A stretch of 64,000 nucleotides of DNA, taken from positions 678,099 to 742,098 of the forward strand of contig MEWB01000001.1 of NCBI GenBank assembly GCA_001773215.1, given 5' to 3'. Source of the stretch: a candidate division WWE3 bacterium RIFOXYC1_FULL_40_10 (GTDB lineage Bacteria; Patescibacteriota; WWE3; UBA101185; UBA10185). Within the stretch, counting starts at the first letter, position 1. The number at the start of each line of letters is the position of its first letter. Both the position numbers and the translations under genes were made by a program. This document shows positions 1-64,000 of this stretch, piece after piece. The notes under the pieces were generated by a model, which made no database searches, was not told the origin of the DNA, and worked only from the letters and a program-made list of their open reading frames with translations.

Positions 1-196
1 CACTGCTGTATCCGGTTATCACTACAACTACTTGGGATAGCTGAGGTATTAACGAACAAGTATCGAAAACTCCCTTCAAAAAAATGGGTAAGTTCTCTAC
101 TCTGGATATGTCAAGATCGGTGGAAATTGCTAGTCGCATGTTCATGTTTTTTATCTCTCTTTTAAATTAAGTAGGTTATATGATAGTGTTATTGTT

Positions 197-1849
197 GTGA
201 TTCTATCTAAAGCAAAGCACATTTACAAGGCATTCAAGCCCGAACTACTACTGTTAGCAGCTTTTTTGTTTTACGGATTTTGGCTTATTTTCAGAACCTC
301 TTTTGTCATCGACGGCATACGCTACTGGTGTTTGTTTGATGATTCCATGATATCCATGGCTTATGCCAAAAATCTCGTTTCGGGATTAGGGCTTAACTGG
401 GCAAGATTCGGCAATCCTGTTGAAGGTTATACCCACCCGCTTTGGGTACTTATTATGATAATTATTCACCTTCTCCCCTTCAAGGAAACGACAGCAAGTT
501 TACCGATACAACTAATATCCCTGTCCTTTTTGGTTCTAAATTTATATTTTGTAGGCAAAATAACTAAAAAGTATTTTGCTTCGGGTAGTAGATATGCTTA
601 TTTTCCGGCTGTAATCCTAACCGCCGCATACTTTCCTCTAAATCTTTGGGCGCTAAGAGGAATGGAAACGGGACTTCAAGCCCTGCTCGTAACTTCTTCT
701 ATCTATTACTTGCTAGCCGCAATGAAAGACCTCAAAAATAATTACATCGTTCTAGCTGTATTACAAAGCTTGGGACTATTACTTAGAATGGATATGGTTA
801 TTCTAGTTGTTGTTATAAATATTTTCTTATTCGTACATTTTTTTGGGAAAAAGAAGGAACTACTCCAATACTTGATTATCATCTTCCTACCCTCTTTGGT
901 ATATGAATTATTCAGAATCGCATATTTTCATGATATATGGCCAAACACTTACTATTTAAAAATATTCCAAATGCCTCTCATATCCCGGCTACTGAGTGGA
1001 AGCATCAGTTTTATAAATTTTATAAATATATTCCCAATTATCCTTTTATTAATTATTTATTATGTCGCAATCCATAGAAATAACGTAGCAGTGCAAGTAA
1101 TCGGATCGGTAGTAACCGGTTTTTTCTTATACTCCATATATGTCGGAGGAGACGTGTGGGAAAATGTAGGTATAGTCGCAAACAGATTTACCGCCTTTGT
1201 AATGCCCCTTATTTTTATACTTACTAATGCTTTGTTAATAGACTTCACTAATGTTAAGAACTTGGTGGGCAGATTTAAGACTCAAATTATTCTCTTTGCT
1301 ACAATTTTTTTGGTGCTGTTATTTAACTCGCTCTGGAACTTCAAAGATTTTAATATCTATTCAACTCAAGCGCAAATGTTTCTGGGTATAACAAAGCCCT
1401 ACGGGTCACCAGGGCAAAAAGAAGTAATTATACAAACACTTAACCTTAATAAATTGTTTAGTGAAAATGCTAAGGTAGCCGTAACTCAAGCGGGCGTCAC
1501 CGCTTATTTTGGAAAGTTTAAACTTATTGATCTATTTGGGTACAACGATAGCTATGTAGCTAAATTGCCCCCCGCCGCCAAGCCAGATGCTAACGACACT
1601 GGATATTTACCGGGACACTCTAAGTACGATTTCAAACACAGTGTGAAGGATTTATCGCCTGATGTTCTCATGCATTTCGATTTTTCTGAAGATATTAAAG
1701 CGCAGGTAGCCAGCTATGGATATGAGAAAATCGGACCTGTGTTTGTTAAGGCAACAACTACGGAAGCGGATCTTCAAAGATTACGACTATGCTTACTTGC
1801 AAGCATCCAATGGAATCCCCAATGCGACCTACCCCAAGCAAGCCTATAA
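197..1849 (+). CDS. Polytopic membrane protein, putative GT-C-fold glycosyltransferase with C-terminal soluble domain
   Basis: 550 aa with many hydrophobic helices in the first ~400 aa and an acidic DD motif near the N-terminal loop (FDDSMISMAYAKNL). The C-terminal ~150 aa is hydrophilic. Family assignment is by architecture only. Confidence 0.35.
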   Translation: MILSKAKHIYKAFKPELLLLAAFLFYGFWLIFRTSFVIDGIRYWCLFDDSMISMAYAKNLVSGLGLNWARFGNPVEGYTHPLWVLIMIIIHLLPFKETTASLPIQLISLSFLVLNLYFVGKITKKYFASGSRYAYFPAVILTAAYFPLNLWALRGMETGLQALLVTSSIYYLLAAMKDLKNNYIVLAVLQSLGLLLRMDMVILVVVINIFLFVHFFGKKKELLQYLIIIFLPSLVYELFRIAYFHDIWPNTYYLKIFQMPLISRLLSGSISFINFINIFPIILLLIIYYVAIHRNNVAVQVIGSVVTGFFLYSIYVGGDVWENVGIVANRFTAFVMPLIFILTNALLIDFTNVKNLVGRFKTQIILFATIFLVLLFNSLWNFKDFNIYSTQAQMFLGITKPYGSPGQKEVIIQTLNLNKLFSENAKVAVTQAGVTAYFGKFKLIDLFGYNDSYVAKLPPAAKPDANDTGYLPGHSKYDFKHSVKDLSPDVLMHFDFSEDIKAQVASYGYEKIGPVFVKATTTEADLQRLRLCLLASIQWNPQCDLPQASL

Positions 1850-1876
1850 ATCTATCCCAATTTGTGTTATAATGTC

Positions 1877-1906
1877 AGCGTTAGAACTTTAATGACGCTT
1901 TTTTTG
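1877..1906 (+). terminator. Rho-independent terminator-like hairpin after the 197..1849 gene
   Basis: agcgt, a 13-nt loop, acgct, then a run of 7 T; lies between the stop at 1849 and the RRM gene. Confidence 0.4.
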
Positions 1907-1949
1907 TACTTCTTTCATTAAAGCTATTGATGAAGGGGGTGAATCCCAT

Positions 1950-2216
1950 ATGAAAAAATTATACGTAGGTAACTTACCATTTGACTTTGATAGCCAAAAA
2001 TTGCAGGATTTGTTCGCAAAATACGGAACAGTAGAGTCAGCAATAATAATCAAAGACAGAGATACTGGACGATCAAAAGGATTTGGATTTGTCGAAATCG
2101 ACAATGAAGGAGCAAAAAAATCAATTGACGAACTTAACAACAAAGAAATTAACGGCAGACCGTTAAGAGTAAACGAAGCCAAACCAATGGAAGAAAGACG
2201 ACCTTTTAGAAGATAA
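1950..2216 (+). CDS. RNA-binding protein with a single RRM domain
   Basis: RNP-2 (LYVGNLPF) and RNP-1 (KGFGFVEI) motifs in an 88-aa protein with a basic tail. A GGGGGTG Shine-Dalgarno site sits 8 nt upstream of the ATG. Confidence 0.85.
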   Translation: MKKLYVGNLPFDFDSQKLQDLFAKYGTVESAIIIKDRDTGRSKGFGFVEIDNEGAKKSIDELNNKEINGRPLRVNEAKPMEERRPFRR

Positions 2217-2249
2217 ATTTTAGGTTTGTGGTGAAAGAGAACAATATAT

Positions 2250-2837
2250 ATGGCATTGAAAATAGACGATTTGATAATAAAGTTGGCAAATACGATAACA
2301 GACGACACACTGTTTAACCCTTATAATCAGATCTGCAAAGATTTTGATATAAGCACAGGCCCGGGGGTACGCCAGGGTAATCTGCGTATCTACTTAGAAA
2401 AACATCTAGATTCTAGAACTGACACAATATGGATATTTGATACAGCGGGCTATCATAGCTCAAAGTTAACGGGAGTACCTTTAGTGGGACCCTCTAACTA
2501 CAGTAAAGTGGAAGAGACCTTAGGGTTGGAAAACCGCTTTGAAAACGCTAATAAAAATGGTGCTGTATCAAGTTCCGCAGAAGAATCAACAAAGTTGTGG
2601 GAAACGCTTTCAAAAAAACATAATCCCCCGCTTGTTTGGAATCTTCTCCCATTTTACCCTCATCAAGCTAACGAGATTTCTGTAAAAAGAACTCCCGAAA
2701 AAGAAGAATACTTAAAATACGCTGAATTTACTCATTTGGTGTTGGAAATATTTGGGCTTAAAAAGATTGTAGCAATGGGACACAGAGCCCAAAAAGCTTT
2801 GGATCTGATACACATTAAATCCGAATTGCATATATAA
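2250..2837 (+). CDS. Uracil-DNA glycosylase superfamily-like protein
   Basis: 195 aa with a GPG...R loop, a later MGHRAQKAL segment and a size typical of the UDG-like fold. The assignment is weak. Confidence 0.3.
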   Translation: MALKIDDLIIKLANTITDDTLFNPYNQICKDFDISTGPGVRQGNLRIYLEKHLDSRTDTIWIFDTAGYHSSKLTGVPLVGPSNYSKVEETLGLENRFENANKNGAVSSSAEESTKLWETLSKKHNPPLVWNLLPFYPHQANEISVKRTPEKEEYLKYAEFTHLVLEIFGLKKIVAMGHRAQKALDLIHIKSELHI

Positions 2838-2844
2838 TAAATCA

Positions 2845-5385
2845 ATGCTCGATGCCCAAATTGTGAATCAAAAACTGGAGTCTTTTGCGACACTTCAAAA
2901 CTCTGAGCTGTTTACCAAACTAGAAACATCCGAAAAAGGCTTGATTCAAGCCGAGGCTGAAACCAGAATCAAAATTTACGGTAGGAACGTTATTAAAGAT
3001 AGACCTAAACTTCATGCACTCATTCAGTTCATTTCAAACTTCAAAAATCCACTAGTAATAATTCTTTTAGTGGTTTCCACAATCTCGTTTGTAACCGGCG
3101 AAACTGTAAATGGCTCCCTAGTTGCTGGTATGGTACTAATGAGTGTCACATTCAACTTCTGGCAGGAGTACAAAGCCAACACCGAAACTGACAAACTAAA
3201 AGCCGGAATCGCCAGTATATCCTCTGTAATTCGAGGTGGCAGCAGAGTTGAAATCAGTACATCAGAACTTTGTTTAGGAGATATCTTGGTGTTTAACGCA
3301 GGTGATCTTGTACCTGGGGAATGCAGAATTCTATCGAGCAAGGACCTTTATATAAACCAATCAGCGTTAACCGGGGAATCATTTCCCGCCGAGAAGCACG
3401 CAACTCCTATTAAAATAGGAGATTCCGAAATAGCAAAAATGACCAATATACTCTTCCAAGGCACAAGTGTGATTTCAGGAACTGCATTGGCAGTTGTGCT
3501 TAAAACAGGTACCAAAACCGAGTTCGGGAAAATAGCAGAATCTTTGGCACAAAACGACAGCGAAAACGAGTTTACAAAGGGAATCGGTAACTTCAGTATG
3601 TTAACAATGAAAGTTGTAATATTTTTCGTGCTGTTTATCTTTTTTGTAAACGCCTTGCTCAAGCAAAATATCATCGAAGCCCTCATGTTCTCAGTAGCTG
3701 TGGCCGTGGGATTAACCCCTGAATTTCTACCTATGATAATGTCGGTAACAATGGCGAAAGGGTCAATGATGATGTCTAAGAAAGGGGTCATTGTAAAAAA
3801 GCTCTCGGCTATACCTACCTTTGGAAGTATGGATATATTGTGTACTGATAAAACCGGAACATTAACTCAGGACAAAATAAGACTAGTTAAATACATCGAT
3901 ACTCGAGGAGAGTATTCGGAAAAAGTGTTTTCTTTTTCCTATTTAAACAGTTATTTCCAAACCGGCATTTCCAACCCGATGGATCAGGCAGTAATCGACT
4001 TCAAGAAAGTTGATGTGTCTTCCTATTCTAAAATTGATGAAATTCCCTTTGATTTTAACCGCAAAAGAATGTCAGTTATTGTTGGTGACAACACCAACAG
4101 CCATTACTTGATAACAAAAGGCGCTCCCGAGGAAGTTTTAGGTTGTTGTAAGCTTTCACCTACTGAAGATCATCCCGGACTACTTGATAAATACCTAGAA
4201 CTGAGTAACGAGGGATATAGGGTTTTAGCTGTAGCCACAAAAATACTTCCAAACACCAAAAAAGTGTATGAGGCTGAAGACGAATATGATCTTGAACTTA
4301 TCGGTTATATTGCCTTTTTAGACCCACCCAAGGAAGATGCCCTAGACGCAATAAACAAATTGGAAGAGATGGGCATAGAAATTAAAATAATAACCGGGGA
4401 CAACGAACTTGTTGCTAAAAGAATATGTAAAGAAGTCGGAGTGAATATAAAAGGCGTGTTACTGGGACACGAACTAAGAGGCCTTACCCACGAAGAACTA
4501 TTACACAAAGTAGAAAACCTGACTATCTTTGCCAGATTTTCCCCCGATGATAAGAATCGGGTCATTAAGGCAATAAAAGAGAATAAACATGTGGTCGGTT
4601 ATATGGGAGATGGAATAAATGACTCCCCCTCTTTAAAATCGGCCGACGTGGGAATTTCGGTATCAAACTCTGTAGATGTAGCCAAAGAATCGGCTGACAT
4701 TGTACTAACTCGAAAGAGCTTACACCTGCTAGCAGATGGCGTAGTAGAAGGGAGAAAAACATACGCCAACACCATGAAGTACATAATGATGGGATTGAGC
4801 TCAAACTTTGGAAATATGTTCAGTGTTTTGGGAGCTGTGATATTTCTACCTTTCTTACCTATGCTTCCCATTCAGATACTACTAAACAATTTCCTCTACG
4901 ACATCTCTCAAATTACTATTCCCACCGACAATGTAGATAGTGAGTACATTAAAAAACCTCGTAGATGGAATATGAAATTCATTAGAAATTTCATGTTCGT
5001 TTTTGGACCAATTAGCTCCTTATACGATTATGTATCTTATTTTGCACTTTACACTCTGTTCAGCTCCCAACCCGGGAACTTCCAAACAGGGTGGTTTTTA
5101 GAGTCGCTAGCTACACAAACTCTGGTTATACATGTTATCAGAACAAGGAAGATCCCCTTTATCCAAAGCAGGCCGAGCAAGTTTTTGCTACTTTCAACAC
5201 TTACAGGTGTATCTATTGGCTGGCTTATTCCGCATACAAAATTAGGCGCGTTTTTTGGATTTAGCCCGCTACAACCTCAAGTTTTGCTACTGATTGCAGG
5301 AATTGTACTCACGTATCTTATAACTGTTGAGTTGGCAAAGCAGTTGTTCTTCAGGAGATTTAAAGAGCAGCTGAATTATAATTAA
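2845..5385 (+). CDS. mgtA: Magnesium-importing P-type ATPase, MgtA-type
   Basis: 846 aa. Phosphorylation motif ICTDKTGTLTQDKI (MgtA-like CxDKTGTLTQ), TGDN hinge motif, GDGINDSPSLKSADVGISV, 10 predicted TM helices. Confidence 0.85.
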   Translation: MLDAQIVNQKLESFATLQNSELFTKLETSEKGLIQAEAETRIKIYGRNVIKDRPKLHALIQFISNFKNPLVIILLVVSTISFVTGETVNGSLVAGMVLMSVTFNFWQEYKANTETDKLKAGIASISSVIRGGSRVEISTSELCLGDILVFNAGDLVPGECRILSSKDLYINQSALTGESFPAEKHATPIKIGDSEIAKMTNILFQGTSVISGTALAVVLKTGTKTEFGKIAESLAQNDSENEFTKGIGNFSMLTMKVVIFFVLFIFFVNALLKQNIIEALMFSVAVAVGLTPEFLPMIMSVTMAKGSMMMSKKGVIVKKLSAIPTFGSMDILCTDKTGTLTQDKIRLVKYIDTRGEYSEKVFSFSYLNSYFQTGISNPMDQAVIDFKKVDVSSYSKIDEIPFDFNRKRMSVIVGDNTNSHYLITKGAPEEVLGCCKLSPTEDHPGLLDKYLELSNEGYRVLAVATKILPNTKKVYEAEDEYDLELIGYIAFLDPPKEDALDAINKLEEMGIEIKIITGDNELVAKRICKEVGVNIKGVLLGHELRGLTHEELLHKVENLTIFARFSPDDKNRVIKAIKENKHVVGYMGDGINDSPSLKSADVGISVSNSVDVAKESADIVLTRKSLHLLADGVVEGRKTYANTMKYIMMGLSSNFGNMFSVLGAVIFLPFLPMLPIQILLNNFLYDISQITIPTDNVDSEYIKKPRRWNMKFIRNFMFVFGPISSLYDYVSYFALYTLFSSQPGNFQTGWFLESLATQTLVIHVIRTRKIPFIQSRPSKFLLLSTLTGVSIGWLIPHTKLGAFFGFSPLQPQVLLLIAGIVLTYLITVELAKQLFFRRFKEQLNYN

Positions 5386-5774
5386 CTTACATACTTCGAA
5401 ATAGTATCAACCAGGTCATCCAAACTGTGTTCTACCTTAAGGAAACACTCTTTTGCCCCCAATTTCATTACTCGCTCAATTTTTTCGGGCTCGTATGAGT
5501 TGGAAACAACAACTACAGGTATTTCCGCCAACTCCCCATATTTGGTGAGCTCCTCCAAAAAGGCACCCCCATCAATATCAGGAAGATTATAATCAAGCCA
5601 AATGATATTAGGTATAATTCTGTCGAGGTTACTGGAGCTTAGATATGCCAAAGCTGGCACACCCCTATTGAATGAGAGCGGTTTTACTTGGTTTAGCTCC
5701 ACTTTTTTGCAAAGCGCATCCAGTAGAACCTGTTCTTCCTCTACAATCATTACAACGATAAGGTCATTTCTCAT
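5382..5774 (-). CDS. Stand-alone response regulator receiver domain (CheY-like)
   Basis: 130 aa. N-terminal acidic pair (VEEEQ), phospho-acceptor-like D in [13 protein letters not shown], conserved T/S and K positions (VVVVSNS...K). No output domain. Confidence 0.6.
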
Positions 5775-6723
5775 AAGAAAGTACCGACTTAAAATAGTCT
5801 ATGGTCGATCTAAGACCCTCTTTGAGCTGTTTTTGAGGTTCCCAATTTAACACCTCTCTGGCTAAGCTTATATCAGGTTTTCTTTTCTGGGGATCATCCT
5901 GAGGTAAGTCTTTAAAAATCAATCCGGACTTGTTCCCTGTCAATTCAACTACTAGGTCAGCCAATTCCTTTATTGTAAATTCATTAGGATTGCCGATATT
6001 TACAGGTCCTGTAAAGTTATCAGTATTCATCAAAGTATATATTCCCCTAATTAGGTCATCTACATAACAAAATGATCTTGTTTGCTCCCCCTGGCCGTAA
6101 ATTGTTATCGGGTTACCCTGCAAGGCTTGGATAATAAAGTTAGATACAACTCTACCATCGTTAATTGCCATCCTGGGGCCATACGTGTTGAATATTCTCA
6201 CAATTCTGATATCTACTTTATGATTTCTGTGGTAATCAAAAAATAATGTCTCCGCCACTCGTTTTCCTTCGTCGTAACAGGCCCTCGGACCAATGGTATT
6301 TACATTCCCTCTGTAATTCTCCTTTTGCGGATGTTCCAACGGATCACCGTAGACTTCAGAGGTAGATGCTTGAAAAATTCGCGCCTTATGTTTTTTGGCG
6401 ATTCCCAACATGTTGATTACTCCAATAGTATTGGCTTTAACTGTCCTTACCGGATTAAGTTGGTAATGGATAGGGGATGCTGGACAAGCTAAGTTATATA
6501 TTTGGTCAATTATCACATCATCCAAATACAAAGGATCTATTATATCGTGGTTTATGAATTTAAAATCTCCGTTTTCAAAAAGGTGTTTAATGTTCTCTTT
6601 ACTACCTGTAAACAAATTATCAATACAGATTACCTTTTCATTTTTAGCTAACAAGTAATCACAAAGGTGACTACCCAAAAAACCGGCGCCTCCAGTTACC
6701 AGTACTGTTTTCATAATAGACAA
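5764..6723 (-). CDS. UDP-glucuronate decarboxylase (UDP-xylose synthase), short-chain dehydrogenase/reductase family
   Basis: [10 protein letters not shown] Rossmann motif, a YxxxK catalytic pair (YDEGKR), and overall UXS-like layout and length (319 aa). Confidence 0.75.
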
Positions 6724-6776
6724 ATAATACAGTATTAGTGTTTGTACATAAAGGAATTAGCTATTAAACTGATGAT

Positions 6777-8789
6777 ATGACTTCGGAATTCAAAAAGGCC
6801 CTATTCATATCCTTAATCACCTACTTAGTCTTTTTCTATAAGCTACTAAACCCTAACTTACTAGTAGGGGGAAACGACAGTGAGAGTTTTTTTTACCCTT
6901 CACGCTCCTATCTCCACGAAGCTTTGACAGTTGATCATAGATTTCCGTTTTGGACAGAAAGGATCTTTTTAGGCTTTCCCATATTTGCTGATCCCGAGCG
7001 AAGTTTTTTAAATCCGGTGAATATTTTGGCTACATTGGTTTTAGGCCCGTTTCAATCATTTAAATTTCTTCACCTCGTATTTTATCTGTTGGGATCTCTG
7101 GGGTTATGGGGATTTATAAAAAAAAGAGGTTATAACCTGGCCGGTTATGCCGTGGCCAATATCATCTACTTTTTTTCCTTTTTTCACTTATTCCACCAAC
7201 AACATCAGAGCCTTATTCTTACCACCTATACAATACCTCTTAGTTTGTATCTATCAGACAGTTATTTTAACTTACAGAATAAAAAGTATTTCTTGATCCT
7301 AATTTGTCTGCTGGCTATTCTGGTTTACTTTGGATCATTTCAATCGATAGTTTTGTTGCTTATTGCAAACTTGGCTTTTGTTATAACAAACTGCTCCTTT
7401 AATAGGATTAACCTAAAACATATTATGGCGGGTGCTATCCTTTTGATATCCCTAACCTTACCCCTAATTCTTCCTGCCTACTCTTTGTATAAGCAAAGCG
7501 CACGTATTAATAACACTGAGTTTGCTCAAGGTTCCTATACACCATTGATGCTAATAAACGGAGTATATCCGTTTTATTTCGATTCCGGCCCAAATTACAA
7601 AGGACTTATGATTAGCGAAGACTTTCTAATACACGAAACTTATTTTTATTTTGGAATCTCTTCCATTTTTCTTGCCATCGGGGGTATGGCTATTAAGCAT
7701 AAAGACAAAATTCCAATTTACTGCGGCGTGCTAACTGTGATTTTTCTATTTTTGGGACTAGTTGCATTTGTTCCATTCCTAAATACTCTGAATATCCCTG
7801 TAATCTCATTATTTAGATATTGGGGGCGTTCCGTAGTTCTGCTCGTATTAGCAATCGCACTTTTAGCAGGTAAATTTATATCTCAGGAAAAACCTCAACT
7901 CCACCTTTCGCAACTAAAAAGGCCTGTGCTGTTTACCTTTGCCTATTTAGGTATTCTCGAAGTTGCCAACTATGGTAATGACCTGACGAAAAATATTATT
8001 CTACTTACTATCCACAAAGTTTTGCCTATAGATTTTAATTTTCTTCTTTATGTTTCCGTTTTCTTTATACTGGCTTTTTCTCTGTTCTTATACAAAAGTG
8101 ATAAGTTAAGCTGGGTAGGGGTTAAAAAGGTTTTTCTAGTATTCTTATTTTTGGATTTACTATTTTTCGGAAAAAATGTATTAAACGGTTACCTGGAAAA
8201 CAAAAAAGATATTATTGATAGGCATATTGAAAGGGTTGGTGTACTGAATCAATTTCCCAACAAGCGAGTTTTACCTTTGAACGGAAGTACTTCCGGAAAT
8301 TTGGGTTTATATTCCAAAAGCTGGGGAATTTTTGGTTACAGCCAGTTAGTTCCCAAAAATACCTTACATTTGTTAGAAGTTGCCGGTATCGATAATTCAA
8401 AAGCATGGTCAAGTGATGTTATTCCTCCAAACATGGAAGCTCTTGGAATTTCCTATGTACTAGATAAGGACACAATCCTTCAACAGCGTGGACGTATCAT
8501 AGACCCCGAGGTAGGTAATCTGAAGATTGCTGAAGGCTCGCTTGAGGCAACAACAGACTATCCGACAGCAACCATCCTGGAAACAAGGATAAAAGCCGAC
8601 GCCGGTTGGAAAGTTTATATAGATAATAATACTGCAGTAGCTGAAAGAGATTCCTACATAAACATCCCAGTCCCTGCAGGTATACATAAGGTAACGCTCA
8701 AATATACTCCCACCCTGTTTTATTACGGGCTCATAATCGGTATCATTGGATCGCTCCTATCACTTAGATATCTATTAAAGGAGTCGTAA
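6777..8789 (+). CDS. YfhO-like polytopic membrane protein (putative glycosyltransferase)
   Basis: 670 aa with ~13 TM helices, then a ~200-aa extracytoplasmic domain and a final C-terminal TM helix. This is the YfhO family architecture. Confidence 0.4.
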   Translation: MTSEFKKALFISLITYLVFFYKLLNPNLLVGGNDSESFFYPSRSYLHEALTVDHRFPFWTERIFLGFPIFADPERSFLNPVNILATLVLGPFQSFKFLHLVFYLLGSLGLWGFIKKRGYNLAGYAVANIIYFFSFFHLFHQQHQSLILTTYTIPLSLYLSDSYFNLQNKKYFLILICLLAILVYFGSFQSIVLLLIANLAFVITNCSFNRINLKHIMAGAILLISLTLPLILPAYSLYKQSARINNTEFAQGSYTPLMLINGVYPFYFDSGPNYKGLMISEDFLIHETYFYFGISSIFLAIGGMAIKHKDKIPIYCGVLTVIFLFLGLVAFVPFLNTLNIPVISLFRYWGRSVVLLVLAIALLAGKFISQEKPQLHLSQLKRPVLFTFAYLGILEVANYGNDLTKNIILLTIHKVLPIDFNFLLYVSVFFILAFSLFLYKSDKLSWVGVKKVFLVFLFLDLLFFGKNVLNGYLENKKDIIDRHIERVGVLNQFPNKRVLPLNGSTSGNLGLYSKSWGIFGYSQLVPKNTLHLLEVAGIDNSKAWSSDVIPPNMEALGISYVLDKDTILQQRGRIIDPEVGNLKIAEGSLEATTDYPTATILETRIKADAGWKVYIDNNTAVAERDSYINIPVPAGIHKVTLKYTPTLFYYGLIIGIIGSLLSLRYLLKES

Positions 8790-8811
8790 TCGTTGTCTTC
8801 TCCACTATAGG

Positions 8812-8840
8812 TTGATGGTGAGACTTGCTTTTGCTATAAT
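8812..8840 (+). promoter_or_regulatory. Sigma70-like promoter (TTGATG, 17 nt, TATAAT) for the GC-rich gene at 8919
   Basis: -35 TTGATG at 8812-8817, a 17-nt spacer, and a perfect -10 TATAAT at 8835-8840. An AAGGAG RBS at 8905-8910 lies 8 nt before the ATG at 8919. Confidence 0.45.
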
Positions 8841-8918
8841 GCCATCATTAATCACCTAAACCCGGCCAAATCAGCTGGGATCCTATTGCTCGGGCGTAAT
8901 GCCCAAGGAGATGACGAG

Positions 8919-9602
8919 ATGTCAAGCAATACAAGAAAACGAATCGTAGATATTCAAAGGTCGGATCATGAGTTAATCGAGCTTGCCCTGATGGCGGTTG
9001 CCCAGGTAGTTAGCCCTGAGATGCAAGTTGAACTCAATAGCAACCCAACGATAAAAATTAAAGTGGGGAAGCGAAATCCGGATCCATTTGCAGATGATCC
9101 GGAAATCCGCCAGGATATGGCAGAGCTGAGTATCAACGGTTACAAAGTCGAGATAAGATACACCCTCGACCCTGCTAAAGGCCTTTGCGGACCGGCACCA
9201 CGTATCATCGATGAGATACGAGTAAAAGAGTCCGCGAACCGAGGGATGGGCACAGGAGACTACATTTTGCCATTTGGGGATGTCATAGGCCACCTCCTAT
9301 TGAGCTACACCACTTCCTATGACTACCTGATCAATCAGTGCCTGGTTACGACGTTAGGGTGGAAAGAGGGTAGTGTAGTAAATTACTATCGTCAAGCCAT
9401 CCCCTCGATATGTCTACTCGGGGACAGAGTTTTCTCTTTAAGGTATCGCATCTTGAAATCGAAGAGCCCAATATCTTGGGTACGGCTAGATCTGGACTTC
9501 GACGGTCGGTGCCAGGGTATTGTGTTATTCCACCCGGATAGAACCAAGAAGGCCTTCTCAGTCACCACGGGTTGTTTACTGGGAGATCCTATCGGGTCGT
9601 GA
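8919..9602 (+). CDS. Hypothetical protein encoded in a GC-elevated islet
   Basis: The ORF track starts at a TTG at 8886. The ATG at 8919 has a canonical AAGGAG RBS. It has its own promoter and a strong terminator. Local GC is about 45-50% versus about 35% in the flanks. No family recognised. Confidence 0.5.
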   Translation: MSSNTRKRIVDIQRSDHELIELALMAVAQVVSPEMQVELNSNPTIKIKVGKRNPDPFADDPEIRQDMAELSINGYKVEIRYTLDPAKGLCGPAPRIIDEIRVKESANRGMGTGDYILPFGDVIGHLLLSYTTSYDYLINQCLVTTLGWKEGSVVNYYRQAIPSICLLGDRVFSLRYRILKSKSPISWVRLDLDFDGRCQGIVLFHPDRTKKAFSVTTGCLLGDPIGS

Positions 9603-9610
9603 TTGCCGTG

Positions 9611-9647
9611 CAGGGCTGATTACAATTCAATCAGCCCTGTTTTTTTT
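9611..9647 (+). terminator. Rho-independent terminator
   Basis: Perfect 11-bp stem (cagggctgatt / aatcagccctg), 7-nt loop, then a run of 8 T. Confidence 0.75.
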
Positions 9648-9673
9648 GTGCCTAAATATGTTACCCTTACCCC

Positions 9674-10426
9674 ATGAACTCTAAAGAACAACTGGAAATG
9701 TCTTTTTTTGAAACTGAATACTGGTGGCATAAAGGCAAAAAATACCTCATTGAACACTTGCTTAACAAATTCTTTTCAAAAGATAGACATGGGAAACTAA
9801 AGATATTTGAGATAGGGTGCGGAACCGGAGAAATATCGAAAATGCTCCAGAAATACGGGACTGTTTCAGGATTGGATATCTCGGAAACAGCGGCTGATGA
9901 ATATGAAAGAAAATGCGGAATTCGGCCTTTGATCGGTGATATAAATGAGCTAAACCTTGAAAGCTTAAAAAATAGCTTCGATCTAATTCTGGCACTCGAT
10001 GTTTTAGAGCATGTTCAAGATGATATAAAAGCCATGGAACGTGTGAAATTTTTATTAAAAAAAGATGGCGTGTTTTTTATAAACGTGCCGGCATATAAAT
10101 TTATTTGGAGCGAACACGATGAGGCCCTGCAACACAAAAGAAGATATTCAACTTACGAACTAACAGAAAAACTTAAGCGTGCCGGGTTTAACATTGAACT
10201 AAATTCCCATTTTGTTTGTATGTCATTTCCGTTAATTGCATTTTATCGAGTGTGGGGCAACTTTTTTGGAAAATCGGCATTTCCAAAAACTACCTATATA
10301 AAACTGCCTAAAAAGCTGAATACCATAATGTATAAAATGCTTCAGGTTGAAACTAAGCTACTTACAAAATTTCGCTTACCTCTAGGATCAACCATCACAG
10401 TAGTAGCAAAACAATCTTCTGTGTAA
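9674..10426 (+). CDS. Class I SAM-dependent methyltransferase
   Basis: Motif I FEIGCGTGEISKML and motif II (LILALDVLEHV). Confidence 0.7.
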   Translation: MNSKEQLEMSFFETEYWWHKGKKYLIEHLLNKFFSKDRHGKLKIFEIGCGTGEISKMLQKYGTVSGLDISETAADEYERKCGIRPLIGDINELNLESLKNSFDLILALDVLEHVQDDIKAMERVKFLLKKDGVFFINVPAYKFIWSEHDEALQHKRRYSTYELTEKLKRAGFNIELNSHFVCMSFPLIAFYRVWGNFFGKSAFPKTTYIKLPKKLNTIMYKMLQVETKLLTKFRLPLGSTITVVAKQSSV

Positions 10427-11365
10427 TCAGGCCTTCTTAACTACTCCCACGAAAAAAGCCTCCATATACTCGTTTGGTTTCACTCTTAGGCATCTTGAAC
10501 AGGAGTCATGCAATTTTTTTCCCTTCCACTGGGTGATTCCATCCGTAGCGTTAGCAACTTTAGGCTTGACCTCCGGATTAACTAATTCTAAACCCGAAAA
10601 GTTTTTTAATGCCCAATATATCACTTCTTCATTTTCCTCGGGAGCTAGGGTACAAGTAGAATACACCAAAGTACCACCGGGTTTTAACAGTTTTAAACCC
10701 TCGGCAATCATCATTTTTTGGAGCCTGCTAAGTCTTTTTATTTTTTTGGGACTCCAAAAACGCAATGTGTCCGGCTTAGAAAGATTAATCATGCCTTCTC
10801 CACTGCACGGGGCATCCAACAAAACTTTGTCAAAATATTCCGTTGGTAAATACCTTCCCAAATGCTGAGCAGGAAATGATGAATAATTGTATACCTTGGC
10901 ATCATACAGTTCACACAGTTTTTTCATGTTTTCAACTCTCCCGGTATTTTCATCGTTCGCGTAAATTTTTGCCTTATTTCCCGTTAAACATGCAATATGG
11001 ATAGTTTTTCCTCCGGGAGCCGCACACATATCAAGTATAATTTCGTCAGGCTTAGGAGCGAGTGCAATTACAGGAAGCAGACTGGATGCATTTTGGATGT
11101 AGATTTGACCTGTAAGAAATTCCTCAGAGTGAGTAAAAAGCGCCTTTTCCCCTTCGATAACATACGCTTGGTTTGCCCAGGCTATTTTCGAAAGCCTATC
11201 TTTCGCCAAAGTATTCACAACTTTAGGTTTTATGGCTACCAGGGATGACTTCTTTGGGGTAAACAACGCCCCGGCTTCCTCTTCGGAGATACCAAAAATT
11301 AAAGAGGTTCTGGTAAGCAGCTCTTTTAGGCGTTTATCTATTTTTTCCGAGTATGTCGACTTCAC
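10427..11365 (-). CDS. rsmB: rRNA cytosine-C5 methyltransferase, NOL1/NOP2/Sun (RsmB/RsmF) family, lacking the NusB-like N-domain
   Basis: DMCAAPGGKT SAM motif, catalytic motif IV (LLDAPCSGEG) and motif VI (LVYSTC) with the two catalytic Cys. Confidence 0.75.
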   Translation of the reverse strand: MKSTYSEKIDKRLKELLTRTSLIFGISEEEAGALFTPKKSSLVAIKPKVVNTLAKDRLSKIAWANQAYVIEGEKALFTHSEEFLTGQIYIQNASSLLPVIALAPKPDEIILDMCAAPGGKTIHIACLTGNKAKIYANDENTGRVENMKKLCELYDAKVYNYSSFPAQHLGRYLPTEYFDKVLLDAPCSGEGMINLSKPDTLRFWSPKKIKRLSRLQKMMIAEGLKLLKPGGTLVYSTCTLAPEENEEVIYWALKNFSGLELVNPEVKPKVANATDGITQWKGKKLHDSCSRCLRVKPNEYMEAFFVGVVKKA

Positions 11366-11387
11366 CCAGCTAGTATAGCAAACACAA

Positions 11388-12956
11388 ATGTATAATATTG
11401 AAATGAGTCATTCTACGAGATTATTTCTATTAGTCGCCGCTGCACTTTTCTTCCTATTGCTGAGTGTTAGCTTGAACATTGATTACGTTCAAAACGACGA
11501 ATATATTCATTATCAAACAGTAAACAATTTCCTGGGTGGAAACTTTACTCTACCAGCGTATCTGGCGTCTACCTTTTACACCCAAGGCATACTGTCTGCC
11601 TTATTTTCTTCACTTTTCGGATTGGGAAACCTTCCAATTCTCACGGCCTTGCTTTCATCTCTTACTATTTTTGTTTTTATGCTATTGCTAAATCGAATTA
11701 TGACGCTTTCCCCTCTTCAAACTATATTAACCGGATTACTTCTTTTTTTGAATCCAATTTATCTTTACTCAAGCTTGGGATTTATGACCGAAATATATTT
11801 TCTATTCTTTTTCATGTTGTCCCTTTATTACTTTTATACATACCAAAAACTACCGGATTCGAAAAATTTAGTTTTCTTTTTCCTGTTTTCAATTCTTTCA
11901 TTTTTTGTTAGGCAAATTGGCCTTTGCACGCTTCTAGCCGCCTCCTTTTTCTTTTTTCGTAAACGAAGCTTTAAGTTAGGATTTACCAGTTTAGCGACAG
12001 CTATCGCTTTAGGTGTTTTCTATATGGCTCTTTTTCCGAAAACAACTCAAATGAGCGCCAGTTTTCTCGCTGCCGAAACTATTCTAAATCCGGAAAGACT
12101 ATTTTCCTACATTGGAATAACTGCGATTTATCTTTCGGTATTTATAACTCCTCTGGTACCCACTTTCGTATTATCAACCACCAAAAAATCCCGGATACTA
12201 TTGTTTATCATCATCACAATAACCCTGGGGCTGGCAATCAAACTGTTTTTCCAGCCCCAAAGCATAAAACACACAACAGTAAATCAAAACTATGAACTGG
12301 ATATCAAGTTTTCAGCAGAATATTTTCCCTACCTTGGCAATACATTCGGTAGAAAAGGATTTTTCCAAGAAAACTTAGCCGGCGAAAAATATAGCTATGA
12401 AGTTAGCGATAAACTTTTCTATTTGCTGGAAGTACTAGGGAAGATTATGGCAGTTTCACTTATTGCTCTTGCCGTGATGAATTGGAGGAAACTTTTGAAT
12501 TTTGAGTGTTTATATTTGATGTTTACTGTTGCTTTTTTTATTGTGTCGCCAAGAGTGTACGATAGATACCTGATATCTCTCATTACGGTCGCGATAATTT
12601 TGGTGGTAAAAGTATCAAAACCGGCTACCTACCTGTTGATCCCGTTTTTAATTCTCTTAGCCTTTCTAGACTATCAGTACACATCTGATTTTTTTGCGGT
12701 TAATAAATACGTTAAACAAAGAACTGATGAACTCTTGAAGTCCGAAAACATCTCCGAAAAAGATATAAAAGCCGACAATTCCTGGAATGTGACCCATCCA
12801 AACAAAACCGGAAAATGGAAATACTACTTTGAATACAAGGGAACTGAAAAGCAAAAAGTCGACGATGGCAATTTTACGTTAGTGGAAAAGCATAAGATAA
12901 CCTTTCCATTTAGCTTTTATTCAGACTCTTATGTTTATCTTTATAAACGGACCTAA
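11388..12956 (+). CDS. Polytopic membrane protein, putative GT-C-fold glycosyltransferase with a soluble C-terminal extension
   Basis: 522 aa with ~12 TM helices and a hydrophilic C-terminal ~90 aa. Architecture resembles GT39/GT83-like families. No firm motif. Confidence 0.35.
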   Translation: MYNIEMSHSTRLFLLVAAALFFLLLSVSLNIDYVQNDEYIHYQTVNNFLGGNFTLPAYLASTFYTQGILSALFSSLFGLGNLPILTALLSSLTIFVFMLLLNRIMTLSPLQTILTGLLLFLNPIYLYSSLGFMTEIYFLFFFMLSLYYFYTYQKLPDSKNLVFFFLFSILSFFVRQIGLCTLLAASFFFFRKRSFKLGFTSLATAIALGVFYMALFPKTTQMSASFLAAETILNPERLFSYIGITAIYLSVFITPLVPTFVLSTTKKSRILLFIIITITLGLAIKLFFQPQSIKHTTVNQNYELDIKFSAEYFPYLGNTFGRKGFFQENLAGEKYSYEVSDKLFYLLEVLGKIMAVSLIALAVMNWRKLLNFECLYLMFTVAFFIVSPRVYDRYLISLITVAIILVVKVSKPATYLLIPFLILLAFLDYQYTSDFFAVNKYVKQRTDELLKSENISEKDIKADNSWNVTHPNKTGKWKYYFEYKGTEKQKVDDGNFTLVEKHKITFPFSFYSDSYVYLYKRT

Positions 12957-13288
12957 TCGATGGCAGTCCCATTGGCTACCGCTTCCATAGGTTGAACCAA
13001 AATGGGTTTATCATCTTTAATGGCCATTAGCATCATCCCTTGGCTTGCACTATCTCCCATTTTTTTCTCCTGCAAATTTACAATAAAGAGAAACTGTTTG
13101 GTAACAAAATCTCCGGGCTGATACCATTTTTTAACTCCCGAGAAGATAGTTTTTATCCCGATTTCAGACCCGAAGTCTACCTGAAACTGAAGCAGCTTGC
13201 CACTCCATTCAGGAATCTCTGCCGATACTACGGTTCCCACCCTAATATCCAGTTTTGAAAAATCATCATAGGTAACTGTTAGCTTCAT
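12953..13288 (-). CDS. tRNA-binding domain protein (CsaA / Trbp111 / EMAP-like OB fold)
   Basis: LDIRVGTVVSAE...KLLQFQVDFG...GDFV matches the Myf tRNA-binding domain signature; 111 aa. Confidence 0.7.
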   Translation of the reverse strand: MKLTVTYDDFSKLDIRVGTVVSAEIPEWSGKLLQFQVDFGSEIGIKTIFSGVKKWYQPGDFVTKQFLFIVNLQEKKMGDSASQGMMLMAIKDDKPILVQPMEAVANGTAID

Positions 13289-13293
13289 ATCAA

Positions 13294-13725
13294 TTATTCT
13301 AATGGTTTTACCAAGGCTCTCCAGCTCGTTTCTTTGAAGCCGGTTTTAAGATACCAAGAGTATGATTGTAATCCAGGGCTGGCACTCAACCAGACAGCAT
13401 TAAATCCTTTGGACTTGGCATAGTTTTCTGCAGTTTGAATAAGTTTACTTCCTATACCAAGCTTATGTAATTTTGGAGTAACAGCAAGCACGTCGATGTA
13501 TAACTCTAGGTGATCTAAGGCGTTGTCTAGTTTTGCGGTTAGCACCCCAACTATATCAGAATCTACTTCCGCTACCCAACAAGATTCCGGATTAAAATAC
13601 TGCTCAATCCTCCTTTCGGACACAGCCAAAGTCCACTTTTCTCCAACCGAATTAAAAGACTCGTAAAATACTACCGCGGCCTTTATAATATCTTCTTTTT
13701 TTAGATTTCTTATATTTATTTCCAT
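13294..13725 (-). CDS. GNAT family N-acetyltransferase
   Basis: Acetyl-CoA binding motif A-like segment VLAVTPKLHKLGIGSKLI. The ORF-track N-terminal 31 aa overlap the tRNA-Pro, so the start is taken at MEINIRNL (13725). Confidence 0.6.
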   Translation of the reverse strand: MEINIRNLKKEDIIKAAVVFYESFNSVGEKWTLAVSERRIEQYFNPESCWVAEVDSDIVGVLTAKLDNALDHLELYIDVLAVTPKLHKLGIGSKLIQTAENYAKSKGFNAVWLSASPGLQSYSWYLKTGFKETSWRALVKPLE

Positions 13726-13745
13726 CGTGTTGATGTCTACCTTCC

Positions 13746-13822
13746 TGGTCGGGGTGACAGGACTTGAACCTGCGACCTTTCGCACCCCATGCGAACGCGC
13801 TAGCCAACTGCGCCACACCCCG
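13746..13822 (-). tRNA. tRNA-Pro (anticodon GGG)
   Basis: The reverse complement folds as a cloverleaf: acceptor CGGGGUG/CACCCCG, U8, D arm GCGC/GCGC, anticodon stem UUCGC/GCGAA with loop AUGGGGU (anticodon GGG, G37), T arm GCAGG-UUCAAGU-CCUGU, discriminator A, and an encoded CCA. Confidence 0.85.
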
Positions 13823-13872
13823 CCGACATTGCAATAATAACATACCCATGTAAAAATATATTCAGTAGATAA

Positions 13873-14169
13873 TTGAAGGAATATATGAAAGTAATTACAA
13901 GAATTGACCCGAAGTCGTTTGCTAATTTTTACGCAATAGGTATGGGATTATTTATGGCTATTATGCTACCCTTCCAAATAATCGGACTGATTTTCGGCGG
14001 TAAACCGGAAGCGCTGGTTGGAACCGTGGTGGTAACCGTGATTGCATTACTGTTGGGCTGGATAATCGGCTATGTTTGCGCACTAGTTACCAATTTGGCA
14101 CTTAAACTCTCAAAAGGTATATCCATTGAAATGAAGGATCAGAACAGCAATCCACTACCCCAGAATTAA
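13873..14169 (+). CDS. Small membrane protein (2 TM), hypothetical
   Basis: 98 aa with two long hydrophobic segments. A GAAGGA RBS precedes the ATG. Confidence 0.3.
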   Translation: MKEYMKVITRIDPKSFANFYAIGMGLFMAIMLPFQIIGLIFGGKPEALVGTVVVTVIALLLGWIIGYVCALVTNLALKLSKGISIEMKDQNSNPLPQN

Positions 14170-14700
14170 AAGAATCTTTGAAATCAAGGCTATCGTTATA
14201 GCCGCTAGGGCAACCACGGCGGCTATAAGGCTTAGCACCCCCCACAAAATACCGCTGTGAGTTAACACTCGCGTACTAAACAATTTGTCGTGAAAACCAC
14301 GTTTTTCAGGATCCTTAACTATTGACCAAAAGCCCAAACCAAAAAATACTATTGAAACTGTGTGCCCAACAAACACCCTGTAAAAAGCTGTTTTAATATC
14401 GATATTTTTCTTCGTGTCAGCATCCACCACTTTCAAGCCCCAAAGATATTTCCCCAAGGTGCCTGCATATCTTGAAGTAAAGTAGATTTGATACAAACCT
14501 ACCACGGTATTATAAAGCAGACCGGCGATAATAAGATAGAAAAACATATTTACCAAGGGATAATTGGCTTCGGTAGTATTCCCTACCTTTAGAAAGGGTA
14601 AAAGGGATAAAGAAGGCAATAGAAATATTATCCCGATTATAAAGTAGTCTGTAAGTGTAGCAAAAAACCTTCGAGTTAGTCCTGCGGGCTTGTCAAACAT
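14155..14700 (-). CDS. RDD family membrane protein
   Basis: An N-terminal R...D...D pattern, then TM helices and a GTLGKYLWGLKVVD motif typical of the RDD family. Confidence 0.5.
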   Translation of the reverse strand: MFDKPAGLTRRFFATLTDYFIIGIIFLLPSLSLLPFLKVGNTTEANYPLVNMFFYLIIAGLLYNTVVGLYQIYFTSRYAGTLGKYLWGLKVVDADTKKNIDIKTAFYRVFVGHTVSIVFFGLGFWSIVKDPEKRGFHDKLFSTRVLTHSGILWGVLSLIAAVVALAAITIALISKILLILG

Positions 14701-14701
14701 A

Positions 14702-15670
14702 TTATTGTGTTAAATCCCCTTGTAAATTACCACTAATCGAGTTTATCTGTTCAGTTAAGGGAAGGGTGTGAGCGTGCATAAAGAGTTTTGTAAACGCAAA
14801 TGAGGAAAATGTGCCAACAAAGGCTCCCAGGGCTTGGATAATTAACAAAATAGCTATTCCCAAAGGCACTACTCCGATACCAACGAGAATAAGTAAGGGG
14901 CTATCCCTAAGGCCGGTCATTGCCCCAACTACTAAAGAAACCGGCAAAATTGTGACCAATAATATACCGATATATAACCACATAATTACAAAACAGTTTC
15001 CGAAAACTAACTTAAACGTATTTCCCAGCTGAGCCTTAAAAGTTTTAATACCCTCCGCTAAAGCCTCCTTAACTATGGTTTTTCCTAACACAATGTGTCG
15101 AAGAGCAAAAACTGACCCAAGAGATAGCCTGATAATCAAAACCGAGACTACCACAACTGAAAGTACTCCTACAGCTACTCCAATGATCGGATTAACTACC
15201 GCCGATAGTATAGTGATAATTAGTGGAACAAAAATAATCAACAAGCTTAGCAGACCCACACGAACTGATAACCAAAAGTTAGGCCACATAAATTCGATAC
15301 CCTTTTTACCCATAGAGGCGAGTTCAAGGCTCTTTCCACGCCAACCTTCGAAAGTTCCCCAGGTTAAAGCACCGATAGCCCAAGATTTAACAATCAGCCC
15401 AACTATAACCACCCAAATAATTAGCCCTATTAATAATATGGATCCAATCACAATATAAGGAATCCAATTAACGTCCTGCACCCAAGGTACTTTGCTTAAA
15501 AAAGAAGTATCTGTAGTCTGTACCTCTTCTTTTGGAGTGCTATTACTGGAATTGTTAAAATTAAACCCACCAATTGTCAAAACCGCGGCTAGCCATAAAA
15601 TTTTATATTTCCATGCAAGTTTCAATGAATCCCTGATGGTATCAAATGTGGAATATGGTTGTAGCATCAC
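14702..15670 (-). CDS. Polytopic membrane protein, hypothetical
   Basis: 322 aa with 6-7 TM helices. No family recognised. Confidence 0.3.
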   Translation of the reverse strand: MMLQPYSTFDTIRDSLKLAWKYKILWLAAVLTIGGFNFNNSSNSTPKEEVQTTDTSFLSKVPWVQDVNWIPYIVIGSILLIGLIIWVVIVGLIVKSWAIGALTWGTFEGWRGKSLELASMGKKGIEFMWPNFWLSVRVGLLSLLIIFVPLIITILSAVVNPIIGVAVGVLSVVVVSVLIIRLSLGSVFALRHIVLGKTIVKEALAEGIKTFKAQLGNTFKLVFGNCFVIMWLYIGILLVTILPVSLVVGAMTGLRDSPLLILVGIGVVPLGIAILLIIQALGAFVGTFSSFAFTKLFMHAHTLPLTEQINSISGNLQGDLTQ

Positions 15671-17061
15671 TACAAAATTGTATCAAAAATTACATAAGCG
15701 CAAAAGCCACCATAGAAAATAAAGGCTGAAAGCATCATTGTGATTCTAAATATATTAGGACGCAGTTGTTTATCAAGAGCCGTTAAGTTCATCCACAGAG
15801 TTAGCCCCACGTGGACAAACATCGCGAAGGCGTTTAACACCGCTGCAGTTATTACTAATTGCAACGGTTGCGTAAAACCAAGCAGAAAAATGAGTATTCC
15901 AGCAAAAATTTGCACCCAAAGCATGGAATAATAAATCTTTGGAATACTTTTCTCAGCTATTCTCCCATTGGAGGCCAAGATCAAGTTTTCGGAAAGTATT
16001 CTGCTTGTAGCATCAAATACTGTCATTTGGGTTGCCATTAACATAACAGCTGCCGTTAAAACGAAAATTGTTCCGATTATGGGAAAAATCTTTTGGCCAA
16101 TCAGAGCTCCTTCTGTTAATACAAAGTTTATGTCTGAGGCCGACCCCGAAGTTTCATACACTGTTGAATAAGCTAGCAATGATAACAATACCATCGTAAT
16201 TGCACCTGTTAGCCAAAAAATTATAAAATGCTCAATATTTACCTTTTTCCACCAGTCCTTAAAAGTTAAAACATTTTCGAGGGTCGGTTCAAACTTAGTT
16301 CCCGAAAGTGAAATTTCCTGGCTTTTTCCTGTTAACAGGCTGGTAATTTGTCCACTGTACTTACCCATACCATAGCCTTTGTTATTTACATAGTAAGACT
16401 GCGCTAAATTTAGATTTCCCCCTGCCCCCGCATAGGCCAATGCGCCTAAAAAGGTTGCTAAAGGAACTCCCACAGGCAGTAGCCAATAGCCATCCCCCTG
16501 GCCAATTACTCCTTTTACTGCCGCAAGCCAATCGGCGGAACTTGCAAGATAGATCGCCAACACAAGTATCGCAGGTACACCCAAACCGATAATCACCTTT
16601 TGGATACCCTCAACAGTTTTGTATAAAACCGGACCCAATGACAAAATAAGCCCTATGAAAACTAGAAGTCCAATTGCTAAAAATTGCGTGCTTTCCAACC
16701 CAAACAGCGACCCCAAGAGTTTGGCCGAGGAAGCTATAATACCCGGCCATATCCAAGGTATAAAAGTGGAAATTAGAAACCAAAACGGAAGCCATTTTAG
16801 TTTACGGGCAAATCCCATAAAAACGCTTTCTCCACGTGCCAAAGCATAGCGTTCAATTTCCATATTCATGAAAAACTGAAATGTGATTCCTATGACAGCC
16901 CCCCATATTATTCCCATTCCATACTTGGATGCCATATAAGGCCACAATATCAACTCCCCGCTACCTAACCCCAACCCAAGTATTACAAAGCTGGGACCTA
17001 TTAACTTTCTAAGAGTGGGAGGTTTGGGAAGAATATTCGTTTTTAAAGGACTTAGCGACAT
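15670..17061 (-). CDS. NRAMP-superfamily-like membrane transporter (putative divalent metal transporter)
   Basis: 463 aa with 11-12 TM helices. The N-terminal pattern (GLGSGELILWPYMASKYGMGIIWG) resembles NRAMP/MntH TM1-TM2. The assignment is weak. Confidence 0.35.
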   Translation of the reverse strand: MSLSPLKTNILPKPPTLRKLIGPSFVILGLGLGSGELILWPYMASKYGMGIIWGAVIGITFQFFMNMEIERYALARGESVFMGFARKLKWLPFWFLISTFIPWIWPGIIASSAKLLGSLFGLESTQFLAIGLLVFIGLILSLGPVLYKTVEGIQKVIIGLGVPAILVLAIYLASSADWLAAVKGVIGQGDGYWLLPVGVPLATFLGALAYAGAGGNLNLAQSYYVNNKGYGMGKYSGQITSLLTGKSQEISLSGTKFEPTLENVLTFKDWWKKVNIEHFIIFWLTGAITMVLLSLLAYSTVYETSGSASDINFVLTEGALIGQKIFPIIGTIFVLTAAVMLMATQMTVFDATSRILSENLILASNGRIAEKSIPKIYYSMLWVQIFAGILIFLLGFTQPLQLVITAAVLNAFAMFVHVGLTLWMNLTALDKQLRPNIFRITMMLSAFIFYGGFCAYVIFDTIL

Positions 17062-17065
17062 TAAT

Positions 17066-17695
17066 TTATGATACCCGATTTAGAACCAAATTAAAGAAGG
17101 GACGGCCTGGAGACAGATGCAACTTTTTTCCCCAGGTAGTCTCGGGAAAGTCGTATATTTGCCGGCAGCTGATAACCCCAAAGCCCGACTTGATAAATAT
17201 AGGTAGAATTTCGGTAGTGATTCTGGCTAAATCTAACGTGTCCAAATTAAGTCTTTCGGCTTGGGTTGGCTCCAAATTTTGCGAGTACCCAAATACCACT
17301 TCTAAGACGCCACCCGACTTAAGTAAGCTCCCAAACTTTTTTGCGTCATCAAAGGTAGGTTTGGCAACAGCGGCTAATAAAGAACCCCAGGGCAAAATCA
17401 CTGTAAGTCTATCAGCAACACCCAAAAGCTCGGCAGGTAAAATTTCGTAAGACCCAATCACAAATAACACATTTTTTAATCTCTTTTTTAATGCTTTTTT
17501 CGACGTATCAACCATCTGATTTCCCGCTGGATCTACACCTATATAAAAGGTTTTGGGATTAACAAGTGCCTTTTTGTACACCCATCCTCCATCACCACAT
17601 CCCAAGTCAACCTCTACACCTTGATAGTTGACAATTAAATTGCTAAGGTCTAATAAAGATATCAGAGATTCTTTATTTCCTGTAACTAATCTCAT
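17066..17695 (-). CDS. SAM-dependent methyltransferase resembling the 16S rRNA (adenine1408-N1)-methyltransferase NpmA/KamB family
   Basis: 209 aa. EVDLGCGDGGW (compare NpmA HIDLGTGDG), TFYIGVDP (NpmA TFYIGIDP), VLFVIG...LP.EL (NpmA VVFVIAAAESLPFEL) and ILPWGSLL (NpmA LFPWGTLL, a Trp that stacks on A1408). Recalled from memory, not searched. Confidence 0.5.
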   Translation of the reverse strand: MRLVTGNKESLISLLDLSNLIVNYQGVEVDLGCGDGGWVYKKALVNPKTFYIGVDPAGNQMVDTSKKALKKRLKNVLFVIGSYEILPAELLGVADRLTVILPWGSLLAAVAKPTFDDAKKFGSLLKSGGVLEVVFGYSQNLEPTQAERLNLDTLDLARITTEILPIFIKSGFGVISCRQIYDFPETTWGKKLHLSPGRPFFNLVLNRVS

Positions 17696-17721
17696 ATGTT
17701 TAATGATATAGGAAAAACAAC

Positions 17722-17928
17722 ATGGATCCCAGAGATGTACTATACGCTGTTGAGATGTTTCTACATGACGGGGGTCTCTATCGAGGAAAGGTAGAACTGG
17801 ATTTGGGAACTTTGTGCGACATGGGGGATGGATGTTGGGTCGTGCAATCCATAAAACCTTGCGGATACTTTTTTAAGCTAGAATACAGCCTTAGGGGGAC
17901 ACTGTACGCTGTATTACATCAACAGTAA
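17722..17928 (+). CDS. Hypothetical small protein (GC-elevated islet)
   Basis: 68 aa, GC about 48%; directly followed by the 17940 gene (an AAGGAG RBS lies at its 3' end). Confidence 0.3.
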   Translation: MDPRDVLYAVEMFLHDGGLYRGKVELDLGTLCDMGDGCWVVQSIKPCGYFFKLEYSLRGTLYAVLHQQ

Positions 17929-17939
17929 AGGAGTGAGAG

Positions 17940-18302
17940 ATGGATTTCGTAGACAATCCGCCCATATTTGCCTTTATCCTAAGAGGAAAAGGTGTAAAAC
18001 CCACTTATATGTTCGTAGGATTTTACGACGAAGTAGGGTTAGTGACCTTGCCGGCAACTTCCGCCGAGGCGCGTGCAGACGGGGTAAGAGTAATTTCCGT
18101 CGACAATCTGCGAAGCGCTCTTAGGAATATGAACGAAGTGCACTTGTACGAAGAAATTAACGCCAGATTTCAAGGTGTAGGAGAAGCCCGTAGGAATAGG
18201 AAGACCTTCAAGCTAGTTTCACTTACACCGCAACAGCTTAGGGACTATGCGGATCAGATGGAAAAGGCAGGCCTGAAAACCGTGAAAGTATTTGTAGACT
18301 GA
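17940..18302 (+). CDS. Hypothetical small protein (GC-elevated islet)
   Basis: 120 aa; an AAGGAG RBS lies 7 nt upstream. Weak resemblance to the proteins at 19129 and 37120 (pattern GxG...Y/F-hydrophobic...GLV). Confidence 0.4.
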   Translation: MDFVDNPPIFAFILRGKGVKPTYMFVGFYDEVGLVTLPATSAEARADGVRVISVDNLRSALRNMNEVHLYEEINARFQGVGEARRNRKTFKLVSLTPQQLRDYADQMEKAGLKTVKVFVD

Positions 18303-18348
18303 ACACACTTGAGGCTGATTACATTTTTGTAACAGCCTCTTTCTTTAT

Positions 18349-19113
18349 ATGAAAAAGCAAATCTTACCAATATGGCAACCGGTCGGAAAATCCACAAATC
18401 ACCTTACCAGGCAAATTGCCGATAAAATAGGTTTGAAAACAGCACATACAGGCACACTGGATCCAATGGCCGAAGGTGTTGTTGTTGTGCTTGCGGGAAA
18501 CAAACGGCTTGAAAAAATCAAACTTGCTTCTTGGAAAAAAACTTACGAATTTGATATAGCCTTTGGAATCTCTACTGACTCGTTCGACGGACTTGGACTT
18601 ATTACAAAGACAAATTTTGAATGTAAGACTATATCGCCAAAAGTAATACAATCTGTATTAAAATCACTGGTGGGAAATTACTCTCAAACTGTACCTCTCT
18701 ACTCCGCAATAAAAGTCGCCGGAAGAAAATTACACCAACACGCAAAATACGGAAATTTCAAAGTTATTTTGCCACACAAAAAGGGGGAGATTTTTAAATT
18801 AAAGCTAATAGAACTTAAAACTGTATCGGTTAAGAAATTAGTAAAAAACCTTATAGCTAAAATTAAACTTGTTGAGGGTGACCTGAGGCAAAAAGAGATA
18901 ACAGATTGCTGGGAAAATTTTACGGGTAATATCGATACAACCAGTATACAAGTAGCAAAGATAGAAGTGCAAATATCACGGGGTATGTATGTGAGGTCTT
19001 TATCACAGGATATTTGCGAAAAGCTGGGAATTAATGGCTTTGTATCGAACCTGATCAGAACCCGCAATGGGAAATATTCGAAAAAGTCGTGTATAATACC
19101 CTATAACAATTAG
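18349..19113 (+). CDS. truB: tRNA pseudouridine(55) synthase TruB (short form, no PUA domain)
   Basis: Catalytic motif HTGTLDPMAEGVVVV (TruB GTLDPxAxG with the catalytic Asp); 254 aa. Confidence 0.85.
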   Translation: MKKQILPIWQPVGKSTNHLTRQIADKIGLKTAHTGTLDPMAEGVVVVLAGNKRLEKIKLASWKKTYEFDIAFGISTDSFDGLGLITKTNFECKTISPKVIQSVLKSLVGNYSQTVPLYSAIKVAGRKLHQHAKYGNFKVILPHKKGEIFKLKLIELKTVSVKKLVKNLIAKIKLVEGDLRQKEITDCWENFTGNIDTTSIQVAKIEVQISRGMYVRSLSQDICEKLGINGFVSNLIRTRNGKYSKKSCIIPYNN

Positions 19114-19128
19114 AAAAAGGAGCATGCT

Positions 19129-19647
19129 ATGAAATTCAACCTTGTTGAAGATCCCACTGTGAGCGTAACCTATCTGAGGGACGTAGGCCGGCGGATGACT
19201 CTAGGTTATATCTTCGCTAACCCCAACAAACCGGATGAGTTTTTCGGAATTATCTACGGTGCAGTTGCGTCTGTGTTGGTTGGCCCCAAGCCCTCAAAAG
19301 AAACCGTTATGGAAGAAATGGGCTTTTGTATTGAGAATTCACTTTCGTACGAAGAAATCATTGCAAGATTGGATAAGCAGTACCTGGGAAACGGCGTTAT
19401 GTTCATACCCGACGACTTGTCCAAATCTGCTACAAGCATGGTTTGGCATGGCCGGTATGTTGGAAACATTCGACCTTTTGGCCAAACTCACTTTCGAATA
19501 GTACTTGCCGGAGAGGATTATGGTGAAATTACCTTGGGGGTTGTCTCAAACGAGGAACTAGCCAAAATGATCGCAGGCGGGATCGATTTCGACGAACCGA
19601 TTAGTACAATTACCAGTCGGTTCAAACTGAAGTATGGGAAGTGGTAG
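19129..19647 (+). CDS. Hypothetical protein (GC-elevated, strong RBS, own terminator)
   Basis: 172 aa with an AAGGAG RBS. The N-terminal half aligns with the 93-aa protein at 37120 (VGRRMTLGYIFANP...FGIIYGAVAS versus VGRGTFGIVYLDP...MGLIVDSIGA). Confidence 0.45.
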   Translation: MKFNLVEDPTVSVTYLRDVGRRMTLGYIFANPNKPDEFFGIIYGAVASVLVGPKPSKETVMEEMGFCIENSLSYEEIIARLDKQYLGNGVMFIPDDLSKSATSMVWHGRYVGNIRPFGQTHFRIVLAGEDYGEITLGVVSNEELAKMIAGGIDFDEPISTITSRFKLKYGKW

Positions 19648-19666
19648 CAAGAAAAAGAATTACATG

Positions 19667-19703
19667 ATCCCCCACCTAGTTTATTCGTGGGGGATTTTTT
19701 TTT
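19667..19703 (+). terminator. Rho-independent terminator
   Basis: atcccccac / gtgggggat 9-bp stem, 11-nt loop, then a run of 9 T. Confidence 0.65.
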
Positions 19704-19731
19704 GAAAGGCTTGTGGTACACTTGGCTAGCT

Positions 19732-20100
19732 ATGATAGAAAAAAACGTTATAAAACGATTCCAAATATTAGAAGAACTTTTGCAGGAGTTGAATAAACTT
19801 AAAGAAAACTACCAGGATTTACTGGAAGGGGATGCAACATACCAGCAACTCCAAGAGGAATCAACTAAGTTTAGAGAAGAGTCAAAAGAAAAACGCCAAA
19901 AGGTAAAATCCAACGAAACTTTAATCCATTTGGAAGAGGAAATGAAAATTATTAAAGATGATATTAAGGATAATCGCCAAGTTTTAGCTCAAGAATTGGC
20001 AGATTACTACAAGGAAAGCGGATTAATGGAGATTACCGGAGAAGACGGAGTTACCAGGAAATTTGCTTTTTCAGTTAGAATTACCGAAGAAAAAGAGTAA
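19732..20100 (+). CDS. Coiled-coil hypothetical protein
   Basis: The ORF-track GTG start at 19687 lies inside the terminator hairpin, so the start is taken at the ATG at 19732. The protein is E/K/Q-rich with heptad-like repeats. Confidence 0.3.
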   Translation: MIEKNVIKRFQILEELLQELNKLKENYQDLLEGDATYQQLQEESTKFREESKEKRQKVKSNETLIHLEEEMKIIKDDIKDNRQVLAQELADYYKESGLMEITGEDGVTRKFAFSVRITEEKE

Positions 20101-20253
20101 TTTATTGATATTTTAAGTTAATATAGGATAATACAAATATGCCGAATAAAAAGAAACGAGACGCTCAAAAATCAAGAATGGCCAGAAGAAAAAAATCCAG
20201 CCATAAGAGAATAACCAGATAGAACTTTGAAGAGCTCTTGATAACCTGTAGTA

Positions 20254-20282
20254 TTGACACCTTGGGATTTTTTTGCTACAAT
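20254..20282 (+). promoter_or_regulatory. Near-consensus sigma70 promoter (TTGACA, 17 nt, TACAAT)
   Basis: TTGACA at 20254-20259, a 17-nt spacer, and TACAAT at 20277-20282. The downstream gene at 20365 has an AAGGAGG RBS. Confidence 0.5.
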
Positions 20283-20364
20283 AGCACAAGTTCTTCAAAT
20301 ACCCCTCATAGTATATATGTACCACCATAAATTTCATTAATTCCAGCTGATAAGGAGGAGTAAC

Positions 20365-20592
20365 ATGTGTTTCGTTACAGTGCCATTGGTAATTAGTCTA
20401 ATCACCGCTTTAATTAGCGGAGGAGAGCTGTTCTTCGAATGGGCATACGACGGGTGGGTTGCCACTATCACATGGGCCAACCCAACGTTTAAAATTTTCT
20501 CGGTATCCACAGGGGCCTGCGTGATATTGTTAGTGGCTTCTTATATCGTCTTCTCTTTTTTGTATGATGGGAAGTCTGGTGTAGTTAAGTGA
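20365..20592 (+). CDS. Small membrane protein (2 TM), hypothetical
   Basis: 75 aa with two hydrophobic helices, a strong promoter, an AAGGAGG RBS 7 nt upstream, and a terminator-like hairpin downstream. Confidence 0.45.
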   Translation: MCFVTVPLVISLITALISGGELFFEWAYDGWVATITWANPTFKIFSVSTGACVILLVASYIVFSFLYDGKSGVVK

Positions 20593-20596
20593 AATA

Positions 20597-20646
20597 CCCT
20601 GGGGGTTATACAGACTACTTGTTTGTGTAATCTCCAGGGCTTTTTT
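20597..20646 (+). terminator. Terminator-like hairpin with a long loop and T-run
   Basis: A ccctggggg / ctccaggg stem of about 8-9 bp, a ~25-nt loop, then cTTTTTT. Overlaps the 3' end of uppS on the other strand. Confidence 0.35.
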
Positions 20647-21448
20647 GTGAATTACCTCCGTACCTTCTATCCCTACCGGAGAAATCCTCTATCGCTTTAA
20701 TTAACTCCTCAGGAGTAAAAGCAGGCAAATAAACTTCGGGAAAATACATTTCCGAATAAGCCAATTGCCAAGAGAGAAACCCGCTAAGCCTTTGTTCCCC
20801 GCCCGTTCTGATAATAAGGTCGGGATACGGATAAGGCTGGTCTTTGGTATCCAAGTAATTTTTAAATAAAGGCATAGAGTACTTACCGTTAAACTTACCC
20901 ACTTCTTCCGATAGCTCTTCCGGTTTAATTTTCCCGGCTAAAACATCTTTGATAGCCTTTTGGATTGCCCGGAGTATATCGTCGTGCCCTCCATAATCCA
21001 GTGCAATATTTATTACGTTTTTTGTGAAACCCTTGGTCTTTTCCTCTGCATCCAAAATTTTATTTTTCAACTTTACCGGGATACGATCTTTTCGGCCTAA
21101 ATGGTAGACTCTGGTTTTATTTTCTAAAGCCTCTTTTAGGGTTTCGTCAAAATGGCGAATATATAGATTCATAAGATAATCTACTTCTTCTTTTGACCTG
21201 TTCCAATTTTCGGTAGAAAAAACCCAAAGAGTTACAGTGTGTACACCCATTTCATGAGCTTTGCGCACTAATTTTCTGGCGGCTTGGAAGCCCTCGAAAT
21301 GGCCTTGGAATGTGGGCAAGCCTTTTTCTTTTGCCCATCTTCTGTTGCCATCGCAAACCACTGCGATGTGATTAGGTATTTTTAAATTTTCGGTATTAGT
21401 GTTTTCTATATTATCTGACATATACAAGTTGCCTGGCGGACCAGCCAC
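20615..21448 (-). CDS. uppS: Undecaprenyl-diphosphate synthase (cis-prenyltransferase)
   Basis: HIAVVCDGNRRWA substrate-binding motif, later RTGGEQRLSGFL and WQLAYSE motifs. Has a ~25-aa C-terminal extension. Confidence 0.85.
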   Translation of the reverse strand: MAGPPGNLYMSDNIENTNTENLKIPNHIAVVCDGNRRWAKEKGLPTFQGHFEGFQAARKLVRKAHEMGVHTVTLWVFSTENWNRSKEEVDYLMNLYIRHFDETLKEALENKTRVYHLGRKDRIPVKLKNKILDAEEKTKGFTKNVINIALDYGGHDDILRAIQKAIKDVLAGKIKPEELSEEVGKFNGKYSMPLFKNYLDTKDQPYPYPDLIIRTGGEQRLSGFLSWQLAYSEMYFPEVYLPAFTPEELIKAIEDFSGRDRRYGGNSQKSPGDYTNK

Positions 21449-21528
21449 AGCGATTAGTATACCAAAGATGTGGAATTATGAAAAAGAAAACCGGAAGAAT
21501 GGATAATTCCAAACTCCCGGTAGCAAAC

Positions 21529-21888
21529 TTAGTAAAGTTGGAGACTGTTAGGGGATACCCTAAAAGCCGAAGCAAAGTTTTGTATTGTGAGTGTCTTACA
21601 AACATTAAAATGCTTAAGCAACCACTCGGAACGAAGAACTGAATCTACTTCCGGCGCGTCTCCCTCAAATTTTGTCATCCTAACCTTAAACCCGGTATAG
21701 TTTTGCTCCAAAACAAGAGGATCCCCCTCAAAATCTACGACTGCGAAAAGATAGGGAAAATCGTCCTCCGGGAAATAACCGAAGAACTCGTCGTTTTCTT
21801 TCCACCTTTCTCCAAAAGCTACTCTTGTAATGGTTTGAATGTCTTTACCATTAACCGAAAAGCCTGGAAAATGGATATTAAACTCCAT
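21529..21888 (-). CDS. Hypothetical protein
   Basis: 119 aa; an AGGAGG RBS lies 7 nt upstream of the ATG. No family recognised. Confidence 0.35.
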   Translation of the reverse strand: MEFNIHFPGFSVNGKDIQTITRVAFGERWKENDEFFGYFPEDDFPYLFAVVDFEGDPLVLEQNYTGFKVRMTKFEGDAPEVDSVLRSEWLLKHFNVCKTLTIQNFASAFRVSPNSLQLY

Positions 21889-21999
21889 ACTAACCTCCTG
21901 AGTACTGTATTCGGCTCATTATACACCTATAGTACATAAACCCTTGCTCGCTGATCGAAAATGTAATATATATATCAGAGCAAGTTTCCACTTAAAATT

Positions 22000-22920
22000 A
22001 TGATAGCTGTTGAAAAATTAAGTAAAAATTTTGGAAATATTAGTGCAATCAAGGATTTATCCTTTTCGATAAATGATGGTGAAATTGTGGGACTACTAGG
22101 GCCCAACGGAGCCGGCAAAACAACCACTATGCGTGTACTCAGCGGGTTCTACGCCCCCGATGAGGGTACTGTAAATATAAACGGAAGCGATATATTAACT
22201 CATACACAAGAGGCTCAAAGCCAAATCGGCTATCTCCCGGAAAACAACCCTCTTTACAAAGATATGTTAGTAGAAGAAATTTTGGATTTCTCGCTAGACT
22301 TAAAAAACATTCAAGGACACGAAAGAAAGGAAGCATTGGATTTTGCAATTAGGTCCGTAAATATTGCAGATGTATATTATCGCCCTGTTAACGAGCTATC
22401 TAAGGGATATAAACAACGTGTTGGAATTGCAGTCGCCCTTCTTCACAAACCAAAAATTCTAATAATGGACGAACCGACCGAGGGCCTTGACCCAAACCAG
22501 AGAACCGAAATTCGTAATTTGATTAAAAATTTGGCGAAAGAACACACCATCATTATTAGTACTCACGTAATGCAAGAGGTTGAAGCAATTTGTTCAAGAG
22601 TGATATTGATAAGTAAGGGCGAATTAAAAGCCGACAGCCCCGTCCATGAGCTTTCTAGAGGACTAAAAAGTGAAAAGTTAATTCAAATAGACATTGAGGG
22701 AAAAAATGTCAAAACTGAGATTCGTAAAATTTCGGCTATTAAGGAAATTCAAAACGAACAAATTCTTGGAGATAGATATTCAGCAAGGCTTATCATTGAT
22801 ACCAATACTGAGATACAACCCCAGCTTAGTAGCCAAATACACAATAACAAATGGACCATTTGGCGACTTTCGGAAGAAAAATTACAGTTGGAAGACATAT
22901 TTAAACAATTAACATCATGA
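22000..22920 (+). CDS. ABC transporter ATP-binding protein (GldA-like)
   Basis: Walker A GPNGAGKTT, ABC signature LSKGYKQRVGIA, Walker B ILIMDEPTEGLD, H-loop. Confidence 0.85.
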   Translation: MIAVEKLSKNFGNISAIKDLSFSINDGEIVGLLGPNGAGKTTTMRVLSGFYAPDEGTVNINGSDILTHTQEAQSQIGYLPENNPLYKDMLVEEILDFSLDLKNIQGHERKEALDFAIRSVNIADVYYRPVNELSKGYKQRVGIAVALLHKPKILIMDEPTEGLDPNQRTEIRNLIKNLAKEHTIIISTHVMQEVEAICSRVILISKGELKADSPVHELSRGLKSEKLIQIDIEGKNVKTEIRKISAIKEIQNEQILGDRYSARLIIDTNTEIQPQLSSQIHNNKWTIWRLSEEKLQLEDIFKQLTS

Positions 22921-25145
22921 ATAAAGCAAACATACTAAAAATAGTGAAAAAAGAAAATAAAGCTGTAGCGGGCAGCCCTGCAACATACGTTATCTTGATA
23001 GTTTTCTTAACTCTCTGGGAATTTCTGTTCTTTAGAAACGCATTCCTTATCTCTACAACCTCACTTAGGGATCTTTTCGACTGGCTTCCGTGGTTATTAC
23101 TAGTCTTTGTGTCGGCTGTAACTATGGGCAGTATTTCAAAAGAATCCGAGGATGGCACAATGGAATTGGTTTTGACACATCCCGTAAAAGAAATCGAATT
23201 TATTATCGGAAAATATCTGTCATCTCTATTGTTTGTGTCTTTAGGTTTGCTTTTCTCTATTCCAATCGCATTAACTTTTGCTAAATTCGGCAAGTTTGAC
23301 TGGGGGATATTTGCCGCTCAATTACTGGGGAGCATATTCTTCGCAGCTACACTATCGGCGCTAGGCACCTTTGTATCCAGTGTACTTAAAAACCAAATAG
23401 GAGCTTTTTTAGTTACGGCTACATCAGGATTTTTGTTGATCCTCTCGGGAACTGACTTCGTTCTGGAAACTTTTCCATTTTGGGCAGCTCAAATCGTGAG
23501 CAAAATCTCATTAATAACACACTTTCAAAACATATCAAAAGGCGTCTTGGATCTAAAAGATATCACCTACTTTTTTGGGTTTATAGCAATATTTTTATCA
23601 TTAACATACCTGCAATTTATTGCTAAAAAGTTTGGCTCCAATAAAAAGGCCTATTCCGACGTAAAAGTTGGAGTAATACTGATTTCGGGCATATTCGCAT
23701 TGGTGGTAGCCCTTGGGGATCGAATATCCTTGAGAGTAGACCTGAGTCAAGGGCGAGTGTTCACACTTTCAGGTGCAACTAAACAGGTTTTGGGACAGCT
23801 TACTGATATTGTTACAGTCACCGTTTATTCTACACAAAAACTTCCGCCGCAAAGTAGCCAGTATTTAAGAGAAACAAAAGACCTTCTCAATGACTATAAA
23901 TCAAGAGCAAACGGCAATTTAATTATAAAAACAATTGATCCAAGTAAAGATCCTGTTTTCGCCCAGGAAGCTGAAACCTTAGGCATCCCGATGATTAGAT
24001 TTAATACTTTAGAAGGCCAAAACTACCAATCGGTCACAGGCTACCTAGGTTTGGCAGTTACATACGCAGGAAAATCAGAAGTTATCCCAGTAATACAAAC
24101 CACCGGAGACCTCGAATACCAGCTTACCGGGATAATTAAAAAACTTACAGTTAAGGACAAAAAAACCGTTGGCATTGTTATTAACACTGCTAATACTCAG
24201 ATAACTGAGTATTCATTACTCATAAAAGAATTGGAAAATCAATTTAAACTGGTTTACCCGGATTTGACACAGGAAGATGTAACCTTGCCTGTTGAACTTA
24301 GTACCCTTGTTATTGTGGGACCCACAGCTGATTATCCGCCAACTGTTTTGTCGAAACTTCAAGCATATGTAAACGAGGGAAAAAGCCTGATGCTACTTAT
24401 GGACGGAAGACAAATAAATGTAACAGAATCCTCAGTGGAATCTACCGCAGTAACTGCGAATGCCTCCGCTCTGATTAGCTCTTTGGGTGTAACAGTTAAT
24501 AACGACCTGGCCTACGACCTGGAATTAAACGAAACCGTGAGAATTAATAACGGACCTATTTCCTACCTCCTCCCCTATCCCTATTGGCTAAAAGCAGTAA
24601 CAGCAAAGGAACAACACCAAATCACCTCTAAAATAGATACCGTATACATGCCTTGGACAAGTTCGATCAGTATAAACGAGGATAGCGCTACCCAATCCGG
24701 GTATGATATCAAAAAGCTATTGATGACATCTTCCCACGGGGGTATTTCCTCCGGAACAGCTAATATTGGCCCTGATGCACAACCGGAAAATAAAAACCTT
24801 GGGGAACAAGTGCTGGCTGTTGCATTACAACCTAAGGAAGGCACAACCGGAAAAGCCAGAATTGTTGTAGCCGGAGATTCAGAGTTTATATTAGATAGGT
24901 CGGTGCAGAGCGGCCCTTCCGGAATAGTTTTTGGCCTAAACGCAATAAGCTGGCTCACTCAAGAAGACTCATTAGGAGAAATAAAGATAAAGGCTGAACC
25001 TTTTGGCACAATGACTTTTTCGAACAAGAATATGCCGCAATTGATTAAAATCGGAAATTTGGCATTAGCAATAGGCCTCCCCCTTATTATTGGCGTTATC
25101 TATATTTCTTTGAGAAATAAACTTAAAACCGGAAGTTATAAATGA
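22917..25145 (+). CDS. ABC-2-type permease fused to a GldG-like extracytoplasmic domain
   Basis: The N-terminal ~240 aa carry 6 TM helices (ABC-2/GldF-like). The ~450-aa hydrophilic domain resembles the ABC-type gliding-motility auxiliary subunit GldG and is followed by a C-terminal TM anchor. The start overlaps the ATPase stop. Confidence 0.55.
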   Translation: MNKANILKIVKKENKAVAGSPATYVILIVFLTLWEFLFFRNAFLISTTSLRDLFDWLPWLLLVFVSAVTMGSISKESEDGTMELVLTHPVKEIEFIIGKYLSSLLFVSLGLLFSIPIALTFAKFGKFDWGIFAAQLLGSIFFAATLSALGTFVSSVLKNQIGAFLVTATSGFLLILSGTDFVLETFPFWAAQIVSKISLITHFQNISKGVLDLKDITYFFGFIAIFLSLTYLQFIAKKFGSNKKAYSDVKVGVILISGIFALVVALGDRISLRVDLSQGRVFTLSGATKQVLGQLTDIVTVTVYSTQKLPPQSSQYLRETKDLLNDYKSRANGNLIIKTIDPSKDPVFAQEAETLGIPMIRFNTLEGQNYQSVTGYLGLAVTYAGKSEVIPVIQTTGDLEYQLTGIIKKLTVKDKKTVGIVINTANTQITEYSLLIKELENQFKLVYPDLTQEDVTLPVELSTLVIVGPTADYPPTVLSKLQAYVNEGKSLMLLMDGRQINVTESSVESTAVTANASALISSLGVTVNNDLAYDLELNETVRINNGPISYLLPYPYWLKAVTAKEQHQITSKIDTVYMPWTSSISINEDSATQSGYDIKKLLMTSSHGGISSGTANIGPDAQPENKNLGEQVLAVALQPKEGTTGKARIVVAGDSEFILDRSVQSGPSGIVFGLNAISWLTQEDSLGEIKIKAEPFGTMTFSNKNMPQLIKIGNLALAIGLPLIIGVIYISLRNKLKTGSYK

Positions 25146-26050
25146 GCAATAAAACTACCAAAATCCTATTAGCCGTATTTTTGCTATTGTTCGTGTTGGT
25201 AATAGCCCCGAGCGCTTACGAAAAATATAAATCCAAAACCTCGGCTCCCGGATTTGTTTCAAATGACTCATGGATTGAATCGCTAAATACAGCTGAATTA
25301 ACTAAAATTATTCTCGAGGACACTCAAGGAAATATTGAACTGACCAGAACAAATGATAATTGGCAGGTAAATGGTAAGAGAGCCGATGGTATGGAAGTAG
25401 CTAGTTTTATTACCAAGATTAAAGAAACAAAGAAGGGTGATTTAATATCCAGAAACAAGGATAATCATTCGGATTTAGGAGTAACAAACGAAGCAGGAAC
25501 AAAATTAACTTTATCCTCACCAAAGCAGGAAACTACACTTCTAGTAGGAAATTCCACCTTAAGCGGTAACTCTTTTTACTATCGTAAAGCAGATCAGGAT
25601 CTCGTATTTATCGGGTTATCGGACCTGCAAACCTTCACCAATACAGAAGAGGTTAAGTGGCGAGATAAAAAAGTGTTTAATTTAGACCAAAATTTAATCG
25701 GCAAGGTTCAGATTAGCGGGTATAATACATTTTCCCTTGATAAAGATACTAATTCTAAAATATGGTCCAAAAACCTGTGGGGAAACATAACTCCCTTCGA
25801 CAGTGAAACTTCGGGGAAGATAGATACCGCGTTTTCACCACTAACAGGATTTGGATTTGCCAGCCAACAAGAAACAGCTGACTTTAATACTTCCTGGGAT
25901 AAATACACTGTCGTAATTTCGGATACTCAAGGAGTAGAATTGACAAGGTTTGAAACCAGAAAATCCGGAGAAGACTACATCGTAAAAGCCTCAAATTCCG
26001 AGGATCTCTTTAAATTATATAAATCAAAATTAGACTTTATTTTAGAGTAA
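25142..26050 (+). CDS. Secreted or anchored protein of the type usually encoded after GldG-like ABC components (DUF4340-like)
   Basis: 302 aa with an N-terminal signal anchor and a beta-rich composition. Sits downstream of, and translationally coupled to, the GldG-like gene. Confidence 0.35.
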   Translation: MSNKTTKILLAVFLLLFVLVIAPSAYEKYKSKTSAPGFVSNDSWIESLNTAELTKIILEDTQGNIELTRTNDNWQVNGKRADGMEVASFITKIKETKKGDLISRNKDNHSDLGVTNEAGTKLTLSSPKQETTLLVGNSTLSGNSFYYRKADQDLVFIGLSDLQTFTNTEEVKWRDKKVFNLDQNLIGKVQISGYNTFSLDKDTNSKIWSKNLWGNITPFDSETSGKIDTAFSPLTGFGFASQQETADFNTSWDKYTVVISDTQGVELTRFETRKSGEDYIVKASNSEDLFKLYKSKLDFILE

Positions 26051-26093
26051 TAGTATACTCCAATCACAATTAGACCTAAAAAAGGAGTTTGCA

Positions 26094-26471
26094 ATGAATG
26101 TGGCTCAGGCAATTCAAAACTTTTTCTCAACTGTGTTTACACCAGTCACCCTCCCGTTCCGAATTTTAGCTTTTATGGCAAGCAACACAAGGTCCGACGA
26201 GGGATTCAAACTTGGAATTGGTATCAGCTTGTTTTTTCTATTGGTTCTAGGCATGATTCACAGTATAGGGACTGTTGACTTAACTGCATTAGTAGCATTC
26301 GTATACTTCTCAGCCTGGTTTCTAGGAGCAGGTTGGTTTTATGCAAGTGTAAGAAGTGGATTTATATCCGGAAGCTTTTTCCTTGGGTATTCCGCAACTA
26401 CTCTGCTCTGCCTGGATTCCTTGATAATTGCCCAACTAGTGCTGTACAAAGGCTTCCTATTCTGTATATAG
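26094..26471 (+). CDS. Small membrane protein (3-4 TM), hypothetical
   Basis: 125 aa, hydrophobic, with a GGAG RBS. Confidence 0.3.
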   Translation: MNVAQAIQNFFSTVFTPVTLPFRILAFMASNTRSDEGFKLGIGISLFFLLVLGMIHSIGTVDLTALVAFVYFSAWFLGAGWFYASVRSGFISGSFFLGYSATTLLCLDSLIIAQLVLYKGFLFCI

Positions 26472-26496
26472 AAATATAGGGCTTTTAGATATTTGT

Positions 26497-27081
26497 CTAA
26501 AGGCCCTTTACTATTTCCATAAAGTTTTTGGCGGAAATAATCTTGGGTGGAGGAAGTTCCTTATAATTTGGATTCGGAACTAAATCCAACGCGCCTTTTT
26601 TGATACAGACATAATAAGCCATGCCACCCAGCTTCTTAATTATTTCGTAATCGTGATCTGTATGCCCTTCTCTCCAGTCGTCGAAGGTTAACAGGGGGGT
26701 ACTCCCTAAATTACTCCAGGAATGTGCAAAATTCGGCGTGGTAACGATTTCATCGCCGGGCATAGCCTGAACAAAATAAACAGCTTTAACTTTGTCTTTA
26801 ACCCATTTACCACTGGAGTCATAGAACTTCTCCTGAACTTGATAAATACCTTCACCCTGAACTAAATGTGTTGTCTCAGTTGCATGTATATTGTGATAGT
26901 GTCCAAAAGTTTTAGGATACTCCTTTCCCAACATTTCATTCGAAATAATAGTCATGTTTTCCCACTTATCAGTTGAGATGCCCGAAAATACCCAGTAAAT
27001 TTCGACTGTTGAGAGGGGGATCGATTTGTCGAGTAACACCGACGACAAGCTTTTAACAGTTCGGGCAGATTTTAATTTCAT
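26497..27081 (-). CDS. Cupin-type glucose-6-phosphate isomerase (archaeal-type cPGI)
   Basis: Metal-site signature TFGHYH...ETTHLVQGEGIY (cPGI TxGHxHx6-8ExY) and a second His in PNFAHSW. GKEYPKTFGHYH parallels Pyrococcus PGI GKEFFFTKGHFH. 194 aa. Confidence 0.65.
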   Translation of the reverse strand: MKLKSARTVKSLSSVLLDKSIPLSTVEIYWVFSGISTDKWENMTIISNEMLGKEYPKTFGHYHNIHATETTHLVQGEGIYQVQEKFYDSSGKWVKDKVKAVYFVQAMPGDEIVTTPNFAHSWSNLGSTPLLTFDDWREGHTDHDYEIIKKLGGMAYYVCIKKGALDLVPNPNYKELPPPKIISAKNFMEIVKGL

Positions 27082-27110
27082 GATACAAGTTTAACTGATA
27101 AAATAATGAG

Positions 27111-28202
27111 ATGAAAGTATTAGTAACAGGAGCCGCAGGTTTTATAGGTAGCTATATAAGCCGAGCTTTAATTAATAGAGGTGACGATGTAATTGGTATA
27201 GATAATTTCGACGACTACTATCCCAGAAAAAGCAAGGAATTTAATCTGGATTTGGTTTACCTTATTGCAGAAGGCAGTGTTAAATATTTACCTGAAAATG
27301 AAACTATGCCGGTTTTTGAAAAAATTAACAGTTTTTTGCAAGCCGATACACGACTTCGTTCTCGTGATATTAAGGGTAAGTTTGTATTTGAAGAAGGTAA
27401 TATGATTGACGAAGGTTTTGTAAGGAAAAGCTTTGAGAAAAATAAACCTGACGCAGTTATTCATTTGGCGGCAAAGGCAGGCGTACCTTCTTCACTAAGA
27501 GACCCAACCGGCTATGTTAAAACCAATATGGTCGGCACAGCGAATCTTATTGAGGCTTGTAGAGACTTGGGCATTAAAAAATTCGTGTTTGGATCTTCTT
27601 CTACGGTTTACGGCAATCGAGAAGATAGAAAAATACATGAAGATGACGACATACTACATCCCGAATCTCCCTATGGGGCTACAAAGGTCGGGGGAGAGAT
27701 TTTTTGCTATACGGCATCAAAAGTATATGGAATAAAAACAACTGTGTGCAGAATAATTGGCCCTATATACGGACCTCTTCAAAGGCAATATGGCATGTTT
27801 ATGCAACGCGCTATTAACTTTACTTTTAATGATAGGGAAATATCGATATACGGTAAGAAGGGGCTTGAAACCTCCAAAAACAGCACTTACATTGACGATT
27901 TAGTATACGGCTTGCTGCTTTGCCTGGATTATGACAAGAACTTTGATGTCTTCAACATCGGATCAGGAGAGGCCCAAAAAATATCCGATTGGATTGGCGA
28001 GATAGAAAAGGCGATGGGAAAGAAAGTTAAATACACAGTAGTCGAAGCAGACAAGGGAGACGTGGGATCATCAGTGGATATTGCAAAGGCCCAGAAAATA
28101 TTAGGCTATAACCCTGCAATGCAGTTGTCCCAAGGGGTAAAACGCCAGGTAGAAACTTTCTTACTAATGCCCGATTGGTACAAGAACCAAAAAACCGTTT
28201 AG
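27111..28202 (+). CDS. NAD-dependent nucleotide-sugar epimerase/dehydratase (SDR family)
   Basis: VTGAAGFIGS Rossmann motif, catalytic YGATK (YxxxK); 363 aa, with a ~50-aa insertion after the first beta-alpha unit. Confidence 0.7.
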   Translation: MKVLVTGAAGFIGSYISRALINRGDDVIGIDNFDDYYPRKSKEFNLDLVYLIAEGSVKYLPENETMPVFEKINSFLQADTRLRSRDIKGKFVFEEGNMIDEGFVRKSFEKNKPDAVIHLAAKAGVPSSLRDPTGYVKTNMVGTANLIEACRDLGIKKFVFGSSSTVYGNREDRKIHEDDDILHPESPYGATKVGGEIFCYTASKVYGIKTTVCRIIGPIYGPLQRQYGMFMQRAINFTFNDREISIYGKKGLETSKNSTYIDDLVYGLLLCLDYDKNFDVFNIGSGEAQKISDWIGEIEKAMGKKVKYTVVEADKGDVGSSVDIAKAQKILGYNPAMQLSQGVKRQVETFLLMPDWYKNQKTV

Positions 28203-28203
28203 T

Positions 28204-29100
28204 TTATTGTACCGATCCCTCGTGGGAATAAAGTCCATAATCAAAAACCGACGGCATAGAGGGGTTTGATCTTACCGCAGTTATCTCCTTGGATATGCTC
28301 TGAGATTCAGAGCCAGATAAATAACCCTTGCATATGACTCTAAAACCCTGATTTGGCATCACGGTAGCAGGAGCCACAGGATAAACTCTGATAAGTGAAC
28401 CCTCGTACAACGCCCTAAGCCTCATACCATAGGGTGTGGGAGCACCTAATGTAGAAAAATTAACTGTCTTACATTGAAAACCAGACAAACTATGGTCAGT
28501 AGAAAGAAAAGAAGAGGTTGGTAACCCTATATCTCCTATTTGGTATCCTGTTCTAACCACATTAGCAGCGTTATAAACCACTACACTGATTGCAGTCGTA
28601 GGATTATTCCAGCACAAGTCTACAGAGTTTGCAGTGTAGCCTTCGAGAGAAACTTCTGTCATCTTACCTTCGGCAAGAGTGGTTTCAAAGGGATTTTGGT
28701 TTGAAAGAGTCTCAAATTTCGCTTCCGCCTGTAAAGTTAGATTTTCCGAGGCAGCCTTATAGGGCAGTACACACGCAGAGCCATCGACTGTGGCCACAAC
28801 CCCGGAACCGGCACCAAAAGCTTGTGAACACTCACTCGAGGTAGCTCCCGATTCAACAAGATTATCGACCTCAACAAGGGGCAACACTACAGCTCTCTCA
28901 ATACAACCTTCAGCGGCACCTAAAACTCTAGAATAAGTATCGGATGTTGTGGTTCGTTTAACGGAAGATAATGTTCTGTTAGATATGGATACACCTACCA
29001 CCATAGCCACCGAAACGGCAACTAAAACAAATAACAGAGCTTGTCCTTTTTTAAATTCATTTTTTTTCATATCTTTAATAACCATAAGTAATAGAGACAA
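28204..29100 (-). CDS. Secreted/anchored protein with a class-III-signal-peptide-like (pilin-like) N-terminus
   Basis: The likely start is MKKNEFKKG followed by QALLFVLVAVSVAMVVGV: a short basic leader ending in Gly, then a ~20-aa hydrophobic helix. There is no Glu at +5, so it is not a canonical type IV prepilin. The rest is beta-rich with several Cys. Overlaps the upstream giant gene by 26 nt. Confidence 0.35.
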   Translation of the reverse strand: MSLLLMVIKDMKKNEFKKGQALLFVLVAVSVAMVVGVSISNRTLSSVKRTTTSDTYSRVLGAAEGCIERAVVLPLVEVDNLVESGATSSECSQAFGAGSGVVATVDGSACVLPYKAASENLTLQAEAKFETLSNQNPFETTLAEGKMTEVSLEGYTANSVDLCWNNPTTAISVVVYNAANVVRTGYQIGDIGLPTSSFLSTDHSLSGFQCKTVNFSTLGAPTPYGMRLRALYEGSLIRVYPVAPATVMPNQGFRVICKGYLSGSESQSISKEITAVRSNPSMPSVFDYGLYSHEGSVQ

Positions 29101-32100
29101 CTGAATTTCCTAAACCGGTATTTATATGGTCGGCTCTCTCCATCTTCGTGAGTTGATAAAGCATCTTTTGGCCATAAGAAACTATCTCGGCGGGATGTAA
29201 TTTATTAATTTCAATACCTAGATCTCTGGTTAATCCCGGACTATTTCTCATGATTACAGGTCCTAACACCTTGATCGGAGTTGCATATGTCCCGATAGGT
29301 CTCCCAACGTCAAAGTTAACCATATCCAAGGTAAGAATAGCGGCCTGAATCTGCGGAACAGAACCCGTGGCTCCTGTGTCCGAAGGTGAAACAGGATTAG
29401 TGACGGTTGCTCCCGTAGTACACCACAACGAGGGGCAAGTAAAGGTACCACACTTATTACAGTTAACACCACATTGGGAATCAATATTGTGGGGCGTACA
29501 AGAAGTAGTACTTGTGACATTCAAACCGCAATTCCCTGCAAGGTCGCACTTATATCCGGTATCGTAACTTATATCTACCTTTGAATTAGTCACAATCAAT
29601 AACCTGTCGTTGTCAGTTCCCGTATCTACAAAACTCTTCCATTCAGACCCTGCTACAGCACCCTTTGTAAACGTAAGCGCCGGATCGCCACCCTGACGGG
29701 TTACATACACTATTGCCATTGCTCCCGCAGCGACTCCACCATCCGTTGTGCCATCGCTGGCTACCACATTAAATCCATGCAAACTATTTATAAGCCCATT
29801 AATAGTAGCGGTTGTAGTTTTGTATATTTTACCCATCGTTAAAACCATACCATTCGGCAAATCCTCGGCAGAAGGAGGAACAGTAAGCCCGCTTGCATTC
29901 AAATTTATATATTGGCCAAACCAATCGTCTCTGTAACTTTCACCCAAATTCTGTGCGTATCGATCAGCCGGATTAGGGTCAGTTATCTCCGCCAAATCTC
30001 CACTAATACCTCCCAAGGTAAAAGCGTAACCACCGGTATATGGCGAGTTGACATTTACTCGCTCCAGAAGTTTACCCGAAAACGTTGTACTGTTTTTTAC
30101 CGTACAACTGTTTACACTGATAGCTTGGGCGGAAACATCACTATCTACCACCGAATACCAAGGTTCTGCCTGTGAATCAACCAGGATAGACAAAAATACG
30201 GCCTTATCCGTCTCAGTATCAGTGACATTGGGAACTTCACCCACTACATATGAAAAACCATAGCTCCCCGGGGCTGAACAAGGCACCCATTGAGCCGGGT
30301 CCGGAGAAGGAGAAAAACCTCCCGTTGAAACCGTAGTTTCATCACAGGTTTTTTTGATACTAACTAGTCCGCAGGAACCGTTATTTAGAGAGCAACTCGA
30401 ATCAGCGCAAGTAACCGAGACAACCAAACCGTCGTTAGGAACTCCTAAAGGGGTATAAGTAAAACGGGCCATTCCATTGGAATCAGTTGATACAGGTCCT
30501 AAGGCTGTGCCACCAACTGTTAGGGTTACTTTAGCACCCTGCACTGTAGTAAAATCAGGTCGATTGGGCAATTCCGGTATACCCGGATTATCATTTTCAA
30601 TATACGCACCATTATTCCAGTAACTGCTTGGCCCCCCAGTACCACTACAAAGTGGATTATTGTAATCGACAGTACACTCGCATGAGATTCTAGCAGGTCC
30701 TGTAAATTGTGAGCAATAATAGTTTTTTATATCGGCCTTATTATCAAATGGGGCTTCGGTCCCCACATAGATGGATAACGTGTGCGCTTTTCCCACCAAT
30801 ATAGAAGTAGATGTTTCTGCTGTATAAGCATTCGGACATTCAGGATAAGCGTGCGAAAATCCTTCGGCTTTAAAATAGATAATTCCGTTGTCTGCGGGAG
30901 TTGTTGTGTACGCAAATTTGTTGCAATCTGTTGCGTCGGGATGGCAGTTCAGTTTGGTTCCAATATACGTCCACACAGTACTCTGGGTATTGGTTTTAGC
31001 TTTGTAATAATCTACTTTCAGAAGCTTATTTGTCGGAGAACTGGTAAAGAAGGCTGAAATATTAGCAACGGAGCCCTCAGGAATGAACCCTGCTGGGTTA
31101 ACACTTAAAGTATCACTAGATGATCCCGGAACATCAACTACTATAAAAGGAAATTCCGTTCCCCCCGTAGTGGTATCAGTTAAAGTAACAACAGCCCCCG
31201 TGCAAACTGAAGCCCCCGAGATAGATACAACATAACGACCGGGTGCTAATACCCCGAGTTGAGAAGGATCAGGTATGAAAACAGTACTACCTCCGGTTTG
31301 AGGTATTGCGTTATAAGTTAGATTGGTAATTACTCCATCAAGATTTGTATATCTGACGTTGAATTTAATATCCGTAAGGGCCTGGTATCCGGGTATTGTT
31401 GCCTGCATTGGGCTTGGAATTCTTGGGGCTAGGCAGGATGCCGGACCGACATACTGCATTGTTGTTGCTGCTGCCTCAAATCTAAATACCCATGCACCCG
31501 ATGAAGAACCTTCGGTGTTGGATGCATTCACGCTCCAAACGAAATCCCCCGAAGAACAGCGGTATTGCAGGGGAACAGTATAAGTAGAAGTATAAACGTT
31601 AGATCCAAGACTTAGCGGGTATGTTGAAGAATCAGTCGTGGGCTGCCCGGGAGCTCTGGTGTACAAAACGTGAGAAGTTCCGGTAGTATCCTCACAATTA
31701 TTTACAACATTCCATTTTAAATTAACAGATGTAGTTCCAAAAGGAAAAGTTGTACTGTTAGCAGGCTCTTGAAGAGTTACAACAGGCGCGACACAGTTTT
31801 GGTTACATAAGTTGGTGTAATAATTACAGGCGGTTGCGCTTGTATTACAGCATTCGCCCGATGTCGAACATGTTCCGCCGTCTCCAACACAGATTATAAA
31901 ATTCCACTGGGCCGAAGCGACAGGATACTCGGTGCCAATTGCCCTCTTTCCTAAAGCAACTACTTGCCAAGTGTGAGTTCCCTCCGCCATTATGGAAGTA
32001 TTTAGAACAAATGAATTCGCTGTTCTAGGCAGATCTGTGGAAACTTGTACCCCATCAACAAAAACTCTTTGAAGACTTTGATTGCAATCTGCCCAGTTTG

Positions 32101-32989
32101 ACGGTGGTGTCCATGTTAGAGTAACGCTTGGTGTACCCTGAGAAACTTTTGTTCCATTTGCCGGTGATACAAGAACAGGTGCCGGAGACGGGGCCTCACA
32201 AACTGCCTGAGGAGAGCAGCTGCCATAACAACTATCGGTATTACAACTACACACAAATCCGGGACAGCAAGGATTTACACTGTTACAAAACGGTAAAGGC
32301 TGGCAACCACATACATCAGCGGGACTACATACATGGGTCGTCGCGGGACAACACCCTGACACACAGGTTGCCCCTGTGGTACAAGCACAACCGTCACCGC
32401 TACATGGGGGATTGCCGCAAGTACCATCCGATTTACAGTAGTTACTACAACACTCGGAAGCGGCACTACAACTTGAACCATTGGCTTTACACGTCGGCGG
32501 ATCAACACAAACTCCACCAGTGCAAACCAATGGTGAGCAACAGTTCCCGATACCAACCCCACAGGCCTGTCCCTCTAGCTTACATTGCCCACCCCCACCT
32601 CCATCAGGAACACACTTAAAGTCTCCCCCACATTTTCCTGAACAGCACTCATTACCTTTCAAACAGTCAAATCCATTGGGCGTACAATCACCACCACCCC
32701 CACCGCAGGTAGGAAGCGGAGGTTCACAATCACAACAAGCAGTATAACAATAGTAATTACCCATCCCTGGAAAATTCGCTGAACAATAAGAAGGATCGTA
32801 GTCACACTTGCAGGTATCTGCCACCTCACCACAGTACTGAGCATCACAATACAAATCATCTTTCGGAACATCGTAACATCTGTTTCCTAGGGAGCAGGAA
32901 CCTGGATGAGCCACAGGAGCTAGAATAAAAAGAAGAGCGAACGCTATAATATACTTTCTGATCTGGCTGGGCATTATAATTTCATCCAA
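29075..32989 (-). CDS. Giant secreted Cys-rich surface protein: signal peptide, five tandem knottin-like (C-C-CC-C-C) modules, FN3/Ig-like beta-rich repeats
   Basis: 1304 aa. Signal peptide MDEII...APVAHPG. Residues ~60-290 contain five consecutive modules with cystine-knot spacing (for example C-TPNGFD-C-LKGNE-CC-SGK-C-GGDFK-C). Then come FN3-like segments (PVLVSPANGTKVSQGTPSVTLTWTPP; PVVTLQEPANSTTFPFGTTSVNLKW) and further paired Cys. The DNA at 32150-32900 is locally GC-rich from Cys/Gly codons. Confidence 0.6.
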   Translation of the reverse strand: MDEIIMPSQIRKYIIAFALLFILAPVAHPGSCSLGNRCYDVPKDDLYCDAQYCGEVADTCKCDYDPSYCSANFPGMGNYYCYTACCDCEPPLPTCGGGGGDCTPNGFDCLKGNECCSGKCGGDFKCVPDGGGGGQCKLEGQACGVGIGNCCSPLVCTGGVCVDPPTCKANGSSCSAASECCSNYCKSDGTCGNPPCSGDGCACTTGATCVSGCCPATTHVCSPADVCGCQPLPFCNSVNPCCPGFVCSCNTDSCYGSCSPQAVCEAPSPAPVLVSPANGTKVSQGTPSVTLTWTPPSNWADCNQSLQRVFVDGVQVSTDLPRTANSFVLNTSIMAEGTHTWQVVALGKRAIGTEYPVASAQWNFIICVGDGGTCSTSGECCNTSATACNYYTNLCNQNCVAPVVTLQEPANSTTFPFGTTSVNLKWNVVNNCEDTTGTSHVLYTRAPGQPTTDSSTYPLSLGSNVYTSTYTVPLQYRCSSGDFVWSVNASNTEGSSSGAWVFRFEAAATTMQYVGPASCLAPRIPSPMQATIPGYQALTDIKFNVRYTNLDGVITNLTYNAIPQTGGSTVFIPDPSQLGVLAPGRYVVSISGASVCTGAVVTLTDTTTGGTEFPFIVVDVPGSSSDTLSVNPAGFIPEGSVANISAFFTSSPTNKLLKVDYYKAKTNTQSTVWTYIGTKLNCHPDATDCNKFAYTTTPADNGIIYFKAEGFSHAYPECPNAYTAETSTSILVGKAHTLSIYVGTEAPFDNKADIKNYYCSQFTGPARISCECTVDYNNPLCSGTGGPSSYWNNGAYIENDNPGIPELPNRPDFTTVQGAKVTLTVGGTALGPVSTDSNGMARFTYTPLGVPNDGLVVSVTCADSSCSLNNGSCGLVSIKKTCDETTVSTGGFSPSPDPAQWVPCSAPGSYGFSYVVGEVPNVTDTETDKAVFLSILVDSQAEPWYSVVDSDVSAQAISVNSCTVKNSTTFSGKLLERVNVNSPYTGGYAFTLGGISGDLAEITDPNPADRYAQNLGESYRDDWFGQYINLNASGLTVPPSAEDLPNGMVLTMGKIYKTTTATINGLINSLHGFNVVASDGTTDGGVAAGAMAIVYVTRQGGDPALTFTKGAVAGSEWKSFVDTGTDNDRLLIVTNSKVDISYDTGYKCDLAGNCGLNVTSTTSCTPHNIDSQCGVNCNKCGTFTCPSLWCTTGATVTNPVSPSDTGATGSVPQIQAAILTLDMVNFDVGRPIGTYATPIKVLGPVIMRNSPGLTRDLGIEINKLHPAEIVSYGQKMLYQLTKMERADHINTGLGNSVVSITYGY

Positions 32990-33567
32990 TCACAATTATC
33001 CATATATACAGAAGCCGAGTAAAGAACATAATCTCCGGACTTCTTTTGCTGAAGATCAGCACGTAATGGCCATTGAGGAGAATATTCTTTCATAATCTGG
33101 ACTTTCTTCTCCATCGGTATTTGCAACAACTGCTCGATCTTCTTCATTTTTCCACCTACCGACCAATTACCATATACAACACCTAAGTTGTAGACACTAA
33201 AACCCCCTATTATTGTATCTTTTCTCCTGCAATCGAGAATCAGCTGGTCGGTAAAATCGGCAGTAATAGTCTCTCCATTCCTCTCTATCGTTACTTGATT
33301 AGGATTAGTTTGAGTGCTGATTAAGTTTGCCGGAAGTTGATTTTGCAGGCTATTAATATAATTATCTACCACCACAGCCTTCTCCTCGTACGTCATCTCA
33401 AGAAAGTTCTTTGATTTTTTGACTTTTAGGAAGAGATAGAAAGAAACAAAAGCCCCAATTGCAACTAGCAAAACAACAGAAACCAACACTTTTTTATTTC
33501 TGGAATTGATCTTTATTTTAGGCAGAGGCATGTGCCTCAATTGTACCCATAATTCAAAAGGTAACAC
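32974..33567 (-). CDS. Membrane-anchored hypothetical protein
   Basis: An N-terminal TM anchor (VLVSVVLLVAIGAFVSFYLF) followed by a ~150-aa extracytoplasmic domain. Coupled to the giant gene by a 16-nt overlap. Confidence 0.35.
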   Translation of the reverse strand: MLPFELWVQLRHMPLPKIKINSRNKKVLVSVVLLVAIGAFVSFYLFLKVKKSKNFLEMTYEEKAVVVDNYINSLQNQLPANLISTQTNPNQVTIERNGETITADFTDQLILDCRRKDTIIGGFSVYNLGVVYGNWSVGGKMKKIEQLLQIPMEKKVQIMKEYSPQWPLRADLQQKKSGDYVLYSASVYMDNCDWMKL

Positions 33568-33620
33568 AAGAGGGGCCCGCCTCTGGCGGGCCCCAATAGT
33601 TATCTAACTACCCAAAAACC

Positions 33621-34394
33621 TTAATTCAGCGAGGGGTTAGCACTCAAAGCGTATCTTGCGTCAGTATATTTCCAAAACGCATCGGCACCACCAAGCTTTC
33701 CTGCACATTCCGCAGCCTCAGCTGACTTTTGAGCTGTGGCATGGAAATTTAAAGGATACTGTCTAAATACCCATGAAACATCACTATTTTCTTGGGTAAA
33801 GCTTGCCGCTGTGGGATGAAACCTTTGACAAAAGGGACATTCATAATCTGAGTACTCAATTAATGTAAACCTGGCTTTTTTATCACCTTTTACATAGTCT
33901 GTATCGGAAATAGCCTTTACCCCGGTTAACTCCTCTGCAGCATTGCCTTGCGCGTCAATTTTAGGAGGATAAACACCATTCTTTATGTCAGCCAACGCAG
34001 TCGTAAAGGTTGCAAGCGGATAGGCACCGGAAATTAAAAATGCCCTACCGGTAGTATTATCGTAAATTATGTTACCGGGTGTTCCGCTAACACCTGCCGC
34101 AGAACCTTCAGCCATCTCTTTTTTTACAGCTTCTGTCATTTCCCCGGAATTTAAGCAGGCTTGGAAAGCCTCTTTATTTAATCCAATACTTACAGCCAAA
34201 TCGGATAAAGATGTGGTAGCTTCGGTTGGTACAGCTGCTTGAGTAGGAACAGCTTCCGCAACCGTTTCAGGTACACTTTCTGCATCCTTACCCTTCCACA
34301 AACTCCCCGCATAAAACGAAACACCTGCCAAAACAGCAACAATAGCCAGTTGCACTATCGGAGCAAAGGGAAACACGTCTCTTTTGTCATTCAT
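33621..34394 (-). CDS. Membrane-anchored DsbA-like thiol:disulfide oxidoreductase with an apparently circularly permuted thioredoxin fold
   Basis: TM anchor, Pro/Ala/Thr linker, then FQACLNSGE...GVSGTPGNIIYDNTTG (matches the C-terminal half of BdbD/DsbA including the cis-Pro GTP loop). This precedes KARFTLIEYSDYECPFCQRFHP...FWKYTDARY (matches the N-terminal CxxC strand and the first half of the helical insert). The protein ends there. Confidence 0.55.
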   Translation of the reverse strand: MNDKRDVFPFAPIVQLAIVAVLAGVSFYAGSLWKGKDAESVPETVAEAVPTQAAVPTEATTSLSDLAVSIGLNKEAFQACLNSGEMTEAVKKEMAEGSAAGVSGTPGNIIYDNTTGRAFLISGAYPLATFTTALADIKNGVYPPKIDAQGNAAEELTGVKAISDTDYVKGDKKARFTLIEYSDYECPFCQRFHPTAASFTQENSDVSWVFRQYPLNFHATAQKSAEAAECAGKLGGADAFWKYTDARYALSANPSLN

Positions 34395-34428
34395 AACATT
34401 CCTCCAAGAAAAATTGAATACTTTAGTA

Positions 34429-35415
34429 CTACTCTTCGATGTTAATAGTTTCTTTTATGGTATAAACAGTTTTATTACCTGTATCAAAATACACCCTCAT
34501 CATGATTTCCCCCAAAAATCCCATCATAATAAGCTGTACACCCAAAGTCATCGCAACTCCCGATAGTGTTAACATCGGTCGCCCGCCAATATCTGCCCCA
34601 AACACAATCTTTTCAAAAATTAAATATAACACAGAGATAGCCCCGACCATGAAAAACGCCAATCCTACCGACCCAAATAGTCTTCCCGGCATCATTTTAT
34701 AAGGCTTTCGAGACATATCCATCAGGAATTTTAGAGAAAACAAGTCAAAAAATACTTTCAAAGTTCGGGACAAGGAACCGTATTTAGAGGCTCCTGCGAC
34801 CCTGTCTCGGTATTCAACATCAATTTCTATTATTTTATCCGTAAATAAACTACAATAGGCGGCACAATATCTGTGCATCTCACCATACAACTTTAAATTA
34901 TCTACAACAAATCTTTTGAAACCTTTCAGTCCGGAACCGTTGTCCTTTAATTTTACCCCGGTGATTTTTGCAATAAGTTCATTTGCAAACATCGAAGGAA
35001 GAGTCCTCAAAAAAGATGACTTTCTACCTTGCCAGCGGCCTACCCTATTTGTATTTACAACATCAAAACCCTCTTCGAGTTTTGCTACAACATGTAGTAT
35101 TTCCTTTGGATCTATTTCGACATCTGAAGAAAAAGTTAAAACGTAATCTCCCTTTGATTTCAGAAACCCACATTGATAGGCTTGGGTCATTCCCATATTT
35201 TTTCCAAACCTAACGATTTTAACTCTGGGATCTTCTTGCGCTACTTTTTGCAATCTTACCCACGACTGGTCTCTTGAACCGTCTTCTATAACTATAATTT
35301 CGTAATTAAAAGGAGCCTCCCTTAGAGCATGGGTAAGTTCGGTGTGTAATAAGCCGATATTCCCCTCCTCATCTTTTACCGGAACTATTATTGAAACTAA
35401 CTTTCGATCTGACAT
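34429..35415 (-). CDS. GT2 family polyprenyl-phosphate glycosyltransferase (DPM1/ArnC/GtrB-like) with C-terminal TM helices
   Basis: SIIVPVKDEE N-terminal motif, IIVIEDGSRD (DxD region), two C-terminal TM helices; 328 aa. Confidence 0.75.
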   Translation of the reverse strand: MSDRKLVSIIVPVKDEEGNIGLLHTELTHALREAPFNYEIIVIEDGSRDQSWVRLQKVAQEDPRVKIVRFGKNMGMTQAYQCGFLKSKGDYVLTFSSDVEIDPKEILHVVAKLEEGFDVVNTNRVGRWQGRKSSFLRTLPSMFANELIAKITGVKLKDNGSGLKGFKRFVVDNLKLYGEMHRYCAAYCSLFTDKIIEIDVEYRDRVAGASKYGSLSRTLKVFFDLFSLKFLMDMSRKPYKMMPGRLFGSVGLAFFMVGAISVLYLIFEKIVFGADIGGRPMLTLSGVAMTLGVQLIMMGFLGEIMMRVYFDTGNKTVYTIKETINIEE

Positions 35416-35430
35416 AGTGCAAATATTATA

Positions 35431-35748
35431 TCAGTTTTTGGGAGGTGTGATGTTTGGATCTCCCCCGTAATCTGGATAGTCCAATTCCTCAGCAGTTTTA
35501 TGTCCAACTGCCCAGTTATATACGTTTGCAAGAGTAAACCCTGCTTTGAGGCCCGTAAATGACCCGGGACCTTGTTTTGGAATGATTTCTTCAACTTCTC
35601 CCGGCCTTATTTGATACTTTTCCAGCATATTTCCAATCTCACTGGAAACATCTATTTCCCCCGAAATTTCATCGACAAGCTTCCCATCTTTTTCCAATCT
35701 TACCGACTTATCCTTTCGGTTTGTAGTGTTAATGTAAATTTTGTACAT
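35431..35748 (-). CDS. tsaB: TsaB (YeaZ)-like protein, N-terminal half only
   Basis: 105 aa with GPGSFTGLKAGFTLAN (TsaB GPGSFTG[LV]RIG motif) and an N-terminal IYINTTN...SVRLEKDGKLV segment. Lacks the C-terminal half of the usual ~230-aa protein. Overlaps tsaE by 20 nt. Confidence 0.5.
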   Translation of the reverse strand: MYKIYINTTNRKDKSVRLEKDGKLVDEISGEIDVSSEIGNMLEKYQIRPGEVEEIIPKQGPGSFTGLKAGFTLANVYNWAVGHKTAEELDYPDYGGDPNITPPKN

Positions 35749-36151
35749 TTATTTTTCTTTTAAACTCATCCAAATAAGTAAATTCGATTTTGATTGTTTT
35801 TTTAGGCAGCAACTGGTCGATAAGTTCAGGCCATTCAATCACGGTAATTGCGCTGTTATCTTCTAAATATTGCTCCAGGCCTAAATCTTGTGCTTCAGAA
35901 AGCGACGCCAGGCGATACAGGTCTAAGTGATTAACCAGCGTCTCTTTATTCTGATATTTTCGAGCAATAACAAAGGTAGGGCTTTGAACGCGGGAATCCA
36001 ATCCCAATGCCGACACCAAATATCTGGTGAAAGTTGTTTTACCACTTCCCAGATCTCCGTACAGTGCAATAACATCTCCTCTAACAAGCTTTTTGGCTAA
36101 TTTAACAGCAAATTTTTCAGTTTCTTTGGCAGAATTGGTAATAATTTCCAT
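35729..36151 (-). CDS. tsaE: tRNA threonylcarbamoyladenosine biosynthesis ATPase TsaE
   Basis: Walker A GDLGSGKTTFTR, preceded by GDVIALYGDLG, the typical TsaE/YjeE pattern; 140 aa. Confidence 0.8.
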   Translation of the reverse strand: MEIITNSAKETEKFAVKLAKKLVRGDVIALYGDLGSGKTTFTRYLVSALGLDSRVQSPTFVIARKYQNKETLVNHLDLYRLASLSEAQDLGLEQYLEDNSAITVIEWPELIDQLLPKKTIKIEFTYLDEFKRKINVQNLH

Positions 36152-36471
36152 AAAAATACAACTCCCAGCAGCGCTCCTAAAGCATCTATACCTGCATCAT
36201 ATAACGTAGAAGAGCGATATGGCAAAAAAAATTGGTACAGCTCGACGAGTACACCATATACAGTTGCAAATACAAAAGACTTACCAATATGTTTTGTGGG
36301 CTTAAAAAAAGCTACACAAAGGGCGGTAAAAAGTAAAAAGTGCTCGTTTAAATGCGCACCCTCTGTAGCAATGCCTAAAGCTAATTCCTGTTTTTTGGTT
36401 ATACTTGCCCCAAGGAGGATAGCAACCATCAATATCAACGGATAGATCCAATTGGTAAGTTTTCTTTCCAT
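36097..36471 (-). CDS. VanZ-like family membrane protein
   Basis: 124 aa with 3-4 TM helices and VELYQFFLPYRSSTLYDAGIDALGALLG, matching the VanZ-like E..Q...P.R....D...N..G pattern. Confidence 0.5.
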   Translation of the reverse strand: MERKLTNWIYPLILMVAILLGASITKKQELALGIATEGAHLNEHFLLFTALCVAFFKPTKHIGKSFVFATVYGVLVELYQFFLPYRSSTLYDAGIDALGALLGVVFLWKLLPILPKKLKNLLLN

Positions 36472-37010
36472 CGGGATATTTTACCATTTGCCCTAAACAT
36501 ATTAATAATGCAAATCCACATTAACATTATTGCTACAGCTAAAAAAACTGATAAGTATGTATAATTATGTGATTTATCAAGCGGTTCAGAAATAATTGTG
36601 TGTGGAACTTCTATCTCCTCTACATAACCCTTGAGGACATTCTCATTTAAATTGATAAGGTAGTTTTCTTCTTGGCGGGCAATTTGCCACAAATTCTGCG
36701 TTGGGGTCTCGTAAATGGTTCCGGTCTTAACATCCTGAAGGCGGAAATACAGTTCGAACTTTTCTCCGGCAGGCAAGGAAAATTTAAGCTTCATTTTTCC
36801 TTCAAAAGCAGGCATACTGCTCCATGCTTGGTTTTGACCTATCCAGGTGTCGTTTGGAGAGTTGTATACATAGGCCTCCCCCTTATTTAGCACAGGCTTA
36901 ACTATGTATATATTATCAGCGGTATTTCCTCCCAAAATGAACTCCACAGTTATTTCCTCACCCGGCTTAACACCATATCTAGACAAGGAATAATCAAAAT
37001 AGTAAATCAC
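36435..37010 (-). CDS. Hypothetical protein with C-terminal TM anchor
   Basis: 191 aa, beta-rich, with a single C-terminal hydrophobic helix. Confidence 0.3.
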   Translation of the reverse strand: MIYYFDYSLSRYGVKPGEEITVEFILGGNTADNIYIVKPVLNKGEAYVYNSPNDTWIGQNQAWSSMPAFEGKMKLKFSLPAGEKFELYFRLQDVKTGTIYETPTQNLWQIARQEENYLINLNENVLKGYVEEIEVPHTIISEPLDKSHNYTYLSVFLAVAIMLMWICIINMFRANGKISRWKENLPIGSIR

Positions 37011-37119
37011 ATACTAGTTATCACATAATTTTCGCTATGCACAAGCTAGCATATTCTATTATTACTGGAAAAATGAAACCCACCGGCGTGTAAAAATACC
37101 GATGGGCAAAATATAGCGA

Positions 37120-37401
37120 TTACCCGCGCTCCGGCGCCAAATCTTCTGGTTGGGCATCAAATAATTCGCGAACCACCTGATAGGCGGCTTTGAACACCAA
37201 GATATAGTCTTTGTCGGCCGCAATGTCCTCCATAGTACAAGGTAACGGATTAACGAGTGCGCTCATTGGAAGAGTGTTCATGGCACCGATGCTGTCAACG
37301 ATCAGCCCCATAGGTAATTGTGTTAGCGGATCAAGGTATACGATACCGAATGTCCCCCGGCCTACTCTAAAAATATCTAGTTCTTCCCATTTGATTTTCA
37401 A
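37120..37401 (-). CDS. Hypothetical small protein (GC-elevated, TTG start with AAGGAGG RBS)
   Basis: 93 aa, GC about 50%. An AAGGAGG RBS lies 7 nt upstream of the TTG. Appears paralogous to the N-terminal half of the 19129 protein. Confidence 0.4.
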   Translation of the reverse strand: MKIKWEELDIFRVGRGTFGIVYLDPLTQLPMGLIVDSIGAMNTLPMSALVNPLPCTMEDIAADKDYILVFKAAYQVVRELFDAQPEDLAPERG

Positions 37402-37460
37402 CTCAGAACCTCCTTAAGTGTTTATTTAACCGAGAGTATATTACTAAATGAAAGAAATGT

Positions 37461-38717
37461 CTACTGGAGGTGCCAGTAGATTGTCATGTAGTTGTCGTCG
37501 TGGAAAATGAAGACGCCGTTTCCCCCATCATTTAAACAATTTCTACAATAATAAGCAGTCCCATCCTCGACAGCATATACCGGTGACCCATGCCCACTGT
37601 CCATATCAAAGCCCGGATGAACATTACCTCCGTAATAAATATCCGACCAACAGGTTTTGCCATATCCTTGTGTAACTGTGGGACTACTCATCGGCCAATT
37701 CCAATCTCCGCTCCCAACCGTTTTGTTGCCCGAAGACGAACACCCTGTATCCCACCTAAAATTTTTACTCTCCAGCTTTTTCGCCGGATCTACGTAATTA
37801 GAGTAATACCAATTCCACCCGTTAATTTCACTTAGCGAGGAATACCGGTACACCCCAAAATGCAGGTGACTCCCAAACGAATAGCCTGTGTTACCCTCTC
37901 TGCCAATTACATCTCCCTTATCCACTTCCTCCCCATCCTGTCCTATTATTGCCCCGGCAGCGTTTATTATAGAATTCAATTCTCTCTGTGCATCAGATAA
38001 TAGTTTTTGGTACTTCGCCTCATCGTTTTGAGTTTTCTTCAGCAAAGCTTGTTTTTGGCTCTGCTGGTCATCTAGTATAGACTTCTGTGCTAACAAAGTT
38101 GCCCGCTCGTTTTCGAGCTGCTCTCTTACTATAACTTCCTCCTGCTTCTTTTCAGCTAAAGTCTTTTTTTGAGCCTCGTATCTTGCTCTGTTGTCCTCCA
38201 TCCAATCAATTAATCTATTATCCTCAAGCTCTAAAGCTCTTAGGGATTCCTCTTGGCGAACACCGGTACTCATTAACTTTTTGTCAAATAGGGTAAGAAT
38301 AGACTTCATACCCGGCTCTCCGTAATTTCCTTTAATACCATCCATGTAGCTTTTTCTTAATCTCGACGATAATATTTGGCTTTGCCTGGTTATTGACGCA
38401 CTCATTTTTATGATTAACTTTTCAAGATCCTCAATGTCTCCGGTAAGCTCGTTAATTTCTTCTATTTTTTGTGAAATCTTATTATTAGTGATCGAAATCC
38501 TGTATTCAGTCTGGGATATTTTGTCATCCATTACGGCGATTTCGTTTGATAGAGATTTGGATTTACCCTGAGCATCATCTATTTTTTTTTGTAGTTTTTC
38601 AATCTCCGACTGAAGATCGTCTATACTATTCTTACCCTCCTCTCCCAATGCCACTTTTGCTGTGAGGAATACAACGAACAGAAATATTGAAAGTAGCAAT
38701 ATGTTTTTTATACGCAT
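37461..38717 (-). CDS. Secreted coiled-coil M23 (LytM-type) metallopeptidase, FtsEX-associated, with apparently permuted catalytic domain
   Basis: Signal peptide and a ~230-aa coiled coil. Then VDKGDVIGREGNTGYSFGSHLHFGVY (normally the C-terminal HxH segment of M23), a linker, then WPMSSPTVTQGYG...HPGFDMDSGHGSPVYAVEDGTA...GGNGVFIFHDDNYMTIYWHL (normally the N-terminal HxxxD and central segments). The protein ends there. It sits immediately downstream of ftsEX. Confidence 0.7.
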   Translation of the reverse strand: MRIKNILLLSIFLFVVFLTAKVALGEEGKNSIDDLQSEIEKLQKKIDDAQGKSKSLSNEIAVMDDKISQTEYRISITNNKISQKIEEINELTGDIEDLEKLIIKMSASITRQSQILSSRLRKSYMDGIKGNYGEPGMKSILTLFDKKLMSTGVRQEESLRALELEDNRLIDWMEDNRARYEAQKKTLAEKKQEEVIVREQLENERATLLAQKSILDDQQSQKQALLKKTQNDEAKYQKLLSDAQRELNSIINAAGAIIGQDGEEVDKGDVIGREGNTGYSFGSHLHFGVYRYSSLSEINGWNWYYSNYVDPAKKLESKNFRWDTGCSSSGNKTVGSGDWNWPMSSPTVTQGYGKTCWSDIYYGGNVHPGFDMDSGHGSPVYAVEDGTAYYCRNCLNDGGNGVFIFHDDNYMTIYWHLQ

Positions 38718-38723
38718 AAGTTT

Positions 38724-39596
38724 TTAATACTTAAGGTATTTTTTAATTGCAGTATAACTACCCAAGTATCCAAGAAACACCCCGGATAACACGACTGCAA
38801 TAAATACCAAAATAGAAAACACTATTAAGGGTAAGTTGACATAATAGAGAAAACCAAACGAGATTGATCCGGGGATAAACCCTACCTTAGCCAGAACAAG
38901 GTCGAGTATCGAGAGTAGTGCTGAAGAAACAAAGGCTGAAAATAGGCCGAAATATACCCCCATCCTCACCAAAGGCGACATAACATAGTCATCTGTAGCT
39001 CCCACCAGCTTCATTATTTCAAACTCCATCCCCTTGGAATTAATTGCGGTTCTAAGTGTCACTATGATAATAGAGTAGGAAATCAGTAGAAACATTCCTG
39101 CCAAAACAAATCCACCGATATAAGCAATTGTCGAAAATAGCCTAAAATTAGCAATGGCATCCTTGAAGTATTTCACTCCTCCGGGTTCGACTCCGTCCAA
39201 AAGTCTTAGTTCTTCGGCAACCGGCTCTATCTCGCTCAATTTATATATATTTACATTTAAACTAGCGGGCAAAATCTCAGGACTTAGTGCCTCCAAAATA
39301 ACTTCATCGTTCTTATTAAGCTCTTTAAAAATTTCATAGGCCTGCTGTTTTGATACATATTCTACCGACTTTATTTTGGGATTGGATTCAAGCCTGGCTT
39401 TTGAGGCTAATATCAATTCCTCACTGTAATCGTCTTTAAAAAAGACTGCAATTCTAACCTGATCCTCAAGGGTTCTAACAAAAGTTTGGGAAAAAGCCAC
39501 AACTCTGATAAAAAGCCCTAGAACCATGAATGTAATGATCATAACAAACAGGTTCGATACACTTAACAAACTCTCTTTTTTAACATCTTGCATCAT
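38724..39596 (-). CDS. ftsX: Cell division ABC transporter permease FtsX
   Basis: 4 TM helices with a large periplasmic loop between TM1 and TM2 and a conserved C-terminal region. The ORF track extends to 39662 (overlapping ftsE); the start is taken at MMQDVKK (39596). Confidence 0.7.
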   Translation of the reverse strand: MMQDVKKESLLSVSNLFVMIITFMVLGLFIRVVAFSQTFVRTLEDQVRIAVFFKDDYSEELILASKARLESNPKIKSVEYVSKQQAYEIFKELNKNDEVILEALSPEILPASLNVNIYKLSEIEPVAEELRLLDGVEPGGVKYFKDAIANFRLFSTIAYIGGFVLAGMFLLISYSIIIVTLRTAINSKGMEFEIMKLVGATDDYVMSPLVRMGVYFGLFSAFVSSALLSILDLVLAKVGFIPGSISFGFLYYVNLPLIVFSILVFIAVVLSGVFLGYLGSYTAIKKYLKY

Positions 39597-39609
39597 TCTG
39601 GTAAAAGAT

Positions 39610-40293
39610 TTAACCACGGTATTTTCCCCCTTTCTTATCAGATAATAATCTACCCTCTTCAATTCTAATTACGCGCTTCTTTAGTCTATCCACAATGCCC
39701 TCATCGTGTGTAGCCATAATTACTGTGGTACCAAGTGAGTTTACTTTTTCCAGTATCTTAACTACCTCAGCAGACGAGTCTGGATCAATCATTCCCGTGG
39801 CTTCATCAGCTATCAAAACGTCAGGCTCGTGAGCTAGCGCTCGGGCAATGGATACTCGTTGCTTTTCACCCCCGGATAACTGCCTGGGATATTTGAACAT
39901 TTTTTCAGTTAAACCAACCATGCTCAACACGTTTGGCACTACATTTTGAATTTCGTAAGTAGGCGAGTCAACTACCTCCAAGGCAATTGCTACGTTCTCA
40001 AAAATGTTGCGGGATTCGAGCAATTTAAAGTCCTGAAAGACAACCCCAATTTTTCTTCTGTATGTAGCCGTTTCATCCAATGTGAGGCCCAAAACACTTT
40101 CATCATTGAATAATATATCTCCTCCGTTAGGAGATACCTCCCTTAGAAGTAATTTAATTATCGTAGATTTCCCAGCTCCCGAAGGACCTACAAAGAATAC
40201 AAACTCTCCTTCCTTGATCTTAAAAGATACATCGTCGAGTACGGCAAAACCGGCTTCATACTCTTTAACTACGTTTTTAAATTCTATCTGCAT
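39610..40293 (-). CDS. ftsE: Cell division ABC transporter ATP-binding protein FtsE
   Basis: Walker A GPSGAGKST, signature LSGGEKQRVSIARAL, Walker B LIADEATG, D-loop; 227 aa. Confidence 0.85.
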   Translation of the reverse strand: MQIEFKNVVKEYEAGFAVLDDVSFKIKEGEFVFFVGPSGAGKSTIIKLLLREVSPNGGDILFNDESVLGLTLDETATYRRKIGVVFQDFKLLESRNIFENVAIALEVVDSPTYEIQNVVPNVLSMVGLTEKMFKYPRQLSGGEKQRVSIARALAHEPDVLIADEATGMIDPDSSAEVVKILEKVNSLGTTVIMATHDEGIVDRLKKRVIRIEEGRLLSDKKGGKYRG

Positions 40294-40294
40294 A

Positions 40295-40714
40295 TTAGTT
40301 TGTAATTATAAGTTTATCCACTAACAAAATTTGGGAATTATCATCAGGGGAGGTAGTTAACTTCCCAACAACACTTACATCTAAACCTTCGGCAACGGAT
40401 AACTTGTCATCGTATGATCTTAATTTTAGCTCACTGCCATCAAATTGCAAAAGCGCATAAATTGTATCACCGGTACCCCCTATATAAATTATTCTCCCTT
40501 GCCTGGTTACAAGCTCCGGCTGCTTGATTATTCCCTCCTGGACTTCTGTATCGGATCCAATCTGTTCAGGTTTAGTTAATCTGGAATTTATAAAATAACC
40601 TAGGGTAAAGCCAATTACCAGAAAAATTATGAAAAGCACAATCAATAGATTAATAAGTTTACGGCCCTTTATTGCTTCGGCCTTGTCGTATGTATTTCTG
40701 AGCAGATCTAACAT
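40295..40714 (-). CDS. Membrane-anchored hypothetical protein upstream of ftsE
   Basis: 139 aa with an N-terminal TM anchor and a beta-rich ectodomain. Its stop abuts the ftsE start. Confidence 0.3.
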   Translation of the reverse strand: MLDLLRNTYDKAEAIKGRKLINLLIVLFIIFLVIGFTLGYFINSRLTKPEQIGSDTEVQEGIIKQPELVTRQGRIIYIGGTGDTIYALLQFDGSELKLRSYDDKLSVAEGLDVSVVGKLTTSPDDNSQILLVDKLIITN

Positions 40715-40764
40715 GTATATACATTATACAAAGAGAAACCTCATAAAGTCGAGAAAGACTTTTA

Positions 40765-41172
40765 ATGTACATAAAAACTAAAATTATCTCAAAGACAAGG
40801 CAAGTTTTTGGCCAAACATACTATCTTTATGATAATTGTTCTAAATACATCTTGAGCATCAATTTCCCACCCTCCACAAGCAGTTCGCAACCTTACGCTC
40901 ACGATACAATCATTAGAACCGTGGCGGGCATGGGAGGAAAGATAGCCGGAATTAGGATTTACCGATATCAAAACAAAACAGAGTGGTTTTATGCATATTT
41001 AATTATTAGACTAGATAATGATTTAATTGAAATCAACATATCCTGTGAAGACGCCTTAAAAATTGCTCTTCACGAAAAACTACCTATTTGGGTACAAAAT
41101 AAAATCCTAAACTCTGTTGGAATCAAAATTACTAAGTCATTGCTAGAATCAAGCCTAAACCACCCTATCTAA
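40765..41172 (+). CDS. Bifunctional nuclease (BFN/DUF151) family protein
   Basis: EDALKIALHEKLPIWV matches the conserved DAIALA...API[FY]V segment of DUF151; 135 aa. Confidence 0.5.
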   Translation: MYIKTKIISKTRQVFGQTYYLYDNCSKYILSINFPPSTSSSQPYAHDTIIRTVAGMGGKIAGIRIYRYQNKTEWFYAYLIIRLDNDLIEINISCEDALKIALHEKLPIWVQNKILNSVGIKITKSLLESSLNHPI

Positions 41173-42253
41173 GGTATCTCTCGATATTTATGTTGTGCTC
41201 CTCTAAGGTAGTAGCGTAATGGGTATTTCCCTGCACATCATTTAGATAGAAATAATAAGGCGTTTTGCTGTTCTTTAACACAGCCTCGATTGCCGAAATG
41301 CTGGGACTGCAAATTGGCTCCGGGGGCAAACCCTTATTTTTCCGGGTATTATAAGGGCTGTTTAAGTTTAACTCGTCCTCAGTTAAATCGTGAGGCCACC
41401 AACTGTAATCTAGCATCGTATCAAAGGTAACCACACATTCGTACTTGTTGCACAGTCTGTTTGGAGCCACAACATACTGTGTAGTTGCATCAACATCCAG
41501 CTTCATATCCTCTTTCAATCTCTTTAGCATAATTCCTGCAACTATCTCCCTATCTTCCTGCAGTCTTACTTCCCTTTCAACCAAAGAAGCCATTACGATT
41601 ATCTGTTCTTTCGTCAAACCAAGCTCCTCCTCATGAGAAGGTAATATCAAATCTTTAGTTTTTTTGGCAAAGGTGGTTGTTAATATTTGTAAAAGTTGCT
41701 CCTCGTCGGTATCCAATGCTAATTCGTAAGTATCGGGGAAAAGATACCCTTCATAGGGTTTTGCCATCTCAACGAACGTCTCGTATTCCACCTTGTCTAA
41801 TTTACTGGCTGCCAACCGCGCGAATTCTTCGACTCTCCAGCCTTCTAAAAAAGTGACTTTTGTGTCATTTACACCATGTTGAAACATCTCTGCCAAGTCG
41901 ACTACAGTTGCACCGGCCGGTATTGTGTAAATCCCCGCTTGAATGCTATCTGCCATGTTGTTGGAAAGTAAGTAGACCATAAATAGAAACCTGGAATTTA
42001 ACACCTTGGCCTCAGATAAGCTCTGTGCAATGTCGGGTAAACTGTCACCATGTTGGATTTGAAATCTAACTTCCTTAATTGAAGGAGATGGCCTAAGAAC
42101 GGCAAATTTATAATAAAAAAAAGTTAATATTGGTAAAAGAATAAAAACTACCGGGATAGCTATCAAGATCAATTTCTTTTTGGCAGTGTTGCTTAGTATG
42201 TGGTACTTATTAGGATCAAGCTCCGGTACGGAGCTGTTTATTTCATTTTGCAC
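41165..42253 (-). CDS. mltG: Endolytic murein transglycosylase MltG (YceG-like)
   Basis: N-terminal TM anchor, LysM-like segment, and catalytic signature NLNSPYNTRKNKGLPPEPICSPS (MltG SPYNTY..GLPP.PI.NPG); GTG start. Confidence 0.8.
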   Translation of the reverse strand: MQNEINSSVPELDPNKYHILSNTAKKKLILIAIPVVFILLPILTFFYYKFAVLRPSPSIKEVRFQIQHGDSLPDIAQSLSEAKVLNSRFLFMVYLLSNNMADSIQAGIYTIPAGATVVDLAEMFQHGVNDTKVTFLEGWRVEEFARLAASKLDKVEYETFVEMAKPYEGYLFPDTYELALDTDEEQLLQILTTTFAKKTKDLILPSHEEELGLTKEQIIVMASLVEREVRLQEDREIVAGIMLKRLKEDMKLDVDATTQYVVAPNRLCNKYECVVTFDTMLDYSWWPHDLTEDELNLNSPYNTRKNKGLPPEPICSPSISAIEAVLKNSKTPYYFYLNDVQGNTHYATTLEEHNINIERYLR

Positions 42254-42341
42254 TATGCAATAATATCATATCTCCTGAAGAGTCGGCCGCACCGGAGACT
42301 ATGGGTTTACTTCTTGGCACTTTGTGAGATAATGGTCGAAT

Positions 42342-42664
42342 AGGAGGATGACTGATCGCCCGCCATTGGTGGGAGGAAAGTCCAGGCTGCACAGAGCAAG
42401 GGACGGAGGGTAACCTCCGACGGGTAACCGCTGGTGGTTGAGGGCCGAAAGGCACTCAACACGGAAGGTGAATTAACATCTTCTGAGAGCAACAGAGACG
42501 ACCGAATTCCTTAAAAGGAATTCGTATGAAACGGGCAATCCCACCTGCAGAAATCCACGAATTTGCCGTCGAGTCTGCTCGGCAATCCGCCATTGGCGGA
42601 ACGGCATAAAGTTGGAGTTTAGATAGATGATCAGATAAAACAGAACCTGGCTTACGGTCCTCCT
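42342..42664 (+). ncRNA. rnpB: RNase P RNA (bacterial type A, compact)
   Basis: P4 5' strand GGAGGAAAGUCCAGGCUGCACAG and 3' strand ACAGAACCUGGCUUACGG, with a compensatory A-U replacing the E. coli G-C. GGGUAACCGCUGG and GAAGGUGAAU elements are present. P1 pairs AGGAGG at 42342 with CCUCCU at 42659-42664. Lies on the opposite strand between two minus-strand genes. Confidence 0.8.
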
Positions 42665-43652
42665 AGTCTTGATATTGTAAAACTCTTTTTAGAATAATCG
42701 AAAGAATCATCATTAACGGAACAGCCGTAATGGCACCCAACAATCCAAATAGCTCTCCACCGACTAACAAGGCAACCAGTATAGCTAACGGACTAAACCC
42801 TGATACCTTTTCCATGATTTTGGGCACTAAAAAGCTATTTTCCATTTGTTGAATTATTGTAAACAAAGCCAAAACTCCAATTCCCTGGAAGTTGGAAACC
42901 GAAAAGCCAATTATTGCAGACAAAATTGCGGCAATTACCGGACCTATCATGGGTACTACCTCCAATAGGCCTGCTACTATTCCCAAGGCCAAGGCAAATT
43001 TAACTCCTAAAATTTGGAGTCCCAAAAAGCTAAACAAACCAACAACAAACATCAACAACGCCTCCCCCTTCACCCAGTGGCCAATGCTTATTTCGATTTC
43101 TTCAATTGCACCTCTTACTTCAACTTCTATTTTATCCGGCAAAATATCGTACAACTTTCTTTTAAGATTCTCCCAATCCAAAGACATATAAATTGACAAA
43201 ACCAAAAGGCTAAAAACTGAGAAAATATTTGAGAAAAGGAAAACAGTAATTGAAACTACACCGTTTGAAACAGACGTCGTTGTAGGCAATAAGTCCGTGA
43301 AGGTAATCTCGGAAGCTCCGGGTATTTGATATTCCTGAATAATTTGTGCCAAGCTTAGTAAAAGTACTCTTCCCTGATTTAGTACCGGGGGTAACACTAC
43401 TAATAATATAAAAGCCGCCACCAAAACAAATAAAGCATAGCTAACTAAAACCGCCAGTCCCCTGGAAACGGGTCTATTCCAAAAAGTCATTTTCATTAAA
43501 TATTTGATTCCCGATTCGATTGCTAAAGATATAAAAAGAGCTAAGAGGAGTGTGCTGAAAACAGCAGAAAGCCGGTAAATTATCAATCCAGCAACAACCA
43601 TAAGTGCAGTTAAAAATATCGTTCGTATTGAGATAACCAAATTTTTGTCCAT
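42663..43652 (-). CDS. AI-2E family transporter (PerM/YhhT, UPF0118)
   Basis: 329 aa with 7-8 TM helices, arranged as three N-terminal TM helices, a long middle region and C-terminal TM helices, as in the AI-2E family. Confidence 0.5.
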   Translation of the reverse strand: MDKNLVISIRTIFLTALMVVAGLIIYRLSAVFSTLLLALFISLAIESGIKYLMKMTFWNRPVSRGLAVLVSYALFVLVAAFILLVVLPPVLNQGRVLLLSLAQIIQEYQIPGASEITFTDLLPTTTSVSNGVVSITVFLFSNIFSVFSLLVLSIYMSLDWENLKRKLYDILPDKIEVEVRGAIEEIEISIGHWVKGEALLMFVVGLFSFLGLQILGVKFALALGIVAGLLEVVPMIGPVIAAILSAIIGFSVSNFQGIGVLALFTIIQQMENSFLVPKIMEKVSGFSPLAILVALLVGGELFGLLGAITAVPLMMILSIILKRVLQYQD

Positions 43653-44561
43653 TTAGGCGATTATATGTGCTTTTGCGTCTTCGCGCCAGTCTTTTCTCGA
43701 AATATCAAACCACTGAATATCCGCATTTTTATTAAAATAGGTCTTCTGCCTTCGAATGTAAGCATGCAGATCGAACTTTGCTCTTTCTTTTTCACCGGAT
43801 AACGCGGATTTATATACGAGGCCCTGCAATCTATGTGAATTTCCATAACCTCTTGCTCTCAAGTCCGAAATTTCGGCAAGTAAATTATCCCAAATACTTT
43901 CCAGCCATATATCCGCTCTTGAAAACAAGAGCTCATTAGGCCCTGTTAAACCTAAATAAGTGAAATTTACATCTGTTAAATAAGGTAACTTGGCTTTATT
44001 GGTGACTTTTTGAGCAAGCAAAATTTCTAGCGCTCTTACTAGTCGAGGTTTGTTGGATAAATCCGTTTTCTTTGCCGTATCTTTAGATAAATCTTCCAGC
44101 TTGGTTGCCAACTCCACCACGGACATGCCATTAAGCAGTTTTCTCAATTCAAAGTTTGGTTCAACATTAGCTGGAATTACTCTACCTGTAAGTAAATCTA
44201 TATAAAAACCGGTTCCTCCCACAATATATACTTGCTTATGTTGCGATAAAAGTTTAGCCGCTGTCTCTAAAGCATATTTGGCAAAATCATAAGCCGAAAA
44301 AAACTGCTCAGGAGTAATTAAGTCGTATCCGTATATATCAACACCTTGTATAGTCCATTTACCATCATTTTTATGAATATCTGAAGCCTGAGCCAAATCG
44401 ATAGGCAATTTTCCGGTTCCGTAGTCCATATATTTGACTATCTGTCTGGAATCGGCCGATATTATGCTCCCCCCTGTTTGCTTACAAACTTCAAGCATTA
44501 AGGAAGTTTTTCCCGTTGAAGTAGGTCCCACCACTAGTTGAACTGTTTTCGTAGCTGTCAT
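43653..44561 (-). CDS. miaA: tRNA dimethylallyltransferase MiaA
   Basis: P-loop VGPTSTGKTSL followed by IISADSRQIVKYMDYGTGK (MiaA IISADSMQVYRGMDIGTAK); 302 aa. Confidence 0.8.
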   Translation of the reverse strand: MTATKTVQLVVGPTSTGKTSLMLEVCKQTGGSIISADSRQIVKYMDYGTGKLPIDLAQASDIHKNDGKWTIQGVDIYGYDLITPEQFFSAYDFAKYALETAAKLLSQHKQVYIVGGTGFYIDLLTGRVIPANVEPNFELRKLLNGMSVVELATKLEDLSKDTAKKTDLSNKPRLVRALEILLAQKVTNKAKLPYLTDVNFTYLGLTGPNELLFSRADIWLESIWDNLLAEISDLRARGYGNSHRLQGLVYKSALSGEKERAKFDLHAYIRRQKTYFNKNADIQWFDISRKDWREDAKAHIIA

Positions 44562-44641
44562 ACCAGAGCATTATACCAGACCCTATAGTTGCAGTGATGG
44601 GCTAAAAATGCTACCATGCGAAAAGAAAACAAACTGATTAT

Positions 44642-44971
44642 TTGGAGGTTGAGATGAAAACGGAAAAGAAGGGTCGCCTGATGGTGGCCTCAATGTTCGG
44701 AACTTTGGTTTTTATTTTGGTAGCAGCGGTAATCGTATATTCGATTCAAAACGCCCTTTTGATCAATGGCACGGGCCCAAATGCTGCTATCAACGCAAGC
44801 GCCTGGATTTTATACTCGCTTATCGGAATCTTCTCCGCGTTTAACATCTTCGGATCACTTCTTCTGGTTTCTATAAGTAAGTGGGAAAATGTGACATATA
44901 AGCAGGCTTTTTGGTTCGGAGTATATCGCGGATGTATCCCAACGATAAAAACCTTGCTGAACAAGTACTGA
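44642..44971 (+). CDS. Small membrane protein (2-3 TM), hypothetical
   Basis: 109 aa, hydrophobic, with a GGAGGT RBS. Confidence 0.3.
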   Translation: MEVEMKTEKKGRLMVASMFGTLVFILVAAVIVYSIQNALLINGTGPNAAINASAWILYSLIGIFSAFNIFGSLLLVSISKWENVTYKQAFWFGVYRGCIPTIKTLLNKY

Positions 44972-44986
44972 TCAAAGGAGTAGGAC

Positions 44987-45268
44987 ATGAACAGTAGTGG
45001 CAAAGGAACTTGGGGTTTTGTCGGGCTTATCATATACCTTGTTCTGAGTATCCTTCTGGGACCGGTTTTGCTGATAAGCAACAGCTATCCCGCTTCCACA
45101 CCCGAGGTTATCTTTCTCATAATAGGCTTCGGATTTTGGGCAGTGGGAATGCTGGGAAACGTTTACGTCGTGACGGAAGAAACAGAAAAAGAACGTCCTA
45201 AATCTCGGTTGCAAATGCTTTTTTTGGGTATTGCGGGATTCGTCAGGATTAGGGAATATTTGGTTTAA
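44987..45268 (+). CDS. Small membrane protein (2 TM), hypothetical
   Basis: 93 aa, hydrophobic, with an AGGAG RBS; followed by a terminator. Confidence 0.3.
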   Translation: MNSSGKGTWGFVGLIIYLVLSILLGPVLLISNSYPASTPEVIFLIIGFGFWAVGMLGNVYVVTEETEKERPKSRLQMLFLGIAGFVRIREYLV

Positions 45269-45274
45269 TCACAC

Positions 45275-45312
45275 CGGCCGCTGAAAATTATCTTTCGGCG
45301 GCTGTTTTTTTC
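45275..45312 (+). terminator. Rho-independent terminator (between convergent genes)
   Basis: A ~12-bp stem (ccggccgctgaaa / tttcggcggctg), 6-nt loop, then a run of 7 T. Confidence 0.6.
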
Positions 45313-46415
45313 CAAGCCTTTGTCAAAAAATCATGTCTCCACTTCTTTTCCTCGCGCGGAATATCATCTTTCATAGTTTTTTGCGCAATCGTCCCCTTTC
45401 GCTCGGAGTACATAGATATAAATGCGACATTAAAATGTACTCTTTCGACCAAGCTAACGGTATCCATAAATTGCTCTCTCGTCTCACCCGGAAACCCCAC
45501 AATGATATCCGTTCCGATCTCCATGCGGGGTCTGACCCTGTATATTTGTTCCACTACCCCTATAAAATCCTCCACACTATGCCTACGATTCATCTTTTTC
45601 AGGATCTCGTTATTTCCCGACTGAACAGCTATGTGTATGTAATTCTTTATTTTTGGATGCTTTAGTACATTAACCAGGTCAGAAGTAAAATCAAAGGGAT
45701 TAGAACTTATAAAATCAATTTCTTTAACACCCTCAATTTTGAGCAGCGCTCTCAATAGGTTGGCGAAAGGTAACTTTTGGTTGCTACCCGCCCTAATTTT
45801 GAATTTCTGCTTCTTTGCCAATCCCCACGAATTTACATTTTGCCCGCACAGAGTGAATTTTGTAACCCCCTGTTCTATATAGCTACCAAATTCAGCTAAA
45901 ATTTCCGCTTTTAATCGAGAAATCTCCTCCCCTCTTGCGTAAGGGACGACACAATAAGTACAGAAATTATCACAACCTGTAGAGATGTTTACGTAAGCGT
46001 GGCCACCACCAAAAGAAACCGATTTTAAATTATTAGTTTTGGGTGTGGGTAAAAATAAATCCACCCAAGGGACTTTTCTTTTCAAGTCGTCCAAAGAGTA
46101 TCTGGATCTATCTCCACACGCACTACCTACTACACACCCTGTAAGTATTATATAGGGTTTTTTCCTCATGCCTTTCAAAGTCTTGCCCAAGCCGTAAACC
46201 TTATCTTCACTCTTTTGCCGCACCGAACACGAATTTATGATAACTAAATTAGCACTTGAAAACACGTACTCGTCCTCGGCCTTTGCGTTCTTAAACTCTT
46301 TCTTGGATAAATCCAATGGTGTGAAACCCAGGTTCTCGAAAATCCCGGCGATATTTGCCGAATCCGCCAGATTTGCCTGACAGCCATAGGTTTTTATGAA
46401 GTAGGTTTTAGTCAT
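45288..46415 (-). CDS. miaB: Radical SAM methylthiotransferase, MiaB-like (tRNA i6A37 2-methylthiolation)
   Basis: N-terminal MTTase domain (YFIKTYGCQANLADS), radical SAM CxxxCxxC (STGCDNFCTYC), C-terminal TRAM-like region. The start is taken at MTKTYF (46415); the ORF-track 5' extension covers a repeat-rich promoter region. Confidence 0.8.
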   Translation of the reverse strand: MTKTYFIKTYGCQANLADSANIAGIFENLGFTPLDLSKKEFKNAKAEDEYVFSSANLVIINSCSVRQKSEDKVYGLGKTLKGMRKKPYIILTGCVVGSACGDRSRYSLDDLKRKVPWVDLFLPTPKTNNLKSVSFGGGHAYVNISTGCDNFCTYCVVPYARGEEISRLKAEILAEFGSYIEQGVTKFTLCGQNVNSWGLAKKQKFKIRAGSNQKLPFANLLRALLKIEGVKEIDFISSNPFDFTSDLVNVLKHPKIKNYIHIAVQSGNNEILKKMNRRHSVEDFIGVVEQIYRVRPRMEIGTDIIVGFPGETREQFMDTVSLVERVHFNVAFISMYSERKGTIAQKTMKDDIPREEKKWRHDFLTKAWKKTAAER

Positions 46416-46551
46416 AGAAACGGGAGCAGCTCCAACGCTAGAGCAGCTCCGACACGTCTGAATATACAGCACACGCGGGTTTTGTAAACTCCCGGAGCTG
46501 CTCCGAAACGCCATTGACTAAATGGCCAAAACCCAGTAATATCACCACGTT

Positions 46552-46710
46552 ATGGCAAAAACAAGAAGAACATGGCAACCGAAAAAACACAAAAGAGCAA
46601 AAAAGCACGGATTCTTAAAAAGAATGCGTTCTAACGGCGGTCAAAATATTCTAAAAAGAAGGCGACTTAAAGGCCGAAAGAGACTAGCAGTAAAACCATC
46701 GAGCAAGTGA
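46552..46710 (+). CDS. rpmH: 50S ribosomal protein L34
   Basis: Not in the ORF track (52 aa). Translation [52 protein letters not shown] matches the L34 consensus (M.RT.QP...R...HGFR.RM....G...L..RR.KGRKRL). Confidence 0.85.
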
Positions 46711-46723
46711 TAAAATTCACCCA

Positions 46724-47071
46724 ATGTTAAAAAAAGAAAATAGAATTGTTAGCGACTTTGAATTTAATGTTACCCGCAAACACGGGAAAAAAGTTTTTGG
46801 CAAATATTTCACCTGTTGGCTTTTAACCCCCCGAAACTATTCCGGACCTTTTAAAGCGGGTATAGTAGTGCCCAACAAACTAATTAATGTAGCCCCCAAG
46901 CGTAATTCGCTGAAAAGAAAATACCGGGAACTTATCAGAGCTAATCCCCAATTTTTTAATGATAATTCCTGGTGCGTATTTCATCCGAAACTGGAGGCGT
47001 TGGAAAAAACCTATGAAGAACTTAGTATTGACTTTATTGAAACTTTACAAAAAGTATCTGTCACCGATTAA
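46724..47071 (+). CDS. rnpA: RNase P protein component
   Basis: 115-aa basic protein immediately after rpmH. The N-terminal RIVSDFEF...GK..TCWLL pattern fits RnpA. Confidence 0.7.
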   Translation: MLKKENRIVSDFEFNVTRKHGKKVFGKYFTCWLLTPRNYSGPFKAGIVVPNKLINVAPKRNSLKRKYRELIRANPQFFNDNSWCVFHPKLEALEKTYEELSIDFIETLQKVSVTD

Positions 47072-47225
47072 TTTCGGCCTAAACACTTGCAGATTCACCC
47101 CGAGCTGTGCTGACTATACTATTTTAGCGGTGGAAAAATACGGTGTACCAAAAGGAATAACTATGGGGCTGTGGCGTATAATACGCTGCAACCCTTGGAA
47201 TAAAGGCGGAGTCGACAACCCCTAA
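47013..47225 (+). CDS. yidD: Membrane protein insertion efficiency factor YidD
   Basis: LLKLYKKYLSP...CRFTPSCADYTILAVEKYG..KG..MGLWRIIRCNPW matches the YidD signature. The start is taken at MKNLV (47013); it overlaps the rnpA 3' end. Confidence 0.75.
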   Translation: MKNLVLTLLKLYKKYLSPINFGLNTCRFTPSCADYTILAVEKYGVPKGITMGLWRIIRCNPWNKGGVDNP

Positions 47226-47249
47226 TGTCCAGCGTAGAATAAACCGATT

Positions 47250-48041
47250 ATGATAGTAACTTTATGGAATACGATTTTAATACACCCAACCGTTAACGTG
47301 CTGGCATTACTCCACAGCCTAACAGGAAACTTGGGTATAGCCCTCATAATTTTCACAATACTCGTAAAGATTATAGTAATTCCTGTTACACTCCCACAGA
47401 TGAAAATGGCCAAAAAGCAACGTGAACTGCAACCCGAATTGGAGAAGATCAAAGAAAAATTTAAATACGATAAAAAGAAAATAGCTGAACTGCAATTGGA
47501 ATTATTTAAAAGCCACGGAATCAATCCGGCAAGTGGCTGCCTAACAACCGTTATCACCTTAGTTCTGCTTATAGCCGTATACAATGTAGTCACAATTTTC
47601 ACCAGCGGGAAAGACGTGAGCTCTTTAAATCAAATGCTATATTTCCCTCAGCTTAGATTTGAGTCTCTTAGTCAAATAAATACTAAATTCTTATATTTAG
47701 ACCTCACAAAGCCGGACCCGATATTTTTGATACCAGTTCTGGCTTCGGTTTTACAGATATTAACAACAAAGGTTATGCTTCCAATGTCGAAAGACTTTAA
47801 GAAACAGGCACAAAAGTCTCCTGAAAAAGAAGATGACTTGATGGTAGCGATGCAAAAGCAAAATATGTATCTAATGCCCATAATGTTCTTCGTGATAGGT
47901 TTAAAATTGCCGTCAGGTGCAATGCTGTATATTTTGATATCGACATTACTCCAAATAGTTCAAACGGTGTATTTTAATGGTTGGGGAGACCTGCAACCCT
48001 TGATAACCAAAATAAGAAACCTAGCTCCTAAAAGAATCTAG
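47250..48041 (+). CDS. yidC: Membrane protein insertase YidC (short Gram-positive-type/Oxa1-like form)
   Basis: 263 aa with 5 TM helices. Conserved TM1/2 region LGIALIIFTILVKIIVIPVTLPQMKMAKKQRELQPELEKIKEKFK. Confidence 0.8.
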   Translation: MIVTLWNTILIHPTVNVLALLHSLTGNLGIALIIFTILVKIIVIPVTLPQMKMAKKQRELQPELEKIKEKFKYDKKKIAELQLELFKSHGINPASGCLTTVITLVLLIAVYNVVTIFTSGKDVSSLNQMLYFPQLRFESLSQINTKFLYLDLTKPDPIFLIPVLASVLQILTTKVMLPMSKDFKKQAQKSPEKEDDLMVAMQKQNMYLMPIMFFVIGLKLPSGAMLYILISTLLQIVQTVYFNGWGDLQPLITKIRNLAPKRI

Positions 48042-48080
48042 CTTGAATAAAAACCGTTGCTGTGTTAAAACGTAGAACGT

Positions 48081-48545
48081 ATGAAAAAACAAGACGCAAT
48101 TAAACAAAAATTAACTGACATCTTAAATTTCCTTGATGTAACTCCTGCTGTAGACATTGAATCACCTGAAGAGAATGTTTTTAAAATAGTTATTACCGGC
48201 CAAAATTTGAATCCGTTGATCGGCTTTAGGGGTTATTCTTTGCAGGCTATGGAACACATGTTACAGCTAATGCTGTACCGAGACTTCGATGATGCCTCCA
48301 CTATTGTGTTGGATATTAACGGATACAAGAATCAAAAAGTAGAAAGAATCCATGACTTAGCTAAAAGTTTGATTGATAAGGTAAGATTCCACCAAAGAAA
48401 CGTAGAAATGCCCCCAATGAACCCATGGGAAAGACGCCAAGTTCATATGCTGGTCGGTGAATACGACGACATCGAATCTGAAAGCACAGGAGAAGGCCCT
48501 TCCCGAAGGGTAGTACTCAAACCAAAGAGTTCAACCGGTAAATAA
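48081..48545 (+). CDS. jag: Jag/KhpB-type RNA-binding protein (KH + R3H domains)
   Basis: KH-like segment and an R3H motif (NPWERRQVHMLV) in the conserved position after yidC. Confidence 0.7.
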   Translation: MKKQDAIKQKLTDILNFLDVTPAVDIESPEENVFKIVITGQNLNPLIGFRGYSLQAMEHMLQLMLYRDFDDASTIVLDINGYKNQKVERIHDLAKSLIDKVRFHQRNVEMPPMNPWERRQVHMLVGEYDDIESESTGEGPSRRVVLKPKSSTGK

Positions 48546-48550
48546 AAGTA

Positions 48551-49663
48551 TTGAATATGAAAATAGCTTGCCTGCAGGAAAACTTAGCAAAAGCTTTAGG
48601 TATAGTATCTAAAGCAGTACCAACAAAAGGCGCTTTGCCAATCTTGTCGAATGTTTTAATTACGGCGGAAAAGGGAAAAATTAAATTCGCGGCCACAAAT
48701 CTTGAAACTACAATTATTACTTATTCACAGGGCTCTATCGAAGCTGAGGGTGCAATAACAGTTCCCGCCAAGTTGATCAAGGATTTTATAGCTAACTTAC
48801 CCCAAAATACGATTTCTTTGGAGCTATTGGGAGATAATTTGCATGTTGTGTCGGAAAAAACTAAATCCAAATTTAACGGCATATCGGCAAAAGACTACCC
48901 GGAATTGCCTTCTATATCCAACAAAACCAAATTCATCGAAATTGACCCCAAGGAATTTGCAAACTCAGTAGGAATTGTCGCTTTCGCATCCTCGGTCGAT
49001 GAAGGTCAGCCCCTTTACACAGGAGTATTAATAAAGGTATCAGGGAATGGAATAACATTTGTATCAACAGACGGATTTAGATTATCCGAACGGAGTATTA
49101 AGGTTGAAAACGAGTTCGAAGACGTATCCGCAATTATTTCAGCGAAAACTCTTCTTGAAGTGTCGAGAATATTCGCAAATTTCCCCACACCACTAAAAAT
49201 AGGACTCAGCGACAACGAAAATATGGCAATATTCACTTCTGGAGAGACTTTAGTGGCTACCCGGCTAATAGAGGGGGAATATCCCGATTATAAAAGAATT
49301 ATCCCGGAAAGTGGCGAATTAAACGCCTACTTTGAGGCCGCGCACTTTATGGATGCAGTAAAGCTCACCGATATCTTCGCCAAAAATACAGGAAAACCGA
49401 TAAAACTTATTTTTGACCCCGAAGGAAAGATCAAAATTGCATCATTATCCGCTGATACTGGAGAACATGAGAGCTATATTGAAGCGCGTGTTGAAGGTAA
49501 CCTAACGGAAGTTGCTTTCAATTCGAGATATTTGTTGGAATTTCTAACAAACGTAAAATCAGAAAAAATACACTTACATTCAAACGGCACAACATCACCC
49601 TGCGTTTTAAAACCCGAAGGAATAGATAATTTCCTTCATATTGTAATGCCGGTACAAATTTAG
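48551..49663 (+). CDS. dnaN: DNA polymerase III beta sliding clamp
   Basis: 370 aa with three-domain clamp organisation. N-terminal MKIACLQENLAKALGIVSKAV...PILSNVLI and a C-terminal conserved region. Confidence 0.85.
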   Translation: MNMKIACLQENLAKALGIVSKAVPTKGALPILSNVLITAEKGKIKFAATNLETTIITYSQGSIEAEGAITVPAKLIKDFIANLPQNTISLELLGDNLHVVSEKTKSKFNGISAKDYPELPSISNKTKFIEIDPKEFANSVGIVAFASSVDEGQPLYTGVLIKVSGNGITFVSTDGFRLSERSIKVENEFEDVSAIISAKTLLEVSRIFANFPTPLKIGLSDNENMAIFTSGETLVATRLIEGEYPDYKRIIPESGELNAYFEAAHFMDAVKLTDIFAKNTGKPIKLIFDPEGKIKIASLSADTGEHESYIEARVEGNLTEVAFNSRYLLEFLTNVKSEKIHLHSNGTTSPCVLKPEGIDNFLHIVMPVQI

Positions 49664-51939
49664 ACTAGGTCGTCGGATCCCAAAACATTAGGCAGAGTTT
49701 GCGTACTAGGCCCGGATAAATTACTTGCAGTAGGCTTTGGTGGTACTAAAGGTGGCGGAGTTATTTTCGGCGGAGTGATTTGCGGAGGTTTGGGTGCTGT
49801 AGTAGTTTCCAAAACAGATTTAAGAATAGCTTCCGAAGACGGCATTGCATGTTTTTCCGGATTAGGCTCTGGGCTTACTGCTATGTCTTCCGGCACCACA
49901 CCAAGATTCTTAGTTATTGCACCCGGAGCTGTCCCGCTCCCTCCCAGCACAACAGCGGGTTCTTGTTCTTCGACAACATCAGATACCCTTAAGGGAACAA
50001 AAGGAGCTTTGGGCGCAACCGTAGGTTTTGGAGGCAACGCTTTTGCGGCTAAACCTTCTTCTCTCATTCTTAAAATCTCCTCGGGATTTGTTGTGAGCAA
50101 CCTATTTTCAGCTTCGGAGGCTTTAACTAAAATCGAGACATGGTTCGCTCCGGCGAAAAACAACCCCTCCCCAACTCCTGCCGCTAATAGTAGCCTCTTT
50201 TCACCCTCGGATAGGTAAAAGGTATTTGCTACTTTCTCGATAGCAGCCGGGTGCTGTTTTAGCAGTATCTGGATAGATGAGTTTGTAACAATTGCTTTTC
50301 CGTATTCGGATGTTAAAAAGTCGTCTACATCTTGGGAAATTGTTGTTAGGCCCAAGTAATATTTACGCGCCCTTTTTGCAATCCCATAAATAAACCGTGC
50401 ACTATCTTCGTTTTGCATCAAATACCAAGCTTCTTCTACTATAAGAAGTCTTTTTCTTAAATCCTTTCTAATACGTGTCCAAATAAAATCCAAAATAATA
50501 TAGAAAGCTATTGGCCTCAATGCCTCTTCCAAGTTTTTGGTTGAAAAAACAGTCATCTTACTGGTTAGGTTTATATTTGATTGGGAATCAAAGATTCCCG
50601 TCATGGACCCCTTTATGAACTTCTCTAATCTCTCGGCCATTCCTCTTGCCTCCGGTTCTGCCGCTCCCATTAAAACTTTGTAGAGATCTTCCATTACTGG
50701 CGGTTCCCGTGTTGCCTGCGTTTCCGGATCCGTAGTAATCCCTTTTATTCTATACGCCTCTATTAAAGCCCTATCTAAAATGGCTTCTTCTGTTGGTGTA
50801 AGAGTACCCATCATTAATTTAAGTAGTGTTACAAGAGAAATCAGTTTTTGTCCCAACTCATTTTCACCTTCTACAACGATTCCGGAAAGGTCAAAAGGAT
50901 TAATTTTTGATGGTGAGTTGGCAGAGAAATCGATGTAATTACCACCAACGGCATTACATAATGGGCGATACTCTTCTTCGGGATCTATTACCATTACTTC
51001 GCACCCAAAAACCATTTGGCGCAATGCTTCCAACTTAATAAAATACGACTTACCCGACCCGGATTTGGCGAAAACCACCGAGTTGGCGTTCTCCAATGAA
51101 AACCTATCAAAGATAACTAGCGAACCGTTATGTCTGTTGATTCCATACATAATTCCTTCTTCCATTGTTAGGTCAGAGGATGTGAACGGGAAAGTGGTAG
51201 CTAAACTAGTAGTATCCATGTTTCTGGTTATTAATAGTTTATCTATGCCGGCAGGAATCGAAGACTGGAAGGCTTCTTCCATTTGGAGTGAGGCTTTTTT
51301 GGAAATTAATAACAAAGAACCTAAAGTTGATTCAAGCTTTGATGTTATGTTTTCCAACTCTTCTAAAGTTTCCGCTGACATTGTTATATAAAATGAAAAT
51401 TGGAAATATTTTTCTACCCCTTTTACCAATTGCTCCTGAAGAGCGTTTGCGTCTTCCAACGCAGCAGAAACCACGGGATCAGTGACTCTCCCCTTCTCTT
51501 GATTAGACATCATTGTGGCTTCCAACTCGGTAATTTTTCTTCGTAGGTCATCTAAAATGACCTTTGATTTTACAGGGTAGTAAAACATTGAAAGATCGAG
51601 AGAGTGGTCAAAATTTATTATAGGGGATAACCAATTAGCCCCCACAAATCTGGGATAACCTGCAACAAACAATGTCCTGTAAAAAAGTGATCCCACTCGA
51701 ATAGTATTAAAGTCCACTTCCAAGGCTCCGGGAGCAATAATATCGCGTACATTAATCATACCTTCTGCTAAAACCTGGGAAGGCGATCTTCCCCCAATGG
51801 TATTGTTAGGAGTAGCCTTATGCAGTTTAACTTGGGAATCTGCCTTTTCCATACCATCATAGGCAGGCTCAGTCGACAGATTCGATCTTGATGTGGTACC
51901 TCCCTTTTTGTTAAACATAGTGAAAATATTCAATGCCAT
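49660..51939 (-). CDS. VirB4/TrbE/TraC-family type IV secretion ATPase with a Pro-rich C-terminal tail
   Basis: Middle-domain pattern FYRTLFVAGYPRFV...WLSPIIN, Walker A FAKSGSGKSY, Walker B-like LLIVEEAWYL (DEAW-type). The C-terminal ~140 aa is a Pro/Thr-rich low-complexity tail (PPKPTVAPKAP...PPKITPPPLVPPKP). Confidence 0.7.
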   Translation of the reverse strand: MALNIFTMFNKKGGTTSRSNLSTEPAYDGMEKADSQVKLHKATPNNTIGGRSPSQVLAEGMINVRDIIAPGALEVDFNTIRVGSLFYRTLFVAGYPRFVGANWLSPIINFDHSLDLSMFYYPVKSKVILDDLRRKITELEATMMSNQEKGRVTDPVVSAALEDANALQEQLVKGVEKYFQFSFYITMSAETLEELENITSKLESTLGSLLLISKKASLQMEEAFQSSIPAGIDKLLITRNMDTTSLATTFPFTSSDLTMEEGIMYGINRHNGSLVIFDRFSLENANSVVFAKSGSGKSYFIKLEALRQMVFGCEVMVIDPEEEYRPLCNAVGGNYIDFSANSPSKINPFDLSGIVVEGENELGQKLISLVTLLKLMMGTLTPTEEAILDRALIEAYRIKGITTDPETQATREPPVMEDLYKVLMGAAEPEARGMAERLEKFIKGSMTGIFDSQSNINLTSKMTVFSTKNLEEALRPIAFYIILDFIWTRIRKDLRKRLLIVEEAWYLMQNEDSARFIYGIAKRARKYYLGLTTISQDVDDFLTSEYGKAIVTNSSIQILLKQHPAAIEKVANTFYLSEGEKRLLLAAGVGEGLFFAGANHVSILVKASEAENRLLTTNPEEILRMREEGLAAKALPPKPTVAPKAPFVPLRVSDVVEEQEPAVVLGGSGTAPGAITKNLGVVPEDIAVSPEPNPEKHAMPSSEAILKSVLETTTAPKPPQITPPKITPPPLVPPKPTASNLSGPSTQTLPNVLGSDDLV

Positions 51940-51940
51940 A

Positions 51941-52642
51941 CTATTCCTCTATTATTGCCGGATTCACAATCGCGGTTTGGTAATCATCTACATTAGTCCT
52001 AATCCTTTGACCATGAACGTTGCTGGGATTATAGATATCAAAATATAGCTCCACTAGCTCCTGGGTTGTCATTTGGCGCGCTTTAACCCCAATTCTATTA
52101 AATTCCTTTATCATATGCTCAACTTTGGGATATAGCTCTACAGAACCATTCTTTAGTACGGCATCAGCATCAAACTCAACTCTTTTTGCATGCGATCCTG
52201 TTAGCTTAAAAAACCAATCGAAAGGTCCCGAACCGGGTTGTGCACTTTCAGGCCCGGCGGTCGGGATAACAATAAAAAACCTTTTGTCTAACACATCATT
52301 TTGCTGAACAACCTCCTGAACAAACTTCCTGTACGACTCAGCCTGATGACGTAATAAAGGATCGGTAATTTTATTCTCAATTCTTTGAACTTTATCGATG
52401 TATTTAGTTATATCCAGCCTTTTGGATCTTACAACTATCTGAATAGGGAATGTTATTGAATTTAAGAGCATCGAAAAGGCTGCAATAATGGCGTCTTGTT
52501 CCATCTCCGAAAGTAAGTCGAAGTTTACAGCGTTAGTTTGAAGCACTGCACAGACTACAGAGTTTTTAAGCACCACCAAATTATCTTTAATATCATAGAT
52601 ATCTAAATGATCTTGAGTTGTTGCTGTTATATTATCTGCCAT
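51941..52642 (-). CDS. Separately encoded VirB4 N-terminal-domain-like protein
   Basis: 233 aa. LDIYDIKDNLVVLKNSVVCAVLQTNAVNFDLLSEMEQDAIIAAFSMLLNSI resembles the extreme N-terminal domain of VirB4/TrbE. Its stop lies 1 nt from the ATPase start (translational coupling). Confidence 0.4.
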   Translation of the reverse strand: MADNITATTQDHLDIYDIKDNLVVLKNSVVCAVLQTNAVNFDLLSEMEQDAIIAAFSMLLNSITFPIQIVVRSKRLDITKYIDKVQRIENKITDPLLRHQAESYRKFVQEVVQQNDVLDKRFFIVIPTAGPESAQPGSGPFDWFFKLTGSHAKRVEFDADAVLKNGSVELYPKVEHMIKEFNRIGVKARQMTTQELVELYFDIYNPSNVHGQRIRTNVDDYQTAIVNPAIIEE

Positions 52643-52649
52643 ATTTACA

Positions 52650-54122
52650 TCACCTTCCTGTAATTTGTATAGGAGGAATTACATCTCCTTTAACCTCTAC
52701 TGAAATTATATCAAAGGTTAGACCAGTATCATTAATTGGACTCACCTCGATAGTATACACACCTTCCGTCAAGGGTGTCGTTAGGATAAATTGACCCAAC
52801 TTGTTCGATTTGAAGGCCCTAACAGCCTCGCCGTTACTGTTTTTGATAATTAACAATACATTAGGTATCCCATCGCCAACAACTCCGGATACAATATTTG
52901 GCTTGGTGGTTAGAGGTGGTATTTTAGCCAAATGCACATACCCTCTAGGTTCGGCAACTACAGCAGCATTAACTTTTTCTTCAAGCTGTTTTTGCAAATC
53001 AGCAATTTGCTTACTCAACGCCTCATAATCTTGTGCTGACTTACTTTTTTCAAGCTCCAACTTTTTAAGAAGATCCTCTTGTGTTGCTGTATCAAGAGCT
53101 TTTTGTTTGGCAGTCTCAATCTCCGATTTCAAACTCTCTATTTGGTCATCTATATCTTGATTTTGTTCTTTAAGTTTATCCGCCAAGTCTTCAGCTTCCT
53201 TATTTAGCCTTTCGGGAGCTACCTGAGTCTGCGGAGTTGCAGGCCTGGCTATTTTTACTCTCTCTGTCTGCTGAATTTGGCCTAACAACTGCTGTAATTT
53301 AGCTGCTTTATCGGCAACATCTTCATCAGCCAATCGCATAGTTTGAGCATCTTGGGACAAAACCTTTTCTCCCCTGATAGGCAAAAACAACTCCCCCTGA
53401 GAAGGCAACAAGCTGGTAAATCTTCTGCCGGAATGCATGTCGGGAGTAATTGGCACGTGAGTATCGAATCCTTCAGGCTCTTGAGCTTGCGGAGGAGGAG
53501 CGACAGCCGGCTGTACATGTTCGGAAATTACAGGTGCCGGAGGAAGCTCATCTTCCGCGAAAATATCATCAACACCGACTGCAACAGGTGCAGGTGGAGG
53601 GGGTAAATCAAGCGCAGGTAATGAAGCGTAAATATTTGCAACTTTGGAAATATATTCTTCCTCCGGAATATCCAGGGGGTCTCTGGGGCCTTTTTGTATG
53701 GAGTGCGTAAGATACTCCTCAAGTTTCCTCCGGCTGGAAGTAGGCGCAAGAGTTATCATCTCTTGTCTAACCATATCTACACTTGCCATTGCGAAAGGCT
53801 TAAGTACAAAAACTTCCTTCTTCCAAATCCTCTGGGTAGGTGTGTAAACTGCTTTTACAAAATTAACTATCCACTGATCAAGGCCTCTTTCTTCGACAGG
53901 TATAAAAGCTAAGCCAATACCAAGCCCTGCTGATAAAATAAAAAGTGGAATTTTAAAAATGCCTGTAGGTAGAATCAACATCAGGTACGCCATCCCGCCG
54001 AATATCAGTACGTAGGCAAATTGTCTCATGGTTAAGTCCCCAATTAACTTGAATTCCACGTCCATGATGTTTTGGGGGACTGCATGCTGTGTATTTGTTT
54101 GAATGTTATCTCTTATGGGCAT
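52650..54122 (-). CDS. Membrane protein with N-terminal TM hairpin (VirB3-like?), Pro-rich linker, long coiled coil and C-terminal beta-sandwich domain
   Basis: 490 aa. Two N-terminal TM helices (MRQFAYVLIFGGMAYLMLILP...FILSAGLGIGLAFIP), a PPPAPV repeat linker, a ~120-aa Q/E/K-rich coiled coil, and a C-terminal ~100-aa beta-rich domain (VYTIEVSP...). Confidence 0.35.
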   Translation of the reverse strand: MPIRDNIQTNTQHAVPQNIMDVEFKLIGDLTMRQFAYVLIFGGMAYLMLILPTGIFKIPLFILSAGLGIGLAFIPVEERGLDQWIVNFVKAVYTPTQRIWKKEVFVLKPFAMASVDMVRQEMITLAPTSSRRKLEEYLTHSIQKGPRDPLDIPEEEYISKVANIYASLPALDLPPPPAPVAVGVDDIFAEDELPPAPVISEHVQPAVAPPPQAQEPEGFDTHVPITPDMHSGRRFTSLLPSQGELFLPIRGEKVLSQDAQTMRLADEDVADKAAKLQQLLGQIQQTERVKIARPATPQTQVAPERLNKEAEDLADKLKEQNQDIDDQIESLKSEIETAKQKALDTATQEDLLKKLELEKSKSAQDYEALSKQIADLQKQLEEKVNAAVVAEPRGYVHLAKIPPLTTKPNIVSGVVGDGIPNVLLIIKNSNGEAVRAFKSNKLGQFILTTPLTEGVYTIEVSPINDTGLTFDIISVEVKGDVIPPIQITGR

Positions 54123-54143
54123 TTATTCCCTAATTTTAGCGGA

Positions 54144-57100
54144 TTATTGGAGTTTAACAATATATCTAACATCCTTATCTAAAACCCCGGTATCCTCTAC
54201 CAAATTATTCTTCTGCTCCAAATTACTGCTAAATTGATTAAGCGTCATTCCAAACGGGGCATTAAACTTAAAGTTAAACACATCGTCGTGTGTACCCGAC
54301 TGCTTTTGCCACAACATAGTATAATCCTGAAAGTCTTTAGTTATAGATAATCCTTCAGGCAAATCGTAATTTAGCAAAAGAGTTAAACTGCTTGTTGGCT
54401 CAAGCTTAAATGTGGTTTCAAACGACGAATACCTTCCTACGCTTGATACCCTTATTCTATCAAAAATATCCAGTGTAGTGTTGTCTTTATAAATAAATTT
54501 AGCACCAGTAAGTTTTGACCCTGCCTGAGTTAATACTCTAACATAATTTGTGTAGGGGCCGCCGGGCCACGCATCCCCTTCTCCGGTGTGTTTATAGTTT
54601 AGTGCTAATGTTCCTCTTAATATCCCGTCTCTGGTTAAAGAATCCACTTCGTATTCCATCGTGTTCTGTACATAGTAGTTTGCTTTTGTTCCGCCCAAAT
54701 TAGCATTTACCACTTGTAAATAATCTCCTTCGGAATCAGCTAAACTTCCATCCCAATTTCTACTCTTAAGAAATGCGTTTAATGAACTGTTTTTAAAATA
54801 AATTTGAAAATGTCTCTCATCCAAAGATTTTTCGATCGACCCCAGAAGAGGTGAGATTTTATCTTTTGGAGTGGCAAAGATTTTCTCGAGCAGTTTACTG
54901 CCTAAAACAGTTAAAAACCCTCTTTTGGCATCCGAGCCGGCTTCAAAATTAAAATCACTGTGGTACTGAGTTCTCTCATATAAATTCTCGGATGTAATTT
55001 GTTCATCGTATGCAGCTAAAAATAAAGGCCCTGTTACATTTATTAATTCCTTTGCAAAAGATAAATCAACAGCTAAATAGCCATCGATATCTTCTCCGGT
55101 CACTCTGTAATACAAGTCATCAAAAGCCACCACCGAACTTGGAAAATCCGGACTCCAGTTTGAGTTTCTCAGATGCAATCCATTTTCTCCTAAAAGCTCC
55201 GCAATAGGGGACGGAGATGGCACCGAAATTCCCCTAAGATCTATTTGGCCATCCGGATTATAAATGTCGTCAATTGTTAAATCCTTGAGTTTTCCGTTTT
55301 CAAAGGTTAGCAGGCCATAGGATCCTATAAACCCTCCTGTGGGGCGTATCTCGTTTGAATTTTGGAACCAAACCATATATGTCTTTTTCGAGGAGGCACC
55401 TAATATTTGCGGGAGATCTGCTACCACCGCAGAGGCAAGCACCAAGCCGGAATCGATCTGTTCAAGATATACTCCGTATACTCTTGCCGGTTCCTGAAGT
55501 TTTTCCGGCAAGTCGGGAATTGAGATGTTTTTAAAATCCGCACTGGCTAACCCTATTGTGTTTCGAGCATTTAACAATGAAAACTTTGCGCTATCAAAAT
55601 ATGAGGAATCCATGGTTTCATCCGTATCGGGACGGATTATAGCCCAAAGAGCTTCCATGGGTTTTACTACATCCGCCAATTCCTCACCGGATTTCGAGAA
55701 GTTTATCAACGAACTAAGCAATCTATAGGTAGCGTTATATTGCTCCTTTTTACCGGAAATTTTAAAAAGCCACTTGACCTTAACCAAATAAGACCTTGAA
55801 GATGTGAAATCCTCAGTGGCAGTCTTGAGATTGTTTTTTATCTGCTCCGAATCAAAATGGTTGGAAGGATCCCTAACAGCCATTAACGCTAATTTCCCAT
55901 GTTCTGCCTTAGAGAAAACTTGAAAAACGGGAAATACGACAAAGGTAATAACGGCAGCAGCTAAAATTGCTCCGATAGTTAAAGACCTGCTCACTTTTGG
56001 GGACACTGAATGAGCTGTGATTCGGGGAAGAGCCCCTGTTGTTTTAATACCTTTGCGAACTATGTCTCTAAGTTTTTTAATTAACTCCCCCACCGGATTT
56101 CTTTTGTTTATGTATGGGTAAGGGTTCGGAGAAAAACTGGTTGGCACATTGGCGGCCGGAGCCTTGAATCCGGGTTCGTAGGCATATATGGGCATGGGGG
56201 TAGTCGCGATAGGCGGTGCGGTTACAGCCCTGCTGGCTATGTGATCTTGAATATATCTTGCAGGTTTAAATGAAAGTGAGTTTACTTTATAACCAAACCA
56301 GGACAGAGTCTTCACTATTCCCTCTTTTAGTGCAACCTTAGGCTCCCAAGCCAGGTCTCCCAGGTTAAATGTATCAACATCGCGAGGACCCTGTTTAACC
56401 GGGGAAAGATAGGGTGAATATTTAACATCCAACTCGGCATCCGCCATGCTCTTGACTAGATAGGCCACTTCTAGAACGGAAACAGGTTCTCCTCCTACCA
56501 AGGAATAAATATTCCCTTTAGTCACAGGATTAAATAGGGCCTTCAAAATTCCTGCTATGGCGTCTTCGATGTATAAGTAAAATTCTTTATCAGTTCCGTC
56601 ACCCCTAACACTAATGTCTCTTCGCTCAATCAAATCTTTCAAAAAGCTGCCAATCGAACCGCTGGCATCCAAATTCATGTTTGGTCCATATATTTCTGGG
56701 AGACGAGCCACCCTTATATCGAGTTTGTATCTGTGGTAGTACTGCCAAACCAACGCCTCAGAAAATCTTTTGGCCTCGGTGAGGCTAAATTTGTTGTCCT
56801 CAAATGAGCTAAATCCAAAATACTTGTCGATGCTTAGCTGAGACATTCTCCCTTGGTACACATCGATGGTGGAAGCAAGTAAAAATTTAGCCTCGGATTT
56901 CTTGGCGAGGTCCAAAAGATTTTTCACACCCAATGAATTTGTTAATAAGGAATCCAAGTTTAGATACTCTTTGCTGTACAGATATTCTTCTAAACTGGCC
57001 AAGTGGATTATATAGTCAACACTATCTATATCACTTGGAATACCTTCGTTAATATCCACATCGTACAATGCAAAATTTGGATTGTTCATTAAATGCTGAA

Positions 57101-57260
57101 TATTTACTTGCTTTCCGGTCTGAAAATTATCTAAGGCAATAACCCTTGCTCCTTTGTCGAGCAAAGCTTGTGCTAGGTGGGAACCTATAAAACCGGCACC
57201 TCCTGAAATAAGTGCTGTCGGTATGAGTGCTGTTTTTCTTATTACTTGATCTTTGGGCAT
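54144..57260 (-). CDS. Fusion protein: NAD-dependent sugar epimerase/dehydratase domain, a TM helix, and a large extracytoplasmic domain of unknown function
   Basis: 1038 aa. N-terminal ~330 aa SDR epimerase (ISGGAGFIGSHL, YxxxK). Single TM helix (LTIGAILAAAVITFVVFPVF). The remaining ~600 aa are hydrophilic with the motif WFQNSNEIRPTGGFIGSYG. First gene of the VirB4 operon. Confidence 0.55.
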   Translation of the reverse strand: MPKDQVIRKTALIPTALISGGAGFIGSHLAQALLDKGARVIALDNFQTGKQVNIQHLMNNPNFALYDVDINEGIPSDIDSVDYIIHLASLEEYLYSKEYLNLDSLLTNSLGVKNLLDLAKKSEAKFLLASTIDVYQGRMSQLSIDKYFGFSSFEDNKFSLTEAKRFSEALVWQYYHRYKLDIRVARLPEIYGPNMNLDASGSIGSFLKDLIERRDISVRGDGTDKEFYLYIEDAIAGILKALFNPVTKGNIYSLVGGEPVSVLEVAYLVKSMADAELDVKYSPYLSPVKQGPRDVDTFNLGDLAWEPKVALKEGIVKTLSWFGYKVNSLSFKPARYIQDHIASRAVTAPPIATTPMPIYAYEPGFKAPAANVPTSFSPNPYPYINKRNPVGELIKKLRDIVRKGIKTTGALPRITAHSVSPKVSRSLTIGAILAAAVITFVVFPVFQVFSKAEHGKLALMAVRDPSNHFDSEQIKNNLKTATEDFTSSRSYLVKVKWLFKISGKKEQYNATYRLLSSLINFSKSGEELADVVKPMEALWAIIRPDTDETMDSSYFDSAKFSLLNARNTIGLASADFKNISIPDLPEKLQEPARVYGVYLEQIDSGLVLASAVVADLPQILGASSKKTYMVWFQNSNEIRPTGGFIGSYGLLTFENGKLKDLTIDDIYNPDGQIDLRGISVPSPSPIAELLGENGLHLRNSNWSPDFPSSVVAFDDLYYRVTGEDIDGYLAVDLSFAKELINVTGPLFLAAYDEQITSENLYERTQYHSDFNFEAGSDAKRGFLTVLGSKLLEKIFATPKDKISPLLGSIEKSLDERHFQIYFKNSSLNAFLKSRNWDGSLADSEGDYLQVVNANLGGTKANYYVQNTMEYEVDSLTRDGILRGTLALNYKHTGEGDAWPGGPYTNYVRVLTQAGSKLTGAKFIYKDNTTLDIFDRIRVSSVGRYSSFETTFKLEPTSSLTLLLNYDLPEGLSITKDFQDYTMLWQKQSGTHDDVFNFKFNAPFGMTLNQFSSNLEQKNNLVEDTGVLDKDVRYIVKLQ

Positions 57261-57347
57261 TACGGGCAGTTCGTATCAATAAATACGTAATTTCCTAAAT
57301 TATAGATAGTACGCGGAAGTATTACAATGGCTTTTTACTGTGATATG

Positions 57348-59168
57348 TTAGGAAAATCTCGCGTAAACTCTCACTTTTCCTTCTCCCATTTTTTCTTGTT
57401 TGAATATTTCGATCGGTTGTAATTTACAAGTGTTATCAACATGGGGACCACCGCAAAACTCCTTGCTAAGAGAGCTCTCCAGGGATGAACCTACATAGTA
57501 AACCTTTACCTCGTCGGGATATGTCTCATGTTCCAGGTATCCTGCACCTGCTTCGATGGCTTTGTCTTTAGACAGCATAACAAAATTGACCGGATAACAC
57601 GCTCTTATGGCGTCGTTAACTAAAGCTGTTACTTTCTTTATTTCTTCGTCTGTGAGCTTACGATGGTGAGTGAAATCAAATCTCAGTCTCTCAGATGTGA
57701 TGTTGCTTCCAACTTGCTTTACGTGGTTGCCCAAAACGTCTTGCAATGCCATTTGGAGCAGGTGGGTAGTAGTGTGGTATTTTACAACCGTTTCACTACT
57801 ATCAGCCAAACCTCCCTTAAATTTCTTTTCCGCCCCTAAACGAGACATATCCTGATGTTTTCCGGCAACCTCATTATAAACCCGCTCAAAAGCCTGTAAA
57901 TCGACAGTTGCGGCCTTATCATCTAGATCAGCCAAAAACATCTCTACGGGATACCCAAGAGATTGGTACATATCAAAGGCTTTGGAGGCTAGTTCCTCTA
58001 AATTACTTGTATCCAGAGTGGCATACAACCTTTCAAACTCCCTACTTCCTTTTTGGAGAGTTCTCCAAAACTTATCTTCCTCCAAACTAAACACTTCTTG
58101 GATTTCCGTCCTTCTCTGAACTAAACTCGGATATAACCACTCAAACAGCTCGCAAACAATAGGCACTAGATTTACCGAAATATCTTTTTCAACTCCTAAA
58201 TTCCTGCCGTTTCGTACCATTCTCCTTAATAGCCTCCTTAGGATATAACCCTGATCTTTGTTTGACGGCATAACCCCATCCATGGCCAGAAAAACACATG
58301 CTCTTATGTGATCGGCGATTATTCTCATTGATTTGGTTATTGTCTCGGAATCTCGGTAGTTTTTTTGGCTTAGTTGCTCTATTTTTTGGATTATAGGATA
58401 GAAATTGTCTGTTTCAAAAATATCTGATTTGTTTTGTACAACCATCGCCAGCCTTTCCAAGCCTCCGCCGAAATCAACATTCTTCTGAGCCAATTCCCTC
58501 CAACCTGATTCAGTCATTTGATATTGCATAAAGACCGAATTGCCAACTTCTAAGAACAAATCGTCATTTTCACCGGGTACTAAACCAAGCTTTGGCTCAC
58601 CGTCCCCGATGTAGTAAAAAACCTCACTATCAGGTCCTCCAAGCTCCCCAATGGCTTCACCCCTCTGCCACCAGCATTGATCTTTTCCGCACGCAAACAA
58701 TCTCTCGTTTTCCTTTGCTTCAACTCCATACTTAGCAAAAATTTGTTGTAACAAAAGCAAAGTATTCTCATCCCTCGGAGAATCTTTGTCTCCTGCAAAA
58801 AAAGTCGCAAATAGCCTTTTCGGATCCAACTTTACCTGCTCAATCAAAAACTCATATGCCCATGGGAGTTGTTCCTTTTTAAAATAATCATTCAAACTCC
58901 AATTGCCTATCATATGAAAAGCAAAAGTATGGGTTTTATCTCCTATCTCGTTGATATCATCCAAGCGGATAGCTCGTTGAACATTGACTAAACGACTCCC
59001 TAAAGGATGTGGCTCTCCCGAAAGATAAGGCACCAATGGAAACATCCCCGAATTCACAAACAAAAGGGTGGGATCGCCTTCGGGGACTAGGGAAACATTA
59101 GGGATTTGCTTATGGCCCCTGGACTTGTAAAACTCAAGGTAAAGTTCTAATATCTGTTTAGTCTGCAT
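57348..59168 (-). CDS. alaS: Alanine--tRNA ligase, compact form (catalytic and editing domains, no C-Ala domain)
   Basis: Class II aaRS core (FVNSGMFPLVPY; RLVNVQRAIRLDDINEIGDKTHTFAFHMIGNWSLNDYFK) and editing-domain motifs HTTTHLL and CGGPHV. Only 606 aa versus ~870 typical. Confidence 0.8.
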   Translation of the reverse strand: MQTKQILELYLEFYKSRGHKQIPNVSLVPEGDPTLLFVNSGMFPLVPYLSGEPHPLGSRLVNVQRAIRLDDINEIGDKTHTFAFHMIGNWSLNDYFKKEQLPWAYEFLIEQVKLDPKRLFATFFAGDKDSPRDENTLLLLQQIFAKYGVEAKENERLFACGKDQCWWQRGEAIGELGGPDSEVFYYIGDGEPKLGLVPGENDDLFLEVGNSVFMQYQMTESGWRELAQKNVDFGGGLERLAMVVQNKSDIFETDNFYPIIQKIEQLSQKNYRDSETITKSMRIIADHIRACVFLAMDGVMPSNKDQGYILRRLLRRMVRNGRNLGVEKDISVNLVPIVCELFEWLYPSLVQRRTEIQEVFSLEEDKFWRTLQKGSREFERLYATLDTSNLEELASKAFDMYQSLGYPVEMFLADLDDKAATVDLQAFERVYNEVAGKHQDMSRLGAEKKFKGGLADSSETVVKYHTTTHLLQMALQDVLGNHVKQVGSNITSERLRFDFTHHRKLTDEEIKKVTALVNDAIRACYPVNFVMLSKDKAIEAGAGYLEHETYPDEVKVYYVGSSLESSLSKEFCGGPHVDNTCKLQPIEIFKQEKMGEGKVRVYARFS

Positions 59169-59217
59169 GTGGGTATTTTATCAAAGCTGGCCAAATATAC
59201 CAAAAAGGAGAGCAAAA

Positions 59218-59445
59218 ATGGGAACCTCGGAGAATGTCACCGTACCATTGTTACTGATTTCACTTTGGTTCATTTTGTTGGGAGGCTTACTGGCGAAAGC
59301 AGTCATAGACAAGGCGGGGTTTTTGGCGCTGGTGCTGGGAACAATTGCCGTTCTGCTTGTATTTCCCTGCTTACTGAATCTAAAAATAAAAGCAATAAGT
59401 TTTGTCAACAAGGTTTATGGCTTCTTTTTCGGAAGATTTCAATAA
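59218..59445 (+). CDS. Small membrane protein (2 TM), hypothetical
   Basis: An AAGGAG RBS precedes the ATG at 59218. Hydrophobic, 75 aa, followed by a terminator. Confidence 0.35.
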   Translation: MGTSENVTVPLLLISLWFILLGGLLAKAVIDKAGFLALVLGTIAVLLVFPCLLNLKIKAISFVNKVYGFFFGRFQ

Positions 59446-59453
59446 ATCTTTGT

Positions 59454-59492
59454 CCCTCTTTGTGATTTTGATCTCAAAGAGGGCTTTTTTTT
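59454..59492 (+). terminator. Rho-independent terminator
   Basis: ccctctttg / caaagaggg 9-bp stem, 12-nt loop, then a run of 8 T. Confidence 0.6.
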
Positions 59493-59538
59493 GCAATTGA
59501 TCTTTACCCCCAAGAGTGCTAATTTGTACAGATAGAAT

Positions 59539-60729
59539 ATGTCGGTAACAACTATTTCAAATGATGGCGGCAATAACAAACTCACTACTGCGTTAACCTA
59601 TATATTAGGCGTCGTAGGGATAGGCTTGATTGTATATTTTGGCGGTGAATTTATTAAAAAAGTCGGCGGAATAAACAAAAATGCCGGACTTACTGTTGCC
59701 CCTTTAAACGGCCAACAGGAAGTTTTCGTCAATGACGCATCACTAGGAATAGCTCCCATGGAAGCAACGAACATCAAACCAGGACCTAATAAAATAACCC
59801 TTAAAAGCCCCGGTAGACAATATGATACAACGATAAATTTCTTGGCTAATGATTCAAAGTATTTTCATACGGTCGGAATATTTAGAGATTTGGGCACTTC
59901 TGACACCTTTTCATCGGGCCAAGACTTTTGGTTCGAAAATGATGATTCGGGAGCGTTATTGCGAATCATCTCCGATCCGGCAGGGGCTGTTATAAGCATA
60001 GATGATGTTGAGATCGGAACCACACCGTTTGTTTCTTCCAGCATTTCCGAAGGTGGCTACGATATAAAAGTAGCCTACGACGGTTACGAAACACAAGTGC
60101 CGAGAGTAAACGTAAAAAACGGCTATACCTTAAACGTCAACGTCAAATTGTTTCCCACACCTGCTCCTCTGAAACCCAAAAAAGTGGAAGGTTACAACAC
60201 GTTGTTCAACTTATCCTCACCCAACGCCGCGGTAACTGCCGATACACTATCCTGGGCAAAAGCAGTACCCTACTGGGTATCCACAAGAGGTATTACCACA
60301 GAAAGCACAAAACCCATTAAGGCTGATGCTTTCGATTATCTTGTGGACTATAAGGGAAATGTATTTGATAAGCTAGGCAATCCCGTAACTACAAAAGAGG
60401 ATTTCGCCAATCTCAAGTCCGCTAAAAAAGGTGGCTACTTAGGAAGAACTATTGATGGAGAAGGAATCACACAACAAGCCTCAGAGGCTATCGCCTTAGT
60501 AGGCTCAGGGGAGGTAGTTGTAGGGGGAACTAAATCAGCTAAGATCAACTCTACCCCTACCGGTTGGTTGAGAGTGCGAAATATTCCAGGATTAAACGGC
60601 TCCGAGATAGCCAGAGTAAATGTTGGAGACACTTATTCGATATTAGAACAACAAACAGGCTGGCTAAAAATAAAGGTTTCTCAAACTCTGGAAGGCTGGA
60701 TAAGCAGCGACTACGTGACTATATTTTAA
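59539..60729 (+). CDS. Membrane-anchored protein with PEGA domain(s) and a C-terminal bacterial SH3 domain
   Basis: N-terminal TM anchor; PEGA-like segments (PAGAVISIDDVEIGTTPF...GYDIKVAYDGYETQVPRVNVKNGYTLNVNV); C-terminal SH3b-like GWLRVRNIPGLNGSEIARVNVGDTYSILEQQTGWLKI. Confidence 0.55.
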   Translation: MSVTTISNDGGNNKLTTALTYILGVVGIGLIVYFGGEFIKKVGGINKNAGLTVAPLNGQQEVFVNDASLGIAPMEATNIKPGPNKITLKSPGRQYDTTINFLANDSKYFHTVGIFRDLGTSDTFSSGQDFWFENDDSGALLRIISDPAGAVISIDDVEIGTTPFVSSSISEGGYDIKVAYDGYETQVPRVNVKNGYTLNVNVKLFPTPAPLKPKKVEGYNTLFNLSSPNAAVTADTLSWAKAVPYWVSTRGITTESTKPIKADAFDYLVDYKGNVFDKLGNPVTTKEDFANLKSAKKGGYLGRTIDGEGITQQASEAIALVGSGEVVVGGTKSAKINSTPTGWLRVRNIPGLNGSEIARVNVGDTYSILEQQTGWLKIKVSQTLEGWISSDYVTIF

Positions 60730-61376
60730 TTAATTGCCCAATCAACTAAATCAGGCCTTAAAACAGTTATTAGTTTTTTCGTATCGGCCAAGTCTTCTGT
60801 CAAGCCAAGCTTTTTTTCATACCTGGCGATTAAAACCAAAACACCGGCATCATTTTTGTAGTCGCGTTTTAATTCTGAGTAGTACGCTCTAGCTTTCTCC
60901 GTATACTCATCATCCAATTCTTTAGAGGTTAAGTCTCTTAAAGCCAAAAAATAATACAAGGGAACAAGATTTCGTTTTGTCACTAAATTATTCCTATTTG
61001 CAGCCAACGAGAGATCCAAATCCTCCAGTATCTGGCTTTTTTTAGAATCGTAAGCCCCAAGGTCTGTTAATACTAAAGACGCGATTTCTACTCGGGCCTT
61101 GTTGCGGTAATAAGAGGGTTCAAGCTTATTTAATAGCACCGCTCTTCCTGCGTTATATGTTGCGCCCTGGATATCTCCTTTACTCAGCAATTCCATAGCT
61201 TTTTCACTTGAAACGTCAGCAACATATCTCTGTACAAAGATAGCAGACATAGAAAAGTACCCTGCCCAAATTGTAAGTATTAAAATTACCCGCGCTTTTT
61301 TATTCATCTGTTTTTGCCCCTGCATATGCTGCAAACATCCAAAAAAGCAGTTCGGTATTAACTGTTGGCCAACCAA
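60726..61376 (-). CDS. Membrane-anchored hypothetical protein with helical (TPR-like?) repeats
   Basis: 216 aa with a TM anchor and then an alpha-helical repeat composition. Downstream of the O-antigen-ligase-like gene, with which it overlaps. Confidence 0.3.
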   Translation of the reverse strand: MVGQQLIPNCFFGCLQHMQGQKQMNKKARVILILTIWAGYFSMSAIFVQRYVADVSSEKAMELLSKGDIQGATYNAGRAVLLNKLEPSYYRNKARVEIASLVLTDLGAYDSKKSQILEDLDLSLAANRNNLVTKRNLVPLYYFLALRDLTSKELDDEYTEKARAYYSELKRDYKNDAGVLVLIARYEKKLGLTEDLADTKKLITVLRPDLVDWAIN

Positions 61377-62520
61377 ATATATTCGTGACCAAATACCCTG
61401 CCAATCCGGCTTTTAGATAAAAAGGAACTTTCCGAAAAACACCTACAAAAACAGCCCCCCAGAAAACCAATCCCACTACCCCTTGTTCTGCCAACAACTC
61501 CAAATAATAATTATGCGGTTTGTTTACAACAAAATCCCACTCGGAAGAAAAATTTAGTCCGGCCGGTCTAAATTTTTGAAATTCGTAAGGAAATGTCTCC
61601 GGACCAGTTCCAAAGATGAAATTTTTAAGAGAGGAAAATGCCAACGCCAAGGTCCCTTGCCATATTCCGAGTCGAATCACCCCCGGATCCGACAACTGCC
61701 CCTCTTGTGCATGCACCACAATAGCTGCCTCTGTGATTTTTCTCATATCTTGAAAGATACTCTTAACCCTATCTCCAAAAATTCCCGGGTTAAGTAGAGA
61801 AAAAGCAATCATACACACAAGCAGAAAAGTAATCCTAATATTTAAAAGCTTCTCTCTAAATAGAAAATAAAGAAAAAAAGCCAACATGACTATAAAACCA
61901 AGCATTCCAGATATCGAGTAGGTAAACCACAAACAGGCATAACACAGCAAAAAAACCAAGCTCCAAAAATTAGATTTTTTTACTAAGCTCGAATATAAAA
62001 TTACAGGCATCACCATCACAATGTATTGGGCCAACCAGTTTGGCTGGCCTATTGTGGAATGGACTCGTTGATAAGAGTAGCCATAGTGCTGAATTATTCC
62101 ATACACGCTAAGAGGTAATACAGTCAGTGCACCAACTTCCAGGATACCTAATACTCTTTTTCGGTTGAAAACATTGATCCCCACAATATATAATCCGTAA
62201 AAAACTATCGCAGACATCAACCCCCCGACAAACCTGGAGTAATACCCCCAAACTGATGTATATATGTGGCTTGAGAGCACAGTCGAAATAGAGAACGCAA
62301 CTAAATATATAGCAACCGGCCTGCTGCCAAGAGTAATTTTCTCCCATAAATTAACCTTATGGGTTAAAAACAAGGTGATTATGAAAAATCCAAATATATA
62401 CACAAACATCATCTTCGGAAACTGGAAGGCTTCGTAGGTGTTTACCGAAAGAATTATCGGACATAACAACAAAAGTATCGAGTACAAGTATTTATAACTC
62501 ATTGACTGTCTATCTCGCAT
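61300..62520 (-). CDS. O-antigen ligase / Wzy_C family polytopic membrane protein
   Basis: 406 aa with ~11 TM helices, a large periplasmic loop, and HNYYLELLAEQGVVGL (the WaaL/Wzy_C H-N-x-x-L-E-x-G motif). Confidence 0.55.
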   Translation of the reverse strand: MRDRQSMSYKYLYSILLLLCPIILSVNTYEAFQFPKMMFVYIFGFFIITLFLTHKVNLWEKITLGSRPVAIYLVAFSISTVLSSHIYTSVWGYYSRFVGGLMSAIVFYGLYIVGINVFNRKRVLGILEVGALTVLPLSVYGIIQHYGYSYQRVHSTIGQPNWLAQYIVMVMPVILYSSLVKKSNFWSLVFLLCYACLWFTYSISGMLGFIVMLAFFLYFLFREKLLNIRITFLLVCMIAFSLLNPGIFGDRVKSIFQDMRKITEAAIVVHAQEGQLSDPGVIRLGIWQGTLALAFSSLKNFIFGTGPETFPYEFQKFRPAGLNFSSEWDFVVNKPHNYYLELLAEQGVVGLVFWGAVFVGVFRKVPFYLKAGLAGYLVTNIFGWPTVNTELLFWMFAAYAGAKTDE

Positions 62521-62546
62521 AGTAGTAACATTTTAACAGCTGCCAT

Positions 62547-63092
62547 ATGTTCTCTAAAGTACTAATTAAATTAATAGATCAAGCAATAATTCCTGCGATA
62601 GTACTTTTGGCAACGAGAATAGTCTCTTTGGTCTTAGTAAGCAACCAGTACGGATACTCATATTCAGTGGGCGCTACAGGCTTCACAGTGAACTCTCCGG
62701 AGGAAGTTGCTAACTTAAACTCTTATTCCACATTATTTATGGCAATCGTATTGGCACTAGGTTTAACCTACATTCTTATTAAAGCCCTAGTATTTCACGA
62801 CTCTCATATCTCACCGTCGACGACTGCTAAACTGTATTCCTTAAAATTCGACTACTTAATTCAAAACTCGTATAAACTCTACACTCAAGGATCGGTTTGG
62901 CTCAGCTATCTATACCTTCTAACAGTCTTTTCAGGTTATATGGCACTAAATCAAATCGCATACATCTGGGTTTTTTACATAACATTCCTGCTGTCTCTCA
63001 TTCTTACCGTTCTGTTTGTAATGGATGTGGAACATGAGATGGCAATTAATAAGAGGGAATTTGAAGAAGCAGGTTATGACTCAGAAAACTAA
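62547..63092 (+). CDS. Membrane protein (4 TM), hypothetical
   Basis: 181 aa, hydrophobic. No family recognised. Confidence 0.3.
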   Translation: MFSKVLIKLIDQAIIPAIVLLATRIVSLVLVSNQYGYSYSVGATGFTVNSPEEVANLNSYSTLFMAIVLALGLTYILIKALVFHDSHISPSTTAKLYSLKFDYLIQNSYKLYTQGSVWLSYLYLLTVFSGYMALNQIAYIWVFYITFLLSLILTVLFVMDVEHEMAINKREFEEAGYDSEN

Positions 63093-63282
63093 TATGGAAA
63101 AGCTACTTATGACGGTACTAAATACATTCGTATTGGCCATTTTTTTGGGAATTTTGCTTACGCCTGTTGCCAGCTTTGGATTATTACGCCTGGATAGACA
63201 GCCGTCACAAGTTCTTCCTGCGGAAACTTACAGAGAATTGCCCGAGGAAGTTGCGGAGACAACTGAAAGCACCCGCTGAGGC

Positions 63283-63978
63283 TTACCCCAGATAAGGAAA
63301 GATATAAATGAAGAGCATGACCATTATTCCCCACAGAGTTACCGCAGATAGTAAAGCTCTATCGGACAGAAGAACTCTAGCCGGAGATTCCCCTTCTTTT
63401 TTTTCGTAGATTACATAAAGATATCGAGCAACGCCGTAAATAACCAGCGGAATTGTTAACATCATCCATTTGGGACTTTTTAATACCGAAGGTAAAACTC
63501 CCGAAAAAACAGTATTTTTACCCTCGGGAGATATTTGAAAAGTGAATAGCGAATAAGTAATGATGGTATAGGCTGCAGACATAGAAATCATGCTATCAAG
63601 CAATGAGTCTGGATATTGATTTAGTGTTTTCCTGGTTTTAGTTTCACCGTCCTGATTAAATTTGGCTAATATAGTTTTTTCGGAACGTCTTTTCCCAAAA
63701 GCTAAGAGTAACGAAATACCTATTGTGGTAAGAGCAAGCCATGAGGAAACCGAAGTTTCCGAGGCAAAACCACCCGCAAAAACTCTTAGCACAAAACCCG
63801 AGGCTACAACCAAAGAGTCCAAAATTATTACACTTCTAAAGTATGCGGAATACCCAAGTTGAATGAGCAGATAGGTAACTACAACCCAAGTAAAATAGGT
63901 GCCTACATAATTTAAAGCAATGTACATCGATGAAACGACAAACAGTACTGCTATGATCAATGCAAGTTTTTTAGACAA
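63283..63978 (-). CDS. UbiA-family prenyltransferase-like membrane protein (N-terminus probably beyond window end)
   Basis: Polytopic membrane protein with the pattern LDSLVVASGFVLRVFAGG...GKRRSEK, resembling the C-terminal two thirds of UbiA-like phosphoribosyl/prenyl transferases. No N-terminal NDxxD motif is present, so the gene is likely truncated by the window edge. Confidence 0.35.
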   Translation of the reverse strand: MSKKLALIIAVLFVVSSMYIALNYVGTYFTWVVVTYLLIQLGYSAYFRSVIILDSLVVASGFVLRVFAGGFASETSVSSWLALTTIGISLLLAFGKRRSEKTILAKFNQDGETKTRKTLNQYPDSLLDSMISMSAAYTIITYSLFTFQISPEGKNTVFSGVLPSVLKSPKWMMLTIPLVIYGVARYLYVIYEKKEGESPARVLLSDRALLSAVTLWGIMVMLFIYIFPYLG

Positions 63979-64000
63979 CTTTCCCGAAGCTATTGGCCTA

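Follow-up and report, generated by a model that had tools for sequence, protein, structure and literature searches.

A candidate type IV pilus tip-adhesin cassette with a knottin-like head in a CPR bacterium

Genes and features of the locus

Within the window, the 64,000-nucleotide stretch of DNA that we analysed, four co-directional minus-strand ORFs (28204-29100, 29075-32989, 32974-33567 and 33621-34394) are embedded in a long same-direction run of housekeeping genes, and in these 64 kb neither a type IV pilin gene nor one for pilus machinery was found. An earlier sequence-only reading had described the four genes as tightly packed, with 16-nt and 26-nt overlaps. The ORFs hold, but those overlaps are artefacts of the TTG starts of the longest ORFs. 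Once the called start of the giant gene (ATG 32974) is used, the stop of the 197-aa ORF upstream overlaps it by 1 nt (TAATG), and the most likely start of the pilin-like gene is ATG 29070, 4 nt past the giant's stop. Residues of the giant are numbered here from TTG 32989 (longest ORF, 1304 aa); the called start gives 1299 aa. The features, all on the minus strand, are as follows.

33621..34394, minus: membrane-anchored DsbA-like protein (Pfam matches, PDB 4n30 alignment)
33572..33594, minus: terminator-like perfect 10-bp G+C hairpin, GGGGCCCGCC-AGA-GGCGGGCCCC, then UCUUGUGUUACCUUUU
32974..33531, minus: small bitopic membrane protein, ~185 aa from ATG 33531 (longest ORF starts at GTG 33567)
29075..32974, minus: giant secreted Cys-rich protein, 1299 aa (ORF; same product called on 19 contigs)
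32903..32974, minus: Sec-type signal peptide of the giant, MPSQIRKYIIAFALLFILAPVAHP (read from sequence)
32705..32896, minus: irregular 12-Cys N-terminal region, residues 32-95 (Cys positions)
32198..32686, minus: five tandem cystine modules, M1-M5 (pattern and shuffles, AF2, Foldseek)
31892..32197, minus: FN3-like beta domain 1, residues ~265-366 (phmmer matches to fn3-repeat proteins P0005 and P0007)
31793..31891, minus: sixth cystine module, residues 367-399 (Cys positions and pattern)
31475..31792, minus: FN3-like beta domain 2, residues ~400-505 (weakly similar to domain 1; boundaries inferred)
30221..31474, minus: middle beta-rich region with paired Cys
30383-30607, minus: Big_1/invasin-like Ig-type stretch, residues ~795-869 (match to P0008, in which the matched repeat is Pfam Big_1)
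29078..30220, minus: conserved C-terminal domain, 'Cdom', residues ~924-1304 (~380 aa; alignments A4 and A6)
29078..29119, minus: conserved extreme C-terminal tail, TGLGNSVVSITYGY (19 tails aligned by eye)
28204..29070, minus: GspK/PilX-type minor-pilin-like protein, 288 aa from ATG 29070 (homologue alignment, weak family matches)

The first of the four genes does encode a thioredoxin protein of the DsbA type that had been proposed, with the motif CPFC, although it had gone unnoticed that its two halves lie in swapped order. The C-terminal DsbA half, with the GTP cis-Pro loop, occupies residues ~61-134 (Pfam DSBA profile positions 101-190 at residues 38-134), and the CPFC N-terminal half occupies residues ~159-253 (Thioredoxin_4 positions 3-84 at residues 164-244). 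PDB 4n30 also aligns in swapped order, and the protein is circularly permuted. The sequence-only reading had made it the dedicated oxidase of a self-contained four-gene operon, acting on the giant adhesin for display. The gene does adjoin the cassette in the same direction, an exported protein with 80 Cys requires an oxidase, and NCBIfam gives a weak match (E 6e-4, far under cut-off) to the PedC/BrcD disulfide isomerases of bacteriocin maturation. However, the terminator-like hairpin with its U-rich tail lies between the DsbA-like stop and the other three genes, so that a 3 + 1 arrangement of transcription is more likely than a four-gene operon, and the shared direction extends over the whole housekeeping run. 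Around the cassette in 12 related genomic loci no DsbA homologue was found, and the DsbA-like gene is therefore not co-conserved with it. Pilins and other exported proteins of related loci likewise carry paired Cys, so a general oxidase would be needed in such organisms anyway. The DsbA-like protein is thus probably a neighbour outside the cassette, and an operon with its own oxidase is improbable.

Of the 80 Cys in the giant, 47 fall within the first 264 residues; the protein matched no family in Pfam or NCBIfam. The identical 1299-aa protein was called on 19 contigs that were assembled independently (ENA, JGI, Logan), so the ORF is not an assembly chimera. The N-terminus of the giant reads as a Sec-type signal peptide, not as a class III leader or a lipobox. 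The only strongly hydrophobic 19-mer falls within residues 9-33, and the protein has neither an LPXTG motif nor a C-terminal hydrophobic anchor, in agreement with the earlier view that it lacks an obvious cell-wall sorting signal. The 12-Cys region (residues 32-95) matched no family. The proposed FN3-like repeats are backed indirectly, by matches to fn3-repeat proteins (E 1.8e-16) but not by any direct Pfam match; the motif PxLxSPxNG...W...C of domain 1 recurs in homologues, and domain 2 resembles domain 1 over its first 33 residues (E 2e-4).

Cystine modules of the N-terminal head

Five modules with C-C-CC-C-C spacing had been read at the head of the giant. M1 (C102-C126), M2 (C136-C161) and M3 (C167-C191) show clean C-x6-C-x5/6-CC-x3/4-C-x4/5-C spacing, whereas M4 (residues 196-227) and M5 (229-264) are irregular, with extra Cys (8 and 9 Cys, respectively). 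A sixth module, overlooked before, sits between the two FN3-like domains and has C-x6-C-x5-CC-x6-C-x6-C spacing plus one extra Cys. The giant gave five matches to a strict pattern (C x3-8 C x3-9 CC x2-7 C x3-8 C), against a mean of 0.2 and a maximum of 3 in 20000 residue shuffles of residues 28-400. No DNA-level tandem repeat was found in the module region.

In family searches five of the six modules had sub-threshold matches, to cystine-knot toxin families only, module 4 matched none, and no module reached a curated knottin family threshold. The closest relative of the modules, P0011, is a small free-standing secreted protein with four tandem modules of the same framework, and it scores above the whole-sequence cut-off of Pfam Toxin_29. 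An AF2 model of M1-M3 reached pLDDT 71.6 overall (86-89 for M3), and in a Foldseek search of the PDB about 27 of 33 matches to this model were inhibitor-cystine-knot (ICK) toxins, with target-normalised TM of 0.68-0.84 and rmsd of 0.7-1.3 Å over 26-31 residues, at non-significant E-values. AF2 may merely be recalling knottins from the Cys spacing. The Cys framework is of ICK type and the predicted fold is knottin-like, as first suggested; a knottin-type disulfide connectivity is presumed.

ICK peptides typically serve as toxins or in defence, tandem knottin toxins exist (DkTx is among the Foldseek matches), and P0011 stands free. We therefore weighed a polyprotein from which the modules are freed by proteolysis to act on a host cell as toxins or antimicrobials, the remainder serving as carrier. 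We consider this very improbable: no dibasic motif or other evident cleavage site could be read in the Gly- or Pro-rich linkers (VPDGGGGGQ, VDPPT and GNPP), the modules continue in frame into about 1000 residues of structural domains and a conserved domain with a proposed docking role, the sixth is embedded between two FN3-like domains, and in homologues the place of the array is taken by Cys-rich heads unrelated to it.

A conserved C-terminal domain and its pilin-like partner

The protein encoded downstream of the giant, previously taken as a pilin-like protein of 298 aa, is indeed of pilin type. It begins with the leader MKKNEFKKG followed by QALLFVLVAVSVAMVVGVS, lacks Glu at +5, and carries the conserved motif R..TD...R..AAEG.IE; G9 and Q10, before the hydrophobic helix, are invariant in 16/16 homologues. 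It met no curated pilin family threshold. Weak matches shared by three or four members of the family were to GspK, PilX_N and tapirin, with GspK in 4/16 and PilX_N in 3/16 homologues, all sub-threshold.

We compared 12 genome loci, retrieved by searching with the pilin-like protein, and two metagenome contigs (L006 and L007), 14 CPR loci in all. Every cassette-type pilin-like gene (15/15) was directly preceded by a Cdom protein, and an HMM of alignment A4 recovered Cdom in every such upstream neighbour of the 12 genome loci (E 1e-13 to 1e-44). Thirteen partners are complete or almost so; twelve have 652-1419 aa and 12-68 Cys, and that of L007 has 367 aa and 4 Cys. Just 5′ of the giant gene, 10 of the 13 relatives examined have a small ORF that is not homologous to ours, most with an N-terminal hydrophobic anchor. 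What is conserved is thus the giant with the pilin-like gene, and in most loci a small membrane-anchored protein of some kind is encoded ahead of them. Cdom is the family-defining part of the giant; the knottin array is a variable, lineage-specific head of the studied organism, and relatives carry other Cys-rich heads. An 8-Cys cluster (residues 1148-1190; 29420-29548) is an insertion peculiar to this giant. The last ~12 residues rank among its most conserved, with the family pattern [ST]G[LV]-x3-[DVN]-[VIL]-x-[WFI]-x-[YLI]-x1-3-end, in which hydrophobic residues alternate; the end of the protein always lies 1-4 residues beyond a position that is aromatic or hydrophobic. An AF2 model of Cdom (pLDDT 32.5) was unusable for its fold.

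In six relatives (L009, L010, L012, L013, L017 and L018) the pair is directly followed by 6-7 pilins with GFTLIELL-type N-termini and then a PilM-like ORF; L010, L012 and L018 also have a second pilin-like paralogue, placed after the last pilin and before the PilM-like ORF. In L010, the one locus of the six checked against Pfam, T2SSF (PilC), N_methyl pilins, Peptidase A24 (PilD), PilM_2, PilN and PilO were all found at threshold. The family is widespread in CPR/Patescibacteria and genomically tied to type IV pili. The cassette is an orphan among housekeeping genes here, and likewise an orphan in L014 and L015.

That isolation, together with the non-canonical pilin-like N-terminus (Gln at +1, no Glu5, no Pfam N_methyl match), would also suit display on the cell body. 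The pilin-like protein, unprocessed and unpolymerised, could form a signal-anchored membrane stalk for the giant, and the small membrane protein could be a chaperone or assembly factor. In favour of such display, CPR bacteria have other Sec-dependent filament systems whose chaperones are membrane-anchored, and the small membrane protein would be comparable to those proposed for Pam pili (10.64898/2026.03.03.709456). We consider this reading unlikely: the pair heads a pilin-PilMNO cluster in six relatives, Gly-Gln is invariant where cleavage would occur, which is compatible with processing, and GspK/PilX-type minor pilins usually lack Glu5.

A possible tip adhesin and its counterparts

We lean, modestly, towards the three-gene cassette (small membrane protein, 1299-aa giant and GspK/PilX-type minor pilin) being a type IV pilus tip-adhesin system, in which the giant would be a PilY1/PilC/MshQ-like adhesin docked on the minor pilin. 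PilK-family minor pilins receive the last ~10 residues of PilC/PilY1/MshQ adhesins as a beta-strand, as shown experimentally for PilC/PilY1, and by this parallel we propose the giant's tail as a docking strand (PMC13533445). After Sec export the giant would fold oxidatively outside the cell, where the neighbouring DsbA-like protein may serve as general oxidase. Cdom, especially its tail of invariant length, would then dock onto the co-translated minor pilin by similar strand donation, and the complex could prime and cap the pilus. The variable head, here five tandem knottin-like modules and a sixth spaced by FN3/Ig-like domains, would thus lie at the distal tip and bind a surface or host cell. 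An adhesin or host-interaction role, suggested from the outset, remains the most plausible. The tip-adhesin reading is weakened by the lack of pilus genes in the window, by the sub-threshold status of the pilin-like protein, and by the absence of a Pfam match or any detectable similarity of the giant to PilY1/PilC. What the locus offers is a tiny-genome CPR bacterium with a secreted protein tipped by a row of toxin-like, predicted cystine-knot modules.

Like PilY1/PilC/MshQ, the giant is a large (~1000-1200 aa in those systems) Sec-exported non-pilin encoded beside a Glu5-less minor pilin, the gene pair lies within or beside a minor-pilin cluster in relatives, and a variable N-terminal part is joined to a conserved C-terminal part with a strongly conserved extreme C-terminus (PMC13533445). 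It differs in lacking sequence similarity to the PilY1/PilC beta-propeller, in its extremely disulfide-rich head, in the gene order (adhesin, then minor pilin), and, in the studied genome, in the lack of a pilus cluster near the pair over the 64 kb covered. The setting differs too, as CPR bacteria presumably have no outer membrane.

With knottins, among them tandem ones like the double-knot toxin DkTx and 'SCREP' proteins, the modules share the Cys framework and the tandem arrangement with short linkers, and their predicted small hairpin fold superposes on nemertide alpha-1, spider toxins and conotoxins. Unlike these, they are bacterial, reach no curated family threshold, and are built into a 1299-aa surface protein rather than occurring as free peptides.

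Within the CPR, Peribacteria encode large Cys-rich extracellular proteins with a proposed role in attachment (Anantharaman et al., 2016; PMC4736985). These are similarly large, with a signal peptide, ~6-7% Cys and no functional annotation. Judging by the contig name prefix 'ANAN16', both probably go back to one Rifle groundwater sampling campaign. As described, however, they form a 14-gene cluster with weak similarity to Myxococcus Cys-rich repeats or FG-GAP, and have no pilin partner, conserved C-terminal docking domain or ICK-type modules. Modular or 'accessory-domain' minor pilins, such as PilX1/PilX2 of Saccharibacteria TM7x and PilB/PilC of Streptococcus sanguinis, share pilus-borne adhesive modules and non-canonical signal peptides on candidate tip proteins, and the Saccharibacteria ones share the CPR type IV pilus context (PMC11623550). 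In those proteins pilin and adhesive domain form one fused polypeptide, whereas in our cassette the adhesive and pilin-like parts are encoded by separate genes.

Gene layout and a permuted DsbA-like neighbour

The sequence-only reading had described four tightly packed minus-strand genes, encoding a DsbA-like oxidoreductase, a small membrane-anchored protein, a giant cysteine-rich protein and a pilin-like protein, as one operon. The ORF map of the window contains all four as described:

33621-34394, minus strand: DsbA-like gene, encoding an anchor, a Pro/Thr/Ala linker, the C-terminal half (helical part and GTP loop) and then the CPFC half
33572-33594, minus strand: perfect 10-bp hairpin, all G+C, GGGGCCCGCC AGA GGCGGGCCCC
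ATG at 32974, minus strand: start of the giant protein (P0001, 1299 aa; residues are numbered below from TTG 32989, 1304 aa)
28204-29100, minus strand: 298-aa pilin-like ORF

The reported overlaps of 16 and 26 nt stem from the TTG starts of the longest ORFs. In independent assemblies, gene callers place the giant's start at ATG 32974, which shares a single base with the stop of the upstream 197-aa ORF (TAATG). For the pilin-like gene, the most plausible start is ATG 29070 (MKKNEFKKGQALLF...), 4 nt past the giant's stop. An assembly chimera or collapsed repeat can be ruled out, because in ENA, JGI and Logan assemblies 19 contigs, including one of about 0.9 Mb, encode an identical giant and no DNA-level tandem repeat was found in the module region. 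G+C content is about 0.44 across the cassette and DsbA gene (28001-34000), against 0.40 for the whole window. Since GC3 is not elevated there (0.33-0.39), this excess probably reflects coding rich in Gly, Ala, Cys, Thr and Pro, not foreign origin.

The DsbA-like protein matches Thioredoxin_4 (E = 2.1e-17) and DSBA (E = 2.8e-15), both above cut-off, as well as PDB entry 4n30 (E = 9e-23), and it carries the CxxC motif (CPFC, residues 186-189) and cis-Pro loop (GTP, residues 104-106) of a thioredoxin fold. Instead of the canonical DsbA order (CxxC half, helical insert, cis-Pro half), its halves are swapped: profile positions 101-190 align with residues 38-134, and positions 3-84 with residues 164-244. 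The halves are swapped against 4n30 and 3gyk too, so the protein is a circular permutant, preceded by a membrane anchor at its N-terminus. Its break point, contiguous in the helical insert, follows a pattern one would expect of tandem duplication followed by truncation. For the evolution of the thioredoxin fold, this permutation is a minor curiosity, separate from the cassette.

The proposal that this enzyme is dedicated to the giant did not survive comparison. The hairpin lies just past the DsbA stop, between that gene and the cassette, in a genome of 40% G+C; U-rich sequence comes directly after it, and it probably acts as an intrinsic terminator. No DsbA homologue was found in any of 12 related loci. 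Together, the hairpin and the lack of co-conservation argue against a dedicated four-gene operon. The DsbA-like protein may oxidise the giant within a general role; paired cysteines also occur in pilins and other exported proteins of the related loci.

Cystine modules and other domains of the giant

The giant contains 80 cysteines, 47 of them within residues 1-264, arranged as follows.

Cysteine modules and clusters of the giant protein
M1, residues 102-126: clean C-x6-C-x5/6-CC-x3/4-C-x4/5-C spacing
M2, residues 136-161: clean, same spacing
M3, residues 167-191: clean, same spacing
M4, residues 196-227: irregular, extra Cys
M5, residues 229-264: irregular, extra Cys
M6 (sixth module), residues 367-399
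Further 8-Cys cluster, residues 1148-1190

A strict pattern (C x3-8 C x3-9 CC x2-7 C x3-8 C) matches the giant five times, compared with a mean of 0.2 and a maximum of 3 in 20000 shuffles of residues 28-400. The knottin framework, six cysteines ordered C-C-CC-C-C with short loops over about 25-40 residues, is clean in M1, M2, M3 and M6 and carries extra cysteines in M4. Overall, the earlier observation is largely right. The alternative that this region forms metal-binding CxxC clusters is unsupported: residues 1-264 hold two C-x2-C spacings (C38-C41 and C56-C59), and the modules carry adjacent CC doublets instead, as fits the knottin framework.

Family models gave sub-threshold matches at best. 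The whole giant matched nothing in Pfam or NCBIfam. When the six modules were scanned singly, five matched cystine-knot toxin families only (Toxin_18/19/21/12/29, Conotoxin and UPF0506), all below threshold (E = 0.003-0.6), and module 4 matched none of the models. The top matches were to Toxin_19 (E = 0.0032; 18.0 bits vs. a cut-off of 23.2), Toxin_18, Toxin_21 and Conotoxin. Concatenated modules were still under the Pfam cut-off, and by gathering score the giant's modules fall outside the curated knottin families.

Structure prediction, run on M1-M3, leaned towards the knottin-like reading. The AF2 model, built with the related protein P0011 as sole additional row, had a mean pLDDT of 71.6 (86-89 in M3), and its predicted fold is knottin-like. 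Foldseek returned 33 PDB matches, about 27 of them inhibitor cystine knot (ICK) peptides, with a best E-value of only 0.21, as expected for domains of about 30 residues. The model superimposed on nemertide alpha-1 with TM 0.82 and an rmsd of 0.7 Å over 28 residues; other ICK matches were scytotoxins, conotoxins, atracotoxin and the double-knot toxin DkTx. Thus, the knottin-like description holds for the framework and is suggested by the predicted fold, but does not extend to curated family membership.

With the whole giant as query, a word-indexed homology search returned no protein but the giant; neither it nor its Cys-rich region matched any PDB sequence, and a contig scan of genomes with the giant as query confirmed no relative. 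An exhaustive HMMER search of 1.84 billion representatives yielded one module relative, P0011 (L008 854-1330, Logan SRR23702481), a secreted 158-aa protein with four tandem modules spaced C-x6-C-x5-CC-x3-C-x5-C (CxxxGxxCxWDHxCC...) and 40% identity to M1-M3. The whole sequence of P0011 clears the Pfam Toxin_29 cut-off, and its 1.5-kb contig is compact and prokaryote-like; P0011 may be a bacterial knottin array that stands on its own. The ICK fold is known mainly from eukaryotic toxins and defence peptides. If the giant's modules are true cystine knots, with disulfides I-IV, II-V and III-VI, they would furnish an instance of the knottin scaffold in a bacterium, arrayed naturally in multivalent form. 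Bacterial tandem repeats rich in disulfides have been catalogued generically as SCREPs, mostly of unrecognised domains, and large Cys-rich extracellular CPR proteins were reported earlier without a mechanism (PMC4736985).

Elsewhere in the giant, the segment at ~261-352 matches fn3 repeats in P0005, one of the actinobacterial S-layer-type fn3-repeat proteins matched by the giant (E = 1.8e-16 summed over 10 repeats; no direct Pfam fn3 match), and the segment at ~795-869 matches an Ig repeat of the Big_1/invasin type. The C-terminal domain (Cdom, residues ~924-1304) is conserved in the homologues P0009, P0010 and P0012; in their alignment with the giant, the 1148-1190 cluster is an insertion unique to the giant. 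An AF2 model of Cdom from a 4-row alignment was unusable (pLDDT 32.5). As the earlier reading had said, no cell-wall sorting signal is present: the C-terminus lacks both LPXTG and a hydrophobic stretch, by which sortase anchoring is rejected; lipoprotein anchoring is likewise rejected from sequence. The Pfam and NCBIfam scans showed no PilY1/PilC beta-propeller domain. The giant ends in a strongly conserved tail with a fixed end position and alternating hydrophobic residues, compatible with beta-strand addition to a PilK-family minor pilin.

The pilin-like partner and related loci

The proposed pilin-like character of the 298-aa protein is supported by its homologues. Its N-terminus reads MKKNEFKKG followed by QALLFVLVAVSVAMVVGVS, that is, a GspK/PilX-type leader ending in Gly and then a hydrophobic helix without Glu5. 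G9 and Q10 are invariant in 16/16 homologues, which likewise have no Glu at +5 and also share R..TD...R..AAEG.IE, conserved Cys and a C-terminal LP.QG...FDY. Matches to T2SS GspK (4/16 members; E = 0.011, 15 bits vs. a cut-off of 130) and PilX_N (3/16; best E = 0.041) lie below the curated scores of NCBIfam T2SS_GspK and Pfam PilX_N, and a PDB profile search with the protein gave no match. Three of the 16 also matched tapirin, a cellulose-binding protein according to NCBIfam, below threshold (best E = 0.026); GspK, PilX_N and tapirin are the weak matches common to three or four members. Two partners (L014 3450-4610 and L020 9863-11170) have a Cys-rich insertion (14-15 Cys) after the conserved AAEG helix, so the giant is not the only site of disulfide-rich elaboration.

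The pairing recurs in other genomes. The one close homologue, P0003 (47% identity), lies on contig L006, whose cut start encodes in another reading frame GFTGLGNSVVDIEYGY and a stop, matching the giant's C-terminal TGLGNSVVSITYGY and stop. On L007, the pilin-like gene overlaps that of P0012 (367 aa, with Cdom). Metagenome contigs scanned with an alignment of two pilin sequences gave no confirmed relative. In genomes, the pilin-like alignment picked out 12 CPR loci from Saccharibacteria, WWE3 and other Patescibacteria, in which ORFs were mapped and then searched with phmmer and a Cdom HMM. A Cdom protein lies directly upstream of 15/15 cassette-type pilin-like genes (HMM E = 1e-13 to 1e-44 in the genome loci). 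Thirteen of these partners are full-length or nearly so: twelve have 652-1419 aa and 12-68 Cys, and that on L007 has 367 aa and 4 Cys. Their heads are Cys-rich with patterning other than the giant's, and two of them contain the strict ICK-like pattern, once each, whereas eleven lack it.

A small ORF ends just upstream of 10/13 full-length giants, and most of these ORFs encode a hydrophobic anchor at the N-terminus. Their products show no homology to one another or to the window's 197-aa protein, and only position and approximate size are conserved. A family of small membrane-anchored proteins (about 176-242 aa) is conserved at L010 4352-5434, L016 2871-3422 and L018 173-748, 4271-4801 and 6846-7574. 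In these WWE3 and Saccharibacteria loci, 5/6 members end in YCLDxxCxxxGxxC, and their genes lie near or directly upstream of giant genes; the 197-aa protein has no similarity to this family either.

The relatives also supply a type IV pilus (T4P) context, which the sequence-only reading missed. In six loci (L009, L010, L012, L013, L017 and L018), the pair is followed directly by 6-7 pilins with GFTLIELL-type N-termini and then a PilM-like ORF, placing a Sec-exported non-pilin protein beside the minor pilins of a T4P locus. L010, L012 and L018 carry a second pilin-like paralogue ahead of the PilM-like ORF, and L010 encodes PilC, pilins, PilD, PilM, PilN and PilO at Pfam gathering thresholds. 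At L012 3-5927 and L018 1847-10840, two or three consecutive giant genes precede the pilin cluster, most with their own pilin-like gene, which suggests alternative, interchangeable pilus-tip heads. The 64-kb window itself has no pilus gene besides the pilin-like partner, which adjoins the giant.

Two further minus-strand features were noted in the window:

49660-54122, minus strand: type IV secretion/conjugation-like set with a TraG/VirB4-type P-loop ATPase (759 aa), a weak TraC-like protein and a PrgI-family protein; the title of one paper reports homology between the Patescibacteria type IV secretion system and monoderm conjugation machinery
54144-57260, minus strand: 1038-aa protein of unusual architecture, an N-terminal NAD-dependent epimerase/dehydratase fused to DUF4012

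A candidate pilus-tip adhesin

Every cultivated member of the CPR/Patescibacteria lives attached to host microbes. For recognising and holding these hosts, type IV pili are the best-supported candidates (PMC11623550). Papers on Saccharibacterial T4P treat accessory-domain minor pilins, not a giant and pilin-like pair (PMC11623550), and the pair was not described in the full-text literature searched on Patescibacteria/CPR Cys-rich proteins and pilins. The conserved two-gene module of a large disulfide-rich protein and its cognate GspK-like minor pilin occurs in Saccharibacteria, WWE3 and further CPR lineages. It could provide the tip adhesin so far missing, with an exchangeable head that sets specificity.

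A precedent comes from Ellison et al. (PMC13533445), in which the last ~10 residues of PilC/PilY1 adhesins were shown to complete PilK/GspK-family minor pilins in trans, forming the final beta-strand. This donation licenses pilus assembly and keeps the adhesin at the tip, and AlphaFold modelling in the same work predicted it for MshQ. The earlier interpretation was partly right, in its knottin-like modules, pilin-like partner and adhesin role. We lean modestly towards the giant being a T4P tip adhesin, whose knottin-like array would be at the distal end. A fuller version is rather doubtful: here, an undescribed CPR tip-adhesin family unrelated to PilY1 would dock its Cdom by strand addition on a dedicated GspK-like minor pilin and bear swappable disulfide-rich heads, the giant's being a genuine ICK array that serves as a distal receptor-binding or protease-proof host-attachment element.

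Because its genetic and sequence anatomy matches theirs, we propose the giant as a CPR analogue, not a homologue, of PilY1/PilC/MshQ. Like them, it is large and Sec-exported, with a variable head, a conserved C-terminal domain and a conserved tail, and it is translationally coupled to a Glu5-less minor pilin. Its putative docking domain is unrelated to PilY1/PilC; by this analogy, we infer a T4P tip-adhesin module that would combine an unrelated docking domain with, in this genome, a knottin-like head.

What the first reader, a model, noticed from the sequence alone, without database searches (positions are those of the whole stretch)
49660..57260. Compact four-gene operon built around a VirB4-like ATPase with unusual partners and no VirB6/VirD4 in the vicinity
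Four genes on the minus strand are separated by 21, 7 and 1 nt. (1) A 1038-aa fusion of a sugar-nucleotide epimerase, one TM helix and a ~600-aa ectodomain. (2) A 490-aa protein with an N-terminal TM hairpin (position and shape reminiscent of VirB3), a PPPAPV linker, a long coiled coil and a beta-sandwich-like end. (3) A 233-aa protein resembling only the extreme N-terminal domain of VirB4. (4) A 759-aa VirB4/TrbE-type ATPase (Walker A SGSGKSY, DEAW-like Walker B) carrying a ~140-aa Pro/Thr-rich tail. No relaxase, coupling protein, VirB6 channel or pilin is adjacent; the flanks are alaS and a convergent dnaN. The cluster therefore does not look like a conjugative element. It may be a minimal envelope-spanning translocation or DNA-uptake apparatus, or a surface-structure assembly ATPase. 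The split VirB4 N-terminus and the Pro-rich tail are atypical.
Basis: partly seen in the sequence, partly recalled or inferred. Interest (0 to 1): 0.65.

Follow-up and report, generated by a model that had tools for sequence, protein, structure and literature searches.

The report
Patescibacterial type IV secretion core genes
This is the chromosomal core (membrane anchor, small helper protein and motor ATPase) of the type IV secretion system that ultra-small CPR/Patescibacteria carry near their replication genes; that system was described in 2023-2025, so this WWE3 copy is a new member of a known kind.

Summary
The four minus-strand genes exist exactly as described. Three of them form the known core of the Patescibacteria type IV secretion system (T4SS), which derives from the MPF-FATA class of monoderm systems:
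- a PrgI/VirB3-family membrane protein (490 aa);
- a TrsD-type protein resembling the VirB4 N-terminal domain (233 aa);
- a CD1110-family VirB4 ATPase (759 aa).

They sit beside rpmH-rnpA-yidC-jag-dnaN, with no relaxase, coupling protein, VirB6 or pilin in the window or 8.5 kb beyond it. This matches Quinonero-Coronel et al. 2025 and Wang et al. 2023. The organism is a candidate division WWE3 bacterium (RIFOXYC1_FULL_40_10).

The split VirB4 N-terminus is normal for this class, and Bacillota plasmids have it too. The trio is syntenic in about 60 WWE3 and Microgenomatia genomes. The VirB4 core is 78-87% identical across the WWE3 genomes, while dnaN is only 38-55%.

The fourth gene is a WWE3-specific neighbour, not a general T4SS part. 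Its "epimerase" domain is a UDP-xylose-synthase paralogue that has lost the catalytic tyrosine.

Local peculiarities:
- PrgI carries a coiled coil and a CnaB/transthyretin-like domain.
- The VirB4 tail holds conserved short motifs.
- Deeper WWE3 relatives carry pilin arrays and a polytopic membrane protein where this clade has alaS and the DUF4012 gene.

Interest is modest.

The parts
49660..51939 (-). virB4: T4SS ATPase, 759 aa. Disordered N-terminal leader at residues 1-55. Conserved core at residues 56-630 (nt 50050-51774). Variable tail at residues 631-759.
   Evidence: NF045971 conju_CD1110 scores 372 bits (cutoff 325) over profile positions 184-733; P-loop_TraG 3e-29. Best solved relative is 4AG5, the Thermoanaerobacter VirB4 C-terminal domain, at 2e-49; TrwK is 4e-5. 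The core is 78-87% identical across the WWE3 loci and 57-68% in Microgenomatia-type loci.
51043..51063 (-). Walker A motif SGSGKSY (VirB4 residues 293-299).
50425..50448 (-). Walker B-like motif LLIVEEAW (VirB4 residues 498-505).
49663..50049 (-). VirB4 C-terminal Pro/Ala/Val/Thr-rich tail (129 aa). It contains the conserved short motif PSSEAILKSVLE at residues ~700-711 (nt 49807-49842).
   Evidence: Tails of 34-313 aa occur in WWE3 loci and 0-149 aa in the more distant loci (0-82 aa in those titled Levyibacteria); their sequence is otherwise unconserved. The motif [EDAS][IL][LM]xS[VI] occurs in 22 of 39 WWE3 tails, against 0.1 expected from shuffles. A near-terminal G[TS][IFL]x[LI] motif occurs in 21 of 38, against 0.34 expected. 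Both patterns were chosen after seeing the data.
51941..52642 (-). trsD-like gene: a free-standing 233-aa protein resembling the VirB4 N-terminal domain. It is probably translationally coupled to virB4 (1-nt gap, GAGGAA 6 nt upstream of the virB4 ATG).
   Evidence: It matches NF045975 profile positions 104-220 (3.6e-11), NF041427 TrsD/TraD (4e-7) and TIGR00929 positions 18-124. VirB4 itself matches positions 274-890 and 243-725 of the same profiles. Precomputed Pfam is PF26593 TraC-like. The AF2 model (pLDDT 61.6) gives its top 14 PDB fold hits all to TrwK/VirB4 of R388, E 3e-3 to 5e-2; the next hit is E 0.85. It is about 70% identical across WWE3.
52650..54122 (-). prgI-like (VirB3 analogue) gene, 490 aa. 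PrgI domain at residues 15-99 (nt 53826-54080) with a TM hairpin at residues ~34-76 (nt 53895-54023). Conserved helical region to residue 166. Pro-rich disordered linker at residues 167-257 (nt 53352-53624). Coiled coil at residues 257-389 (nt 52956-53354). Beta-sandwich at residues 405-490 (nt 52653-52910).
   Evidence: PF12666 PrgI 6.9e-9, 36.6 bits against a cutoff of 27. AF2 model. The beta-sandwich matches CnaB/transthyretin-like domains (UafA, TIE, CnaB2, carboxypeptidase D) at E 3e-4. Most homologues carry PF12666 plus PF13620. The N- and C-terminal domains are conserved into Microgenomatia loci; the middle is not.
54144..57260 (-). WWE3-specific upstream gene, 1038 aa. Cytoplasmic UXS-like SDR domain lacking the catalytic Tyr at residues 16-325 (nt 56286-57215). 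Pro-rich linker. One TM at residues ~423-452 (nt ~55905-55994). Ectodomain of about 590 aa with DUF4012 at residues 625-764 (nt 54969-55388).
   Evidence: Pfam Epimerase 6e-30 and DUF4012 3e-24. hUXS1 match 4e-42 with Leu at the catalytic Tyr position. Tyr is absent in 118 of 118 homologues, while GxxGxxG and Lys are kept. All top-120 homologues except two shorter gene calls (P0241, P0297) show the same architecture. It lies directly upstream of prgI in about 30 close WWE3 loci and is absent from deeper WWE3 and Microgenomatia loci.
57299..57327 (-). Promoter-like site TTGTAA-17-TATAAT in the 87-nt alaS-to-fusion-gene spacer. It is a possible operon promoter.
   Evidence: 10 of 12 consensus matches. 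The region as a whole has no more promoter-like sites than shuffles do, so this is weak evidence.
46552..49663 (+). Context genes: rpmH (46552-46710), rnpA (46724-47071), yidC (47250-48041), jag/R3H (48081-48545) and dnaN (48551-49663). They are convergent with virB4.
   Evidence: This neighbourhood is conserved in WWE3 loci and is reported as typical for Patescibacteria virB4 (PMC12102498).

Best explanation
The locus is the cytoplasmic-membrane core module of the Patescibacteria-type T4SS, in a candidate division WWE3 genome. This system derives from MPF-FATA, the monoderm conjugation-machine class.

Shown by homology:
- a VirB4 ATPase with intact Walker motifs;
- a separately encoded TrsD protein that corresponds to the part of the VirB4 N-terminal domain the ATPase itself lacks;
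- a PrgI/VirB3-family hairpin membrane protein.

Inferred from the solved R388 system and from Gram-positive T4SS biology:
- PrgI anchors a VirB4 (plus TrsD) hexamer to the inner face of the membrane.
- ATP hydrolysis by that hexamer drives assembly of, and transport through, a T4SS channel or pilus.
- The remaining parts (VirB2-like pilins, a VirB6-like polytopic protein, wall hydrolase) are encoded elsewhere in this genome.

The system is chromosomal and vertically inherited. It has no relaxase or coupling protein nearby, so it most likely serves the epibiotic lifestyle (exchange of macromolecules with a host cell) rather than conjugation.

The upstream SDR-TM-DUF4012 gene is a WWE3 envelope protein with a catalytically dead, probably ligand-binding, cytoplasmic domain. 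It is probably co-transcribed but is not a general T4SS component.
For: - Family assignments.
- Complementary, non-overlapping matches of the 233-aa and 759-aa proteins to the same VirB4 profiles.
- Fold match of the 233-aa model to TrwK/VirB4 only.
- Closest solved ATPase is from a Firmicute.
- Closest plasmid homologues are Bacillota and Actinomycetota at 30-38% identity, with a trsD-like ORF directly upstream; in Pontibacillus the order is pilin-like, 779 aa, 116 aa, 274 aa, VirB4, peptidase.
- The order prgI-trsD-virB4 is kept in about 60 WWE3 and Microgenomatia loci, nearly always beside dnaN.
- The VirB4 core (78-87%) and TrsD (58-73%) are far more conserved than dnaN (38-55%) or yidC in the same genomes, implying strong purifying selection.
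- Levyibacteria and deeper WWE3 loci hold 4-5 PF18895 pilin genes and polytopic membrane proteins in the same cluster.
- Published description of exactly this kind of locus: PMC12102498.
- T4SS genes are essential in Southlakia: PMC10633639, reviewed in PMC12857230.
- G+C is uniform.
Against: - No pilin, VirB6-like, VirB8-like, VirB1-like or T4CP gene was found in the 64-kb window or 8.5 kb beyond it.
- I could not search the rest of the genome, so 'the other parts are elsewhere' is an assumption.
- No function of any Patescibacteria T4SS has been demonstrated biochemically.
- No WWE3 organism is cultured.
- The TrsD model has only moderate confidence (pLDDT 61.6), and its fold hits have modest TM-scores (0.41).
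Confidence: 0.8

Rival explanations
1. The four genes form a self-contained, minimal VirB4-powered envelope machine. In this WWE3 subclade the pilus and VirB6 parts have been lost, and the ATPase trio now works with the DUF4012 membrane protein, for example in DNA uptake, surface-polymer export or envelope assembly.
For: - The spacing is tight and the order is conserved in about 30 genomes, with the DUF4012 gene directly upstream of prgI.
- In deeper WWE3 relatives a block of pilins, a ~1080-aa protein and a ~470-aa polytopic protein lies upstream of prgI, where this subclade has alaS and the DUF4012 gene.
- No other T4SS part lies within about +/-20 genes.
Against: - The DUF4012 protein has a single TM helix and no channel-like features.
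- It has no detectable link to T4SS in any other lineage.
- According to the 2025 survey, about 40% of Patescibacteria genomes with VirB2-like pilins encode them away from virB4.
- Adjacency in one clade can be a neutral rearrangement.
Confidence: 0.12
2. The locus is a decayed remnant of an integrated conjugative element. Its relaxase, coupling protein and channel genes have been deleted, and it is non-functional.
For: The gene set is homologous to conjugation genes of monoderm plasmids and ICEs. No relaxase or T4CP is present.
Against: - All ORFs are intact, with catalytic motifs.
- The chromosomal position is the same in dozens of genomes from WWE3 and Microgenomatia.
- VirB4 and TrsD are more conserved than neighbouring housekeeping genes.
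- No integrase is present, and there is no compositional anomaly.
- The homologous system is essential in Southlakia.
Confidence: 0.03
3. The ATPase is a generic HerA/FtsK-type translocase that is unrelated to type IV secretion.
For: Weak DUF87/HerA (29 bits) and AAA_10 Pfam matches. CedB and CedD matches at 36 and 23 bits.
Against: The VirB4-specific equivalog NF045971 passes its curated cutoff (372 against 325). TraC, VirB4_CagE and P-loop_TraG all score far higher than HerA. The partners are PrgI and TrsD.
Confidence: 0.01

Closest known systems
Patescibacteria (CPR) T4SS, as surveyed by Quinonero-Coronel et al. 2025 (PMC12102498) and shown essential in Southlakia epibionticum by Wang et al. 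2023 (PMC10633639)
   Same: - An MPF-FATA-like VirB4 with an adjacent TrsD and an adjacent PrgI/VirB3.
- No relaxase and no nearby coupling protein.
- A chromosomal position next to dnaN, rnpA and rpmH.
- Vertical inheritance within a class.
   Different: - No VirB2-like pilin array, VirB6 or hydrolase lies within about 20 genes.
- PrgI carries a ~390-aa extension (Pro-rich linker, coiled coil, CnaB/transthyretin-like domain).
- VirB4 carries a 129-aa tail with conserved short motifs.
- A pseudo-UXS-DUF4012 gene sits upstream.
- WWE3 genomes do not appear in that survey's genome table as held here. NCBI files WWE3 outside the 'Patescibacteria group'.
pGO1/pSK41-type Trs conjugation system of staphylococci (an MPF-FATA subclass with TrsC, TrsD and TrsE)
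   Same: It has a separate TrsD protein homologous to the VirB4 N-terminus, next to a VirB4 ATPase and a VirB3-like protein. NF041427 TrsD/TraD matches at 4e-7.
   Different: It is plasmid-borne and conjugative, with a relaxase, a coupling protein, a VirB1-like hydrolase and channel proteins. The score here is below the family cutoff (30 against 200 bits), so the relation is remote.
Relaxase-less T4SS-like clusters on Bacillota megaplasmids, for example Pontibacillus sp. ALD_SL1 NZ_CP062975
   Same: These are the best plasmid matches: VirB4 38% identical and the TrsD-like protein 25%. The order is small protein, TrsD-like, VirB4 (CD1110 family).
   Different: That cluster also holds a pilin-like gene (Mbov_0395 family), a 779-aa protein and a large peptidoglycan endopeptidase. 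The gene at the PrgI position encodes only 116 aa; it is annotated hypothetical and I did not test its family.
R388 Trw / Agrobacterium VirB T4SS inner-membrane complex (VirB3-VirB4)
   Same: The same ATPase fold and motifs. The TrsD model matches only TrwK chains in the PDB. A VirB3-like hairpin protein is the presumed anchor.
   Different: It is a diderm system with an outer-membrane core complex, VirB2/VirB5 pilus, VirB6, VirB8, VirB11 and VirD4. VirB4 is a single polypeptide. Sequence similarity is very low (E 4e-5).

Membership tests
Patescibacteria-clade T4SS (MPF-FATA-derived) | A VirB4 ATPase of the MPF-FATA lineage with intact Walker A and B motifs. | tested here: met
   NF045971 scores 372 bits against a cutoff of 325. 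4AG5 matches at 2e-49. Motifs. All close relatives are from WWE3, Microgenomatia or unclassified Patescibacteria MAGs.
Patescibacteria-clade T4SS (MPF-FATA-derived) | The VirB4 falls inside the monophyletic Patescibacteria clade of the VirB4 tree. | not tested
   I built no reference tree with the eight MPF classes. The only indirect evidence is that the nearest homologues are all CPR genomes and that the non-CPR homologues found on plasmids are at most 38% identical.
Patescibacteria-clade T4SS (MPF-FATA-derived) | A TrsD homologue encoded next to virB4. | tested here: met
   the gap to virB4 is 1 nt.
Patescibacteria-clade T4SS (MPF-FATA-derived) | A VirB3/PrgI homologue encoded next to virB4. 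| tested here: met
   PF12666 scores 36.6 bits against a cutoff of 27; a TM hairpin is present.
Patescibacteria-clade T4SS (MPF-FATA-derived) | No associated relaxase; the coupling protein is absent or distant. | tested here: met
   No such Pfam family is on record for any gene of the window or the next 8.5 kb.
Patescibacteria-clade T4SS (MPF-FATA-derived) | VirB2-like pilin genes (often in arrays) and a VirB6-like protein, frequently near virB4. | tested here: not met
   None in the window by Pfam or by custom HMMs at E<10. They are present in sister loci. The rest of the genome could not be searched. The survey itself finds these genes away from virB4 in many genomes, so this feature is frequent rather than strictly defining.
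Patescibacteria-clade T4SS (MPF-FATA-derived) | A chromosomal location near dnaN, dnaA, rnpA and rpmH (in most classes). | tested here: met
   rpmH-rnpA-yidC-jag-dnaN lie immediately downstream. dnaA is not in the window.
Conjugative MPF-FATA T4SS (plasmid or ICE) | A relaxase and a VirD4/TcpA-type coupling protein are associated with the mating-pair genes. | tested here: not met
   The locus is fixed in the chromosome across genomes.
Conjugative MPF-FATA T4SS (plasmid or ICE) | VirB6-like (PrgH), VirB8-like (PrgL) and VirB1-like (PrgK/TrsG) genes lie in the cluster. | tested here: not met
   None are detected next to the trio.
Archaeal Ced DNA-import system | A CedB ATPase with CedA/CedA1/CedA2 membrane partners. 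| tested here: not met
   NF041017 CedB scores 35.8 bits against a cutoff of 700. No Ced partners were identified.
Active UDP-glucuronate decarboxylase / extended SDR epimerase-dehydratase (N-terminal domain of the 1038-aa protein) | A catalytic Ser/Thr-Tyr-Lys triad (YxxxK). | tested here: not met
   Leu replaces Tyr in the query. Tyr is absent in 118 of 118 homologues. Lys and the GxxGxxG motif are retained. An intact UXS paralogue lies at window 5764-6723.

The most novel reading that the evidence does not exclude
In one WWE3 subclade the Patescibacteria T4SS may have been stripped to a three-protein membrane ATPase module and re-coupled to a different envelope protein. The module would be PrgI with a coiled-coil/CnaB-like extension, TrsD, and VirB4 with a motif-bearing tail. 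The new partner would be the pseudo-UXS-TM-DUF4012 fusion, whose dead SDR domain could sense a nucleotide sugar. The result would be a VirB4-powered machine with no pilus and no VirB6 channel.
Probability: 0.1. Interest if true: 0.7.

Novelty: new member of a known kind. Interest (0 to 1): 0.3.

Why it matters
The Patescibacteria T4SS is essential for epibiotic growth in the one species tested, and its function is still unknown. This WWE3 locus extends the described system to a class that appears to be missing from the 2025 survey.

It also offers some testable handles:
- an extremely conserved VirB4/TrsD pair;
- a PrgI with an extra coiled coil and beta-sandwich;
- conserved short motifs in an otherwise disordered VirB4 tail;
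- a clade in which the pilin/polytopic-protein block found upstream of prgI in deeper WWE3 relatives is absent and alaS plus a pseudo-enzyme-DUF4012 gene lie there instead.

None of this changes the general picture. It is a useful data point, not a discovery.

Tried and rejected
- HerA/FtsK classification of the ATPase was rejected.
- A pseudogene split of VirB4 was rejected. The two-ORF arrangement is conserved in every locus where both genes are complete, and on Bacillota and Actinomycetota plasmids.
- An ICE remnant was rejected.
- Small two-TM ORFs at 44654-45268, 59218-59445 and 20365-20592 were tested as VirB2-like pilins. They have no Pfam match and no match to a pilin HMM built from 65 related pilins.
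- Unannotated polytopic proteins at 14702-17061 were considered as VirB6 candidates. They have no support and lie 33 kb away.
- The large unannotated protein at 29075-32989 has no family match.
- Sequence searches of the 233-aa and 490-aa proteins against the PDB found nothing. The DUF4012 ectodomain likewise.
- I tried to find WWE3 entries or DUF4012 in the 2025 paper's text and tables and found none.
- A lookup of the 1304-aa ORF failed because the called gene starts elsewhere.
- The Rfam scan found only tRNA-Pro.
- The promoter and terminator scan gave no enrichment over shuffles.

Full report
**Observation.**
- 54144-57260 (1038 aa)
- 52650-54122 (490 aa)
- 51941-52642 (233 aa)
- 49660-51939 (759 aa)

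The gaps are 21, 7 and 1 nt. alaS lies upstream on the same strand. dnaN is convergent and overlaps the last gene's stop.

Every described motif is present: Walker A SGSGKSY (293-299), LLIVEEAW (498-505), a 129-aa Pro-rich tail, PPPAPV (175-180), two adjacent hydrophobic helices in the 490-aa protein, and one TM helix (~423-452) in the 1038-aa protein. RBS-like sequences sit just before virB4 and the 233-aa gene. G+C is the same as in the flanks.

**Identity of the organism.** Identical proteins are deposited as A3K34_03990 and A3K34_03985 of 'candidate division WWE3 bacterium RIFOXYC1_FULL_40_10'. The window lies on a 226-kb scaffold of a metagenome assembly named ANAN16-1 in ENA. The 63 related loci from GTDB species genomes are mostly titled WWE3. 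More distant ones are titled Levyibacteria, Woesebacteria or Gottesmanbacteria. Several carry MAG titles such as 'Saccharibacteria', 'Gammaproteobacteria' or 'Pseudomonadales'.

**Identity of the genes.**
- *ATPase.* It passes the curated cutoff of NCBIfam NF045971, 'VirB4-like conjugal transfer ATPase, CD1110 family' (372 against 325 bits). It also matches TraC, VirB4_CagE and P-loop_TraG. HerA/DUF87 reaches only 29 bits. Its closest solved relative is the VirB4 C-terminal domain of the Firmicute Thermoanaerobacter (4AG5, 2e-49); R388 TrwK is at 4e-5.
- *233-aa protein.* It matches the N-terminal part of VirB4 profiles: NF045975 positions 104-220 and TIGR00929 positions 18-124. It also matches TrsD/TraD (4e-7). 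The ATPase matches positions 274-890 and 243-725 of those same profiles, so the two proteins are complementary. A moderate-confidence AlphaFold2 model (pLDDT 61.6) has its top 14 PDB fold hits all to TrwK/VirB4 chains, with nothing else below E 0.85.
- *490-aa protein.* It has a PrgI domain, the Gram-positive VirB3 analogue, above Pfam's cutoff at residues 15-99.
- *1038-aa protein.* It has an SDR 'Epimerase' domain and DUF4012.

**Comparison with the literature.** This is the published signature of the Patescibacteria T4SS. Quinonero-Coronel et al. 2025 (PMC12102498) report the following:
- VirB4 is present in 2,417 of 3,035 genomes and forms a clade nested in MPF-FATA.
- PrgI/VirB3 usually lies next to virB4.
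- Relaxases are almost always absent, and coupling proteins are rarely nearby.
- dnaN, dnaA, rnpA and rpmH are the commonest neighbours.

Wang et al. 2023 (PMC10633639) showed that the T4SS genes are essential for epibiotic growth of Southlakia. They noted the missing relaxase and coupling protein. This is reviewed in PMC12857230. A 2026 preprint suggests that T4SS-like tubes contact host cells.

In the window, rpmH-rnpA-yidC-jag-dnaN lie immediately downstream of virB4. The split N-terminus also occurs outside the CPR. The best plasmid matches (Pontibacillus, Brevibacillus, Carboxydocella, Miltoncostaea and others) have a trsD-like ORF directly upstream of virB4. The Pontibacillus cluster reads pilin-like, 779 aa, 116 aa, 274 aa, VirB4, peptidoglycan endopeptidase.

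**Synteny and selection.** The order prgI-trsD-virB4 is kept in essentially all loci that are long enough, from WWE3 to Microgenomatia, usually beside dnaN. Identity to the window in the WWE3 loci:

| Protein | Identity |
|---|---|
| VirB4 core | 78-87% |
| TrsD | 58-73% |
| dnaN | 38-55% |
| yidC | 43-59% |

These T4SS proteins are therefore under stronger constraint than neighbouring housekeeping genes. That argues against a decaying mobile-element remnant.

**What is and is not nearby.**
- In loci titled Levyibacteria or with similarly distant VirB4 (57-62% identity to the window), the trio is preceded by four or five PF18895 T4SS-pilin genes and followed by further membrane proteins.
- In deeper-branching WWE3 loci (L034, L035, L064, L065) it is preceded by 4-5 pilins, a ~1080-aa protein and a ~470-aa polytopic membrane protein.
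- In the window's subclade (about 30 loci) that upstream block is absent, and alaS plus the SDR-DUF4012 gene lie there instead.
- HMMs built from the pilins and from each of the other cluster families find nothing among all window ORFs of at least 40 aa, even at E<10.
- Precomputed Pfam annotation of every called gene in the window and the next 8.5 kb shows no T4SS family other than the trio.
- I could not search the rest of the genome. Whether the missing parts are elsewhere or lost remains open. The 2025 survey finds pilins away from virB4 in roughly 40% of pilin-bearing genomes, so 'elsewhere' is the default expectation.

**The fourth gene.** All but two of the top-120 homologues share the SDR-TM-DUF4012 architecture; the two exceptions (P0241, P0297) are shorter gene calls recorded with DUF4012 only. 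All hits named by a source come from WWE3 or Patescibacteria.

The SDR domain is most similar to UDP-glucuronate decarboxylase (human UXS1, 4e-42), but Leu stands at the catalytic Tyr position. In 118 homologues the position is L, V, M, A or Q and never Y, while GxxGxxG and the catalytic Lys are invariant. The UXS Glu, Asn and Arg positions are replaced by Asp, Glu and Gly in nearly all homologues (115-117 of 118). A canonical UXS with all these residues is encoded at 5764-6723 in the same window.

The domain is therefore most likely a non-catalytic, possibly nucleotide-binding module. It is tethered by a Pro-rich linker and one TM helix to a ~590-aa DUF4012 ectodomain. DUF4012 has been linked only loosely to exopolysaccharide loci (PMC6744442).

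Its adjacency to prgI is clade-specific. I therefore treat it as a probably co-transcribed neighbour, not as an established T4SS subunit.

**Local peculiarities of the trio.**
- *PrgI extension.* PrgI here is 490 aa, not ~100 aa. The AF2 model shows the hairpin, a conserved helical region to residue ~166, a disordered Pro-rich stretch, long helices (257-389) and a confident beta-sandwich (412-487). The sandwich matches CnaB/transthyretin-like domains of Gram-positive surface proteins and carboxypeptidase D. Most homologues carry PF12666 plus PF13620. The terminal domain is conserved into Microgenomatia. A hairpin puts both termini on one side of the membrane. By analogy with VirB3, which can be fused to the N-terminus of VirB4, that side should be the cytoplasm. 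The CnaB-like fold is more usual outside the cell, so the topology needs testing.
- *VirB4 tail.* The tail varies from 34 to 313 aa in WWE3 and is otherwise unconserved. It contains a recurrent motif P[ST]xx[DE]I[LM]xSV[E]. A search pattern for the core of this motif hits 22 of 39 tails, including the window's PSSEAILKSVLE. It often also contains a near-terminal GT[IF]xLG (21 of 38). Both are far above shuffled expectation, although I chose the patterns after inspecting the data. A disordered tether with docking motifs is the natural reading. The partner is unknown.

**Mechanism.** Three components are shown by homology: an ATPase, its detached N-terminal-domain-like partner and a VirB3-type anchor. 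By analogy with the R388 inner-membrane complex and Gram-positive systems, I infer that PrgI recruits TrsD plus a VirB4 hexamer to the membrane, where ATP hydrolysis powers assembly of, or transport through, a T4SS. In this lineage that system serves interaction with a host cell rather than conjugation. The substrate and the direction of transport are unknown for all Patescibacteria.

**Novelty.** No paper in the searchable library mentions WWE3 together with VirB4. The 2025 survey's genome table, as held here, contains no WWE3 entry. The likely reason is that NCBI files WWE3 outside the 'Patescibacteria group'. The locus is thus a new member of a known kind, with some clade-specific variations. 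It is not a new kind of system.

Noticed in passing
window 56286-57215 (-); comparison gene at window 5764-6723 (-): The SDR domain of the 1038-aa protein is a UXS paralogue. The catalytic Tyr is replaced by Leu, and it is never Tyr in 118 homologues. The NAD-binding glycines and the catalytic Lys are kept. An intact UXS with all catalytic residues is encoded elsewhere in the window. The fused domain is probably a pseudo-enzyme or ligand sensor attached to DUF4012.
   Followed up: yes
window 49663-50049 (-), especially 49807-49842: The disordered VirB4 tail carries conserved short motifs across WWE3: P[ST]xx[DE]I[LM]xSV[E] and, near the C-terminus, GT[IF]xLG. More distant relatives, including Levyibacteria-titled loci, end in IPGFSDFDQNK instead. 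This suggests a tethered docking peptide. The patterns were chosen after seeing the data.
   Followed up: partly
L034, L035, L064, L065 (upstream of prgI) compared with window 54144-59168: Deeper WWE3 relatives have 4-5 T4SS-pilin genes, a ~1080-aa protein and a ~470-aa polytopic membrane protein upstream of prgI. The window's subclade has alaS and the SDR-DUF4012 gene there, and no homologue of those proteins anywhere in the 64 kb.
   Followed up: partly
window 46552-49663 (+): rpmH-rnpA-yidC-jag-dnaN are co-directional, with no dnaA between jag and dnaN and none anywhere in the window. Cumulative GC skew falls almost steadily, with no lasting turning point. The gene set usually found near a replication origin is therefore present without dnaA and without an obvious skew switch.
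   Followed up: no
locus table (L004-L066): The VirB4 core (78-87% identity) and TrsD (58-73%) are much more conserved among WWE3 genomes than dnaN (38-55%) or yidC (43-59%) in the same loci.
   Followed up: partly
window 28204-33567 (-): There are three consecutive genes (298 aa, ~1300 aa, 197 aa) with no Pfam match. They lie next to DsbA-like and glycosyltransferase genes, and their function is unknown.
   Followed up: no
window 14702-17061 (-): Two adjacent polytopic membrane proteins (322 aa with ~5 hydrophobic segments; 463 aa with ~9-10) have no family match.
   Followed up: no
window 44654-45268 (+) and 59218-59445 (+): Small two-TM proteins (105, 93 and 75 aa) lie near the locus. They match neither Pfam T4SS_pilin nor a pilin HMM built from related loci.
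   Followed up: yes
literature / taxonomy: NCBI taxonomy places candidate division WWE3 under 'Bacteria candidate phyla', outside the 'Patescibacteria group'. The 2025 T4SS survey's genome table, as held here, contains no WWE3 genome, so this class seems not to have been covered.
   Followed up: partly
window 59539-60729 (+) and the whole window: The neighbourhood is rich in envelope and glycan genes: a PEGA+SH3 protein, Wzy_C, YfhO, two glycosyltransferases beyond it, two further SDR epimerases, FtsEX plus an M23 peptidase, and an ABC-2 transporter with DUF4340.
   Followed up: no
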